Shown here: piece after piece, positions 1 through 37,616 of the stretch
How the letters are laid out: every line of letters begins with the position of its first letter
Numbering within the stretch: the first letter of the stretch is position 1
Source of the DNA: Actinomycetota bacterium
GTDB taxonomy: Bacteria; Actinomycetota; Actinomycetes; Mycobacteriales; SCTD01
Direction: 5' to 3'
Assembly: GCA_033851845.1 (NCBI GenBank)
Contig: JAWWOH010000077.1
Location: forward strand, 1 to 37,616
DNA: 37,616 bases
Notes under the pieces: model-generated
Databases searched by the model: none
Told to the model about the DNA's origin: nothing
What the model saw: only the letters and a program-made list of their open reading frames with translations
Translations under genes and position numbers: made by a program

Positions 1-138
1 TACGTCGAGGGCAAGAGCTACCAGGAGATCGCCGAGCGGCTCCAGCGGCACGTGAAGTCGATCGACAACGCGCTGCAGCGCATCAAGCGCAAGCTCGAGG
101 GGCACCTGCGCGAGCGCACCGTCGCCGACGCGGGCTGA
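1..138 (+). CDS. 3' end (partial) of an RNA polymerase sigma-70 family sigma factor, region 4
   Basis: In-frame translation YVEGKSYQEIAERLQRHVKSIDNALQRIKRKLEGHLRERTVADAG* ends at TGA 136-138. It has a region-4.2 helix-turn-helix-like pattern (KSYQEIAE...KSIDNALQRIKRKL). The start lies outside the window. Confidence 0.55.
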   Translation, partial: YVEGKSYQEIAERLQRHVKSIDNALQRIKRKLEGHLRERTVADAG

Positions 139-154
139 ACCACAGCGGACGTCC

Positions 155-179
155 TCGGCGACCAGATGAGGGTCGCCGA
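155..179. terminator. GC-rich hairpin (9-bp stem tcggcgacc/ggtcgccga, 7-nt loop) in the convergent gap between the sigma gene and the flotillin gene
   Basis: Perfect inverted repeat at 155-163 and 171-179, read directly from the sequence. There is no U-tract, which is common for actinobacterial terminators. Confidence 0.25.
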
Positions 180-307
180 CGCTGGCGTGAGCCTGCTCGA
201 GCCGACGGCCCCATCCTGGGGGGGTAGGACAGGGCCGCCGGCGGACTGAGCGACGTGTGCGTCGTACCTGCGTTGTACCCAGGGCCGGCGGTCGTGACTC
301 CTACCCG

Positions 308-1474
308 TCAGGTGACGCTGTCGGTGTCGTCCTCGAGTACGCCGTCCTCGCCGTCGTCGTCGATGACGCCCTCTTCGACCGCACCGCCATCGCCCCGGCC
401 CGGCAACGACTCGGTGAGTGTCCGCAGGATCGCCAGCCCTTGACCGGCCAGGCTGGCGACGGCGCCGTTGAGGCCTTCGGCGCCGTTGAGCACGGTGAGG
501 TTCGCGCCGTTCAGTCCTTCGGCGGCGGCGGCGAGCATGTCGGGCAGCTGCGCGATGATCTGCTGGTCGAGGGCGATGCGGCCCTCCGCGGCAGCGGCGC
601 CGGCCGACAGCCGGGTCGCGTCCGCCTGCGCCTTGGCGATCGCCAGGATGCGCGCGGCCTCGGCCTCTGCCGGCTTGACGATCTCGGCGATCAGCTCGGC
701 CTCGCGCAGCTTGGCGTTCTTCGCCGCAACGAGGGCCTGCTCGGCGAGCACGGCCTGCTGAGCCTGCGCCTCGGCGAGCGGACCGGCTGCGGCCTGCCGG
801 GCCTGGGCCTGGTCGATCTCCGCCTGGTACTCGGCCCGCTTGATGGCCGTCTGTCGGGCGTACTCGGCCTGGTTGCGGTCGGACTCCTGCTGCGCCATCG
901 CGCTGGCCTGGTCGGCGGCTGCCTGCGCGACGTTCGCCGCCTGTCGCACAGCGGCCTGATGTGGAGCGGCGAGCGAGGCGATGTAGCCACTGCCCTTGTC
1001 GTCGATCTGGCTGATCTGGAGCGAGTCGACCGCAAGACCGATTCTCGCCATCTCAATCTTCGACGCGTCCAGGATGTTGTCGCTGAGCTTCTGCTGGTCT
1101 CGGATGATGCTCTCGACGGTCATCGATCCGATGATGCTGCGCAGATGACCCGAGAAGATTCGGCCGACGAGCGTCGCCATCTGGCTTTGGTCGGATTGGA
1201 AGCGCCGCGCCGCCGCGGCGATGCTCTCGTGGTCATCGCCGACCTTGAAAGCGATCACGGCCTTCACGCCGAGAGTCAGGCCCTGCTGCGTGTAGCAGTC
1301 CTCCTCGACCTCGGCTTCCTGCATCGCCAGCGTGAGGACTGATGCGCGCGAGACGACGGGTACGACGAAGACGCCGTGGCCTGTCACGATCTTGAACTGG
1401 GCGTCTGCCTGGCGCTGCTTGCGCCCACTGATCAGCAGGGCTTCGTTGGGGGCTGGAACGCGGTAGCCGAGCAT
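308..1474 (-). CDS. flotillin / SPFH (band 7) domain protein
   Basis: 388-aa ORF. The N-terminal SPFH domain is followed by a long Ala/Gln/Glu-rich coiled-coil region typical of bacterial flotillins (YqiK/FloT-like). Its start overlaps the stop of the upstream NfeD gene (TGATG at 1472-1476). A GGGAGG Shine-Dalgarno sits 6 nt upstream. Confidence 0.9.
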   Translation of the reverse strand: MLGYRVPAPNEALLISGRKQRQADAQFKIVTGHGVFVVPVVSRASVLTLAMQEAEVEEDCYTQQGLTLGVKAVIAFKVGDDHESIAAAARRFQSDQSQMATLVGRIFSGHLRSIIGSMTVESIIRDQQKLSDNILDASKIEMARIGLAVDSLQISQIDDKGSGYIASLAAPHQAAVRQAANVAQAAADQASAMAQQESDRNQAEYARQTAIKRAEYQAEIDQAQARQAAAGPLAEAQAQQAVLAEQALVAAKNAKLREAELIAEIVKPAEAEAARILAIAKAQADATRLSAGAAAAEGRIALDQQIIAQLPDMLAAAAEGLNGANLTVLNGAEGLNGAVASLAGQGLAILRTLTESLPGRGDGGAVEEGVIDDDGEDGVLEDDTDSVT

Positions 1475-1908
1475 CAGGTCCTCCCTGGTTCACCGGAGAC
1501 GCCCTGTCCCGGCATGTTCCATGGTTCGACGTCGATACGACGAGCGCCCCTGTCGTTGATGACGAGCACCTCGGTGCCTACCGGCAGCGGATCCTCGGCG
1601 TACGCGATGAAGGCGTGGGGCATGCCGGCGTACACCACGCGCACCTCGCCGGGTGCCTCTCCACCCCGGATCCGGACCAGGACGCGGCCGACCTTTCCCA
1701 CCGGTCCGTCGGGCATCTGGTGAGTATGGAGCAAATCCGACCGAACCTTTCCGGTCACGTCGAACTCTCGGATGCATGGGACGCCTCTGCGGGTGGGCGG
1801 CGGCGTGACAGCCGACGTGCTGACGGGCGGCTTCACGCTCGCGCCACCGATTCCGGCTGCGGAGGCGGCACTGCCCTCGCTGCCAGGCGTCAGCGCCGGC
1901 GTCGCCAC
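1474..1908 (-). CDS. NfeD-family protein (C-terminal OB-fold beta-barrel domain only), partner of flotillin
   Basis: C-terminal segment QMPDGPVGKVGRVLVRIRGGEAPGEVRVVYAGMPHAFIAYAEDPLPVGTEVLVINDRGARRIDVEP matches the NfeD short-form OB-fold. It is translationally coupled to flotillin, and the NfeD-flotillin operon is a conserved pair. The N-terminal 45 aa are low complexity without transmembrane helices. An alternative GTG start at 1758 (GGGAG 6 nt upstream) would remove the 137-bp antisense overlap with the ECF sigma ORF. Confidence 0.6.
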   Translation of the reverse strand: MATPALTPGSEGSAASAAGIGGASVKPPVSTSAVTPPPTRRGVPCIREFDVTGKVRSDLLHTHQMPDGPVGKVGRVLVRIRGGEAPGEVRVVYAGMPHAFIAYAEDPLPVGTEVLVINDRGARRIDVEPWNMPGQGVSGEPGRT

Positions 1909-2377
1909 CGACTTCGCGGCGCTCTACACGTCGGAGTTCGGGCGGCTGGCCGGCTACCTGACCGCGCTGACCGGTGACACCGACGCGGGCCGGGAGGCGG
2001 CGCAGGAGGCCTTTACCCGGTTGTTCGCTCGGTGGCGCTCGGTCCGGGAGCCCAGGGCGTTCGTGTACGTCGTCGCGACCAACCTGTGCAAGCACAGCTG
2101 GCGGCAGAGCGGGCGTGAGCGGGTCGCCGTCGCCCGCCTGGGCCAGGGCCTCACCGAGGGTCGGCCCGCGCACGACCCCTGGCTGCGCGATCTGGTCGAG
2201 CGGCTTCCGGTCAGCCACCGCGAGGTCGTGCTCCTGCACTACTACGCCGATCTGTCCGTCGCCGACATCGCAGCAGCGATCCGGCGGCCGGTCGGCACCG
2301 TGAAGCGCCGGCTGCACGAGGCGCGCAACCTGCTGGCGGCCGCGGTCGCCTCGAGCGAGAGGGAGGTGTCGGCATGA
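1772..2377 (+). CDS. ECF (group 4) RNA polymerase sigma factor
   Basis: Sigma-70 region 2 (FAALYTSEFGRLAGYL...AQEAFTRLFARW...FVYVVATNLCKHSWRQ) and region 4 (LPVSHREVVLLHYYADLSVADIAAAIRRPVGTVKRRLHEARNLLA). The 5' end is ambiguous: in-frame GTG candidates lie at 1793, 1805 and 1817, and the ORF overlaps the NfeD ORF on the other strand. The stop overlaps the start of the next gene (ATGA at 2374-2377). Confidence 0.8.
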   Translation: MHGTPLRVGGGVTADVLTGGFTLAPPIPAAEAALPSLPGVSAGVATDFAALYTSEFGRLAGYLTALTGDTDAGREAAQEAFTRLFARWRSVREPRAFVYVVATNLCKHSWRQSGRERVAVARLGQGLTEGRPAHDPWLRDLVERLPVSHREVVLLHYYADLSVADIAAAIRRPVGTVKRRLHEARNLLAAAVASSEREVSA

Positions 2378-3252
2378 GCACCTTCCCAGGGGGGTTCGTC
2401 CCGGTGGCACCGCCGGCGGACGGGCTTCGGCTCGCGTTCGTCGCGGCCCGCCGTCGTCGCAATCGAAAGGCAGGCGCCACCGGCGCCGCCGGCCTGCTCG
2501 CCGCGGTGGCGCTGCTCGCCTCGACGGGGGGTGCGGGTCAGCCGACCCTGATGCAGGAGCCGCTGCCTCCGTCGTCGTCGACCGGTCTGGGCGTCCTGCC
2601 GGGAGCCGACCCGACGGCTGCGCCCGGCCGAACCGCCCCGCCGGCAGCCGCGTCGTCGCTCGCCGTTGTCTCCACGCGGCGCGCGCAGGTCGCAGATCCG
2701 CAGGCCCACGACACTGTGCGCTCGGACCTCACCTCGGCTGGCACGTCGTCCCGCAACGGCGTCAGCGCGCAAGGAACGAAGCCGGTGTCCGGCCCGATGA
2801 CCCGCGGGTCCAGCGTCCTCTACACAAATGGTGACCTGATGTGTCCCGCGCGCAAGCAGCAGGAGGGGCAGCGCGGTCTGTGCACGGACATCTACGCAAG
2901 CCAGAACCCCAGTACCGGGGACACGACCATCACGGCTGAGATCTGCAACGTCGGGACGGCCACCGAGGTCCTGAGCTACGAGACTGCTCGCGAGCTGGAC
3001 CTGAGCGTGCGGCGGTCGGGCATCGAGGTGTGGCGGTGGTCCATCGGACGGCACTTCGCCGCTACCCCGCACCAGCTCGCCATCGGAACCCAGGCGTGCA
3101 TCAACTGGTCGACGACCTGGGCGCAGGTCGACTCGCACGGTGGACGGGTCCAGGCCGGCGGCTACGACGTCGTTGCCGACTTCGACGCCGCCGAGGTGGC
3201 GGCAGCGGACCGGCACCCGTCGTACCCGATCACCATCTCGCAGCAACCGTAG
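2374..3252 (+). CDS. single-pass membrane protein co-translated with the ECF sigma; candidate non-canonical anti-sigma factor
   Basis: 292 aa. A short cytoplasmic N-terminus (~25 aa, Arg-rich) is followed by one predicted transmembrane helix (GLLAAVALLAS) and an extracytoplasmic Pro/Ser/Ala-rich linker. The C-terminal domain carries 4 Cys. It is translationally coupled to the sigma gene, the usual position for an anti-sigma. No HxxxCxxC zinc anti-sigma motif is present. Confidence 0.55.
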   Translation: MSTFPGGFVPVAPPADGLRLAFVAARRRRNRKAGATGAAGLLAAVALLASTGGAGQPTLMQEPLPPSSSTGLGVLPGADPTAAPGRTAPPAAASSLAVVSTRRAQVADPQAHDTVRSDLTSAGTSSRNGVSAQGTKPVSGPMTRGSSVLYTNGDLMCPARKQQEGQRGLCTDIYASQNPSTGDTTITAEICNVGTATEVLSYETARELDLSVRRSGIEVWRWSIGRHFAATPHQLAIGTQACINWSTTWAQVDSHGGRVQAGGYDVVADFDAAEVAAADRHPSYPITISQQP

Positions 3253-3264
3253 GATCGGGCTCTC

Positions 3265-3337
3265 GCCGGGTTAGCTCAGTTGGCAGAGCACCGCTCTTGT
3301 AAAGCGGATGTCGTCGGTTCGATCCCGACACCCGGCT
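3265..3337 (+). tRNA. tRNA-Thr (anticodon UGU)
   Basis: Cloverleaf folded by hand. Acceptor GCCGGGT/ACCCGGC; D-arm GCTC-AGTTGGCA-GAGC; anticodon stem CCGCT/AGCGG with loop CTTGTAA (anticodon TGT); T-arm GTCGG-TTCGATC-CCGAC; discriminator T. CCA is not encoded. The antisense ORF shows the typical tRNA-shadow peptide. Confidence 0.9.
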
Positions 3338-3355
3338 CTGCCTCAAATGTATTGG

Positions 3356-3448
3356 GTCGGCTGAAGCTTGACAGACAAGCTTCGGCTGACCCTTTACACG
3401 GTTTCGGCTGATGGTTGACACGGCCTTCGGTTGATTCTTGACACTCCC
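3356..3448 (+). repeat. four tandem imperfect ~22-bp repeats (TTCGGCTGA-N3-5-TTGACA-CGG) between the tRNA and the IS remnant
   Basis: Units at 3356-3380, 3381-3401, 3402-3425 and 3426-3448. Each contains TCGG(C/T)TGA and a TTGACA/TTTACA hexamer. An embedded palindrome gaagcttg-N5-caagcttc lies at 3362-3382. Confidence 0.5.
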
Positions 3449-3453
3449 TCAGC

Positions 3454-3979
3454 ATGAGGGAGTTGAGCGTGTCGGAGCAGCGGTATCAGGCGATCCTCGC
3501 GGTGATCAGCGATGGCCGGACGGTGAAGGAGGTCGCGGCCGAATGGTCGGTGAGTAGGCAGACGTTGCATACCTGGCTGGCGCGCTATGAGGCCGGCGGT
3601 CTGGAGGGGCTGGCGGACCGGTCGCATCGGCCGAGACTCGTGTCCGCATCAGATGCCGGCGCAGGTCGAGGCGACGGTGCTGGAGATGCGCCGCGCGCAT
3701 GGCTACTGGGGTCCGCATCGGTTGATGGTGGAACTAGCCCGCAAGGGCGTGACGCCGGCGGTGTCGGAGTCGGCGGTCTATCGCTGTCTGGTGCGGGCCG
3801 GGGTGATCGAGCCGGCCCGTCGGCTGCGTCGCGAGGACGCATGGCGGCGGTGGGAGCGGGGCCGGCCGCTGGAGCTGTGGCAGATGGATGTGGTCGGTGG
3901 GTTCCTGCTCGCCGACGGCACGTCGGTCAAGGCGCTGACCGGGGCGCGGCCTTGGCGACGGACTTGTCTGTGCTGGTGA
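3454..3979 (+). pseudogene. IS481-family transposase remnant (frameshifted near 3630-3642, truncated after the first DDE residue)
   Basis: Frame 1 (3454-) gives MRELSVSEQRYQAILAVISDGRTVKEVAAEWSVSRQTLHTWLARYEAGGLEGLADRSHRP, the IS481 N-terminal helix-turn-helix. Frame 2 (3587-3979) continues SCPHQMPAQVEATVLEMRRAHGYWGPHRLMVELARKGV...ELWQMDVVGG..LADGT, the start of the DDE/rve domain. It then stops at 3977-3979 with most of the catalytic domain missing. Confidence 0.75.
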
Positions 3980-4185
3980 CTGCGAGCGCGTCGAGCACAG
4001 CGCCGGTCTGCGGCAGCTTCACCCGCCACGCGCTTTCGAGAATCGACAGAAGCCCGATGTCTCCGGCTGCCGTGCCGGCCCAGACTGGAACGGCCTGCGG
4101 CCCGCGTAGTTCGAGAACGGCGCTGAGCAATCTGACCCATTCTGTGTCAGACGCGACGCGGACCGAAGGCTGGCAGGGTGTGGGT

Positions 4186-5052
4186 TCAGGTACCTGTTAG
4201 GGAGTGCCAGAGCGCCCGCGTTGGCCGCTGCTCGAGGTAGTTGGGAAGGGTGCAGGCGGCGATCCGGAACGACGGTAGCTTCACGTCTACGGCCACCACG
4301 TCGACGCCGGGGGGCCGCTGCTGTGCAACGAGGTCGGGGACGATGCCGACGCCGCAGCCCAGTGAAGCCAGGGCTAGTACCGCTTCATGTCCGTGCGCCT
4401 CCGCGGCGACTGTGGGCCGTACCCGCAACCGCCGGAACCACAGATCGACCAGAGTGCGGCTCAGGCCGGTCTCTGGCAGCACGAACGGGACGCTGGACCA
4501 GGCCGGCGACACCGAGGTCGGCAATGTCAGACCACTGGCGCTCGACACCACCAGCACCATGTCGGTGGAGGTGATCACGTGGGCCAGCAGGTCTCGGGGC
4601 GTGCGCGCTGGCAGTGCAGCGATGGTCACGTCGACACTACCGTCCCTCAGTCGTTCTAGGGCTTCCGCGGCGTACCCCGTCTCGATGGCCAGGTGCACCG
4701 ACGGGTGGGTCGCCCGGAACGTGGCCAACAAGGACGGCACGATCGTCTGGCTCGCCGTCACCGTGCAGAACAGCGTCAAGGTTCCGGAGACGATCTCCTC
4801 AGGCTCCGTGGGGCCGAAACGCTGCCACTCGGTCAGGACGCGATGCGTGGTGTCGAGGAACCGGACACCGTCCGGCGTGAGCCCGACCGTGCGCCGGTCC
4901 CGATCAAACAGACGCACGCCGGTCTCCGCCTCCAGACGCGAGATGGTGCGGCTCAGCGTCGAGGGCGTCACATGACATTCCGCTGCCGTACGCCCGAAGT
5001 GGAGCGTCGCCGCCAAGTGCTGGAAGAGCTCGAGCTGATCAAGAGAAGTCAT
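4186..5052 (-). CDS. LysR-family transcriptional regulator, IlvY-like by context (divergent from a class II ketol-acid reductoisomerase)
   Basis: 288 aa. N-terminal helix-turn-helix (LELFQHLAATLHFGRTAAECHVTPSTLSRTISRLEAETGVRLFDR) plus a LysR substrate-binding domain. It is transcribed divergently from the reductoisomerase gene with a 71-bp gap, the E. coli ilvY-ilvC arrangement. Confidence 0.85.
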   Translation of the reverse strand: MTSLDQLELFQHLAATLHFGRTAAECHVTPSTLSRTISRLEAETGVRLFDRDRRTVGLTPDGVRFLDTTHRVLTEWQRFGPTEPEEIVSGTLTLFCTVTASQTIVPSLLATFRATHPSVHLAIETGYAAEALERLRDGSVDVTIAALPARTPRDLLAHVITSTDMVLVVSSASGLTLPTSVSPAWSSVPFVLPETGLSRTLVDLWFRRLRVRPTVAAEAHGHEAVLALASLGCGVGIVPDLVAQQRPPGVDVVAVDVKLPSFRIAACTLPNYLEQRPTRALWHSLTGT

Positions 5053-5075
5053 GCACAGAGTGCATCACAGTGATC
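5052..5075. promoter_or_regulatory. two abutting palindromes (TGCACAGAGTGCA and ATCACAGTGAT) in the LysR/reductoisomerase divergent intergenic region; candidate LysR-type operator
   Basis: Read directly from the sequence at 5052-5064 and 5064-5074. They lie in a locally AT-richer 71-bp intergenic region. Confidence 0.35.
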
Positions 5076-5123
5076 CCCATGTTTCACTGGACGCATTACG
5101 ACATCTCGGGCTTTCCTTCAGCT

Positions 5124-6596
5124 ATGACTACTTTCTGTTCTCACATCTTCCCCGTGGAGCAGGTCGAGCTGGCCGGCACCGTCGAATCTGTCCTGGTCGG
5201 CGGGCGACACCTCCGATCCTTGATTCCTCAGGCTTTTCAAGGCGTCGATGAGATTGGCGTCATCGGCTGGGGATCGCAGGCGCGTGCACAGGCGGCCAAC
5301 CTGCGCGACTCTCTTGTCGGTACCAGTACCCGCGTCGTCGTCGGCCTTCAGCAGGGCTCACCTTCTGCCTCCGATGCGCGCGAGTGCGGCTTCACCGAGG
5401 AGGACGGGACCCTCGGCGAGATGTACGAGGTCATCGCGCGTTCGGACCTGGTACTGCTGCTCATCTCCGACGCCGCGCAGGCGACCGTGTACCCGCAGGT
5501 GTTCGCGGCCCTGCAACCCGGCGCGACGCTCGGCTTGTCCCACGGCTTCCTGCTCGGTTACCTCCACGCGATCGGGGTCGACGTGCCGAGCGATATCAAC
5601 GTGATCGGCGTCTGCCCGAAGGGGATGGGACCGTCGGTCCGGCGGCTCTACGAGCAGGGCGACGGCGGTGCCGGCATCAACTGCAGCTTCGCGGTCGCGC
5701 AGGACATTGACGGCTGGGCCACCGATCTCGCTCTCGCGTGGGCCGTCGGCATCGGAGCTCCCTGTACCTTCCGCACGACCCTCGAGCAGGAGTACCGCTC
5801 GGACGTGTTCGGCGAGCGAGGTGTGCTGCTCGGTGGGCTGCACGGCCTGGTCGAGAGCCTCTACCGGTTGCGCGCGGACACGGGTATCCCGGCCGAGTTG
5901 GCCTTCCGCAGCAGCTGCGAGACCCTCACCGGGCCGATCCGGCAGGCGATCTCCCGCGACGGTCTCAAGGGGCTGTACGGCAGCCTTTCCGTTGCGGAGC
6001 AGTCGGCCTTCGGGTCGGCGTACAACGCTTCGTACGGACCGCTGTACGGGCTGCTCGCCGAGATCTATGAGGAGGTCGACTCAGGTCGCGAGATCGCCTC
6101 TGTCGTCGCCGCTGGCGCGCGCCTGAACGACCACCCGATGCCGCAGGTCGAGGGCACGCCGATGTGGGAGGTCGCTGCGCGCGTCCGAGCTGCTCGCACC
6201 GACGACCCGGGACCCATCGACCCGGTCGCCGCCGGACTGTTCGCGGCGATGATGATGGCTCAGGCCGACCTGCTTCGCAGCAAGGGCCACGTCTGGTCCG
6301 AGATCGCGAACGAGTCGGTCATCGAGGCCGTAGACAGCTTGATCCCCTACATGCATGCTCGCGGCGTCGCCCACATGGTCGACAACTGCTCCGTCACCGC
6401 GAGGCTCGGGGCCCGTCGTTGGGGCCCGGTGTTCGAAGCCACTTTGAGCCGCGCCGTGCTTCCGCGGATCGGTGGCCATTCTGCCGGCGCACCAGAAGGG
6501 TTCATCGGCCATCCGCTGCACGACGTTCTCAGCACTCTCGGCCGATTCCGACCTTCGATTGACATCGCGTTGATCCCCGAAGCAGCGCCGGCCTGA
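5124..6596 (+). CDS. ilvC: ketol-acid reductoisomerase, class II (long form, ~490 aa, E. coli IlvC-type)
   Basis: Alignable by eye to E. coli IlvC throughout: N-terminal FCSHIFPVEQVELAG versus FNTLNLRQQLAQLG; Rossmann motif VIGWGSQARAQAANLRDS versus VGCGAQGLNQGLNMRDSG; LGLSHGF versus LGYSHGF. Its duplicated C-terminal knotted domain gives ~490 aa, against ~340 for class I. The ORF opens at GTG 5070. I chose ATG 5124 by N-terminal alignment to E. coli IlvC. Confidence 0.8.
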   Translation: MTTFCSHIFPVEQVELAGTVESVLVGGRHLRSLIPQAFQGVDEIGVIGWGSQARAQAANLRDSLVGTSTRVVVGLQQGSPSASDARECGFTEEDGTLGEMYEVIARSDLVLLLISDAAQATVYPQVFAALQPGATLGLSHGFLLGYLHAIGVDVPSDINVIGVCPKGMGPSVRRLYEQGDGGAGINCSFAVAQDIDGWATDLALAWAVGIGAPCTFRTTLEQEYRSDVFGERGVLLGGLHGLVESLYRLRADTGIPAELAFRSSCETLTGPIRQAISRDGLKGLYGSLSVAEQSAFGSAYNASYGPLYGLLAEIYEEVDSGREIASVVAAGARLNDHPMPQVEGTPMWEVAARVRAARTDDPGPIDPVAAGLFAAMMMAQADLLRSKGHVWSEIANESVIEAVDSLIPYMHARGVAHMVDNCSVTARLGARRWGPVFEATLSRAVLPRIGGHSAGAPEGFIGHPLHDVLSTLGRFRPSIDIALIPEAAPA

Positions 6597-6619
6597 CCGG
6601 CGAGGAAGACTAGATCCGT

Positions 6620-7831
6620 ATGACGGTCTCGGCGGCGGTGGAGCGTGCGGTCGCTGCCGTCACGGACCGCGAAAGCGACGTCCAAGCCTGGGCACGCCTC
6701 GACATCGAGCGGGCAGGGCAAGAGGCGATCGAGGCGGATCGGGCCTCGTCTCGTGGAGCACTGAGTGGCCTGGTCCTGGCTGTCAAAGACAACATCGACA
6801 GGGCGGGCCTCGCGACGGGTTGCGGGTCGCAGATCCCCACCGCGCAGGCCGCGAAGACCGATGCCTGGGTCGTTGATCGGCTGCGAAGCGCAGGTGCCGT
6901 GTGCCTAGGCAAGACCGTGTCCACCGAGTTCGCGTTGTTCTTCCCAGGACCGACTCGCAACCCTTGGCGGCTGACCCACACACCTGGAGGATCCTCGAGC
7001 GGGTCCGCCGCGGCAATCGCCGCGGGTATGGCCGACATCGCACTCGGCACCCAGACGGGCGGCTCGGTCATCCGGCCCGCAAGCTTCTGCGGCGTGTGGG
7101 GTTTCAAACCGACCTTCGGTGCCGTCCCGCGCGAGGGCATCCGCGTCATCGCGCCCTCTCTGGACACCGTAGGGTGGTTCGGACGCTCAGCAGCAGACCT
7201 CGAAGCCGTCCGTCGCGTCCTGGGCGACCAGACACCGCCAGCGCCGATCGACACGCCACCGCGGTTCGCGCTCCTCCGCACCGAGTACTGGACCGAGGCG
7301 GACCGGAGCGCTCGAACAGCCGTGACAACGGCAGCTGACCGAGCACGGACCGCCGGAGCACGCGTCACCGAACGCGACCCGGCAGTGCTGGCCGGCCTGG
7401 CACAAGGCCAACCGCTCATCCAGTGCTACGAGGCCGCTCGCTCCCTCCGATTCGAGCGGGAACACCACGCCAACAGGCTGTCAGCTTCGCTCAAGAACTA
7501 CCTCGCCCAGGGGGATGCCGTCAGCTGTGAGCAGCACGAAGCGGTGCTGGCGTCGGCCGCCCGTGTCCGCACAGCGCAGGACGAGGTCTTCGACGACGGC
7601 GACGTCCTACTGACCTTGGCGGCCGCAGGGGAGGCACCAAAAGGGCTGACGTCGACCGGCGATCCGCTCCACTCCCAGCTCTGGACCTTGCTCGGCTGGC
7701 CGACAGTCGCCGTACCCGGACTGAAGGGATCCACCGGATTGCCCATCGCCGTGCAGCTGATCGGCCGCGCCGGGTTCGACGCAGAGGTCATCGCCGCCGC
7801 GGCGTGGCTCGCGGAGGCGATGCGAGCATGA
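6620..7831 (+). CDS. amidase signature (AS) family amidase
   Basis: 403 aa with the GGSSSGSAAAIAAGMADIALGTQTGGSVIRPASFCG signature (Ser-cisSer-Lys family), KDNIDRAGLATGCGS. Confidence 0.85.
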   Translation: MTVSAAVERAVAAVTDRESDVQAWARLDIERAGQEAIEADRASSRGALSGLVLAVKDNIDRAGLATGCGSQIPTAQAAKTDAWVVDRLRSAGAVCLGKTVSTEFALFFPGPTRNPWRLTHTPGGSSSGSAAAIAAGMADIALGTQTGGSVIRPASFCGVWGFKPTFGAVPREGIRVIAPSLDTVGWFGRSAADLEAVRRVLGDQTPPAPIDTPPRFALLRTEYWTEADRSARTAVTTAADRARTAGARVTERDPAVLAGLAQGQPLIQCYEAARSLRFEREHHANRLSASLKNYLAQGDAVSCEQHEAVLASAARVRTAQDEVFDDGDVLLTLAAAGEAPKGLTSTGDPLHSQLWTLLGWPTVAVPGLKGSTGLPIAVQLIGRAGFDAEVIAAAAWLAEAMRA

Positions 7832-9165
7832 GCGTCGTTCCCGAGACGCTACGCGAAGGCACCCGATGGCCTGAACCTCGCCTACCAGGTCATCGGAGGA
7901 GGTCCCGTCGACCTCGTCTTCATCTCGGAATGGACGACGCACATCGAGGCGCAGTGGGACTACCCGCCGCTGGCACGCTTCCTGGACCGGCTCGCCAGCT
8001 TCAGCCGGCTGATCATGTTCGACAAGCGCGGCATGGGCCTTTCCGACCCCTTACCCCTTGACCACGTCCCGACGCTGGAACGCGGCGTCGAGGACATCTC
8101 CGTTGTGCTGGACGAGATCGAGTCCTCCCAGGCCTCCCTGTTCGCGACCGCCGAGCGGGTCCGATGAGCATGGTCTTCGCCGCGACACACCCGAGCAGGG
8201 TGCGCGCCCTCGTACTCGCCGATACCTTCGCACGGCTCGCTGCCGCACCGGACTACCCGCAAGGCGTCTCCGTCGAGCAGCAGCGCGCCTACCTGGCCAC
8301 CGTCGAGCGCGACTGGGGAACAGGGGGCGTAGTGGAGCACTTCGCGCCCAGCCGCCAGGACGACACCGCCTTTCGGACCTGGCTCGGACGCTACCGACGG
8401 ATGTCGGCCAGCCCCGGCATGGGCCGTCGGATGCAGGAGCGCTTCTACGACACTGACGTCCGCGAGGTCCTCCCCATCATTGCGGTCCCAACCCTGGTGC
8501 TGCACCACGTCGGGAACGCGTTCGTCCCAGCCAGCGCCGGGCGCTACGTGGCAGAAGCTATCCCCGGCTCCCAGTTCGTCGAGCTCGACGGAGACGAGCA
8601 CCTGTTCTACGCGGGACCGACCGACCAGATGCTTGACGAAGTGGAGCAGTTCCTCATCGGAAGCCGGCAGCCGCACCGCACCAACCGAGTCCTCGCCACG
8701 GTGCTGTTCACCGACATCGTCGACTCAACGGGAACAGCAGGACGCGTTGGCGACGGTGCCTGGCGCGACCTCCTCGACAGCCACGACACCCACGCCCGTC
8801 GTCAGCTCGCGCGCTTCCGAGGCCGAGAGATCAGCAGCACAGGTGATGGTTTCCTCGCGACCTTCGACGCCCCGGCTCCCGCAATCCAAGCCGCCGCTGC
8901 CATTCGCGAAGGAGCCCGTCGACTCGGCCTCGACACCCGCGCCGGGGTACACGCCGGAGAGGTCGAACTACGCGCCACCGGCATCGGCGGCGTTGCCGTG
9001 CACCTCGCCCACCGCATCCTCAGCGCAGCATCCCCCGGCGAAGTCCTCGTGTCCTCAACCATCCGGGATCTCGTGACCGGGTCCTCGCTGCGCTTCCTCA
9101 ACCGCGGCCACCAGACTCTCAAGGGCTTTGACGAGCCGTGGCACCTGTACGCCGTAGACCTGTAA
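7828..9165 (+). pseudogene. LipJ-like alpha/beta-hydrolase-fold/class III adenylyl (nucleotidyl) cyclase fusion, disrupted by two compensating frameshifts
   Basis: ATG 7828 (frame 1) gives MSVVPET.... The alpha/beta-hydrolase segment RYAKAPDGLNLAYQVIGGGPVDLVFISEW...FDKRGMGLSDP is in frame 2 (about 7844-8167, stop 8165-8167). Frame 1 resumes at 8164 with MSMVFAATHPSRVRALVLAD... and the cyclase domain (VLFTDIVDSTG...GDGFLATFD...HAGEVE...GGVAVHLAHRI). This is the architecture of mycobacterial Rv1900c/LipJ. Frame 2 has no start codon, and frame 1 hits a stop at 8059-8061. Confidence 0.55.
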
Positions 9166-9217
9166 GAGCCCGCTCCGTTCGCTCTACCCTGCGCCACCCG
9201 GGTTCCTTCCCAAGTCA

Positions 9218-9249
9218 CAGCTGCTCGCCGCGCCGCCGGCGAGTAGCTG
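9218..9249. terminator. hairpin (13-bp stem with 1 mismatch, 6-nt loop) downstream of the cyclase pseudogene
   Basis: cagctgctcgccg at 9218-9230 pairs with cggcgagtagctg at 9237-9249, read from the sequence. Confidence 0.25.
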
Positions 9250-9543
9250 CGGTCGATGGATCACTTACAGGGCAACCTGTTGGTGCCGGCCGCTAGCGGA
9301 GTCAGGCAGGGCGGGAGAACGCCGCCATCCAACATCCCTGCCGTTAGCTCCGTGCCGTGCCCACCGGCGAACCGTTGTTTGCACGGCCCGCACATGGCTT
9401 CTGAAGCAACCTGGATTGGCGGCCACGTTGGCATCCAAAATGACGGACCGCTGCGGTCTTTCGTGACCTCCTGTGGACCATGTTGTGTTCAGGCGCACGC
9501 TCAGTGAACACCGACGGTCACCGGCGGACGTCTGCCCAGCCAA

Positions 9544-9588
9544 CTTATAGAGCGGATGTAGTCGGTTCGATCCCGACACCCGGTTCTG
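9544..9588 (+). repeat. partial direct copy of the tRNA-Thr 3' half (anticodon loop to discriminator); putative attR-type islet junction
   Basis: cttatagagcggatgtagtcggttcgatcccgacacccggttctg versus tRNA 3296-3340 cttgtaaagcggatgtcgtcggttcgatcccgacacccggctctg: 41/45 identical, same orientation. The copy has no 5' half of the tRNA. Confidence 0.7.
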
Positions 9589-9633
9589 TCTTGTGGTTGG
9601 GTCGCTGACCCGCGCCTCGACGGCGGACATCGG

Positions 9634-10932
9634 TCAGGCTTTGTCGCCGCGAAGATCCAGCACGTGTTGGGCTTTGCCTTCGGAGCGCGGGAGCGTGCCG
9701 GGTGCGCCGACCTCGCACGTCACGGTGACGCCGACGTTGTCCTTGATCAGCGCAACGAGCTGGTTGCTCAGTAACGCAAGCCCTTCTGCGCTGACGTCTG
9801 CTCGTGCCTCTGCTCGCACTGTCATCTCATCGAGCCGGCCGGGCCTGGTCAGCACGACTTGGTAGTGCGGGGCCAGTCCTTCGACGCGCAGCAGCTGCTC
9901 CTCGATCTGCGTCGGGAACACGTTGACACCGCGAAGGATCAGCATGTCGTCGGAGCGGCCGCTGATGCGCTCGATCCGCCGCATGGTCCGTGCGGTGCCC
10001 GGAAGCAGGCGGGTCAGATCCCGGGTGCGATAGCGGACGAGAGGCATCGCCTCCTTGGACAGGGTGGTGAAGACGAGCTCGCCGTACTCGCCCTCCGGCA
10101 GCACCTCACCGGTCGCCGGATCGATGATCTCGGGGTAGAAATGGTCCTCCCAGACGTGCAGGCCGTCCTTGGTCTCGACGCACTCGTTCGCGACCCCTGG
10201 GCCCATCACCTCGGACAGTCCGTAGATGTCGACGGCGTCGAGGCCGGCCCGGTCCTGCACCTCCGAGCGCATGTCCTCGGTCCACGGTTCGGCGCCGAAG
10301 ATGCCGATCCGCAGAGAAGACTTTCGCGGGTCGAGCCCCTGTCGCTCGAACTCGTCGAGCAACGCGAGCATGTACGACGGCGTGACCATGATGATGTCGG
10401 GCCGCAGGTCGGTGATGAGCCGGACCTGCCGCTCCGTCTGCCCGCCCGAGACCGGAAGCACGGTGCAGCCGAGCCGTTCGGCGCCGTAGTGCGCTCCGAG
10501 GCCGCCGGTGAAAAGGCCGTAGCCGTAGGCGATGTGCACCGTCATGCCCGGTCGGCCGCCGGCGGCGTAGATGCTGCGGGCAACGACGTCCGACCACGTG
10601 TCGAGGTCGCGAGCCGTGTATCCCACGACGGTCGGTTGTCCAGTGGTGCCGCTGCTGGCGTGGACCCGGCGGATGTCCGTCTGAGGCACCGCGAACAGGC
10701 CATAGGGGTAGTTGTCGCGCAGGTCTGCCTTGGTGGTGAACGGGAACTGGCTCAGCTCCGACAGGCTGGTCAGGTCGTCCGGCTTGATGCCCGCCTTGTC
10801 GAAGGCCTGGCGGTAGTGCGGAACGTTGTCGTATGCGTGCGCGAGCGACCAGCGCATCCGCTGCAGCTGAAGCGACTGCAGCTCGTCCGGCGCAGCGACC
10901 TCGACCGGGTCGTAGACATCGCTTGATGGCAC
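9634..10932 (-). CDS. phenylacetate-CoA ligase (PaaK) family adenylate-forming enzyme
   Basis: 432 aa with a GTG start. P-loop SSGTTGQPTVVGYT; overall PaaK/F390-synthetase-family collinearity (YGLSE, RYRTRD). Confidence 0.8.
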   Translation of the reverse strand: MPSSDVYDPVEVAAPDELQSLQLQRMRWSLAHAYDNVPHYRQAFDKAGIKPDDLTSLSELSQFPFTTKADLRDNYPYGLFAVPQTDIRRVHASSGTTGQPTVVGYTARDLDTWSDVVARSIYAAGGRPGMTVHIAYGYGLFTGGLGAHYGAERLGCTVLPVSGGQTERQVRLITDLRPDIIMVTPSYMLALLDEFERQGLDPRKSSLRIGIFGAEPWTEDMRSEVQDRAGLDAVDIYGLSEVMGPGVANECVETKDGLHVWEDHFYPEIIDPATGEVLPEGEYGELVFTTLSKEAMPLVRYRTRDLTRLLPGTARTMRRIERISGRSDDMLILRGVNVFPTQIEEQLLRVEGLAPHYQVVLTRPGRLDEMTVRAEARADVSAEGLALLSNQLVALIKDNVGVTVTCEVGAPGTLPRSEGKAQHVLDLRGDKA

Positions 10933-10963
10933 TGCCAGCTCTCCTCTGCTTTCGTGGTCGCGG

Positions 10964-11647
10964 CTAGACGCCTGAGGCCCGCCGGGGGAGCGCGAACTCC
11001 TCGACGAGGATCCGATGCGTGCTGGTCAGGTGCTCACGCATTCCGCGAGCCGCCTCCTGCTCGTTGCCGGCTGCGATCGCCCCTGCGATCTGCTCATGGG
11101 CGGCGATCTCGTCGGCGGAGCTGATGTGGCTCTCCAGACTCGGCAGTAGGAAGTGCAGCCGCGTCACCTCGTCCACGAGGTTGGCGATGACCTTCGTGGC
11201 GCGAGCATTGCCGGACATCTCCGCGATGCGCACGTGGAAGTCCGCAGCGCCTTGCAGTGCCGCGGCCAAGTCGTTCTTCGCGCGACGCTGCCGTCGTACG
11301 GTCTCGTTCATCCGTGCGTCACTGGCGGCTACCCGGGCGGCTGCCTCGGCGGCGAACCCCGGCTCGAGCATCTCTCGTAGCTGGAACACGTCGCGTAGGT
11401 CGTCAAGGCCGAGCGGCCGGACGAGGTAGCCGCGACGCGGGAGCACGAGCACCCACCCGTCTTGCACCAGTAGCCGCAGAGCCTCCCGTACCGGCGTCTT
11501 GGATACGCCGAACCGGGCCGCGAGCTCGGGCTCGAGGATCGTCGCACCCGGGAGCAGGCGGGCGGTCAGGATCTCTTCGCGCAGCCGGGCATGGACGCGC
11601 TCAGTGAGCGGCAGCCCGGGCGGACCTGTGTTGACCGCGCTACCCAC
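10964..11647 (-). CDS. GntR-family transcriptional regulator (FadR/FCD subfamily)
   Basis: 227 aa. N-terminal winged helix-turn-helix (EPELAARFGVSKTPVREALRLLVQDGWVLVLPRRGYLV) plus a C-terminal all-helical FCD domain. It is divergent from the downstream catabolic operon. Confidence 0.85.
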   Translation of the reverse strand: MGSAVNTGPPGLPLTERVHARLREEILTARLLPGATILEPELAARFGVSKTPVREALRLLVQDGWVLVLPRRGYLVRPLGLDDLRDVFQLREMLEPGFAAEAAARVAASDARMNETVRRQRRAKNDLAAALQGAADFHVRIAEMSGNARATKVIANLVDEVTRLHFLLPSLESHISSADEIAAHEQIAGAIAAGNEQEAARGMREHLTSTHRILVEEFALPRRASGV

Positions 11648-11650
11648 TGG

Positions 11651-11671
11651 TGATATCTCTCAGATATCTCA
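11651..11671. promoter_or_regulatory. AT-rich intergenic stretch with duplicated GATATCTC (two GATATC palindromes 5 bp apart); candidate GntR operator or divergent promoter
   Basis: tGATATCTCtcaGATATCTCa at 11651-11671 sits in a 39-bp gap between the GntR gene and the first operon gene. Local GC is far below the window average. Confidence 0.3.
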
Positions 11672-11686
11672 CGAACGAGAGAGTAG

Positions 11687-12493
11687 ATGGTCCTCGAACT
11701 CAGCGCCAGCATCCCTGCGCTTTACGGCAGTCGTCCGTTCGCGGCGGCCTGCGCAGCGGCCGCCGCCGACGGATTCGCTTGCGTCGAGCTCTGGGCGCCG
11801 CCAGAACGTCCGGACTGGCCCGCGGCGCTGACGGCACTGGACGCACGCGGCCTGTCGCTGACCTCGGTTAATGCTCCGGCAGGCGCACCCCCTGCCTTCG
11901 GCACCGCCGCCGCGCCGACGCTCGCTGAGAGCTGGCGAGCGGAGGTCATGGACGCGCTCGAGTTCGCGCGGCTGGCCGGCGCCACCGCGATCAACGTCCT
12001 CGCTGGCGCTCGGATGCCGGGACACACGCGGGCCGACCAGCTGGCGTGCCTGCGGGAGAACCTCAAGTGGCTGTTGGACCTCCTGGACGACAGCGATCCG
12101 GTGCTGCTCCTCGAGCCGCTCAACACTGTTGACCGGTGCTCCCCGTTACTGGGTCGAATCGATGACGCGATCGCGGTGCTCGACCAGCTCGGATCGGATC
12201 GGCTGCGGCTGCTCTTCGACGCCTATCACGTGCACCAGGAGGAGCCGGACCTGCTGCCGGCCTTCGACCGCGCGTTGCCCTACATCGGTCATGTGCAGGT
12301 CGCTGACTTCCCCGGGCGGGCACAGCCCGGCACCGGCACGCTGGCGTGGCCTTCCCTGATTGCCGAGATCGTGAAGTCGGGCTACCAGGGCCGCATCGGC
12401 TGTGAGTTCGTGCCCACCTGCCCGGACGCAGTCGCCCTGGCTCGCGCGTATCTGACTGCGTTGCAGGTCATCGAAGCAGGGGGTGCGACATGA
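11687..12493 (+). CDS. xylose-isomerase-like TIM-barrel protein (hydroxypyruvate isomerase / sugar-phosphate isomerase-epimerase family)
   Basis: 268 aa. The pattern is typical of the Hyi/AP-endonuclease-2 TIM barrel (ACVELW, LLEPLN, FDAYHV, GHVQVAD, GCEF). Its stop overlaps the next start (ATGA at 12490-12493). Confidence 0.75.
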   Translation: MVLELSASIPALYGSRPFAAACAAAAADGFACVELWAPPERPDWPAALTALDARGLSLTSVNAPAGAPPAFGTAAAPTLAESWRAEVMDALEFARLAGATAINVLAGARMPGHTRADQLACLRENLKWLLDLLDDSDPVLLLEPLNTVDRCSPLLGRIDDAIAVLDQLGSDRLRLLFDAYHVHQEEPDLLPAFDRALPYIGHVQVADFPGRAQPGTGTLAWPSLIAEIVKSGYQGRIGCEFVPTCPDAVALARAYLTALQVIEAGGAT

Positions 12494-14208
12494 CCGCCGA
12501 GCTGCCGAGCAGCGCGGCGCTCGACGGTGATGCCGGTTTCGCGGCCCGGACCTTCCTGCGCTCCGGCGGCCTCACGGCGGAGCAGGTTCGTCGCCGGCCG
12601 ATCATCGGCATCTGCTCGAGCTGGAGCGAGCTGACACCGTGCAACCTGCCGTTGAAGGCGATTGCCGAGCACGTTCGGTACGGCGTCGAACAGGCCGGTG
12701 GCACCGCCCTGGTGTTCCCGACCATCTCGCTGTCTGAAGCGTTGGTACGGCCTACGACGATGTTCTTGCGGAACCTGATGTCCATCGACGTCGAGGAGAT
12801 GATCACCGCCAGCCCGATCGACGGCGTCGTCCTGCTGAACGGCTGTGACAAGACCGTCGCGGCGCAGCTGATGGGCGCGATCAGCGCCGACAAGCCGGCG
12901 GTCTCGCTCGGTGCGGGCATCCGTCCGCGCGGAGAGTGGTGCGGGCGGGCACTCACGATCGACGACTCCTGGCGGCTCATGGAGGAGCGTCGTGCAGGCC
13001 TGCTTGACGACGAGGCGTGGGCAGACGTCGAGGGTCGGGTGAGTCCGGGACCGGGTGTGTGCAACGTGCTCGGCACCGCGGTCACCCTCGCGATGATCGC
13101 CGAAGTGCTCGCCTTCGCGATGCCCGGATCGAGCCTGCAGGATGCCGGTTCCGACGAGCAGGCCGAGCTCGCGCGCCAGACCGGGGCCGCCGTCGTACGT
13201 GCGGTCAGTGAGGGCGTCCGGCCGAGCAGCCTGGTGACGCGGGACGCGCTCCTCGACGCATGGCGCGTCGTCTGCGCACTCGGTGGGTCGACCAACGCAG
13301 CCATCCATCTGCTTGCGCTGGCCGGGCGGGCCGGTGTGGTCCTGACGCTCGACGACCTCGCCGCCGCCGGCCGCGCGACACCGACCCTCGGCCGGATCAA
13401 GCCCAACGGCCCCTTTGACCTCGACGACCTTCGCGCTGAGGGCGGCGTCGCGGCAACGTTGGCCGCGCTCTCGCCCCAGGTGGCTCTGGGCCGGGCCACG
13501 GCGGACGGACGGGCCTGGCGCGAGGTCGTGGCTGCGCTGCCAACCTGCCCGTCTCGAGCGCTCGCGTCGTCAGCGGCTCCGCAAGCGCCGTCGGCCGCGA
13601 TCGCCGTGCTGCACGGAAGCCTGGCCCCGGCTGGTGCCGTCATCAAGCGCAGCGCCGCCTCGCCGGGACTGCTGCGTCACACCGGGCCGGCCGTCGTGTT
13701 CGACGGCGTCGATGACATGCATGACCGCATCGATGATGACAACCTCGGTCTGGACGAGTCCTGCGTGCTGGTGTTGCGCAACTGCGGCCCGGTCGGTGGC
13801 CCGGGCATGCCGGAGGCCGGCGCCATCCCGATCCCGGTCCGGTTGTGGGCTCAGGGTGTGCGCGACATGGTGCGGATCTCGGACGCCCGGATGAGCGGAA
13901 CGGCTGCCGGCACGATCGTCCTGCACATCGCCCCGGAAGCAGCAGTCGGCGGGCCGTTGTCGCTCGTGCATGACGGCGACCTGATCTCGCTCGACGTCGA
14001 TGCCGGGCGACTCGACCTGCTCGTCACCGACGAGGAGCTGCAGCGTCGTACCGAGCGACGAGCCAGGGGCGTTGGCGACGTTCCCGAGGAACGCGGCTAC
14101 AGGTGGCTGTACCAGCGACATGTGATGCAGGCACCCGAGGGCTGCGACTTCGACTTCCTCCGCAGCACCGGACGTCAAGAGGCCCACAGCAGGGGAGGCG
14201 CGGCATGA
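12490..14208 (+). CDS. IlvD/EDD-family dehydratase (dihydroxy-acid / sugar-acid dehydratase)
   Basis: 572 aa. N-terminal IIGICSSWSELTPCN and CDKTVAAQLMG (the [Fe-S] Cys region), and the conserved C-terminal domain of the IlvD/EDD family. Confidence 0.85.
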   Translation: MTAELPSSAALDGDAGFAARTFLRSGGLTAEQVRRRPIIGICSSWSELTPCNLPLKAIAEHVRYGVEQAGGTALVFPTISLSEALVRPTTMFLRNLMSIDVEEMITASPIDGVVLLNGCDKTVAAQLMGAISADKPAVSLGAGIRPRGEWCGRALTIDDSWRLMEERRAGLLDDEAWADVEGRVSPGPGVCNVLGTAVTLAMIAEVLAFAMPGSSLQDAGSDEQAELARQTGAAVVRAVSEGVRPSSLVTRDALLDAWRVVCALGGSTNAAIHLLALAGRAGVVLTLDDLAAAGRATPTLGRIKPNGPFDLDDLRAEGGVAATLAALSPQVALGRATADGRAWREVVAALPTCPSRALASSAAPQAPSAAIAVLHGSLAPAGAVIKRSAASPGLLRHTGPAVVFDGVDDMHDRIDDDNLGLDESCVLVLRNCGPVGGPGMPEAGAIPIPVRLWAQGVRDMVRISDARMSGTAAGTIVLHIAPEAAVGGPLSLVHDGDLISLDVDAGRLDLLVTDEELQRRTERRARGVGDVPEERGYRWLYQRHVMQAPEGCDFDFLRSTGRQEAHSRGGAA

Positions 14209-15098
14209 GACTCGTCAGCTTCGGGTTACCCGGCGCGGAGCAGCCGGGGGTCCTCCTCGAGGACGAGGTCGTGCCGCTGGTCGGCTGGCTCGCCGACCTC
14301 GGACTGGACGGCGTGGGGATGAACGGCGTTCTCGGTCTGCTGCCGACGATGCGCTCAGAGGCCGAGAAGTACGTCGCTGCCGCGCGCACTCGGGTGCGCC
14401 TGGAAACCGTTCGGCTCGGACCGCCGGTCCCCAAGCCGCCGTCGCTGATCGTCATCGGTGGCAACTTCCACAGTCATGTCCAGGAGATGGCGGGCATGAA
14501 CGGCGGCAAGCCACCGCTGCAGCCGATCATCGTGCCCAAGCCGACGACCAACGTTGTCGGACCGCGCGACGACATCGTCAAGCCCGCGGTCACCGAAGAG
14601 CTCGACTACGAAGCCGAGATGGCTGTCGTCATCGGCAAAGCCGGGCACGGCATCCGACGAGAGACCGCCATGGAACACGTCGCCGGCTACATGAACATCC
14701 AGGACATGACGGCCCGCGATCTCATCCTGCCGGCCGGCGAGCCGTGGATGCACCTGCAGATGGGCCGCGCGAAAGGCTTCGACGGCTCCAGTCCCTGCGG
14801 GCCTTGGTTGCTGACCTCCGACGAGGTAGAGGACCCGCACGATCTCGAGATCCGGATGTGGGTGAACGACGAGCTGCGCCAGCACGGTTCGACGTCGGAC
14901 ATGGTCGTCGACATTCCCGGTCTGGTCGAGAGCGTGAGCGCAGTCTTCCGGATCCGTCCCGGCGATGTCCTGATCACCGGAACCCCAGCGGGCGTAGGCG
15001 CGAAGATGGAACCACCGCGGTTCCTGCAGCCTGGCGACCGCATCCGGATGGCGATCACGGGCCTCGGCGAGACCGCCAACACGATCATGGCCTCCTGA
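14205..15098 (+). CDS. fumarylacetoacetate hydrolase (FAH) family protein (2-keto-3-deoxy-acid hydratase/dehydratase-like)
   Basis: C-terminal FAH-fold motifs (DYEAEMAVVIGK, NIQDMTARD, GDVLITGTPAGVG). I chose start ATG 14205, which overlaps the IlvD-family stop (ATGA). An in-frame ORF extends upstream to 14103. Confidence 0.75.
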   Translation: MRLVSFGLPGAEQPGVLLEDEVVPLVGWLADLGLDGVGMNGVLGLLPTMRSEAEKYVAAARTRVRLETVRLGPPVPKPPSLIVIGGNFHSHVQEMAGMNGGKPPLQPIIVPKPTTNVVGPRDDIVKPAVTEELDYEAEMAVVIGKAGHGIRRETAMEHVAGYMNIQDMTARDLILPAGEPWMHLQMGRAKGFDGSSPCGPWLLTSDEVEDPHDLEIRMWVNDELRQHGSTSDMVVDIPGLVESVSAVFRIRPGDVLITGTPAGVGAKMEPPRFLQPGDRIRMAITGLGETANTIMAS

Positions 15099-15970
15099 TG
15101 GACGCAGCACGCATCGGGTTCATCGGACTCGGAGCCATGGGCGCGCGCATGGCCGCCCGGCTGCTCGACGTCGGGTTCGATCTGACCGTCCACAACCGCA
15201 CGAGAGCGCGCGAGACCGATCTCATCGGGCGGGGCGCGACGTCGGCGTCCTCGCCTGCGGAGCTCGCGACCAGGACGGACGTCGTTGTTGGTTGCCTGCT
15301 CGACGACGGCGCCATCGAGCAGGTCTACCGCGGTGACGACGGACTGGTCAGCGCAGCCCGCCGCGGCCAGGTCTTCATCGAGCACGCCACCTTCTCGCCG
15401 GCACTTGCCGGCGACATCGAGCGGGAGCTGGCCAAGCGCGACGCGGTGTTCCTCGACGCACCGGTCAGTGGTGGGCCGGAGGGCGCGGCGGCCGGCACGC
15501 TGGCAGTGATGGTCGGCGGCAACCAGCAGAGCCTTGCCGCGGTCGTGGAGGTCGTGCAGGCATATGCGTCGCGCGTCGTGCACATCGGACCGACCGGCGC
15601 GGGTCTCGAGCTCAAGCTCGTCAACCAGCTCCTCGTCAGCTGCCACGCCGCTGCCGCCGCAGAGGCGGCCGAGCTCATGCGCCGGATGGGCATGCCACTG
15701 GGCGTCGCCAGCGCAGTGCTCAACGCGAGCTGGGCGAACAGCGCGATGCTCAGCCGGATGTTCGACCGACGTCTGGCCGAAGAGAACACGCCATCAGAAG
15801 CGACTGTCGAGGGGCTCGCGACGCCGCAACGCCTGGTGCGCGAACTGCTCGCGGAGCACGACCTCGCGCCAGCTGTCTCGAACGCCGCCCTGGACGCGTT
15901 CGCGACCGCTCGCGCACGGGGGCGCGGCCGCCAGGATCTGACCGAGCTGCTGGAGGCGGCACAATGCTGA
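15098..15970 (+). CDS. NAD(P)-dependent 3-hydroxyisobutyrate dehydrogenase / 2-hydroxy-3-oxopropionate (tartronate semialdehyde) reductase family oxidoreductase
   Basis: 290 aa. N-terminal Rossmann IGFIGLGAMGARMAARL and the 6PGDH-type NAD-binding fold (GTLAVMVGG, LELKLVNQLL). Its start overlaps the FAH stop (TGATG). Confidence 0.8.
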   Translation: MDAARIGFIGLGAMGARMAARLLDVGFDLTVHNRTRARETDLIGRGATSASSPAELATRTDVVVGCLLDDGAIEQVYRGDDGLVSAARRGQVFIEHATFSPALAGDIERELAKRDAVFLDAPVSGGPEGAAAGTLAVMVGGNQQSLAAVVEVVQAYASRVVHIGPTGAGLELKLVNQLLVSCHAAAAAEAAELMRRMGMPLGVASAVLNASWANSAMLSRMFDRRLAEENTPSEATVEGLATPQRLVRELLAEHDLAPAVSNAALDAFATARARGRGRQDLTELLEAAQC

Positions 15971-17502
15971 GGACCCGTACGCCGATCGGCGCTGTCCTTC
16001 TCACCCTCGTCCTCACGGGATGTGGCAGCACGGTCCAGCCTGGGACGCAGACCGTCTCCGGCGGCCAGCCCGGGGGCACCTCGGGCTCGGGTTCCACCGG
16101 CGGGCTGGGGGCACCGACCTCGGGTTCGCAGGGACTCCCCGGCACGGGCGGAACTGGCGGCACTGCCACGGGGCCCGGTGCTGGCGGCACGACGACCGGT
16201 GCCGGCACGACCGGCGGCAGTACGACGGGCGGTGCGGCGAGCGGAACCGCGGGTGCCAACACGACCGGAACGTCGGGGCCGTCCTCGACGCAGCCGAAGA
16301 CCGGACCTTTGCAGCTCGGGGTGCTCGACGCGAAGTCGCCGGCAGCGGCAGCGAGCGCCACCGGGGCGAAGAGCCCGGCCGGCGTTGACCCCGCCGAGCT
16401 CACCCGCGCGTTCATCCACTACTACAACGCGCACGGCGGCCTGGCCGGCCGCAAGCTCGAGCCCATCGAGTACACGATTGACCCGACGTCGGCGTCGTAC
16501 GAGAACGACCTGTCGGCGGCTTGCGCGAAGTTCACCCAGGACAACCACGTGCGGCTCGTCGTGAGCCAGACCGGCAACATCTTCTCCGGCAACTACGAGG
16601 GTTGCCTTACCAAAGCGGGCGCCACCAACCTCGAGGTCGGCAACGGCGCTCCGGACGAGCGCTCGCTCAAGAGCTATCCGCGTCTCTATACGACCGGGTC
16701 GCCGACGGTCGACCGTCGGGTGACGGCGCAGCTGCGCGGTCTGGCGAAGACCGGCTTGCTCACCCGCACAACGAAGATCGGGGTCATCGTCGAGGCCTGC
16801 CCGGACAACACGCGCGCCTATGACAAGACCGTTGTGCCGGTTGCGCGATCGCTAGGGCTCACGCTTGAGCGCCGGGACGTGGACTGCGTCGCCGGGTTCA
16901 ACGATGCGGGAAACTTCTTCGCGCAGGTCGGATCAGCGGTATTGCCGTACAAGACCGCGGGGGTCTCGCGGGTCCTGTTCATGACGTCGTTCGAGGTGGC
17001 GGCCGTGCAGGCCTTCGAGAACCAGGCCCAGGCTCAGGCCTACACGCCGTCGTACGTCCTGAGCAGCATCGCGGCCACGCCGGTGCAAGCCAGCCAGTAC
17101 AGCGCGGATGCGCAGAAGCGCATGTTCGGTGTCGGCTGGATCCCCGTTCAGGACACCACCGGCATCCCACAGGGCCAAGCGGTCAAGCGCTGCTTCGAGA
17201 TCGCGAGCGCCGAGGGCCAGTCGATCGCTTCTCAGGGCGACTACGTCTTCCTCCTGCAGATCTGCGACCTGTTCGGCATCCTCGATGCGGCCCTGGTCAA
17301 CGCGAGCGGCAGCGATGACACAGCGGCATTCGCTGCGGGTCTCGGCGCCGCGTCGAAGTCGTTCCAGAGCACCGACATTCTCGGTGGTCGGCTGCGCCTC
17401 GGGGGCGACACCCACGACGCACCACCGGTGTTCGCGCCGTTCGGCTACGTGGGCTCGTGCTCGTGCTTCCGATACCTCGGCAAACCCGCGGCGCTGGCGT
17501 GA
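15964..17502 (+). CDS. lipoprotein: signal peptide + lipobox (LTGC), ~100-aa Gly/Thr/Ser-rich linker, type-I periplasmic-binding-protein-like domain (orphan substrate-binding protein)
   Basis: MLRTRTPIGAVLLTLVLTGC. A low-complexity GGT/SGT linker spans 16030-16330. The C-terminal ~400 aa resemble Leu/Ile/Val-binding-protein-type ABC substrate-binding proteins. The ATG overlaps the previous stop. No permease or ATPase genes are adjacent. Confidence 0.65.
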   Translation: MLRTRTPIGAVLLTLVLTGCGSTVQPGTQTVSGGQPGGTSGSGSTGGLGAPTSGSQGLPGTGGTGGTATGPGAGGTTTGAGTTGGSTTGGAASGTAGANTTGTSGPSSTQPKTGPLQLGVLDAKSPAAAASATGAKSPAGVDPAELTRAFIHYYNAHGGLAGRKLEPIEYTIDPTSASYENDLSAACAKFTQDNHVRLVVSQTGNIFSGNYEGCLTKAGATNLEVGNGAPDERSLKSYPRLYTTGSPTVDRRVTAQLRGLAKTGLLTRTTKIGVIVEACPDNTRAYDKTVVPVARSLGLTLERRDVDCVAGFNDAGNFFAQVGSAVLPYKTAGVSRVLFMTSFEVAAVQAFENQAQAQAYTPSYVLSSIAATPVQASQYSADAQKRMFGVGWIPVQDTTGIPQGQAVKRCFEIASAEGQSIASQGDYVFLLQICDLFGILDAALVNASGSDDTAAFAAGLGAASKSFQSTDILGGRLRLGGDTHDAPPVFAPFGYVGSCSCFRYLGKPAALA

Positions 17503-17513
17503 AGGAGCCCAGG

Positions 17514-19154
17514 ATGAGCACCGAACCTGCCCGCCCGCCCGTGCGACACCGGGCGGCCGACAGCGTCCTCGCGCGAGCGCTCAAGGTCCGGGGAAAGGCG
17601 CAGCCCTACACGCAGTTCACGACATCCGTTCCGATGCGCGACGGCGTCGCGCTGCTTGCGGACGTCTACCTGCCCGAGCAGCCCAAGGCGACCGTGCTGA
17701 TCCGCAGCCCATATGGCCGCGGCTTCCCGCTCGATCTGCTGCATGCGCGGGTGTTCGCTCGGCAGGGATACCACGTTGTCGTCCAAAGCGTCCGCGGACG
17801 CAGCGGGTCCGGCGGGGTGTTCCAGCCGGTGGTCAACGAGGCCGCCGACGGCCACGACACGGTTGCGTGGCTCCGCGACCAGCACTGGTACAGCCGGCGG
17901 CTGGCAACCTTCGGCGGGTCCTACCTCGGCCTGGCGCAGTGGGCGCTGCTCGGCGATCCCCCGGACGAGTACGGCGGCGCCGTCATCGTCGTCGGCCCCC
18001 ACGACTTCTCCCGTTCGGTCTGGAAGGACGGCGCGTTCACCCTCACGGACACCCTCGGGTGGACCCTGGCGATGGCCGCGCCGGAGGAGGGCGGTGCCCT
18101 TCGCCAGGCCGCCGGCATGCGCCGGCTGCACCGCCGCACGTCCGAGCTGGTCCAGGAGATCCCGGTCCGACCCGCGATCGAGACAGCACTGGCCGGTAGC
18201 GGGCACTGGCTGCGCGACTGGCTGGATCACGACAACCTCGGCGACCCGTTCTGGGACGCCTACCAGTTCGCCGATGCCTTGAAGAACAGCCAGGTCCCGA
18301 CGCTTCTCATCGGCGGCTGGCGCGACGGGTTCGTTGACCAGACGCTGGAGCAGTACGACGCGCTGCGCGGCCGCGGCGTCGACGTCTCGCTGACCGTCGG
18401 TCCCTGGACCCACATGGAGACAGCCACGAAGGCTGCCGCGCACATGACACGCGAGGCACTGGAGTGGTTGGACAACCGCTTCGCCGACGGCGCCGCCCGT
18501 TCCAGCCGGGTCCGGGCGTTCGTCACGGGCACCGACGAGTGGCGCAACCTCGAGGATCTCGGGCTGGCCACGGCAACGGTGGAGCTGCACCTGGCCGCAG
18601 ACCGCCTGGTCGAGGGGACCAGCGATGCCGGGAAGACGGCGTTCGTCTACGACCCCGCGGACCCGACACCGGCCATCGGCGGCCGAGCACTCGACCCCGC
18701 ACTGTCTGGCGCCAAGGACAACCGGGCGCTCGCCAACCGCAAGGACGTCGCGGCCTTCACCGGCGAGCCGCTGCCCCAGCGTCTCGAGCTCCGGGGGGCC
18801 CCAGAGCTGACCGTGCGGCTCACGACCGCCAACCCGCACGCAGACCTGTTCGTCCGCCTCTGCGACGTCGACGCCAAGGGCCGGTCCATCAACGTCGCGG
18901 ACGCCTTCACGCGCCTGGACCCGAGGACCCCTGCCGGCCAGGAGCAGGTCCTCACACTGACCCTCGACCCCTGCTGGCACGTCTTCCAGGCCGGGCACCG
19001 CCTGCAACTTCTCGTGACCGGCGGCGCACATCCCCGCTTCGCCCGCAACCTCGGCACCCCCGACTCCCTGGACGGTTCCGATCTCGACGTGCAGCCGCGC
19101 ACGATCCACCACGGCGGCACGACACTGCGCCTGCCGGTCGTCGATGCCGGCTGA
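17514..19154 (+). CDS. CocE/NonD-family hydrolase (S15 X-Pro dipeptidyl-peptidase-like alpha/beta hydrolase)
   Basis: Matches the CocE/NonD family by eye (VYLPEQPKATVLIRSPYGRG, FARQGYHVVVQSVRGRSGSGGVF, nucleophile GGSYLG, C-terminal beta-sandwich). I chose start ATG 17514 with an AAGGAG 6 nt upstream. The ORF opens at 17457. Confidence 0.8.
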   Translation: MSTEPARPPVRHRAADSVLARALKVRGKAQPYTQFTTSVPMRDGVALLADVYLPEQPKATVLIRSPYGRGFPLDLLHARVFARQGYHVVVQSVRGRSGSGGVFQPVVNEAADGHDTVAWLRDQHWYSRRLATFGGSYLGLAQWALLGDPPDEYGGAVIVVGPHDFSRSVWKDGAFTLTDTLGWTLAMAAPEEGGALRQAAGMRRLHRRTSELVQEIPVRPAIETALAGSGHWLRDWLDHDNLGDPFWDAYQFADALKNSQVPTLLIGGWRDGFVDQTLEQYDALRGRGVDVSLTVGPWTHMETATKAAAHMTREALEWLDNRFADGAARSSRVRAFVTGTDEWRNLEDLGLATATVELHLAADRLVEGTSDAGKTAFVYDPADPTPAIGGRALDPALSGAKDNRALANRKDVAAFTGEPLPQRLELRGAPELTVRLTTANPHADLFVRLCDVDAKGRSINVADAFTRLDPRTPAGQEQVLTLTLDPCWHVFQAGHRLQLLVTGGAHPRFARNLGTPDSLDGSDLDVQPRTIHHGGTTLRLPVVDAG

Positions 19155-20742
19155 CCCGTTGACGGACGTGGACGTGGACGTGCTCGTCATCGGCGGCGGG
19201 CCGGTCGGCTTGGCGACCGCCGCGCTCCTCGGCGGGCTCGGCATCGACACGCGGCTCGTCGAGCGCCATCCCACGACCTCGAACCACCCTCGCGGCTTCG
19301 GCATCCACCCGCGAACCATGGAGGTCTTCCGCCGATTGGGGGTCGCAGCCGCGATCCGGGCGAACGGCCTGCCTCCGGAGGTCGCCGGGGGGTTCGGCTT
19401 CGTCACCCGGCTGAACGGCGGGGAGCGGGCCCGGCTCATGCTCGGACCGATGCCGGACCACTTCGGACCTGAACAGGGCTGCTTCTGCCCGCAGTACCGC
19501 TACGAGCAGATCCTCCGGGCACGTGCGGAGGAGCACCCGGGCGTGTCCCTCGCCTTCGGTGCCGAGGCCACCGGTCTGGACGTCGTCGACGGCCGGGCGA
19601 ACGTCCAGATCACCCATGCAGCCTCCGGCGACACGACAACGGTGACGAGCCGTTACGTCGTGGCTGCCGATGGGATGCACAGTCCGATGAGGACCATGCT
19701 GGGCGTCACCGAGACGAGCACTGGAGCGTTCGGGCACTCGGTCAGCGTGTACTTCCGTGCCGACCTGAGCCGATTCCGAAAGGCTCGGCCGTTCGCGCTC
19801 ACCTGGACGATCGATCCTGGTGCGGAAGGGACGCTCGGTATCGCCGCCGCAGACGGTTCGGAGTGGACGTTCACCTTCGCCGCCGACCCGAATGACGACT
19901 TCGGCGACGCGGACCTGCAGGAGCGGATTCGCGCGGCCGTCGGTGATTCCGGCGTCGACATCGAGGTCCTCGACGTCCTTCGCTGGGACTACGAGCAGGC
20001 GGTCACCGATCAGTGGCGCATGGGGCCGGTCTTCTTCTGCGGGGACGCGGCGCACCGCTTCCCTCCGCACGGCGGCTTCGGCATGAACAGCGGCGTACAG
20101 GATGCCGAGAACCTCGCCTGGAAGCTGGCCGCTGTCCTTCGGTGGGGTGCGGCCGAGAGACTTCTGGACACCTACGAGACGGAGCGCAAGCCGGTCGCGA
20201 TCCACAACGGTCAGCGCGCCCTGATCAACACCCAGCGGTTGGCCGACGCGAACTGGGAGCCCGAGCACGCGGCGGCGTCACTCGAGGACCAGCACGAGCA
20301 CTTCCTCAGCATCGGCCAGCAGATGGGAACGATCTACCGGTCCGCGGCGATCGTCGACGACGGCACCGAGTCGGAGGCGTCGACGGTCACCAACTACGTC
20401 GAGTCCGGACGACCGGGGGCCCGTGCACCACACGTCACCCTCGAGGACGTGGATGGACGCCGCATCTCGACCATCGATGCCTGTGCGGGCGCGTTCGTTG
20501 TGCTGAGCGGCGATCCGCGTGCTGAGTCGCAGGCTTCCGACGTTCCGCTCGCCGTGCTCGACGTCGGTCCAGGGCGCTCCTACCGGTGTGTCGACCGACC
20601 CTGGCAGGACGCCTACGGCGTCAAGCCCGAAGGGGCGGTCGTGATCCGTCCCGACGGGCACGTCGCAGCCCGCTTCCAGGATGCGTCGGGCGACGCGGTC
20701 GGCGCCGCAAGACGCGCAATGGGTGCGATGCTGCAGGCCTGA
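19144..20742 (+). CDS. FAD-dependent aromatic-ring monooxygenase (PheA/TfdB-type flavoprotein hydroxylase)
   Basis: N-terminal DVLVIGGGPVGLATAALL (the GxGxxG motif), the GD motif CGDAAHRFPPHGGFGMNSGVQDAENLAWKL, and a C-terminal thioredoxin-like domain. Its start overlaps the CocE-family 3' end by 11 nt. Confidence 0.85.
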   Translation: MPADPLTDVDVDVLVIGGGPVGLATAALLGGLGIDTRLVERHPTTSNHPRGFGIHPRTMEVFRRLGVAAAIRANGLPPEVAGGFGFVTRLNGGERARLMLGPMPDHFGPEQGCFCPQYRYEQILRARAEEHPGVSLAFGAEATGLDVVDGRANVQITHAASGDTTTVTSRYVVAADGMHSPMRTMLGVTETSTGAFGHSVSVYFRADLSRFRKARPFALTWTIDPGAEGTLGIAAADGSEWTFTFAADPNDDFGDADLQERIRAAVGDSGVDIEVLDVLRWDYEQAVTDQWRMGPVFFCGDAAHRFPPHGGFGMNSGVQDAENLAWKLAAVLRWGAAERLLDTYETERKPVAIHNGQRALINTQRLADANWEPEHAAASLEDQHEHFLSIGQQMGTIYRSAAIVDDGTESEASTVTNYVESGRPGARAPHVTLEDVDGRRISTIDACAGAFVVLSGDPRAESQASDVPLAVLDVGPGRSYRCVDRPWQDAYGVKPEGAVVIRPDGHVAARFQDASGDAVGAARRAMGAMLQA

Positions 20743-20816
20743 CAATCTGCCTACGCGGTTCCTACGCCGAAGCACGAGACGGCCAGCATCGACAGCCCTG
20801 AACAAGACCTGAGCAC

Positions 20817-21584
20817 ATGACCCCAGCCTCGAGACAGCCGGACATGCTGCACGTCGAGCACGTGATGGGCACCGTCTTCACCGTCGCGATCCGCGACGCA
20901 GGCAGCTGGGCCGACGCCATCCGCGACGTCGTGACCTGGCTGCACCGCGTCGACGCGCTGTTCAGCACCTACCAGCCGGACAGCGAGATCAGCCAGATCC
21001 GCGCAGGACAGCTCAGTGTGGAGGCGGCCGATCCGCTGGTCCAAGAGGTCCTGACGCTGTGCTCGGCGTACGAGATCGAAACGGATGGGTACTTCACCGC
21101 CCAGCTGCCGACGGGTCTTGACCCAACCGGCCTGGTCAAGGGCTGGGCCATCGAGCGCGCCAGCCGGCTGCTGCACGAGCACGGCAGCCACAACCACGCG
21201 GTCAACGGCGGTGGCGACGTCCAGCTGGCCGGCGAGTCCTCCCCGGGTCAGCCCTGGCGAGTCGGCATCAACGACCCGCACGACCGAGCCCGGGTGCTGA
21301 CCGTTGTCAGCGGTCGCGACTTCGCCGTCGCGACCTCCGGCACGTACGAGCGGGGGCCGCACATCGTCAACCCGCGCACCGGCGCGGTGGCCTCCGGTCT
21401 GGCGGGTGTCAGCGTCATCGGCCCGTCGGTTGAGCGCGCGGACGTGTACGCCACTGCTGCCGTCGCCATGGGGTCCGCAGCGCACACCTGGCTCGAGGGG
21501 CTGCCAGGGCATCACGGCTTGCTGGTGTACGACGACAGGACGACTGCCCGCACCAGTGAGTTCCACCTCGTCGACGACACCTGA
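20817..21584 (+). CDS. FAD:protein FMN transferase (ApbE family)
   Basis: LVKGWAIERA, SGTYERG and ADVYATAAVAMG motifs. At 255 aa it is a shorter form. Confidence 0.7.
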   Translation: MTPASRQPDMLHVEHVMGTVFTVAIRDAGSWADAIRDVVTWLHRVDALFSTYQPDSEISQIRAGQLSVEAADPLVQEVLTLCSAYEIETDGYFTAQLPTGLDPTGLVKGWAIERASRLLHEHGSHNHAVNGGGDVQLAGESSPGQPWRVGINDPHDRARVLTVVSGRDFAVATSGTYERGPHIVNPRTGAVASGLAGVSVIGPSVERADVYATAAVAMGSAAHTWLEGLPGHHGLLVYDDRTTARTSEFHLVDDT

Positions 21585-21587
21585 CCG

Positions 21588-22073
21588 CTAGACGAGGCTT
21601 GACCGGCCGTCCGTGTCCCACCAGCTCGCCGTCGTCTTGGTGCCCTCGGGCCGCTTCGCGATCTCCTCGTAGAGGCGGCGATAGCCGGTGTGTGCGATCC
21701 GCCAGCCCGCCGCCGTACGGACGTACCGATCGTCGTAGTACGACGCACCGCGGATGGCCATTCCCTGGTGCTGCAGGATCACCACGTCGTGCAGCACCCA
21801 GCTCGCGGTGGCCGCATCGCCGTCCACCTCGATCTCCGGGTGGCTCACGATGTGGCTGGTCAGGATGCGGGTGCCACCCATCGCCTTGTGCAGGTACGCC
21901 GTCACGTCGGCTCGGCCTTGAAGGGTGATCGCACCGCCGCCGTACGAGACGGTGCAGTCCTCGACCAGCAGCTCACCCAGCTCGTCGAACCGCTTCTGGT
22001 CGAGCAGCCGGCAGTAGCGGTACTTCAGCTGCTCGCACGCGCGGAGGTCGGACAGCTGCTGCAACGAGAACAT
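21588..22073 (-). CDS. SnoaL-like / NTF2-fold protein (ring-hydroxylating-dioxygenase beta-subunit-like)
   Basis: MFSLQQLSDLRACEQLKYRYCRLLDQKRFDELGELLVEDC...WRIAHTGYRRLYEE. I chose start ATG 22073 (rc cat 22071-22073). The ORF-track N-terminal extension to 22289 is low complexity and would overlap the divergent neighbour. Confidence 0.6.
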   Translation of the reverse strand: MFSLQQLSDLRACEQLKYRYCRLLDQKRFDELGELLVEDCTVSYGGGAITLQGRADVTAYLHKAMGGTRILTSHIVSHPEIEVDGDAATASWVLHDVVILQHQGMAIRGASYYDDRYVRTAAGWRIAHTGYRRLYEEIAKRPEGTKTTASWWDTDGRSSLV

Positions 22074-22119
22074 GGGAGCCTCTGCTTTCCGCGCGATGCC
22101 GACAGGCGAGAGTAGGAGC

Positions 22120-23349
22120 ATGGCCGATGCGGCGGTGCCGGATGCGTTCGCCCCGGCGGCGCTCGGGCCGATCACGCTGCGGAACCGCATCATCAAGGCC
22201 GCAACATACGAAGGGTTGAGCCGGCGAGGGCTCATCACCCGCGAGCTCATCGAGTTCCACCGGGCCCCGGCTGCCGGCGGCGTCGGCATGACGACCGTCG
22301 CCTACTGCGCAGTGGCGAAGGACGGCCGCACCGACCGCAACCAGATCCTGTGGCGGGACGAGGCGCTGCCAGGGCTGCGCGCGCTCACCGAGGCAGTTCA
22401 CGGCGAAGGTGCGGCGATCTCTGCGCAGCTCGGGCACGCAGGACCGGTGGCAGAGGCACGGTCAAATCGATCACCGGCCCTGGCGCCGAGCAAGCGGCTG
22501 AACATCACGGCCTTCAACGTCTCGCGGTCAGCCACACCGAGCGACCTCGAACGCGTGGCGACCGCGCATGCCGACGCAGCACGCATGGCCGAGCGAGCCG
22601 GCTTCGACGCGGTCGAGGTGCACCTCGGCCACAACTACCTCGCGAGTGCCTTCCTGAGCCCGAAGCTGAACCGTCGCAAGGATGAGTACGGCGGAAGCCT
22701 GGCCAACCGGGCCCGGCTGGCTCGCGACATCGCCCGAGCCGTGCACGGTGCCGTCGGCGGCCGGCTGGCGGTGATCGCGAAGCTCAACATGGAGGACGGT
22801 GCCCGAGGCGGCTTCGGCCTGCCGGAGTCGGCCGAGGTCGCTGGGTGGCTCGAGCAGGACGGCAGTGTCGATGCGCTCGAGCTCACGGCCGGCAGCTCGC
22901 TGCTCAACCCGATGTACCTGTTCCGCGGCGACGCGCCGCTGCGTGACTTCGCGGCCGTGATGCCGCAACCGATCCGTTTCGGCGTACGGCTGTTCGGCCG
23001 GCTGATCCTGCGCAGCTACCCGTACGAAGACGCCTACCTGCGCGAGCAGGCCCGGCAGGTCCGCGCCGCCGTCCGCCTTCCGCTCGTGTTCCTCGGCGGC
23101 GTCACCACGCGGCCCGTGATCGAGCAGGCGATGGCCGACGGCTTCCAGTTCGTCGCGATGGCCCGGGCGCTGCTGCGCGAACCAGACCTCGTACGCCGGT
23201 TGCAGCAGGACGCGGCCACCCCGTCGCTGTGCACGCACTGCAACCGGTGCATGCCGACCAACTACACGGGGACGCGCTGCGCGCTGATCGACGCCGACTC
23301 GCCGCGAACGGCGGAGTGGGCTCAGGGCGGAACAGTGGTGTCGCAGTAG
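22120..23349 (+). CDS. NADH:flavin oxidoreductase, Old Yellow Enzyme family (FMN TIM barrel)
   Basis: ITLRNRIIKAATYEG, GVGMTTV, GFDAVEVHLGHNYLASAFLSP, FLGGV. I chose start ATG 22120 with GGAG upstream. A C-terminal Cys cluster CTHCNRC is present. Confidence 0.8.
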   Translation: MADAAVPDAFAPAALGPITLRNRIIKAATYEGLSRRGLITRELIEFHRAPAAGGVGMTTVAYCAVAKDGRTDRNQILWRDEALPGLRALTEAVHGEGAAISAQLGHAGPVAEARSNRSPALAPSKRLNITAFNVSRSATPSDLERVATAHADAARMAERAGFDAVEVHLGHNYLASAFLSPKLNRRKDEYGGSLANRARLARDIARAVHGAVGGRLAVIAKLNMEDGARGGFGLPESAEVAGWLEQDGSVDALELTAGSSLLNPMYLFRGDAPLRDFAAVMPQPIRFGVRLFGRLILRSYPYEDAYLREQARQVRAAVRLPLVFLGGVTTRPVIEQAMADGFQFVAMARALLREPDLVRRLQQDAATPSLCTHCNRCMPTNYTGTRCALIDADSPRTAEWAQGGTVVSQ

Positions 23350-23446
23350 TCAAGGTCTTCCGGCGCCCTTCCATGGGACCTCTGGCCCTAATGGCGAGGG
23401 TCCGCTCTTCCTACGTTCGAAGCACCATCAACGAACGGAGACCGTC

Positions 23447-24490
23447 ATGCGCGCCCTCGTCTACCACGGCCCTGGAAACAAGGTTTGGGAGGAGGTCGCA
23501 GACCCGGTCATCCAGGCTGACACCGATGCGATCGTTCGCGTCGACGCCGTGACCATCTGCGGCACCGATCTGCACATCCTCAAGGGTGACGTCCCGGCCG
23601 TCACCGACGGCAGGATCCTCGGCCACGAGGCAGTAGGCACCGTTCAGGCGGTCGGCTCCGGCGTGAAGAACGTCAAGGTCGGCGACAAGGTCCTGGTGTC
23701 CTGCATCACGGCGTGCGGCACCTGCCGCTACTGCCGCGACGGCGCGTACGGCCAGTGCCTCGGCGGCGGTGGCTGGATCCTCGGCCACAAGATCGACGGA
23801 ACACAGGCCGAGCTCGTCCGCGTGCCGTTCGCAGACACGTCGACCTACCCGGCGCCCGCGGGAGTCTCCGACGAGGACCTGCTGATGCTCGCCGACATCC
23901 TTCCGACTGGTTACGAGGTCGGTGTCCTCAACGGGCGCATCAAGCCCGGCGACACCGTTGCAGTCGTCGGTGCCGGACCCATCGGCCTGGCCGCCATCCT
24001 CGGCGCGAAGCTGTTCTCGCCCAGCCACATCATCGCGATCGACAAGGCCGAGTCCCGGTTGCAGGCCGCGAAGAGCTTCGGCGCCGACATCGTCGTGAAC
24101 AACTCGACAGAGGATCCGCTGGCGGCGATCCAGGCCGTGACCGACGGGCTGGGCGCCGACGTAGCGATCGAGGCCGTCGGCGTACCGGCGACCTTCGAGC
24201 TCGCCACGACGCTCATCCGCCCGGGTGGGACCGTCGCGAACATCGGCGTGCACGGCACACCGGTGACGCTGCACCTGGAGGACCTCTGGATCCGCAACGT
24301 CACCATCACGACCGGGCTCGTCGACACCTACTCGACGCCGACGCTGCTCTCGCTCATCCGCGGCGGCAACCTCGACGCCGGGAAGTTCATCACGCACCAC
24401 TTCGGACTCGACGACTTCCTGAAGGCGTACGACGTCTTCGCCGACGCGGCCAACACGGGCGCGTTGAAGGTCGTCCTCACGCGAAGCTGA
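23447..24490 (+). CDS. zinc-dependent alcohol dehydrogenase (MDR superfamily)
   Basis: Catalytic-zinc GHEAVG, structural-zinc CITACGTCRYCRDGAYGQC, Rossmann VAVVGAGPIGLAA. Confidence 0.9.
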   Translation: MRALVYHGPGNKVWEEVADPVIQADTDAIVRVDAVTICGTDLHILKGDVPAVTDGRILGHEAVGTVQAVGSGVKNVKVGDKVLVSCITACGTCRYCRDGAYGQCLGGGGWILGHKIDGTQAELVRVPFADTSTYPAPAGVSDEDLLMLADILPTGYEVGVLNGRIKPGDTVAVVGAGPIGLAAILGAKLFSPSHIIAIDKAESRLQAAKSFGADIVVNNSTEDPLAAIQAVTDGLGADVAIEAVGVPATFELATTLIRPGGTVANIGVHGTPVTLHLEDLWIRNVTITTGLVDTYSTPTLLSLIRGGNLDAGKFITHHFGLDDFLKAYDVFADAANTGALKVVLTRS

Positions 24491-24503
24491 TCGGGAGGCA
24501 GTG

Positions 24504-25523
24504 ATGGTCCACACCCTGGCCGCGGCACCTCCGTGGCCGCCGATGCCGGACGTGATGCAGGGACGCGCGGCTCGCATGTCGTGGTACGCCGCGGTCGCCC
24601 GCTGGGCGCCGTCGAAGCACAACACCCAGCCCTGGCAGTTCGTCATCCGTGACGACTCCCTCGAGCTCTATCCAGATCCGGGCCGCGCACTCCCCGCGAC
24701 GGACCCGCACGGCCGGGAGATGCTGATCTCCTGCGGCGCTGCCGCCCAGCACCTCGTCGTCGCGGCGCGTGCGATGGGCTTCCAGGCCGCCGTGCCGCTC
24801 CTGCCTGACGGCCCGGACGGACCGTTGACCCGCCTTGTCGAGGTAGAGCGCCGACCAGTGCACCCGCAGGACTTCGACCTGCTGGGGGCGGTGGCGCGTC
24901 GTCGCACCGATCGAGGACCTCTCGACGCGGCGCCGCTCCCTGCCCAGCTGCCCTTCGAGCTGCAGTCCGCCGCAACTGCGCAGGGGTGCGCCTTGCGACT
25001 CGTCAGCAGCCCGGGCGACCGCGCGACGCTGGCTGATCTCGTGCAGCGCGCGGACCGCCTGCAGCAGCGGCGTGGCGACGCCCAGCGCGAGCTGACGCCC
25101 TGGCTACGTACACCAGGCGACACCGGGCGCGACGGCGTCCCCGGCAACCACACGCGCGGTTCGGCCGCGTCGCAGTCGGCCGAGTTCGTGCAGCGTGACT
25201 TCTCGACCGTCGGCTCGACTCCCGCCCACGACCGCGCCGGGCTCGACAGCCCGTTGGTGGCGGTGCTGAGCACTCCCCACGACCGCGTCCGTGACTGGTT
25301 CTCCGCGGGTCAGGCGCTCGGTGCCATCCTGCTCCGGGCCACCCTCGCCGGCGCGAACGCGTCGTACCTGAATCAGCCGATCGAGGACGTCGCGATGCGA
25401 GCCGAGCTGCGCGATCATCTGCAGCTGGACGGCTTCGCCCAGCTCGTCCTGCGGATCGGCGTCGGCGCGCAGGTGCCGTCCACCCCTCGGCGGTACCTGC
25501 GCGACCTGATCCAGCGCGACTGA
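24504..25523 (+). CDS. Acg-family putative NAD(P)H nitroreductase (tandem nitroreductase-fold protein)
   Basis: SKHNTQPWQFVI, the hallmark of the Acg/Rv2032/Rv3131 family, at ~340 aa. GGGAGG lies 5 nt upstream of ATG 24504. Confidence 0.8.
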   Translation: MVHTLAAAPPWPPMPDVMQGRAARMSWYAAVARWAPSKHNTQPWQFVIRDDSLELYPDPGRALPATDPHGREMLISCGAAAQHLVVAARAMGFQAAVPLLPDGPDGPLTRLVEVERRPVHPQDFDLLGAVARRRTDRGPLDAAPLPAQLPFELQSAATAQGCALRLVSSPGDRATLADLVQRADRLQQRRGDAQRELTPWLRTPGDTGRDGVPGNHTRGSAASQSAEFVQRDFSTVGSTPAHDRAGLDSPLVAVLSTPHDRVRDWFSAGQALGAILLRATLAGANASYLNQPIEDVAMRAELRDHLQLDGFAQLVLRIGVGAQVPSTPRRYLRDLIQRD

Positions 25524-25577
25524 GATGCGATTCGACCCGCATGGTGAGTCCGCGGGATTTTCGGAGATACTTCCCCC

Positions 25578-26933
25578 ATGTCGGCGCCGTTGGTCAAGGG
25601 AGCAGCGCGGGCGCGCCGGCTCGCTGCCGGTGTGGCCTTCCTCGCTGTGATCGGTCTGCTGGTGGCGCTCAGCGTCGGGCTGTACACCAAGGCGTTCACC
25701 AAGGTCGTCACCGTCTCGCTGCAGACCGACCGGGTGGGCAACCAGCTCTCCAACCACGCCGACGTGAAGCTGCGCGGAATCCGGGTCGGCGAGGTGCGGA
25801 GCATCCACAGCTCGGGCCAGGGCGCGACCATCGAGCTGGCTCTCAGCACCGGCAAGGCCGGCCTGATCCCGTCCGACGTCTCGGCCCAGCTTCTCCCCAA
25901 GACGCTGTTCGGCGAGAAGGAGGTCGACCTCATCGCCGCGGAGGACTCGACGGCCCGTCCGATCCGGACTGGCGATGTCATCACGCAGGACCGGTCCAAG
26001 ACATCCATCGAGACCGAGCGGGTTCTCAACGACTTCCTGCCCTTGCTGCAGAGCCTCAAGCCGGCGCAGCTCAGCCTGACCCTCAACGCCGTGGCCACCG
26101 GCCTGCGAGGCCGCGGCGAGCGGCTCGGCCACAACCTCGCGCTCAACGACGACTACTTCCGCCAGCTCAACCCGGAGCTGCCGGCGATCATGGAGGACTT
26201 CCGAGGCCTGGCCGACGTCAGCGAGAGCTACGCCGCGGCGGCGCCTGATCTGCTGCGCCTGGTCGACAATTCCGCCGCCGCGAGCCGCAACCTCGTCGAC
26301 CAGAACGAGGAGCTCGCGACGTTCCTCGCATCAACCGGGACCTTCGCGCAGTCGGCGGACGACTTCCTGCGGATCAACCAGAAGAGCCTGGTCGACCTCG
26401 CCGCCCAGAGCCGCCCGATGCTCCAGCTCTACAAGCAGTTCAGCCCCGAGTACGCGTGCATGCTGCACACCCTCCCGAAGCAGGAGATCGTCGGGGAGAA
26501 GACCTTCGGCGGGATCTACCCCTGGCTGCACATCACCCTCGAGACGACGCAGGACCAAGGCGCCTACCTGCCCGGGGACGAGCCGAAGTTCCGCGAGGAC
26601 CGGGGACCGACCTGCTTCGGGCTGACCGGCAAGCCGGTCGTGCCGATGCCGGCGTACTACGAGCCGAAGGACGGCTACTGCGACGCCGAGGAGGCGGCGC
26701 AGCCCGGCGTACAGACCGGCAACTGCCATGCCGGCGCCGCGCCGCCCGGTGGCGTCTCGGCCCAGGCGATCTCGGATCCGGTGCTCGCCCTGGGTGGCCC
26801 GGACCAGCGACAAGCCGTCGGCGTCGCCGTGGCACCGGTCCTCCAGCTCGCACCGGACGAGGTTCCGGACATCGCGACGTTGCTGTTCGGGCCGCTCGCG
26901 CGCGGCGGGACGATCGGCTACCGCGCCGGATAG
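25578..26933 (+). CDS. MCE-family protein (MlaD-domain, single N-terminal transmembrane helix), orphan
   Basis: The N-terminal transmembrane helix (AAGVAFLAVIGLLVALSVGLY) is followed by the MlaD domain VTVSLQTDRVGNQLSNHADVKLRGIRVGEVRSI and a helical C-terminal region. No yrbE/mlaE permease genes are nearby. Confidence 0.8.
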   Translation: MSAPLVKGAARARRLAAGVAFLAVIGLLVALSVGLYTKAFTKVVTVSLQTDRVGNQLSNHADVKLRGIRVGEVRSIHSSGQGATIELALSTGKAGLIPSDVSAQLLPKTLFGEKEVDLIAAEDSTARPIRTGDVITQDRSKTSIETERVLNDFLPLLQSLKPAQLSLTLNAVATGLRGRGERLGHNLALNDDYFRQLNPELPAIMEDFRGLADVSESYAAAAPDLLRLVDNSAAASRNLVDQNEELATFLASTGTFAQSADDFLRINQKSLVDLAAQSRPMLQLYKQFSPEYACMLHTLPKQEIVGEKTFGGIYPWLHITLETTQDQGAYLPGDEPKFREDRGPTCFGLTGKPVVPMPAYYEPKDGYCDAEEAAQPGVQTGNCHAGAAPPGGVSAQAISDPVLALGGPDQRQAVGVAVAPVLQLAPDEVPDIATLLFGPLARGGTIGYRAG

Positions 26934-26946
26934 GTAGGGTGCCCGC

Positions 26947-28200
<1,254 letters not shown>

Positions 28201-28230
28201 TCCCGGCCAAGTTGGGGCGTTCTCTACCTC

Positions 28231-30345
28231 CTAGCGGCTGCTGTCGTAGACCGCTCTCGCTCGCTGCAGGTCGGGTGAGAGAGGTACGCCGTCGGCGGCC
28301 ATCGCTTCGGCAAGACCGCCGACGCTGCCCGGGTCGCTCGCTGCGGCTGTCCAGCCGGCGACGGGTTCACCGCCGACCACAGGTGATACGAGCGGCTGCT
28401 CGGGGGCACGTCGTGCCTGCGCGCGGATCGCGGCCGCCGTCGCGGACGGCGACGGTGCCGGCGACGACGACGAGGGCGCGGGGTCGGCGAGCACGAGGTC
28501 GGCCTGACCTGGGTCGTCACCCGGCAGGACGACGAGGGCGCTGCCCACGCCACGTTCGAACCCGTCCGAGGGCCGGTTGACCCGTAGGCCGTTGACCCAC
28601 ATCGTGCTGGAGCCGCCGCCGTCGAGGTTGATGGCGTTCTGCGCACCGAGCGACTGCATGAGGTTGGCCAGCTCCTGCAGCGTCATCCCGACGCTGTAGC
28701 CGGGCTGCCGACCGTCGACGACGACGAGCAGCATCCGGCCGTCAGCGGTGACGCCGACAGCTGTGCGCGGCTGCCGCTCGAAGAACGAGCTGTCGCCGAA
28801 AAGGTCCTGGTACTGCTGGGCGCCGTTCGCGATGAGCACCGGGTTGCCGCCGAGCACGTCGACGGCGCCTGGGAAGCCCAAGGTCTGGATGACCTGAGCC
28901 GGCTGCCCCGGCCGCAGGCTCTGCAGGAAGGTGCCGCTGGCGTTGAAGTGGGAGCCGTCGAGAATGACGCCGCTCGTCGGTACCAGCGCCGCGTCGCCAC
29001 CGCAGCGCGGCGGTCCGGTCACAGTCATCGACGTCTCGACGCCGCCGTCGGGATGCACGACCGGGCTCGAGGCGGAGGCAAGTCCGGCATAGCAGTCGTT
29101 GTTCGGTGGCGTCTCGAGGTTGGCGCCGGCTGCGGTGAAGGCGGCAACGGAGTCGCCGCTCGCCGGGCCGGAGTTCCACCGCGGGATCTCGATGCTGACC
29201 GTCCCGGTGTCGGACTGCGTCGACAGCACCGTCTCGACGTCGGGGAAGCCCATGGACACGCGCGTCCCGGTCGCGTCGAGCCCCAGGGCGCGGCCGAGCA
29301 GCTGAGGCGTCTGCTCGAGCCGCCCGTCCTGCGCGAACGCGTGCACGGGGCGACCGCTCGACAGGAAGTAGTCGCCGTTGATCGCGAGCACGGCACCGGC
29401 GTTGCGCGCCATCGTCGTCGTGAGCTGCGTGCCGCGCAGCCGGTCGCCGGACAGCACGGTGTCGGGGCTGGAGGAGGCGGTCAGGTCGATGGTCGCGATG
29501 TGCTCGGTGAACGGACCGGCGCCGTCGTGCACCACGCGGTGAGTGACTCCGGGGGCCAGGCCCGGAGTACGGCGTACCAGCGGGGTGTCACCAGCGCGAC
29601 CGAACGTGGTCGTCTGGTAGCGACCGGAGAAGTTGCTCTCGCGGAAGAACCAGCTGCCGCTGCGGAAGACGCCGGGCGAGTCGCGGCCGTCGTGGTCCCA
29701 GTCGCCCGCAAACCGCCGGTCGCCGGGGAGGCCGAAGTCGAACTGCCTGTTCGTCTGTCCGCTGCTCGACGCGTCGCGCTGGAACCAGGTCTTGTTCCGT
29801 ACGACGCCGATGTCGGTGCGGCCGTTGCCGTCCCAGTCACCCACGACCGGCAGGTCGGTGCCGAGGCCGTAGGTGAAGGTGCGGGTCGGGCCGGCGTTGC
29901 TGTTGTCGCGCAGGTACCAGTGGCCCTTGCGGAACAGCCCGAGGGAGTCGGTGCCGTCGCCGTTCCAGTCGCCGAGGAGCGGGATGTCGCCCTTCTGCCC
30001 GAAGCGGACCTCGGCGTACGGCCCGCCCTGGCTGTCGCGGATCAGCCAGATGCCGTCCCGGAACAGGCTCAGCGAGCCGGTGCCGTCGCCGTCGGTGTCG
30101 CCCGCGACCGGTGTCCAGCCGGGTGTCTCCTCGACGTACGACGTGTAGGGCCCGCCGTCGAGGTCGGGCTGGAGGTACCACGTGTCGCCGCGCCGGATCG
30201 TCAGCCGGTCGTAGCCGAGCTCGGCCCCCGGAGCGGCTGCGGCGTGCGCGACCGCGGCGACTGCAGGGCGCGTCGGGACGAGCGGAACGAGCAGCGCACC
30301 GAGCAGGCTGAGTACGGCCGCGGCGCGCGGGATCGAGGGGCGCAC
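28231..30345 (-). CDS. secreted protein: signal peptide + 4 FG-GAP/VCBS-like repeats + C-terminal phosphodiester glycosidase (NAGPA-like, DUF2233) domain
   Basis: The signal peptide is MRPSIPRAAAVLSLLGALLVPLVPTRPAVAAVA. Four repeats of the pattern [GD]DW[DN]GDG.D..G[LV]FR.G.W are present. The C-terminus has INGDYF...NLDGGGSSTMWVNG, typical of phosphodiester glycosidase family proteins. Confidence 0.75.
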   Translation of the reverse strand: MRPSIPRAAAVLSLLGALLVPLVPTRPAVAAVAHAAAAPGAELGYDRLTIRRGDTWYLQPDLDGGPYTSYVEETPGWTPVAGDTDGDGTGSLSLFRDGIWLIRDSQGGPYAEVRFGQKGDIPLLGDWNGDGTDSLGLFRKGHWYLRDNSNAGPTRTFTYGLGTDLPVVGDWDGNGRTDIGVVRNKTWFQRDASSSGQTNRQFDFGLPGDRRFAGDWDHDGRDSPGVFRSGSWFFRESNFSGRYQTTTFGRAGDTPLVRRTPGLAPGVTHRVVHDGAGPFTEHIATIDLTASSSPDTVLSGDRLRGTQLTTTMARNAGAVLAINGDYFLSSGRPVHAFAQDGRLEQTPQLLGRALGLDATGTRVSMGFPDVETVLSTQSDTGTVSIEIPRWNSGPASGDSVAAFTAAGANLETPPNNDCYAGLASASSPVVHPDGGVETSMTVTGPPRCGGDAALVPTSGVILDGSHFNASGTFLQSLRPGQPAQVIQTLGFPGAVDVLGGNPVLIANGAQQYQDLFGDSSFFERQPRTAVGVTADGRMLLVVVDGRQPGYSVGMTLQELANLMQSLGAQNAINLDGGGSSTMWVNGLRVNRPSDGFERGVGSALVVLPGDDPGQADLVLADPAPSSSSPAPSPSATAAAIRAQARRAPEQPLVSPVVGGEPVAGWTAAASDPGSVGGLAEAMAADGVPLSPDLQRARAVYDSSR

Positions 30346-30522
30346 GAGGGTCCTTCTGGGGCTCCGAGGGGGTCGCCCGACTGTCGCACGATGGCGGCGT
30401 GGAAACCGTCAAACAGGACAGATGTCGCCCGATCGTGTCGGTGCCTGTCGCCGCGACCGGGCGGTCCCGCTGTGCTTTCATGGGGATCGAACTACACGGT
30501 TGTCGTTTGCGCGAGGAGGACC

Positions 30523-30822
30523 ATGGACAGCGCCGCCGTTCCGGCCCCCGGGGCGCCCGCCGCCGCGACCGGCTCGCTGTCCGAGCGCGAGTGCGAGATC
30601 CTGGCCTTCGAGCGGCAGTGGTGGAAGTACGCCGGCGCCAAGGAGACGGCGATCCGCGACCTGTTCGATCTCAGCGCGACGCGCTACTACCAGACCCTGA
30701 ACGCGCTGATCGACCGGCCCGAGGCGCTGGTGCACGACCCGATGCTGGTCAAGCGGCTCCGTCGGCTGCGCACGACGCGCCAGCGCACCCGCTCCGCGCG
30801 GCGTCTCGGCATCGACGCCTGA
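30523..30822 (+). CDS. DUF3263 domain protein
   Basis: LSERECEILAFERQWWKYAGAKETAIRDLFDLSATRYYQTLNALIDRPEALVHDPMLVKRLRRLR. A GAGGAGGA Shine-Dalgarno lies 3 nt upstream of ATG 30523. The much longer ORF-track ORF is a shadow extension. Confidence 0.65.
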   Translation: MDSAAVPAPGAPAAATGSLSERECEILAFERQWWKYAGAKETAIRDLFDLSATRYYQTLNALIDRPEALVHDPMLVKRLRRLRTTRQRTRSARRLGIDA

Positions 30823-30829
30823 CGTCGCG

Positions 30830-31705
30830 TTGCCCGACGACACGGCGCCTGACGATCCGGGGCCTGACCGGCCGGTGCCCGCTGCGCCGGGTTCGCCCGG
30901 GGGCGACTGGCAGCTGCCCCAGGTCGACCCGGCCGACGGCCTGATCGGCTGGTCGCCGGAGCCGGCCCTGCCCGAGGCGGTACCGCCTGCGCCTCCACCG
31001 GCGCCGCCCCGCTTGCCGGCGACGGCCGCGGTCGGCCACCCCAACCCCTTCGCCGGAGTCGGGGAGCCGTTGATATCGGCTGCGGCCGAGGAGCCGCCGT
31101 CCGCCGAGGAGCTGTCCGCCGAGGAACCGCCGTCCGCCGGCGTCCTGCCCGTTCCGCGCCGGTCGTCGCTGCCGGGTGGGCCGGTGTCTCCGGTCCGGGC
31201 GCTCGCGGGTGCGGCCGTCGCAGTGGCCGGTGTCCTGCTCGGCATCGGCGCGTTGCTCTGGGCGACGGATGCGCCGAGCGGCAGCCCCGCGCTGCAGCAG
31301 ACGCAGGCGCAGAGCTCCGACGTCTCGCCGTCGCCGTCGCCGCTCCCGAGCCCATCGGTCGTGCCGACGGCCGTCGCGCCCGCACCTGTGGCGACGACGG
31401 CCGCTGCGACGCCGTCAGCCCAGGCCACGCCGAAGCTCGCGCTCACCGTCCTCAACAACTCCAACGTCAACCAGCTCGCGCACCGGGCGGCGGCGAAGTT
31501 CCGCGCGAGGGGCTGGCCGATCAAGCTCGAGGGAGCGTTCCGCGGTCGCATCCCCGTGACGACCGTCTACTACGCACCCGGCCAGCAGGCGTCCGCGCAG
31601 CTGCTGCAGAAGGAGTTCCCCGCCATCCAGCGGGTGCGGCCGCGGTTCTCGACGCTGCCGGGCTCCGGGCTCACGGTCGTGCTCACCCGCGACTACCCGG
31701 CCTAG
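30830..31705 (+). CDS. LytR_C (LytR cell-envelope-related transcriptional attenuator C-terminal) domain membrane protein with Pro-rich N-terminus
   Basis: TTG start taken from the ORF track. It has a Pro/Ala-rich N-terminus and a transmembrane helix (LAGAAVAVAGVLLGIGALLWA). The C-terminus LTVLNNSNVNQLAHRAAAKFRARGW...TTVYYAPGQQASAQLLQKEFP is the LytR_C signature. Confidence 0.65.
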   Translation: MPDDTAPDDPGPDRPVPAAPGSPGGDWQLPQVDPADGLIGWSPEPALPEAVPPAPPPAPPRLPATAAVGHPNPFAGVGEPLISAAAEEPPSAEELSAEEPPSAGVLPVPRRSSLPGGPVSPVRALAGAAVAVAGVLLGIGALLWATDAPSGSPALQQTQAQSSDVSPSPSPLPSPSVVPTAVAPAPVATTAAATPSAQATPKLALTVLNNSNVNQLAHRAAAKFRARGWPIKLEGAFRGRIPVTTVYYAPGQQASAQLLQKEFPAIQRVRPRFSTLPGSGLTVVLTRDYPA

Positions 31706-31722
31706 TCGCCGGTGGCGGTGTA

Positions 31723-32502
31723 GTGCTCGAGCCGCGCACCGCGGAGGGGCGGGCCGGCCTCGAGTCGCTGCGGGCCGACCCGGCGAGAGGGCTGGTCGCA
31801 CTCGACTACGACGGCACGCTCGCCCCGATCGTGTCCCGACCGCAGGACGCCGTACCCGCCGAGGGTGCCGTCGAGGTGCTCACCGCCCTCGCCGGCAAGG
31901 TCGGACGGCTGGCCCTGTTGACGGGACGGCCGGCGCAGGTCGTGGTGGACCTCGCCGGCTTGGCGTCCGTGCCGGGGCTGGTCGTCCTCGGGCAGTACGG
32001 CGTCGAGCGCTGGGCGGATGGCCGGCTCACCGCGGCACCGCCGGCTGCCGGCATCGCGGCGGCGCGGGCGGCACTTCCTGTGCTCGTCGAGTGGATCGGT
32101 GCCGAGATCGAGGACAAGGGGCTGTCTCTCGTCGTGCACACCCGCAACGCGCAGCCCGGCGCGCAGGAGCGATTGGCCGAACCCATCGGCGAACTGGCCC
32201 GCCGCGTCGGACTCGAGGTCCATCACGGCCGGCGGGTGCTCGAGCTGCGGCCGCCCGGGTTCGACAAGCACGGTGCTCTGATGGCGGTCGCGGATCCCCG
32301 GCCGGGCGCGGTGCTCTTCGCGGGCGACGACATCGGGGACGCGCGGGCCTTCGACGCGGTCGACGGGCTGCGCGCGAGCGGCGTGCCCGGTGTCACCGTC
32401 TTCAGCGACAGCGACGAAGGCCCCGCGTCGCTACGGTCACGGGCGGACGTCGTCGTCGACGGCCCCGTCGGAGTCGTCGCCCTGCTGCGCACGCTGTTGT
32501 AG
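31723..32502 (+). CDS. otsB: trehalose-6-phosphate phosphatase (HAD-IIB)
   Basis: LDYDGTLAPIV (HAD motif I) and GDDIGDARAF (motif IV), with OtsB-like length. GTG start. Confidence 0.8.
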   Translation: MLEPRTAEGRAGLESLRADPARGLVALDYDGTLAPIVSRPQDAVPAEGAVEVLTALAGKVGRLALLTGRPAQVVVDLAGLASVPGLVVLGQYGVERWADGRLTAAPPAAGIAAARAALPVLVEWIGAEIEDKGLSLVVHTRNAQPGAQERLAEPIGELARRVGLEVHHGRRVLELRPPGFDKHGALMAVADPRPGAVLFAGDDIGDARAFDAVDGLRASGVPGVTVFSDSDEGPASLRSRADVVVDGPVGVVALLRTLL

Positions 32503-32527
32503 TCGCCCGTTATATGCGGACGTCGTA

Positions 32528-34692
32528 CTACTCGCGGCGGTCGGCGAAGGCTTGCAGCGAGGCGACCTGCGCGGGATCGAGTGACGGCTTCACCTTGGCG
32601 AGCGCTGCTTCGAGATGCGCCGCGGTCACCGTTGTCGCCGACATGGACTCGCGCATCGCACCCAGCGCTGCCTCGCGAATGAGTGCAGCGCAGTCGGCGG
32701 CGGAGTAGCCGTCGGTCTTCGCGCCCACCACAGCGAGGTCGACAGCGGCGTCCAGCGGCACCGATCTCGCCGCCGCCTTGAGGATCTGCGCCCGCGCGTC
32801 TGCATCCGGCGGTGGCACGAACACCAACCGCTCGAGCCGGCCGGGGCGCAGCAGGGCGGGGTCGATCAGGTCGGGCCGGTTGGTGGCGCCGATGACCACG
32901 ACGTCACGCAGGCTCTCGACTCCGTCCAGCTCGGTCAGCAGCGCGGCGACGACCCGGTCCGTCGTACCGCCGTCCGTCGACTGGCCGCGGACGGGCGCGA
33001 GCGCGTCGACCTCGTCGAGGAACACCAGGGTGGGCGCGGCTTGCCGCGCGCGCCGGAACAGCTCGCGCACCGCGCGCTCGGACTCCCCGACCCACTTGCT
33101 CAGCAGCTCCGCGCCCTTGACCGACAGCACGTTGCATTGGCCGGAGCCGGCGATCGCCTTGACCAGGAAGGTCTTCCCGCACCCCGGCGGGCCGTAGAGC
33201 AGCAGCCCGCGGGGAGGTGCGACGCCGAGGCGGGTGAACGTGTCGGGGTACTGGAGCGGCCACAGCACCGCCTCGGTCACGGCTTCCTTCACCTCGGTCA
33301 TGTCGCCGACGTCGTCCAGGGAGACCTGCGCGAGGTCGAGCGTCTCCCCGCCCATCGCGGTCGGCCGAACGACCTCGAGGGCCGCGTCGAGGTCGGCCTT
33401 CGAGACGGTCGGTGACGTGACATCGCGCTGTCGCGCCGCGGCGCGCAGCCCCGCCTCCCGCACGAGCGCGATGACGTCGGCCGCGACGAAGCCGGGTGTC
33501 CGGCCGGCCACGTCGTCGAGCGAGACGTCCCCGTCGAGCGGCACGCCATGTGTCATGGCTCCGAGCAGGCGGCGGCGCTGCGCCCGGTCCGGCAGCGGGA
33601 TCGACAGCTCGTGGTCGAGCGTGCCGGGCGCCCGCAGCTCGGGTGCGACCGACTCAGGTCGCGACGTCGTACAGACAACGGCGACCGTGCCGGCCGCGAT
33701 GACGTCGCGCACTGCTGTCAGGAAGACGGGGACCAGGGGCGACGGGTTGTCGCGACTCGCGAGTGCGTCGACGTCCTCGAGCAGTACGACGGCAGGCGAC
33801 GTGTGCGCCGCCTCCGACAGCAACGCGGTGATCTGCTCAGCTGCCTTGGTCGGGTCGAGCGACGCGAGCTCGGGTGCCCATGCGCGCATGAGTCGCGCGC
33901 CGAGCCCGGTCGACACCGCCTCGACCAGCGCGGCCTTCCCCGATCCGGCCGGGCCGGTGACCAGCACGCCCATGCCGGGTGTGGTCCCGAGGCGCTCGAG
34001 CAGGTCGCGGTGGTGGAAGCCCAGGTCGAGCCACTCGCGAAGGGACGCAATCTGCGACTCGAGACCCGGCAGGTCCGCGACGGTCAGCGGCTGCGACGAC
34101 GTCGGCACCACCATCGGCGTCGCGCTGCCGGTCGTCGTCGTACCGCCCTGCCACCCGACGACCGTCGCCATCGTGACGAGCGCCGGTCCGGCCGGTGAGA
34201 CGTCGGTGACGGTCAGCAGCATCGACGTCCAGGCAGCTCCCAGCCGGGCGGCCAGGCTCTTGCGGGTTCGCACCACGTCGAACGCACCGAGTGGCGCCAG
34301 GTCCTGCGGCAGCAGCGACGCGTTGTCCCCGGCGGTCAGCACCTTGCCCAGCAGTGCGGTGCGCAGAACCGTGGGGTCGACCACCGAGGTCACATTCGCG
34401 TCGCCGGCACAGACGACGCTCACCGCCGGCACCGTCCTCGCCGCGGCGACATCGATGACGGTGCCGTCTGTCACGCCGAGGTTGCCGAGGACGAGGTCGT
34501 CGCAGAGCACGACGTGGGGGTCACCGCCGGGCGGTGCGATGGCGGCGAGTGCGCCCGTCTTGCGTCGCCCGGTGAGGAGCACCGTGTCCCACACCGACAG
34601 CCCGAGCCCGGCGAAGACAGTGGGATGAAGGCGGACGATCCCGCGCCGTGCGTCGAGGGCCGACGGGTGCAGCACGGCCGTCAGCGAGAGCA
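32528..34692 (-). CDS. two-domain AAA+ ATPase, Cdc48/VCP-like (N-domain + degenerate D1 + canonical D2)
   Basis: D2 has Walker A LLYGPPGCGKTFLV, Walker B TLVFLDEVDAL and SRH GATNRPDLIDPALLRPGRLER. D1 is divergent: GPAGSGKAAL, VVLLEDVD, TTSRPES. I propose start GTG 34692 (rc cac 34690-34692), 4 nt after the otsA stop. The ORF-track 5' extension to 35203 would overlap otsA by ~500 bp and is Arg/Gly low complexity. Confidence 0.75.
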
Positions 34693-34695
34693 CGG

Positions 34696-36150
34696 TTACG
34701 GCTCCAGCGCAGCGAGCTGGTCGGCGAGCCAGCGCGAGGGCGGGAACGCCGTCGCGGCTTCGGCCAGCCGCTTCGACCTCTCCGCCCGTTCGGAGCGGTC
34801 CATGAGCAATGCGTCGTGCAGCGCCTGCGCGGTCTGCGAGACGTCGTACGGGTTGACCAGCAGCGCGTCGGCGCCGAGGTCGTCGGCCGCGCCGGCCTCG
34901 CGCGACAGCACGAGCCCGACGCCGTTGCCGGAAAGCACCGGGCCTTCCTTGGCGACCAGGTTCATGCCGTCCCGCAAGGGGTTCACGACCAGGACGTCGG
35001 CCAGCTGCATCGCGGCGAGCGACCTCGGGTAGTCGTCCTTGACCTCGAGGTGCACCGGCACCCACCCAGGCGCCGCGAACTCCTCGTTGACCTCGCGGGC
35101 GACGCGTTGCACAGCGCCGGTGTACTCCCGGTACTCCGGCAGGTCGTGCCGCGACGGGTAGGCGAAGGCCAGGTGCACGACCCGCTCGCGGTGCTCCGGC
35201 CACCGGCGCAGCAGCTCGCGGTAGGCCTCCAGGCCGCGCACGATGTTCTTCGACAGCTCGGTGCGGTCGATGCGCAGGATCAGCTGCCGGTCACCGGCGA
35301 GATCGCGGATCGCCGGCAGCTTCGACGTCACGTCGCTCTCGGCTGCGCGGGCGGTCAGCTCGGCACCGTCGACGCCGAGCGGGTGCACGTCGACGCGGGT
35401 CACGCGGCCGTCGTACGAGACCGCCTTTCCGTCGTACGACGCACCGAGCACGTCGACGCAGCACCGGGCGAACGCATCCGCCCAGCGCGGCGAGTTGAAG
35501 CCGACCGCATCGGCGCCGAGCATCCCGGTGAGCAGGTCGACGGCGATCACGTCCGGCAGCAGCCGGAAGTACTCGGGTGGCGCCCACGGCGTGTGGCTGA
35601 AGTGCGAGATCCGCAGGTCGGGTCGCCTTGCCCGCAGCTGCCGCGGAGTGAGCGACAGGTGGTAGTCCTGCACGAGGACGGCGGCTCCCGGCGCGGCTTC
35701 CTGCGCAAGTGCCTCGGCAAAGGCGTCGTCGTACGACGTGTACGCCTCCCACTCGCGGCGACTGCGCTCCCCGAAGGCAGGACTGCTCGCCGTGGCGTAG
35801 AGCAGGTGGCTGACGAACCACAGCATCGAGTTGGCGACGGCGTTGTAGGCGCGGTCGAAGGTGACCGGGTCGATGTCGAGCATCCGCACCGGGGTGGGGG
35901 ACACGTCGACGGCGAGCCGCCCGCCGTTGAAGTGCGCTGCCCGTCGGTCGGCGTCCGACAGCGCCGCGCACACCCACACGGTGCCGTTGGGCGCTGCTGC
36001 GTGGCTGATCGCCGACACGAGACCGCCGCCGCCGCGCCGGGCCGATCCGTCCTCGGCGAACGACACCGGGCCACGGTTGGACGCCAGCAGGAGGTCGGCA
36101 CGCACGTCGCCGAACCTAGCCGTAGACTGGTCCGCACAACTGAACAGCAC
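34696..36150 (-). CDS. otsA: alpha,alpha-trehalose-phosphate synthase (GT20)
   Basis: LLLASNRGPV and HDYHL-equivalent QDYHLSL are present, with GT20 collinearity throughout. 484 aa with a TAA stop. Confidence 0.85.
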   Translation of the reverse strand: MLFSCADQSTARFGDVRADLLLASNRGPVSFAEDGSARRGGGGLVSAISHAAAPNGTVWVCAALSDADRRAAHFNGGRLAVDVSPTPVRMLDIDPVTFDRAYNAVANSMLWFVSHLLYATASSPAFGERSRREWEAYTSYDDAFAEALAQEAAPGAAVLVQDYHLSLTPRQLRARRPDLRISHFSHTPWAPPEYFRLLPDVIAVDLLTGMLGADAVGFNSPRWADAFARCCVDVLGASYDGKAVSYDGRVTRVDVHPLGVDGAELTARAAESDVTSKLPAIRDLAGDRQLILRIDRTELSKNIVRGLEAYRELLRRWPEHRERVVHLAFAYPSRHDLPEYREYTGAVQRVAREVNEEFAAPGWVPVHLEVKDDYPRSLAAMQLADVLVVNPLRDGMNLVAKEGPVLSGNGVGLVLSREAGAADDLGADALLVNPYDVSQTAQALHDALLMDRSERAERSKRLAEAATAFPPSRWLADQLAALEP

Positions 36151-36274
36151 TCATCCAGAGGGGCACCAGGGACACGGCCCGATGACGCCCCGGCAACCAG
36201 TGCAGGTCTTCCCGACCTGACCACCAGGTGCCAACTCCGTCCCGCGCGTCCGCGTGGGGAAGATGAGGAGATCA

Positions 36275-37537
36275 ATGACAGTCAGCGCATCAACTCTCAC
36301 GGGGTCCCCGGCCCGTGCCCTCAAGTGCCGTGAATGCGGCACCGAGGTCCCGCTCAGCCCAGTCCACGTCTGTTTGGAGTGCTTCGCGCCGCTCGAGGTC
36401 GCGTACGACGAGGACGCGCTGCGTCGCGTCACGCGCGAGTCGATCGCGGCCGGCCCGCAGACGATCTGGAGGTACGCCGGCCTGCTGCCCGCCGGTCAGG
36501 ACGAGGCGACGCGCGTCGACATCGGGGCGGGCATGACCCGACTGCGCCCGGCGTCCAACCTGGCCCGCGCGCTCGGCATGAAGACGCTGTGGGTCAAGGA
36601 CGACAGCGGCAACCCGACCCACTCCTTCAAGGACCGCGTCGTGTCGGTCGCGCTCTCGGCGGCTCGCGCCTTCGGGTTCACGACGGTCGCCTGCGCGTCG
36701 ACCGGCAACCTCGCCAACTCCGTCGCCGCGCATGCCGCTCGCAACGGCCTGCGCGCAGTCGTCTTCATCCCCGACGACCTCGAGCAGGGCAAGGTCGTGC
36801 AGACCGCTGTCTACGGGCAGACGCTCGTCGCGGTGAACGGCACGTACGACGACGTCAACCGGCTCTGCAGCGAGATCGCCGAGAACGAGGACTGGGCCTT
36901 CGTCAACGTCAACGTCCGGCCGTACTACGCCGAAGGCTCGAAGACCCTCGGCTACGAGGTGGCCGAGCAGCTCGGCTGGCGACTGCCCGAGCAGGTCATC
37001 ATCCCGATGGCCTCCGGGTCGTTGCTGACGAAGGTGGACAAGGCCTTCGGGGAGCTCGGTCGGCTCGGACTCGTGGAAGCGACGCCGTACAAGGTGTTCG
37101 GTGCGCAGAGCAGCGGGTGCTCGCCGATCGCGACGGCGTACGAGAACGGCTGGGACACGGTCAAGCCGGTGCGACCGACCGGCATCGCGAAGTCGCTCGG
37201 CATCGGCAACCCCGCGGATGGGCCGTATGCGCTCGACACGGTTCGGCGGACGGGCGGCGCGATGGGCCACGTCGGTGACAAGGAGATCGTCGAGGGGATC
37301 CGGCTGCTCGCCGAGACCGAGGGCCTGTTTGCGGAGACCGCCGGCGGGGTGACGGTCGCGACGCTGCGGCAGCTGCTCTCGGCCGGTGCCGTCGACCCCG
37401 AGGCCGAGACGGTGCTCTACAACACCGGCGACGGGCTCAAGACGCTCGACGCCGTAGCCGGCGAGGTCGGGCCGACCGCGACGATCGCGCCGTCGTACAG
37501 CGCCTTCGTGAAGAGCGGCCTCGGCACGGACCAGTAG
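36275..37537 (+). CDS. thrC: threonine synthase (PLP-dependent) with N-terminal zinc-ribbon
   Basis: CRECG...CLEC ribbon. The PLP-lysine motif is HSFKDR. Fold-type II PLP domain. I chose start ATG 36275 with GAGGAG 5 nt upstream. The ORF opens at 36254. Confidence 0.85.
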   Translation: MTVSASTLTGSPARALKCRECGTEVPLSPVHVCLECFAPLEVAYDEDALRRVTRESIAAGPQTIWRYAGLLPAGQDEATRVDIGAGMTRLRPASNLARALGMKTLWVKDDSGNPTHSFKDRVVSVALSAARAFGFTTVACASTGNLANSVAAHAARNGLRAVVFIPDDLEQGKVVQTAVYGQTLVAVNGTYDDVNRLCSEIAENEDWAFVNVNVRPYYAEGSKTLGYEVAEQLGWRLPEQVIIPMASGSLLTKVDKAFGELGRLGLVEATPYKVFGAQSSGCSPIATAYENGWDTVKPVRPTGIAKSLGIGNPADGPYALDTVRRTGGAMGHVGDKEIVEGIRLLAETEGLFAETAGGVTVATLRQLLSAGAVDPEAETVLYNTGDGLKTLDAVAGEVGPTATIAPSYSAFVKSGLGTDQ

Positions 37538-37551
37538 GGCAGGATCCGGGG

Positions 37552-37616
37552 CATGCGGCTTCGGACGATGGCCGGCCTCGCGGTCGGGGGGCTGCTGCTC
37601 GATGCCGCCGTCCTCG
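37552..37616 (+). CDS. 5' end of a further gene (hydrophobic N-terminus MRLRTMAGLAVGGLLLDAAVL), partial
   Basis: Open frame from ATG 37552 to the window edge. Only 21 codons are visible. Confidence 0.25.

Follow-up and report, generated by a model that had tools for sequence, protein, structure and literature searches.

The locus raises the question of whether the 6.2 kb of DNA between a tRNA-Thr gene and a displaced copy of its 3' end was brought in by site-specific integration, and whether the genes enclosed might form an accessory module, as a first-pass annotation had proposed. We analysed a window of 37,616 nucleotides, the whole stretch of DNA under study, from a contig of an uncultured, soil-type, Frankiales-like actinobacterium, and compared it with related loci.

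tRNA-Thr gene and its displaced 3' copy

The boundaries of the 6.2-kb stretch are formed by the following features.

3265-3338, + strand: tRNA-Thr(UGU) gene (ARAGORN; Rfam RF00005, 68.9 bits)
3296-3340, + strand: attL core, the 3' part of tRNA-Thr (tRNA positions 32-76)
9417-9543, + strand: attR element-side arm, with homologous DNA immediately before the distal tRNA fragments in both L089 and L092 and a partial counterpart in L091
9544-9588, + strand: attR core, the displaced repeat of tRNA-Thr positions 32-76

ARAGORN and Rfam agreed on a single tRNA, tRNA-Thr(TGT), which was identical, or differed at one D-loop position, across 7 related loci. The reported repetition of its 3' half at 9544-9588 was confirmed: the copy lies in the same orientation as 3296-3340 and is identical to it at 41 of 45 positions, with mismatches at tRNA positions 35, 38, 48 and 72. 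Exactly two copies of the 20-mer GGTTCGATCCCGACACCCGG are present in the window, while shuffled sequences contained a mean of 0.01 copies and none of 100 shuffles contained two or more. The repeat runs from the anticodon loop to the end of the tRNA, so that its breakpoint falls within the anticodon loop; the 5' half of the tRNA has no repeated copy, and the window as a whole yielded neither a third tRNA 3' end nor a third copy of the arm motifs. An intact tRNA at one boundary (3265-3338) and a direct repeat of the tRNA 3' end, broken inside the tRNA, at the other are two features of a tRNA-integrated island.

Recurrence of the attR arm in related genomes

The distal fragment in the window is preceded by an arm of about 125 bp, which includes a tandem 11-bp repeat (TTGGCGGCCAC GTTGGCATCC; 9418-9436) lying about 109 bp away from the core and, next to the core, the block GGTCACCGGCGGACGTCTGCCCAGCCAA (9516-9543). 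The distance of the 11-bp repeat from the core is where integrase arm-type sites usually lie. Two related loci also contain a fragment of the tRNA-Thr 3' end whose break falls at the identical point of the anticodon loop. In L089 it is a perfect 43-bp copy at 9.5 kb from the tRNA, and in L092 a perfect 41-bp copy only 247 bp away, so that the att-bounded inserts of the window, L089 and L092 measure 6.2, 9.5 and 0.25 kb, respectively. All three share the tandem 11-bp repeat, located about 107-141 bp before the fragment, and about 30 conserved bp adjoining the fragment; L091 retains part of the arm, about 70 bp past its tRNA. The arms are 89-90% identical over 71-91 bp, core included, and local alignment of the window arm against shuffles gave z = 24 for L089 and z = 12.6 for L092. 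Among 95 loci, the motif GGCAGCCAMGTTGGCAGCC was found only in L089, L091 and L092, with 2 mismatches in the window, and always downstream of tRNA-Thr.

The host sigma/anti-sigma/tRNA block is 72-80% identical between the window and its relatives, with 72-77% in the adjoining genes of L089, L091 and L092, and beyond the fragments the flanks are unlike one another (PaaK, TctA and an S8 peptidase). Because the same arm and breakpoint recur despite this divergence of the adjoining genes, they indicate one putative family of tRNA-Thr-specific integrative elements, now decayed, and the core of the earlier reading, site-specific integration into a tRNA gene, holds. None of the att-bounded inserts contains an integrase.

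IS481-family remnant beside the tRNA

The DNA immediately following the tRNA consists of two remnants.

3348-3944, + strand: left-hand 597 bp of an IS481-family IS (89% identity to L124 2446-3816, a complete copy of 1371 bp)
3945-4185, no strand assigned: non-coding remnant that separates the truncated IS from the 3' end of the LysR gene (homology to the complete IS stops at 3944; tested stop-to-stop pieces without Pfam match)

Homology to the L124 copy begins exactly at 3347/3348, 9 bp after tRNA-Thr, with a left inverted repeat that starts TGTAT from 3348, followed by four TCGGYTGA-N3-TTKACA repeats at 3357-3443 (4 observed, 0.03 expected). The transposase pseudogene starts with an ATG at 3454 and has a +1 frameshift near 3637; it matches positions 1-53 of the NF033577 profile (284 positions) in one frame and 54-144 in another, and no further, with a score below the cut-off, in keeping with the annotated transposase wreck adjoining the tRNA. 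The 3' part is cut off after ...GCGCTGACCGGGG, with no homology to the complete L124 IS beyond 3944, and of the terminal inverted repeats and target-site duplication of an IS481-family IS, the right end and the duplication are missing. The region 3348-3944 thus appears to be a remnant of an IS481-family member and not a functional member, and the GC-poor stretch 3338-3450, previously taken as the islet junction, is instead the left end of this IS.

The position of the IS bears on whether the tRNA repeat could have arisen other than by integration, either by chance or as a partial tRNA duplication produced by the IS481-family element or by illegitimate recombination. Such an element does lie 9 bp from the tRNA, and at a complete copy elsewhere the target duplication takes in the final 7 nt of a tRNA; however, that duplication is 15 bp long, not 45 bp, the arm has no similarity to the IS, and the breakpoint with its upstream arm recurs in L089 and L092, L091 retaining the arm in part. 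Since chance is excluded by the shuffles, these origins of the repeat are effectively refuted and would be extremely improbable.

Search for an integrase and composition of the junctions

In domain profile searches, none of the called ORFs of the window showed an integrase or excisionase domain. Of the gaps 9150-9640 and 3930-4200, the ten longest stop-to-stop pieces (54-122 aa) were searched as well; nine had no such domain, and the tenth had one non-significant match unrelated to recombinases (E = 0.3). The annotated absence of both genes was therefore borne out for the ORFs and the tested gap pieces, and the distal gap, where integrase remnants had been thought worth seeking, contained none among its tested pieces. 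An integrase gene beside one att site, a further feature of a tRNA-integrated island, was not found here. Because no intact relative with an integrase beside this attP was found in any collection searched, the recombinase type is read solely from the anatomy of the site.

Both junctions had also been described as GC-poor. The dips are real (0.61-0.63 versus a background of 0.70), but they are not specific to the junctions because equal dips occur at other intergenic spots (for example, 0.605 at 5001-5400 and 0.62 at 1001-1400).

Cargo genes

Between the IS debris and the attR arm, four genes or gene remnants were annotated.

4186-5052, - strand: IlvY-like LysR-family regulator (Pfam HTH_1 and LysR_substrate; NCBIfam IlvY equivalog NF008722)
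5079-6596, + strand: long-form (class II-like, 505 aa) ketol-acid reductoisomerase (KARI; Pfam KARI_N and two KARI_C stretches)
6620-7831, + strand: amidase-signature-family amidase (Pfam Amidase, E = 2.3e-69)
7828-9165, + strand: LipJ-like bifunctional lipase/adenylate-cyclase pseudogene, split over reading frames (NF058673)

The first three assignments agree with those made at first pass. The regulator passes the NF008722 cut-off (260.6 versus 246 bits) and is divergent from the KARI gene, as expected of an IlvY/IlvC pair, while the KARI falls below the NCBIfam equivalog cut-offs for ilvC (205.7 versus 226.15 for TIGR00465 and 68 versus 713 for PRK05225). The arrangement of an IlvY-cut-off LysR regulator divergent from a long-form KARI resembles the Escherichia coli ilvY-ilvC pair, from which the window KARI differs in its score of 68 against 713 bits on the enterobacterial class II model. 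KARI homologues with a length of about 490 aa are widely distributed (Actinomycetota, Acidimicrobiales, Dormibacteraeota and others), the closest being 76-79% identical. The divergent pair is conserved in L093-L095, and elsewhere it occurs without the amidase or the LipJ-like gene.

The amidase gene scored below the cut-off of every NCBIfam amidase model. In the LipJ-like gene, 7832-8167 matches positions 11-110 of NF058673 (E = 5e-20) and 8164-9165 matches positions 117-449 (E = 7e-108), and the sole start codon (7828) lies in a third reading, which fits two frameshifts. Of the double frameshift annotated for this cyclase, the shift near 8160 is certain and that near 7850 is probable. The same split structure is present in L084, an independently assembled contig.

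Third-position GC of the islet genes was 0.77-0.82 versus 0.85-0.94 in the conserved genes on both sides, the deviation from the flanks that the first-pass annotation had proposed to look for. None of the islet genes is an integrative-element backbone gene. With the LysR-KARI pair found without the other two genes and the LipJ-like gene a pseudogene, the cargo is a mosaic and not the coherent accessory module that had been suggested. The present cargo may have arrived later than the integrating element, because no islet gene belongs to the backbone of such an element.

A hypervariable tRNA-Thr hotspot

We compared the window with six related metagenome/MAG loci (L085, L086, L089, L090, L091 and L092). 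All six share the upstream genes (carD...rlmB, sigma/anti-sigma and tRNA-Thr), and after the tRNA each carries different DNA until synteny returns at SnoaL or MlaD. Homology of the window to its nearest relatives ends at 3341 and returns at 21581 (L085) or about 25540 (L090 and L092). Because the DNA of the relatives differs from the tRNA until SnoaL or MlaD, the strain-specific DNA of the window amounts to 18-22 kb and not 6.2 kb; the att-bounded part is the first part of this hotspot, only one third of the variable interval, and is not a self-contained unit within conserved DNA. The tRNA-Thr-to-MlaD interval is hypervariable in this lineage. The remainder comprises the following region.

9589-21580, no strand assigned: further strain-specific hotspot DNA outside the att-bounded part (Pfam and NCBIfam; absent from L085, L086 and L089-L092)

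Its genes encode PaaK, GntR, a sugar-phosphate-isomerase-like TIM barrel, an IlvD/arabinonate-dehydratase-like protein, an FAH-family hydrolase, a 3-hydroxyisobutyrate-dehydrogenase-like protein, an S15 peptidase, an FAD aromatic hydroxylase and ApbE.

The islet genes were absent from all six relatives and the distal repeat was absent from L085, L086 and L090. The first-pass annotation had proposed to look for an empty tRNA-Thr site, but no relative compared has a clean one in which the tRNA is followed directly by the PaaK flank. In the nearest relatives that have no islet, the downstream PaaK block is missing as well, and no precise empty junction was seen.

The extent of the strain-specific DNA, up to 21580, would fit an origin of 3339-21580 by successive integrations into tRNA-Thr, with 9544-9588 marking where a younger proximal element meets an older distal one, the attR of the latter having decayed past recognition. 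The genes at 9.6-17 kb are also somewhat low in third-position GC, and accretion at attR sites is a documented route to such tandems (PMC5704250). Against this, the window has no third copy of the tRNA 3' end or arm motifs, and at the distal boundary ApbE and SnoaL are spaced by 3 bp, leaving no room for an att site; we regard such accretion as highly improbable.

Another scenario is one ancient integration in the common ancestor of the window, L089, L091 and L092, after which the interior was inserted, replaced or deleted in unrelated events, the cargo never having been borne by the integrating element. The short distances from the tRNA to the fragment in L092 and to the partial arm in L091 would be compatible with this, as would a cargo that is unrelated from genome to genome and free of element backbone genes, the occurrence of the LysR-KARI pair elsewhere without this context, and the presence of IS elements inside both larger inserts. 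However, the arms and fragments are about 89-90% alike while the mostly coding host DNA alongside is 72-77% alike, and neutral, vertically inherited non-coding DNA is not expected to be more conserved than adjoining coding DNA. The arms of L089 and L091 share exact 17- to 23-mers, the fragments of L089 and L092 are still perfect whereas that of the window has four changes, the flanks past attR differ in all three genomes, and L085, L086 and L090 branch among these genomes with no trace of the integration. On balance, a single ancestral event is unlikely.

Proposed origin of the islet

We consider it probable (roughly 70%) that 3339-9588 is the decayed remnant of a tyrosine-recombinase-type integrative element (AICE/ICE/prophage-like) inserted in the 3' part of tRNA-Thr(UGU). 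An attP carrying a copy of tRNA positions about 32-76 would have recombined with the chromosomal tRNA-Thr, rebuilding an intact tRNA-Thr at the proximal end (attL) and leaving a displaced 45-bp piece of the tRNA 3' part at the distal end (attR). Genes for recombination, replication and transfer would later have been lost, and an IS481-family IS would then have inserted 9 bp after the tRNA and itself been truncated, a plausible route for losing the integrase-proximal end. No element-type proximal arm is visible in the window because the IS begins so close to the tRNA.

The remnant is CIME-like, an att-flanked, non-autonomous mosaic of the ilvY-ilvC-like pair, the amidase and the LipJ-like pseudogene. 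It cannot move by itself, in line with the earlier description of an old and immobilised islet, and its mobilisation in trans is unlikely because of the four mismatches in the attR core. The att-flanked inserts of 6.2, 9.5 and 0.25 kb might alternatively represent a living family of integrase-less, cis-mobilizable cassettes, whose cargo is still swapped by an integrase encoded elsewhere that keeps the arms conserved, with the 247-bp copy of L092 as an empty 'miniature' form and with the adjacent IS481-family element perhaps specifically targeting the 7-10 bp that follow tRNA 3' ends, but this combination we think quite unlikely.

Relation to known systems

CIMEs, or cis-mobilizable elements, are decayed ICE/IME derivatives that were first described in streptococci. 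They are defined as att-flanked elements that have lost their integration and transfer genes (PMC5704250). The islet likewise retains attL (core in the tRNA) and attR (core and arm, with four core mismatches) in the 3' end of a target gene, lacks integration and transfer genes of its own, has a cargo unrelated to mobility and has related att sites in other genomes. It differs from CIMEs in that no cognate ICE, AICE or integrase is identified, in the mismatched attR core and in its actinobacterial host.

For AICEs, tRNA genes serve as integration sites, a Thr-tRNA gene in the case of pSE101, and remnants of such elements are on record (PMC2440964). The islet resembles AICEs and their remnants (pSAM2, SLP1, pMEA300 and pSE101; Sco3997 and Sare1208) in being actinobacterial and integrated site-specifically into a tRNA gene, with decayed forms known. 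Unlike them, it lacks every module (tyrosine integrase/Xis, Rep, FtsK-like Tra, Kor and Nudix): no excision/integration, RepSA/RepAM replication or FtsK-like transfer module was found in 3339-9588, whereas the published remnants still carry some AICE modules. With tRNA-linked genomic islets and hotspots it has in common the intact tRNA at one end and the tRNA 3' direct repeat at the other, lower GC3, IS debris and content that varies between strains; it is unlike them in having no integrase and in that its att-bounded part is one third of the variable interval. The 6.2-kb stretch is a real example of a well-known, ordinary kind of genomic islet.

The apparent 'accessory module' is a leftover mosaic and not a functional cassette worth pursuing alone. 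The locus documents a tRNA-Thr integration hotspot in an uncultured actinobacterial lineage, together with the att arms of an element family not yet seen intact. With these arms as a concrete sequence signature, the active element can be sought together with its integrase, and that enzyme could become a tool for site-specific integration in Frankiales-like actinomycetes.

The tRNA-Thr repeat and its arm

The only tRNA gene in the window was tRNA-Thr(TGT) (ARAGORN; Rfam RF00005, 68.9 bits), and the 6.2-kb islet following it ended in a displaced copy of its 3' part.

Features of the islet (3339-9588) and of the tRNA gene preceding it
3265-3338, + strand: tRNA-Thr(TGT)
3348-3944: left 597 bp of an IS481-family insertion sequence (IS), by homology to a complete copy in the comparison contig L124
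4186-5052, - strand: IlvY-like LysR regulator, above the IlvY equivalog cut-off
5079-6596: long-form ketol-acid reductoisomerase (KARI), 505 aa
6620-7831: amidase
7832-8167 and 8164-9165: LipJ-like lipase/adenylate-cyclase gene split between frames (profile positions 11-110 and 117-449, respectively)
9417-9543: arm adjoining the tRNA fragment
9544-9588: tRNA fragment, a same-orientation copy of tRNA positions 32-76

The fragment was identical to 3296-3340 at 41 of 45 bases, as the first-pass annotation had correctly noted from the sequence, and alignment and shuffling both confirmed the repeat: its exact 20-mer core occurred twice in the window against 0.01 expected, and none of 100 shuffles gave two. 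The mismatches were at tRNA positions 35, 38, 48 and 72, with one substitution falling on the pairing partner of G1 in the acceptor stem. The similarity began in the anticodon loop, with no repeat of the tRNA 5' half. A structured RNA was rejected as an explanation of the distal repeat region, where Rfam found the tRNA only and the fold z-score was -0.5; the arm likewise had no Rfam match and an unremarkable fold.

Six related loci (L085, L086, L089, L090, L091 and L092) were reached via homologues of the anti-sigma protein, whose gene ends 12 bp before tRNA-Thr; the nearest named relatives were MAGs labelled Frankiales, Frankiaceae or Actinomycetota. Another anti-sigma homologue (P0002), 91% identical, was on a contig of only 1.3 kb. 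In L089, tRNA positions 32-74 recurred without mismatch (43 bp) 9.5 kb downstream of its own tRNA, and between tRNA and copy lay a frameshifted IS3-type element and a gene for a 2548-aa cadherin-domain protein; in L092, a perfect 41-bp copy followed 247 bp after its own tRNA. The fragment started at the identical point of the anticodon loop in the window, L089 and L092, and in all three it was preceded by the core-adjacent block GGTCAmCrrCGGACrTCyGCCCAGCCrAC and, ~107-141 bp upstream, by the tandem 11-bp repeat GGCAGCCAMGTTGGCAGCC (9418-9436 in the window, with two mismatches). As a search signature, the site can be written as GGCAGCCAMGTTGGCAGCC, ~70-105 nt, GGTCAMCRRCGGACRTCYGCCCAGCCRAC and then tRNA-Thr positions 32-76. 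In L091 the tandem 11-bp repeat was found ~70 bp after the tRNA with no tRNA fragment, and the flank next to the tRNA had an identical run of 17 bases in L091 and L089. Outside the tRNA part, local alignments scored against shuffles gave z = 24 for the window and L089 (128 bp), 12.6 for the window and L092, and 13.3 for L089 and L091, while the adjoining, mostly coding block of these genomes showed a mutual identity of only 72-80% and the genes past the fragments were unlike (PaaK, TctA and an S8 peptidase). The L089 island (11096-18742) also contained no integrase, and its 2548-aa protein had cadherin, Big_9 and beta-helix domains.

Att sites of the lambda, L5 and pSAM2 type are the established basis for reading such an arm as attR. 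By analogy, a conserved arm whose tandem repeats lie at ~110 bp and which adjoins a tRNA copy starting in the anticodon loop would correspond to the attR anatomy of tyrosine-recombinase elements, and the fragment with its arm is probably such an attR, derived from attP. The attR core of the window has four substitutions whereas the copies in L089 and L092 are perfect, which argues for an older integration event in the window. In L092, the 247-bp stretch between tRNA-Thr and fragment (10966-11212) is a miniature att-flanked remnant. It holds about five units of a CCCGG-type simple repeat, along with the tandem 11-bp arm repeat and an inverted repeat (CTTGATCA...TGATCAAG). The smallness of this insert supports the main rival account, in which the repeat is an ancient scar with interior turnover and the cargo is later than the element, an account that we consider rather improbable.

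Islet cargo

The LipJ-like gene is dead, and its sole start codon (7828) fell in the other frame. The window belongs to JGI metagenome contig Ga0467060_0000296, which L001 also represents with a further 8 kb at the upstream side. The frameshifts in the islet are not assembly noise, because L084, an independent assembly from another sample, was identical to the window over 2500-13252. Upstream of these 10.7 kb of identity, the first ~660 bp (window 1836-2500, L084 3-670), lying in the sigma-factor gene, contained 81 differences although both assemblies come from one population; either recombination or mosaicism between strains, or else a chimera at the end of a contig, would account for them.

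No resemblance to an integrase, excisionase, replication or transfer protein was detected in the islet, its two non-coding gaps or the rest of the window, which bears out the initial reading of the islet as lacking integrase and excisionase. The LysR-KARI pair was found as a conserved two-gene unit in other organisms (KARI 76% identical), beside unrelated genes and with neither the amidase nor the LipJ-like gene. Third-position GC was 0.77-0.82 in the islet genes versus 0.85-0.94 in the conserved flanking genes, and was also lowish in the strain-specific block at 9.6-17 kb. Given that the LysR-KARI pair stands alone elsewhere, that the LipJ-like gene is dead and that third-position GC is low, the cargo is a mosaic. 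The metabolic and signalling gene content proposed earlier was found, but not the single accessory module, as the LysR-KARI pair is separable and the LipJ-like gene dead.

The IS481-family element beside the tRNA

The IS end at 3348-3944 was 89% identical to the complete 1371-bp copy in L124 (2446-3816), with homology starting precisely at the left inverted repeat (TGTAT...). Its transposase frame had a +1 shift near 3637 and ended at profile position 144 of 284. Four TCGGYTGA-N3-TTKACA repeats (3357-3443) and a strong hairpin in that region (z = -7.3) were internal to this left end. The repeats were rejected as proximal-arm integrase sites since they belong to the IS, and they were also found in the complete L124 copy, whose right end has one in inverted orientation. 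Sorting the short trailers after tRNAs and fragments into 'native' and 'element' types was likewise abandoned as over-interpretation, the IS end having explained the similarity between the window and L089.

In the window the IS lay 9 nt past tRNA-Thr, and in L124 it lay 7 nt past tRNA-Lys(CTT), with a 15-bp target duplication that covers the final 7 nt of the tRNA. A copy in contig L125 (~2883-3479) lay immediately 3' of tRNA-Lys, and a 26-nt left-inverted-repeat-like remnant was found in L089 (20323-20350), 10 nt after the tRNA-Thr fragment. These positions suggest that this IS481-family element prefers to insert within a few bases downstream of tRNA 3' ends. The copies in the window (3944/3945) and L125 (~3479) lost homology to L124 (~3041-3045) at one same nucleotide, after ...AAGGCGCTGACCGGGG; the two truncated copies are independent and lie next to different tRNAs in different organisms, and each was followed by unrelated DNA with no target duplication. 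The probability of a shared breakpoint by chance was about 0.4%.

Because only 9 bp separate the IS from the tRNA, and because the IS is truncated along with the adjoining DNA, IS insertion and truncation may have been the route by which the integrase-proximal end was lost, which is plausible though unproven.

A hypervariable region downstream of tRNA-Thr

The sigma/anti-sigma pair followed by tRNA-Thr was conserved in all six relatives, and the upstream order carD-ispD-ispF-EAL-cysS-rlmB-sigma was complete in the four reaching far enough upstream (L085, L089, L090 and L092); Band7 was missing from L090 and L092. Homology to the window ended at 3341-3343 in every relative, and the DNA after the tRNA differed in each. 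Homology returned at window position 21581 (SnoaL, OYE) in L085, at 21590 in L086, and at ~25540 (MlaD/Mce4_CUP1, glutamate dehydrogenase, NAGPA) in L090 and L092, with 3.2-8.2 kb between tRNA-Thr and MlaD in these four. Since post-tRNA DNA differs in all six relatives and synteny returns only at SnoaL or MlaD, this lineage has a hypervariable hotspot between tRNA-Thr and MlaD. A clean empty tRNA-Thr site was found in none of the six. The strain-specific DNA of the window amounted to 18-22 kb, the att-bounded 6.2 kb being the first third only.

Just beyond the islet, a catabolic-looking strain-specific cluster (9634-15970), missing from all six relatives, encoded PaaK (above the equivalog cut-off), a GntR/FCD regulator, a xylose-isomerase-like TIM barrel, an IlvD/arabinonate-dehydratase-like protein, an FAH-family hydrolase and a 3-hydroxyisobutyrate-dehydrogenase-like protein. 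The following ~1.3 kb (15970-17320) had long ORFs on both strands with no Pfam match and atypical codon-position GC (second 0.64, third 0.76), and may be either the remains of a gene or non-coding DNA within the variable region.

A Band-7 protein scan of genome contigs gave 80 loci, none with a tRNA-Thr neighbourhood, because the syntenic part was the p80-Band7 pair only. In Nucisporomicrobium flavum (L070, 7307-11074), a PaaK homologue (67% identical) lay 1.2 kb from this pair in an order echoing that of the window minus the sigma/anti-sigma/tRNA/islet segment, which is probably a coincidence.

Searches for an intact element and classification of the islet

Arm/core junction patterns had no match in viral contigs or in metagenome contigs, a collection evidently without these samples as the window's own contig was not matched either. 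Two short arm motifs had 7 and 21 matches in viral contigs, with homology past the motif in none of the 28; the seven 19-mer matches that were inspected lay in apparent coding sequence. By blastn, 9380-9600 matched nothing in the phage and plasmid collections, and no intact relative was found in the viral, phage and plasmid searches.

The islet is a genuine integration remnant. In the published definition, a CIME retains attL and attR, with integration and transfer genes gone (PMC5704250), and the islet matches this; the most fitting description is a CIME-like remnant, decayed and without an integrase, at a tRNA-Thr hotspot. The original proposal of tRNA integration with decay was largely right, its 6.2 kb being one third of the variable DNA. 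A family of tRNA-Thr-specific integrative elements probably visited several lineages and left the islet as a remnant, which has lost all mobility genes. Integration into tRNA genes is well known among actinomycete elements, pSE101 for instance using a Thr-tRNA gene, and so are the remnants of such elements (PMC2440964). The feature is of an ordinary, already known kind, and what it adds is modest: an arm signature common to several genomes and the behaviour of the neighbouring IS.

Follow-up and report, generated by a model that had tools for sequence, protein, structure and literature searches.

A degenerate tRNA-Thr islet with an IlvY and plant-type ketol-acid reductoisomerase module in a high-GC actinobacterium

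The 37,616-nucleotide stretch of DNA analysed here (the window), from an uncultured Mycobacteriales-like actinobacterium, contains a degenerate islet at a tRNA-Thr gene that carries a two-gene module, an orthologue of the LysR-type activator IlvY divergent from a plant-type class II ketol-acid reductoisomerase (KARI), and probably provides its host with a second, substrate-inducible KARI (Table 1). The islet is a genuine and clear-cut instance of gene transfer built from already known parts, and it leaves the understanding of the isoleucine and valine pathway unchanged. What it corrects is a natural misreading, as the long-form KARI beside IlvY in this actinobacterium is of the plant type and is not an enterobacterial import.

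Table 1. Features of the islet and its surroundings (window coordinates)
Feature	Position	Strand	Evidence or remark
tRNA-Thr (anticodon TGT)	3265..3338	+	Integration site, left islet edge; ARAGORN; Rfam tRNA 68.9 bits
Direct repeat copy 1 (tRNA-Thr 3' half plus 5 nt)	3296..3343	+	Repeat search
IS481-family transposase remnant, frameshifted, 3'-truncated	3454..3979	+	Profile matches in two frames
ilvY, LysR-type activator, predicted IlvY orthologue	4186..5052	-	Pfam HTH_1 and LysR_substrate; NCBIfam
Palindrome 1 (ATGCAC-aga-GTGCAT), putative IlvY site over ilvY start codon	5051..5065		Direct reading and stem-loop scan
Conserved block TGCAtCACAGTGAT, containing palindrome 2 (ATCAC-a-GTGAT, 5064-5074)	5061..5074		Spacer alignment
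Conserved block TTTCACTGGACGCA, putative ilvC activation site or promoter element	5082..5095		Spacer alignment
ilvC, plant-type class II KARI, 490 aa	5124..6596	+	Pfam, PDB matches
Amidase-signature enzyme, malonamidase-E2-like	6620..7831	+	Pfam Amidase 235 bits
LipJ-like lipase/adenylate-cyclase gene, frameshift at 8164-8167	7832..9165	+	Two ORFs
Direct repeat copy 2 (partial tRNA-Thr)	9544..9591	+	Right islet edge
Second variable module, same hotspot	9592..21580		Outside the ilvY-ilvC islet; also missing in L135/L136

The islet occupies 6.25 kb (3342-9591) at the 3' end of the tRNA-Thr gene. The 48-nt repeat copies at its two edges are 90% identical, and a 26-nt probe from the tRNA repeat finds two sites in the window where none is expected. 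Copy 2 also matches the tRNA-Thr 3' half of two host relatives (loci L135 and L136) at 90-91%. In both relatives the same tRNA-Thr follows a BsuPI-domain gene, and synteny with the window stops at 3341, 3 nt beyond the tRNA-Thr, to restart at 21581; between these points they carry other cargo behind the shared tRNA. Mean GC3 is 0.819 in the islet versus 0.89 in the backbone (Mann-Whitney p = 0.001) and GC is 0.671 versus 0.70-0.71, both modest gaps. Horizontal acquisition of the islet at the tRNA-Thr is well supported by the different cargo at the same site together with the lower GC3. An earlier sequence-only reading had proposed a tRNA-bounded, horizontally acquired islet in a high-GC actinobacterium, and each element of this description stands: the boundaries are one tRNA-Thr gene and a copy of its 3' half, the repeat and the synteny break accompany the lower GC3, and the host ThrC shares 92% identity with its counterpart in MAGs labelled ‘Mycobacteriales bacterium’. 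The objection that a single tRNA gene does not make an islet tRNA-bounded was dropped in view of the 48-nt partial repeat at the far end. Since L135 and L136 both lack the pair at this locus, the enzyme does not behave here as a core gene held at syntenic, non-island positions in all relatives.

Family searches found no integrase (tyrosine or serine recombinase) or other recombinase in the islet, so the mechanism of integration is deduced from the tRNA repeat only. The sole recombination gene is the IS481 remnant, which marks the islet as degenerate and no longer autonomous. One frame of this remnant covers model positions 1-53 and the other (3554-3979) positions 54-144 of 284, the remainder of the first ORF being out-of-frame, low-complexity sequence. 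The LipJ-like gene is broken as well; one ORF covers LipJ model positions 11-110 and the other 117-449, the two meet at an ATGA junction, and the same split recurs in two JGI contigs. This makes two broken genes among the six of the islet, and these neighbouring pseudogenes indicate decay in progress. The intact amidase, which had been noted earlier as a neighbour of the KARI and indeed starts 23 nt after it, is probably co-transcribed with ilvC and matches malonamidase E2 in the PDB over its full length (238 bits). Two small ORFs (3927-4196 and 9256-9630) have no family matches, and an Rfam scan of 3000-10000 returned the tRNA alone, with no leader or riboswitch.

Judged by its profile and structure matches, the enzyme is a member of the plant-type class II KARI lineage, which is defined by a Rossmann N-domain and a duplicated knotted C-domain in a chain of ~490-525 aa. 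Pfam finds KARI_N and two KARI_C stretches in a single 490-aa chain, bearing out the initial description of a class II enzyme of about this length with a duplicated knotted C-domain. The best PDB matches are full-length, to spinach (1QMG/1YVE, 545 bits) and rice (3FR7, 536 bits) KARI, at ~53-54% identity, with residues 4-486 aligning to spinach chain residues 17-513; the next best is fungal (167 bits), class I enzymes reach at most 119 bits, and E. coli 1YRL scores 64.8. The NCBIfam enterobacterial class II model PRK05225 matches the N-domain only (68.3 bits, cut-off 713), and BLASTP aligns E. coli IlvC at 30% identity over 240 aa of the N-domain, leaving the C-terminal domains unaligned. An E. 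coli-type KARI was ruled out on these NCBIfam, PDB, and BLASTP scores. The ORF has possible starts at 5070, 5079, and 5124; the annotated ATG at 5079 (505 aa) is probably too far upstream, and the likely start is the ATG at 5124 (490 aa), in view of both the homologues and the block at 5082-5095, which is conserved as non-coding sequence.

In spinach numbering, H226, K252, D315, E319, L323, L324, E492, E496, L501, C517, and S518 are all kept, and these 11 catalytic or pocket positions are shared unchanged by 60-61 of the 61 family members, the window KARI among them. In the cofactor loop, R162, which binds the 2'-phosphate of NADPH in spinach and is arginine in 59/61 family members, is replaced by glutamine in the window KARI, as is the adjacent K163, while S165 and S167 are retained. 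The R162Q substitution could alter cofactor use or reduce activity. The identical protein was found in three independent samples, and a metagenome scan for closer relatives returned nothing above 58% identity.

The regulator is, on family scores, an orthologue of IlvY. It scores 260.6 bits against the NCBIfam IlvY equivalog NF008722 (cut-off 246), the next-best family reaching 99.9 bits, and shares 37% identity with E. coli IlvY over its full length (E = 3e-56). The recognition helices are nearly identical, HVTPSTLSRTISRLE in the window and HVSPSTLSRQIQRLE in E. coli. The LysR gene had been described as divergent from a long-form reductoisomerase, and it is, across a 71-bp spacer; the label of an E. 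coli-style pair, by comparison, fits the regulator and fails for the plant-type enzyme. The NF008722 cut-off is also passed by 8 of the 9 LysR partners of plant-type KARIs in other lineages. The best PDB match is NtcB (65.6 bits), and there is no solved IlvY structure for a pocket comparison. The effectors of E. coli IlvY are alpha-acetolactate and alpha-acetohydroxybutyrate (PMC11495319), with effectors and target given also in bioRxiv 10.1101/2020.07.28.220327.

The spacer holds a putative IlvY-type operator. Two abutting palindromes had been pointed out where IlvY operators would lie, and both are found in this spacer, the first overlapping the ilvY start codon. Palindrome 1 forms the T-N11-A box ATGCAcagagTGCAT with the core TGCA-N5-TGCA, of which the right half (5061-5064) is invariant within the clade of the window KARI and the left half is variable. 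Across the orthologous spacers of this clade, TGCA and CACAG in the first conserved block and T..CA.TGGAC..A in the second are invariant (7/7), and the hexamer TTCACT, 17 nt past box 1, is shared with two Francisellaceae loci (L012 and L013). The degenerate motif TGCR-N5-YGCA occurs in 61 of 67 IlvY-KARI spacers versus 1.1% of control segments, the positive spacers being non-independent because most come from Streptomyces; it is present in the E. coli ilvY-ilvC spacer and lacks an exact match in three of the seven clade spacers. Counted in the window alone, the degenerate box is uninformative (11 versus 5 expected), so its significance derives from position and cross-lineage conservation only. 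A sigma-70-type promoter scan of the spacer and islet gave no matches.

Beyond this islet, IlvY and plant-type KARI form a recurrent, self-contained two-gene module found across phyla. In a neighbor-joining tree the plant KARIs nest within a broad bacterial family, and the window KARI falls in an actinobacterial subclade, where its own clade (97% bootstrap) has a Streptomyces/Pseudonocardia clade as its sister group (64%). A divergent IlvY-like gene adjoins the KARI in all seven sampled loci of the window clade, and the pair is also present in related Actinomycetota MAGs, ~50 Streptomyces species, Pseudonocardia, and Francisellaceae. Pairwise identities of IlvY and KARI are correlated (r = 0.83; Mantel, 0/2000). 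In Streptomyces the plant-type KARI also resides on linear plasmids and chromosome arms. Flanking genes vary between lineages, except for the amidase and a cupin, a Cupin_2 orthologue lying directly after the KARI in four of the seven clade loci. A biosynthetic gene cluster context in Streptomyces was considered and rejected, the flanks differing among species and containing no biosynthetic core genes. A literature search returned nothing relevant on IlvY in Streptomyces, plant-like bacterial class II KARI, or the evolution of KARI domain duplication.

The most likely function of the enzyme, as predicted from its family and regulator, is that of a substrate-induced KARI for isoleucine, valine, and pantothenate synthesis, probably as a second copy. 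By analogy with E. coli, IlvY would bind the TGCA-N5-TGCA box across its own start codon, a position that suggests self-repression, while a second dimer would contact the conserved block at 5082-5095 beside the ilvC promoter. Accumulation of the KARI substrates would then lead IlvY to activate ilvC. The enzyme would catalyse a Mg2+-dependent alkyl migration and an NAD(P)H-dependent reduction, and the resulting 2,3-dihydroxy acids would feed isoleucine, valine, leucine, and pantothenate synthesis. As is usual for Mycobacteriales, the host would have a resident class I ilvC, to which the module most likely adds a second, inducible KARI.

Other roles are less probable. The plant-type KARI is unlikely to be the only reductoisomerase of its host, that is, a xenologous replacement of class I ilvC in a housekeeping role. 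In favour of that role, the gene is unbroken and encodes every catalytic residue, the Francisellaceae pair shows no island signs, and one Actinobacteria MAG (locus L009) has a plant-type KARI ~6 kb from ilvB-ilvN in a serA neighbourhood, consistent with housekeeping there. Here, however, the gene belongs to a small islet in decay, missing at the same site in L135 and L136, which must obtain their KARI elsewhere, and the window contains no ilvB, ilvN, or true ilvD near it. Mycobacteriales also characteristically carry class I ilvC, exemplified by the M. tuberculosis KARI (PDB 4YPO). Complete loss of function is very improbable. Two broken genes in the islet, a substitution at a near-invariant cofactor residue, and the promoter scan without a canonical match would fit an inert ilvY-ilvC pair that has lost its expression and its use and is decaying towards a pseudogene; yet none of ilvY, ilvC, and the amidase is truncated or frameshifted, the catalytic residues and operator blocks are all kept, and the protein recurs unchanged in the three samples.

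The neighbours raise a distinctly improbable reading, somewhat ahead of an inert islet, in which a KARI-like enzyme acts with the amidase (and in relatives the cupin) in a specialised pathway, or serves as a resistance or bypass copy against an inhibitor of KARI or AHAS. An amidase orthologue (53% identity) is linked in two ways, following ilvC here and ilvY in the Acidimicrobiales locus L004, and the recurrent cupin, the accessory status of the pair in Streptomyces (chromosome arms and plasmids), and the rare R162Q would all suit such a role. The active site points the other way, with L323, L324, L501, C517, S518, and all metal ligands the same as in plant KARI, and the IlvY orthologue with its IlvY-type box implies that acetohydroxy acids are sensed. 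Other than the cupin and amidase, the neighbours are unconserved, and biosynthetic core genes are lacking next to the pair. The specialised small-molecule pathway offered as an alternative in the sequence-only reading is unsupported, given the 11/11 invariant residues and flanks that differ between lineages. A broader variant is as unlikely as the sole-enzyme reading: the IlvY-controlled module might be a mobile ‘metabolic add-on’ that benefits its host in some way other than bulk isoleucine and valine synthesis. The enzyme may be an NADH-accepting KARI, in view of the glutamine that replaces Arg162 in the 2'-phosphate loop; it may bypass the resident class I enzyme by being insensitive to an inhibitor; or, with the linked malonamidase-like amidase or cupin, it may act on an uncharacterised 2-hydroxy-3-keto acid or amide. 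IlvY and its TGCA-N5-TGCA box have, moreover, remained paired with class II KARIs of two deeply divergent lineages, a pattern implying that one enzyme displaced the other beside a conserved regulator.

With the E. coli IlvY-ilvC regulatory pair (Wek and Hatfield, 1988, as summarised in PMC11495319) the window pair shares divergent genes, an orthologous regulator with a near-identical recognition helix, and a spacer T-N11-A box with the TGCA-N5-TGCA core (TTGCAaaaatTGCAA in E. coli, L127 2345-2359, motif match). It differs in an enzyme from the other class II lineage, a spacer of 71 bp rather than 149 bp with the box overlapping the ilvY start codon, and a location on a tRNA-integrated islet of an actinobacterium. 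The plant chloroplast KARI (1YVE/1QMG, 3FR7) aligns over its full length, with the N-domain and duplicated knotted C-domain and with identical Mg2+ ligands, H226, K252, S518, and hydrophobic pocket residues; the window gene, however, is bacterial, lacks a transit peptide, is under predicted IlvY control, and has glutamine at both Arg162 and Lys163. The Streptomyces, Pseudonocardia, and Francisellaceae modules have the same divergent genes and operator motif, but are only 54-59% identical to the window KARI and 29-48% to the window IlvY; the Streptomyces locus shows partial synteny, many species having DUF4865 and a cupin downstream, and is not a tRNA islet. These modules are annotated in RefSeq and apparently undiscussed in the literature searched. 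The class I KARI of Mycobacteriales (M. tuberculosis 4YPO) catalyses the same reaction with a homologous N-domain (108 bits), but is ~335 aa long, has a single dimerising knotted domain, and is encoded in an ilvBNC operon without an IlvY partner. A class II KARI has also been reported from an M. tuberculosis assembly (MtKARI-II) and attributed to HGT; unlike the plant-type enzyme in the window, it is 100% identical to the enterobacterial-type enzyme of Morganella (PMC8985424).

The plant-type lineage proves to be common among bacteria, with members in several phyla linked to an IlvY orthologue by the operator core also seen in E. coli. Carried by a tRNA islet here and by plasmids and chromosome arms in Streptomyces, the pair illustrates neatly how a regulator and its enzyme can travel as one cassette. 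The bacterial enzymes are easily cloned relatives of plant KARI, a herbicide target, and the natural Arg162Gln cofactor-loop variant may be of interest for engineering KARIs that use NADH. By analogy with E. coli, the pair is also a ready-made candidate for an acetolactate-responsive LysR-type regulator and promoter from high-GC bacteria.

The second variable module, between the islet and the resumption of synteny, encodes PaaK, GntR, a sugar-acid-type dehydratase cluster, an S15 peptidase, an FAD monooxygenase, and ApbE (Pfam, NCBIfam). A probe search found no third tRNA-derived repeat near 21580, where the larger variable region ends. The ILVD_EDD-family gene of the second module (12490-14208) was rejected as a partner IlvD, scoring below the true IlvD models and belonging to the sugar-acid-type cluster of this separate module. 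GC3 in the second module is 0.85, compared with 0.89 in the backbone.

Within the window, a gene for ketol-acid reductoisomerase (KARI), ilvC, is divergent from a gene for a LysR-type regulator, ilvY. The sequence-only reading had described an E. coli-style ilvY-ilvC pair with a long-form class II reductoisomerase. The domains and opposite strands of the two genes (table) agree with a long-form enzyme facing a LysR gene, and the E. coli likeness holds for the regulator but not for the enzyme. The regulator scores 260.6 bits against the NCBIfam IlvY equivalog model (cut-off 246; next family ~100 bits) and shares 37% identity with full-length E. coli K-12 IlvY (E = 3e-56); by these matches it is an IlvY orthologue. 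The enzyme reaches 68 bits against the enterobacterial class II model PRK05225, whose cut-off is 713, and E. coli IlvC aligns with its N-terminal domain only, at 30% identity. Its best matches among solved structures are those of spinach (1QMG/1YVE, 545 bits) and rice (3FR7, 536 bits), both end-to-end, versus 64.8 bits for E. coli 1YRL, and its sequence places it in the plant-type lineage rather than with E. coli. In public annotation the KARI begins at ATG 5079 (505 aa). The later ATG is used here because homologues of 483-497 aa begin at its counterpart and a conserved non-coding block (5082-5095) lies upstream of it.

Features of the islet and of the ilvY-ilvC spacer, with small cupin genes of related loci
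Feature	Coordinates	Strand	Remarks
tRNA-Thr(TGT)	3265-3338		ARAGORN and Rfam; single tRNA found
IS481-family transposase remnant	3454-3979		frameshifted, truncated; HTH part = model positions 1-53, other frame = 54-144 of 284
ilvY, 288 aa	4186-5052	-	HTH_1 and LysR_substrate domains
Palindrome 1, ATGCAC-aga-GTGCAT	5051-5065		read directly and by stem-loop scan
ilvY-ilvC spacer, 71 bp	5053-5123		assuming ilvC starts at ATG 5124
Palindrome 2, ATCAC-a-GTGAT	5064-5074		read directly
ilvC, long-form (class II) KARI, 490 aa	5124-6596	+	KARI_N and two KARI_C stretches
Malonamidase-E2-like amidase	6620-7831		islet gene after ilvC
LipJ-like bifunctional lipase/adenylate-cyclase gene	7832-9165		split in two ORFs; frameshift at ATGA junction 8164-8167
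Direct repeat of tRNA-Thr 3' half, 48 nt	9544-9591		90% identical
Small Cupin_2 genes after KARI (window-clade loci)	L001 9464-9925; L128 6897-7388; L129 4746-5219; L130 5371-5736		

Homology searches show that plant-type KARIs form a large bacterial family. In a neighbour-joining tree (62 sequences, 484 columns, 100 bootstraps, E. coli as outgroup), the window KARI falls in a clade of 12 with 97% support, whose members are 62-80% identical to it and come from soil and other metagenomes, among them one 'Acidimicrobiales bacterium' MAG. A Streptomyces/Pseudonocardia clade is its sister (64% support). Plant KARIs fall within the bacterial diversity. In this tree the nearest sequences to the chloroplast enzymes appear to be a marine metagenome sequence and those of Verrucomicrobia, Lentisphaerae and Spirochaeta (L100, L011, L024, P0077); no cyanobacterial KARI was recovered among the sampled hits.

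A divergent LysR gene adjoins the KARI in all seven clade loci with retrievable context, and the same layout recurs in ~50 Streptomyces species, Pseudonocardia eucalypti, Francisella, Cysteiniphilum, Caedibacter and several metagenomic contigs. Cultivable carriers include Streptomyces ipomoeae and P. eucalypti. The IlvY cut-off is passed by eight of nine LysR partners tested, and IlvY is also the top match of the ninth. Across 17 loci, pairwise IlvY identity tracks KARI identity (r = 0.83; 0 of 2000 Mantel permutations as high), which fits inheritance or transfer of both genes as a unit. Plant-type KARIs without an IlvY neighbour occur in Desulfobulbaceae, Verrucomicrobia, Thermomicrobia, Lentisphaerae and some Actinobacteria MAGs; in one of the latter the gene lies in an ilvB-ilvN-serA neighbourhood, so there it is probably a housekeeping enzyme. 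Three large linear plasmids of Streptomyces (312 kb to 1 Mb) also carry plant-type KARI genes, and in complete Streptomyces chromosomes such genes lie, judging by coordinates, toward the ends. One plasmid-borne copy (NZ_CP109191.1 133036-134517) has IS5 and further transposase genes close by and no IlvY neighbour. Of the Streptomyces loci (L035-L090), 41 have a DUF4865 gene and 20 a cupin gene 1-3.5 kb downstream of the pair (e.g., L038 8403-9393), making the locus partly syntenic within a subgroup.

The host backbone is Mycobacteriales-like in sequence; the window ThrC is 92% identical to ThrC of 'Mycobacteriales bacterium' MAGs. Two JGI contigs (Ga0467059_0000377 and Ga0467060_0000296) carry an identical KARI and share an upstream gene order of ispF, an EAL-domain gene, cysS and a SpoU methylase, then sigma-factor, Band_7 and BsuPI-domain genes. 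Two host relatives, L135 and L136, match the backbone at 78-87% DNA identity (~83-84% and ~78-87%, respectively); in both, the BsuPI-domain gene is followed by the same tRNA-Thr. Synteny with both ends at window position 3341 and restarts at 21581, a variable region (3342-21580) of 18 kb, not 6 kb. Past the tRNA, one relative carries NERD and glyoxalase genes and the other a VWA/MoxR cluster. Because cargo differs after the same tRNA, the tRNA-Thr is an integration hotspot, and the ilvYC islet is the tRNA-proximal module of the 18-kb variable region.

The tRNA-bounded islet proposed from the sequence spans 3342-9591 (6.25 kb), closed at its far end by the repeat of the tRNA 3' half, a probe from which finds two sites in place of zero expected. 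Between tRNA and repeat lie the IS481 remnant, which lacks the catalytic half, followed by ilvY, ilvC, the amidase and the LipJ-like gene, and no integrase was found there. Since two independent JGI contigs show the same split, the LipJ-like gene is probably a genuine pseudogene and not a product of faulty sequencing. GC3 is lower in islet genes (0.82) than in backbone genes (0.89; p = 0.001), a composition that supports a foreign origin; with the absence of the islet from the same site in both relatives, this upholds the suggested horizontal acquisition. Elsewhere in the clade, a tRNA-Ser ~160 nt from ilvY (L128 4178-4267) and a tRNA-Lys ~1.5 kb away (L001 5470-5541) hint that the module may have inserted near tRNA genes in other cases too.

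Both palindromes noticed earlier are present at the spacer. Palindrome 1 (box 1) has the LysR T-N11-A geometry with a TGCA-N5-TGCA core. The E. coli ilvY-ilvC spacer holds TTGCAaaaatTGCAA, and the corresponding box is TTGCAttttaTGCAA or similar in Francisellaceae and GTTGCGcttgcCGCAAC in Streptomyces. Of 67 IlvY-KARI spacers, 61 contain the degenerate form TGCR-N5-YGCA, versus 1.1% of control segments (same length, same loci). Although the Streptomyces loci among these spacers are not independent, the motif is seen in at least seven separate lineages, and the E. coli spacer is also positive. Since the degenerate box is not rare in the window (11 matches vs 5 expected), the case for an operator comes from where the box lies and how well it is conserved, rather than from the palindrome as such. 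An alignment of seven clade spacers is invariant at TGCA (5061-5064; right half of palindrome 1), CACAG (5066-5070) and T..CA.TGGAC..A within TTTCACTGGACGCA (5082-5095), and variable in the left half of palindrome 1. In the window and two Francisellaceae loci, TTCACT starts 17 nt past box 1. A promoter scan of the spacer found no sigma-70-like promoter, which is not unusual in actinobacteria.

In E. coli, IlvY responds to the effectors alpha-acetolactate and alpha-acetohydroxybutyrate and targets PilvC (PMC11495319; bioRxiv 10.1101/2020.07.28.220327). By analogy with E. coli IlvY and with LysR-type regulators in general, box 1 would be the high-affinity recognition site and, because it overlaps the ilvY start codon, a putative autorepression site, while the downstream block (5082-5095) may be the site from which the ilvC promoter is activated; we infer all three assignments from that analogy.

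The catalytic residues H226, K252, D315, E319, E492, E496 and S518 (spinach numbering) are identical in the window KARI, as are the pocket residues L323, L324, L501 and C517, and all are unchanged in 60-61 of 61 aligned family members. The only notable change is in the cofactor loop: Arg162, which binds the NADPH 2'-phosphate in the spinach structure, is Gln (motif GLQQGSPS), as is the neighbouring Lys163. Arg is kept at position 162 in 59 of 61 relatives, and its replacement may have relaxed or switched cofactor preference.

The active site is intact and identical to that of plant KARIs, the regulator is an IlvY orthologue, and the IlvY-type box is conserved; together these make it most likely that ilvC encodes a substrate-induced KARI, a reading held with good but not full confidence. 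Mycobacteriales carry a class I ilvC and the islet is absent at this site in relatives, so we infer a second copy beside the class I gene. The alternative raised earlier, service in a specialised small-molecule pathway, draws on neighbouring genes: an orthologous amidase is linked to the pair in two arrangements, 3' of ilvC in the window and 3' of ilvY in an Acidimicrobiales MAG locus (L004 5800-7026; 53% identity), and in four of seven clade loci, though not in the window, the gene immediately after the KARI is an orthologous Cupin_2 gene. These links are residual hints; neighbours vary among lineages and the substrate pocket is unchanged, which leaves the specialised pathway a weak contender beside the substrate-induced KARI.

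Public records already label these genes 'ketol-acid reductoisomerase', and the PGAP IlvY model would be expected to name the window regulator. Full-text literature searches turned up no account of Streptomyces IlvY or of a pairing between IlvY and a plant-type KARI; the class II KARI reported for Mycobacterium is a Morganella-identical enzyme (PMC8985424). The comparative insight is modest: a mobile cassette of IlvY and plant-type KARI, with an operator core common to E. coli.

An ILVD_EDD-family dehydratase (12490-14208) lies 6 kb from the KARI and scores 655 bits with subfamily PRK06131. It was rejected as a partner IlvD, falling below the true IlvD model (348 vs 618) and having sugar-acid-type neighbours; it is also under the L-arabinonate dehydratase model (583 vs 882). 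With genes for a GntR regulator, a TIM-barrel protein, an FAA hydrolase and a HIBADH-like reductase, it probably belongs to a sugar-acid catabolic cluster (10964-15970).

Follow-up and report, generated by a model that had tools for sequence, protein, structure and literature searches.

Within the window, the whole 37,616-nt (37.6-kb) stretch of DNA that was analysed, a gene for an ATPase with two AAA modules, cpa, sits between two trehalose synthesis genes, with otsA immediately upstream on the same strand and otsB, as the earlier note had described, converging on it from the other side (Table 1). The 25-nt spacer between cpa and otsB contains no terminator or hairpin by a site scan (fold z = -0.04), and otsB itself lies 18 nt downstream of a gene for a solo LytR_C protein, which together with a DUF3263 gene forms a conserved convergent neighbour of cpa. 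The position of this pair matches that of Rv0430 and VirR (Rv0431), the latter being a solo LytR_C protein that acts in cell-wall remodelling (PMC11832169). On the far side of otsA, a SAM-I riboswitch, kept in all eight of the related loci that were scanned, leads a thrC-like gene.

Table 1. Features of the cpa region, in window coordinates.
Feature	Position	Strand	Description
DUF3263 gene	30523-30822	+	Pfam; co-directional with otsB
Solo LytR_C gene	30830 or 30875 to 31705	+	Pfam; co-directional with otsB
otsB	31723-32502	+	Trehalose-6-phosphate phosphatase, HAD domain only; TIGR00685 117.5 bits (cut-off 68.05); PF02358
cpa	32528-34693	-	721 aa, N-D1-D2 AAA ATPase; Pfam CDC48_N, AAA x2, AAA_lid_3 x2
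D2 Walker B FLDEVD	33005-33022	-	aa 558-563; canonical; downstream, sensor-1 is N605 and the Arg fingers are R616 and R619
D2 Walker A GPPGCGKT	33170-33193	-	aa 501-508; canonical, invariant in alignment A1
D1 Walker B LLEDVD	33767-33784	-	aa 304-309; canonical D-E is E-D; D2 counterpart FLDEVD
D1 Walker A GPAGSGKA	33932-33955	-	aa 247-254; Lys kept, Ser/Thr replaced by Ala; D2 counterpart GPPGCGKT
otsA-cpa junction	34691-34705	-	GGAG 34705-34702, 8-nt spacer, GTG 34693-34691; TAA 34698-34696 inside spacer
otsA	34696-36105	-	GT20 trehalose-6-phosphate synthase, closest to the Streptomyces/GDP-glucose type; probable start GTG 36105; longest ORF to 36150
Predicted otsA -10 box TAGGTT (TANNNT)	36113-36118	-	7 nt before otsA GTG
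SAM-I riboswitch	36148-36269	+	RF00162, 66.8 bits; leads divergent thrC-like gene, bounds otsA promoter region
thrC-like gene	~36275-37537		Divergent from otsA

The otsA product matches PF00982 (E 7e-98, 328.9 bits), and its nearest solved relative is the S. venezuelae OtsA (5LQD; 500 bits, E 6e-149), with the mycobacterial 5JIJ scoring 184 bits. Its score on TIGR02400 is below the cut-off (310 versus 565), but a full-length likeness to characterised OtsA enzymes is nonetheless present. GC3 of the gene is 0.921. The GTG at 36105 is more likely to be the start than 36150: initiation there would yield a protein of 469 aa, homologs being 466 to 471 aa long, and the extension (36106-36150) has a GC3 of 0.73 and abuts the riboswitch on the opposite strand. 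A TANNNT hexamer precedes the otsA GTG by 6 or 7 nt in five relatives as well (L172, L171, L081, L170, and L169), and from the position of TAGGTT the otsA or otsA-cpa mRNA is predicted to be leaderless.

The cpa product is alignable over its full length to Msm0858/Rv0435c, from an N-terminal Cdc48-type domain (CDC48_N, 35.6 bits against a Pfam cut-off of 35.1) through two AAA modules, and its match to Msm0858 (PDB 5e7p; E 3e-204) pairs query residues 2-720 with residues 22-745. The earlier designation of the ATPase as Rv0435c-type thus stands and, judged by sequence, it is an ordinary member of the actinobacterial Cdc48-like family Cpa, orthologous to Msm0858/Rv0435c. Among the matches listed, identities are 49 to 54% with proteins of Mycobacterium, Nocardia, and related loci, 49 to 68% with actinobacterial genome loci overall, and only 28 to 42% with archaeal or other non-actinobacterial Cdc48 homologs; a neighbour-joining tree, which is a distance tree only and carries no support values, puts the window protein beside Micromonosporaceae Cpa, within actinobacterial Cpa. 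Assignment to the canonical CDC48 subfamily (NCBIfam TIGR01243) was rejected, since the protein scores 510.8 bits where 802.65 are required. The family itself is already published and is not new; it binds the 20S proteasome and aids starvation adaptation, and neither prcA nor prcB occurs within the 37.6-kb window. By orthology, the window Cpa should form hexamers in a nucleotide-dependent manner and hydrolyse ATP (PMC6017811).

The motifs of D1 were read by aligning it with D2 of the same protein, and their conservation was followed across 15 sequences (alignment A1). In the D1 Walker A motif all sequences keep K253, with A, S, or G at position 254, and in Walker B D307 is invariant. Sensor 1 reads TTSRPE in D1 as against ATNRPD in D2, with Asn replaced by Ser at aa 344, and of the Arg fingers (RAPGT in D1, RPGR in D2) both are lost in D1 (A355 and T358). 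These alignments bear out the description of D1 as degenerate and D2 as intact, which agrees with published accounts of Cpa/Msm0858 (PMC6017811, PMC5515868) and offers no novelty. Because D1 keeps its P-loop Lys without the Walker A Thr, the catalytic Glu, the sensor-1 Asn, or either Arg finger, we infer a role for D1 that is weak or mainly nucleotide-binding; an inactive D1 is not established, since a review reports ATPase activity for both domains of Msm0858 (PMC5515868).

At the junction of the two genes the minus strand reads ...CTGGAGCCG TAA CC GTG CTC..., with 2 nt between the otsA stop and the cpa start. The close stop-start arrangement reported in the earlier note therefore holds, but the start is at 34693 rather than 34692 and the gap is 2 nt rather than 4. 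In alignment A1 the N termini of the homologs coincide in 13 of 14 cases, from residue 1 or 2 (M/V-L-x-L-T-A), with L-x-L-T-A (residues 2-6) conserved, and most Cpa homologs among the matches listed (n=120) are 715 to 725 aa long. GC3 is 0.893 in the body of cpa, and the extension upstream of its start has a GC3 of 0.447 when read in the cpa frame versus 0.946 in that of otsA; this extension has no in-frame ATG, only GTG codons at 35203 and 35065. An upstream ATG start with genuine overlap of otsA, named earlier as the outcome that would undo the coupling, is rejected by both observations. That the start is mis-assigned, the true one lying either upstream within otsA (the open frame reaches 35203) or at a second in-frame GTG 6 codons downstream (34675), so that there would be no stop-start coupling, is scarcely credible given the frame-specific GC3 values, the lack of an upstream ATG, the coincident N termini with their conserved residues 2-6, and a Msm0858 alignment that begins at query residue 2. 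The two genes share a strand and the TAA-CC-GTG junction, and GGAG lies 8 nt before the GTG, within otsA; no TANNNT hexamer occurs within 45 nt upstream of the cpa GTG, and no terminator-like site was found between otsA and cpa. From the stop-start junction, the Shine-Dalgarno-like GGAG, and the lack of a -10 box, a transcript shared by cpa and otsA, with coupling of their translation as first proposed, would be the most likely reading for the window.

How far this arrangement extends was assessed from Cpa-alignment scans of genome and metagenome collections, with YGPPGCGK and similar patterns. The matches listed are mostly archaeal Cdc48, and those of use among them come from about 36 genome loci of actinobacteria and some 8 loci in metagenomes, Streptomyces, Frankia, and Geodermatophilus being unsampled; flanking genes were grouped into families by a crude GC3 gene caller, which made some ORFs too long and missed otsA in the window, and the families were then checked by Pfam. 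Fourteen loci, the window included, were compared from one uncultured Mycobacteriales/Frankiales clade, and these are related MAG and metagenome contigs that do not count as independent. Directly upstream of cpa, otsA is present in 8 of the 14, at distances of 2 to 37 nt and with Cpa identities of 65 to 93%; by Pfam labels the order otsA-cpa-otsB is found in the window and in L081, L084, L170, L171, L172, L173, and L001, with otsA split in L170. In L169, two opposite-strand genes (NicO and TPR) separate otsA from cpa, and a PNPOx gene lies with otsB on the other side. The remaining five loci have no otsA, one of them despite a Cpa that is 79% identical, and carry either otsB only (L166) or neither gene (L165, L082, L167, and L168). 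The convergent neighbour of cpa is otsB in nine clade loci.

Of the approximately 35 other actinobacterial genome loci among the matches listed, none but L001 has otsA next to cpa, and cpa has neither otsA nor otsB within 8 kb in the listed loci of Micromonosporaceae, Mycobacterium, Nocardia, and Pseudonocardia. Mycobacterium-type loci have the order SDR-moeA-psd-pssA-cpa, and the Micromonosporaceae have either a divergent group made up of thrC, an ABC-2 permease, and an S15/ABC fusion, or else a conservon preceding cpa. The window does not belong to the psd/pssA operon type, its upstream gene being otsA and neither psd nor pssA being present. What recurs is a DUF3263 gene, with or without a LytR_C gene, downstream of cpa in loci of the clade, Micromonosporaceae, Pseudonocardia, Mycobacterium, and Nocardia, within a stable backbone of GroEL, the SAM riboswitch with its thrC-like gene, the opposite-strand cpa, and the convergent LytR_C-DUF3263 pair. 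The expectation that otsA-cpa adjacency is conserved across actinobacteria is not borne out: among the matches listed it belongs to a single clade, where it is direct in eight loci, interrupted in one, and absent in five. In the limited set of lineages sampled, this pattern does not suggest a conserved functional otsA-cpa cluster in independent lineages.

Promoters were compared across loci through the hexamer TANNNT, which SigA of M. smegmatis prefers as its -10 motif (PMC6448022), in place of a sigma-70 consensus scan, which gave 0 sites between 30300 and 36400 and is uninformative for an actinobacterium of 72% GC. A TANNNT box lies 6 or 7 nt before the cpa GTG (at -12 or -13) in 11 of the 14 clade loci, against a background rate of 0.00029 per position, and this predicts a leaderless promoter belonging to cpa itself in these loci, among them six of the eight with otsA directly upstream. 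Neither the window nor its 93%-identical relative L172 has the box, and both share the 2-nt junction. The window junction is 7 or 8 nt shorter than those of L171, L081, and L173, in which the otsA stop codon TAG begins a TAGCCT -10 box; the loss of the box from the window and its close relative is explained by this shorter spacer, with GGAG now 8 nt ahead of the GTG. The earlier note had held that a promoter of its own and unrelated neighbours in most genomes would tell against a shared role for the ATPase and OtsA, and this is largely the situation found.

The comparison shows cpa to belong to an old syntenic block, and we consider it probable that its co-expression with otsA arose by a recent operon fusion, not from a dedicated Cpa-trehalose mechanism. 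Within the clade, otsA and otsB fill two slots flanking cpa and are dispensable there, being lost singly or together in relatives, with other genes inserted next to cpa; in most relatives cpa would be transcribed from its own TANNNT box as a leaderless mRNA. The window and its closest relative have probably lost that box through a shortening of the spacer by 7 or 8 nt, which created TAA-CC-GTG, such that the C-terminal OtsA codons CTG-GAG could serve as a GGAG Shine-Dalgarno sequence. The leaderless promoter of otsA (TAGGTT, start 36105) would then drive transcription of the window cpa, with translation by Shine-Dalgarno-led, coupled initiation; with its own box lost and GGAG suitably placed, cpa is most likely on the otsA transcript. 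Co-expression in the window genome is thus probably real, and is plausibly recent and lineage-specific, with the shared transcript probably present only there and in the closest relative, following a small recent deletion. Since the shared transcript is probably so confined, a working link between Cpa and trehalose is unsupported.

A functional partnership, in which Cpa, OtsA, and OtsB are expressed together as part of the same stress or starvation programme, Cpa acting for example in OtsA assembly or turnover or in proteome remodelling during trehalose accumulation, we regard as unlikely. Trehalose is a stress solute, and Cpa and OtsA might conceivably share a regulon. The short otsA-cpa distances over a wide range of Cpa identities could be a product of selection for co-expression and not of inertia, otsB is a convergent neighbour in nine loci, the window cpa has no -10 box of its own and its expression would be tied to otsA, and a Cpa knockout has a phenotype under carbon starvation (PMC6017811). 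Against this, cpa persists without otsA in five clade loci and beside a split otsA in another, tolerates two opposite-strand genes between them in L169, retains a predicted promoter in most loci with otsA directly upstream, and has neither otsA nor otsB nearby in the other lineages among the matches listed. The whole block is syntenic, and descent therefore explains the adjacency. Our literature search found no paper joining Cpa and trehalose, which agrees with the earlier statement that a link is undescribed; the link itself, with adjacency patchy and 11 of 14 loci having a predicted cpa promoter, appears weak.

It is also quite improbable that Cpa performs quality control of envelope biogenesis, as might be read from its proximity to envelope-precursor enzymes (psd-pssA and otsA) and to a VirR-like LytR_C protein. 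OtsA is soluble and serves trehalose synthesis in general, and in the Micromonosporaceae the place upstream of cpa is taken by an ABC transporter or a conservon. In favour of an envelope role, psd-pssA-cpa is co-transcribed in M. smegmatis (PMC6017811) and we confirm the gene order in Mycobacterium-type loci, the DUF3263 and LytR_C genes converge on cpa across Mycobacteriales lineages, and VirR has a part in cell-wall remodelling (PMC11832169); yet the Cpa knockout has no change of cell size or morphology, its proteomic hotspot is ribosomal proteins (PMC6017811), and synteny over a long range is by itself no proof of function. A broader proposal, that Cpa serves a trehalose- or envelope-linked stress programme, remodelling or degrading adjoining biosynthetic enzymes or complexes during starvation or desiccation, with the link hard-wired in the window lineage through promoter loss, is a long shot.

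We know of no physiological substrates or adaptors of Cpa, and a robust genomic partner would for this reason be a useful lead. By this comparison otsA does not qualify: its adjacency to cpa is patchy and part of an inherited syntenic block, and a separate cpa promoter is predicted in most relatives. The most widely conserved cpa neighbourhood is instead DUF3263/LytR_C, and a context can now be described for Cpa genes outside the psd/pssA type (those resembling the 'third branch'), namely, a thrC-like gene with its SAM riboswitch, cpa, and the convergent LytR_C-DUF3263 pair. The window may also provide a clean small example of how a 7- to 8-nt deletion could turn a leaderless, separately promoted gene into a Shine-Dalgarno-led distal gene of an operon.

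Archaeal and eukaryotic Cdc48, VAT, and p97 share with the window Cpa the CDC48_N domain and tandem AAA domains, and by analogy perhaps the unfoldase/segregase mechanism; canonical Cdc48/p97 has intact D1 Walker motifs, whereas those of the window D1 are degenerate. Msm0858/Rv0435c is much closer, with the same full-length N-D1-D2 organization, canonical D2, degenerate D1 Walker motifs without the sensor Asn or Arg fingers, a C terminus (…FADRRE) without an HbYX motif, and downstream DUF3263 and LytR_C genes positioned as Rv0430/Rv0431. The window protein is about 52% identical to the mycobacterial one, differing in its lack of the latter's N-terminal extension of about 20 residues and in its location behind otsA rather than in a psd-pssA-cpa operon, which fits the 'third branch' of PMC6017811, a branch whose context is undescribed in that text.

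For otsA and otsB, a parallel is offered by S. coelicolor, where one unrelated gene likewise lies between them (SCO4290/4289/4288), but SCO4289 is annotated as a secreted protein and the intervening gene in the window encodes an AAA ATPase; the window OtsA is itself nearest to the Streptomyces GDP-glucose-type enzyme. Presumably, thrC (SCO4293) and groEL2 (SCO4296) also adjoin otsA in S. coelicolor, and our search of the literature for synteny across SCO4286-4296 found nothing. The mycobacterial psd-pssA-cpa operon (Ziemski et al. 2018) resembles the window in that cpa closes a short run of co-directional genes, the ones before it encoding biosynthetic enzymes. The partners there belong to phosphatidylethanolamine synthesis rather than being a trehalose-6-phosphate synthase, co-transcription in the window is what we infer, and, unlike that operon, most otsA-cpa relatives in the window clade retain a separate predicted cpa promoter.

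Two consecutive minus-strand ORFs occupy 36150-32528, and the junction between them reads CTG GAG CCG TAA CC GTG CTC TCG, with the otsA TAA at 34698-34696, the GTG of the ATPase gene cpa at 34693-34691, and a 2-nt gap between. The earlier note was right to start the ATPase at the GTG directly behind the otsA stop codon, although the first base is 34693 rather than 34692 and the gap is 2 nt. Sequence scanning and folding found no terminator-like element between otsA and cpa, or between cpa and otsB, which stops 25 nt short of the ATPase stop codon. The best solved relative of the window OtsA is 5LQD, the GDP-glucose-preferring enzyme of S. venezuelae (500 bits, E 6e-149), compared with 184 bits for mycobacterial OtsA 5JIJ.

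Features of the window
Feature	Position	Strand	Evidence or description
otsA, GT20 glycosyltransferase	first ORF within 36150-32528	-	PF00982, E 7e-98
cpa, AAA ATPase	second ORF of the pair	-	Pfam CDC48_N, two AAA and two AAA-lid domains
otsB, trehalose-phosphatase	31723-32502	+	TIGR00685, score above cut-off
DUF3263, solo VirR-like LytR_C, otsB	30523-32502	+	co-directional; gaps 7-52 nt, then 18 nt
SAM-I riboswitch	36148-36269	+	RF00162, 66.8 bits; leads thrC-like gene
thrC-like "threonine synthase" gene	about 36275-37537	+	directly behind riboswitch; protein with N-terminal zinc-ribbon-like CxxC…CxxC segment
704-aa protein	28231-30345	-	N-terminus resembling a signal peptide; repeats of GDWDGDG…LFR…W; NAGPA phosphodiester glycosidase domain at the C-terminus
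tRNA-Thr, anticodon TGT	3265-3338	+	ARAGORN and Rfam both
Alpha/beta-hydrolase segment plus adenylate/guanylate cyclase catalytic domain ORF	8164-9165	+	weak Pfam matches; lower-GC stretch (0.65-0.68); no gene called there from GC3

A maximal ATPase ORF of 891 aa was rejected on third-position GC (GC3), homolog lengths, and N-terminal alignment. GC3 is 0.893 in the cpa body and 0.447 in the extension (34694-35203) in the cpa frame, compared with 0.946 for that segment in the otsA frame; there is no in-frame ATG upstream of the cpa start, only GTG codons at 35203 and 35065. Most of the 120 homologs listed are 715-725 aa long, with 97-100% of the 721-aa query covered. In a 15-sequence alignment including the window, 13 of 14 homologs share a common N-terminal column and Cpa L2, T5, and A6 are nearly invariant, and the alignment of the Msm0858 crystal-structure sequence begins at residue 2. 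For otsA, GTG 36105 is more likely to be the start than 36150; it gives 469 aa (466-471 aa for otsA neighbors in relatives), and the 15-codon extension to 36150 has a GC3 of 0.73 and reaches as far as the opposite-strand riboswitch.

By its sequence, the ATPase is orthologous to M. smegmatis Msm0858 over its full length (5e7p, E 3e-204). Among the matches listed, identities are about 57-68% to Micromonosporaceae, 49-54% to Mycobacterium, Nocardia, and related loci, and 28-42% to archaeal and other non-actinobacterial Cdc48 homologs; the canonical CDC48 NCBIfam model scores 510.8 bits, below its 802.65 cut-off. Degeneracy of D1, the first AAA module, relative to D2 was borne out by aligning both modules of the window protein: Walker A is GPAGSGKA in D1 and GPPGCGKT in D2, Walker B LLEDVD and FLDEVD, sensor-1 TTSRPE and ATNRPD, and the Arg fingers RAPGT and RPGR. 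D1 residues K253 and D307 do not vary within the clade in the 15-sequence alignment. The degenerate D1 is already published, and hence is not novel: according to Ziemski et al., the D1 motifs show "mild degeneration" and only D2 has the sensor Asn and Arg finger (PMC6017811), and a 2017 review notes Walker substitutions in Msm0858 D1, with ATPase activity shown by both domains (PMC5515868).

The gene order was compared among 14 loci including the window, from uncultured "Frankiales"/GTDB-style Mycobacteriales (MAGs and metagenome contigs). Their Cpa proteins share 65-93% identity with that of the window, and gene content was taken from Pfam-labelled gene calls or tblastn. Eight have otsA directly upstream of cpa and a convergent otsB downstream. 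Constant across the clade is a frame of GroEL, thrC-like (-), cpa (+), LytR_C (-), and DUF3263 (-); glutamate dehydrogenase and an Mce protein usually come next. In a neighbor-joining tree, loci with both otsA and otsB are spread over several subclades, including the basal one, and the most economical history starts from thrC-otsA-cpa-otsB-LytR_C as the ancestral order, with later repeated losses. In L170, gene calling splits otsA into two overlapping ORFs (5553-6970; 279 and 198 aa) directly upstream of an intact cpa; the split marks a frameshifted pseudogene or else an error in the assembly. The gene at 28231-30345 has the same position in L084, L165, L171, and L173 and is absent from other relatives. 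Immediately upstream of otsA, the window has the divergent riboswitch-thrC, whereas L172, its closest relative, has a weak GDPD-family gene (109-867) on the same strand, 10 nt away.

Clade loci, with the hexamer preceding cpa
Locus	Cpa identity	Arrangement	Predicted cpa -10 box
Window		otsA-cpa-otsB	
L172	93%	otsA-cpa-otsB	
L173	86%	otsA-cpa-otsB	TAGCCT
L171	85%	otsA-cpa-otsB	TAGCCT
L081	83%	otsA-cpa-otsB	TAGCCT
L084	72%	otsA-cpa-otsB	TACCCT
L170	70%	otsA-cpa-otsB	TAGGCT
L001	65%	otsA-cpa-otsB	TACGCT
L169	71%	thrC, otsA, opposite-strand NicO and TPR, cpa, PNPOx, otsB	TAAGGT
L166	75%	otsB without otsA	TAGGGT
L165	79%	neither	TAGGGT
L082	70%	neither	TACTTT
L167	69%	neither	TACGCT
L168	69%	neither	

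Eleven of the 14 loci carry a TANNNT hexamer that begins 12 or 13 nt upstream of the cpa GTG (gap 6-7 nt), against a background of 0.00029 per position in clade sequences and with no conservation of surrounding bases. Because SigA of M. smegmatis, a species in which many transcripts are leaderless, prefers TANNNT at such a distance as its -10 element (PMC6448022), we infer that cpa is normally transcribed as a leaderless mRNA from its own predicted promoter. The box is present at otsA-less loci and at six of the eight with otsA directly upstream; in L081, L171, and L173 its first three bases are the otsA stop TAG. It was not found at 12-13 nt in L168, the window, or L172. The window and L172 junctions are 7-8 nt shorter (…CTGGAGCCG-TAA-CC-GTG, compared with …CTGGAGCCC-TAG-CCTTCGGGC-GTG in L171), a deletion that removes the predicted -10 box and leaves the GGAG of the OtsA Leu-Glu codons 8 nt before the cpa GTG. 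TAGGTT lies 7 nt upstream of otsA GTG 36105, and TANNNT hexamers precede otsA in five relatives, too; TANNNT 6-7 nt before GTG starts thus predicts leaderless mRNAs for both genes across the clade. With this otsA box, the missing cpa box, and the GGAG near the GTG, the window most likely has one leaderless transcript from 36105 spanning otsA and cpa, with cpa initiation probably Shine-Dalgarno-led and possibly coupled to otsA translation.

Co-expression through the tight stop-start junction, as the earlier note proposed, is thus supported for the window genome by TAA-CC-GTG, the GGAG, and the lack of a terminator-like element. Elsewhere the picture is largely what that note had named as speaking against its proposal, a cpa with its own (predicted) promoter and unrelated neighbors in most genomes. 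A functional link between Cpa and trehalose metabolism is improbable in our judgment. In its favor, adjacency of otsA and cpa is kept down to 65% Cpa identity, and carbon starvation is a condition in which trehalose matters. The Cpa knockout phenotype appears under carbon starvation (PMC6017811). However, the two genes are paired at only some loci of one clade and at none of the others listed, the entire block around them is syntenic, and the pair usually comes with an independent predicted cpa promoter, so that the proposed unfoldase-trehalose partnership is unsupported. The literature searched showed no link of Cpa or Rv0435c to trehalose or otsA: neither word occurs in PMC6017811, and the sole co-mention elsewhere is incidental. 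We give slightly less credence still to a broader role of Cpa in envelope biogenesis. The window ATPase is an ordinary Cpa ortholog set in a gene order specific to its lineage, and its coupling to otsA, real in sequence, is yet recent and local.

A SAM-I riboswitch precedes the thrC-like gene in all eight related loci scanned, Micromonosporaceae included. This SAM control suggests methionine or homocysteine rather than threonine synthesis; the gene may be a MetM-like ThrC paralogue. Because the DUF3263, LytR_C, and otsB genes of the window are co-directional with short gaps, and LytR_C and otsB overlap or abut in L171, L172, and L173, a DUF3263-LytR_C operon may have otsB at its distal end; expression of trehalose-phosphate phosphatase would then be tied to a factor of cell-wall remodelling.

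Outside the clade, Mycobacterium-, Nocardia-, and Aldersonia-type loci have SDR-moeA-psd-pssA-cpa, and Micromonosporaceae loci come in two forms, one with thrC, an ABC-2 permease, and a peptidase-S15/ABC-ATPase fusion divergent from cpa, the other with a conservon-like set (from NIT histidine kinase to ATP_bind_1) upstream; no otsA or otsB lies within 8 kb of cpa in those listed. DUF3263, often together with a solo LytR_C, is convergent downstream of cpa both in the clade and at loci of Micromonosporaceae, Pseudonocardia, Mycobacterium, and Nocardia, the positional counterpart of Rv0430/Rv0431, of which Rv0431 is the solo LytR_C protein VirR (PMC11832169). In S. coelicolor, otsA (SCO4290) and otsB (SCO4288) likewise have a single unrelated gene between them, SCO4289, whose annotation is a secreted protein, a spacing that fits otsA and otsB as old regional residents rather than recruits to cpa.
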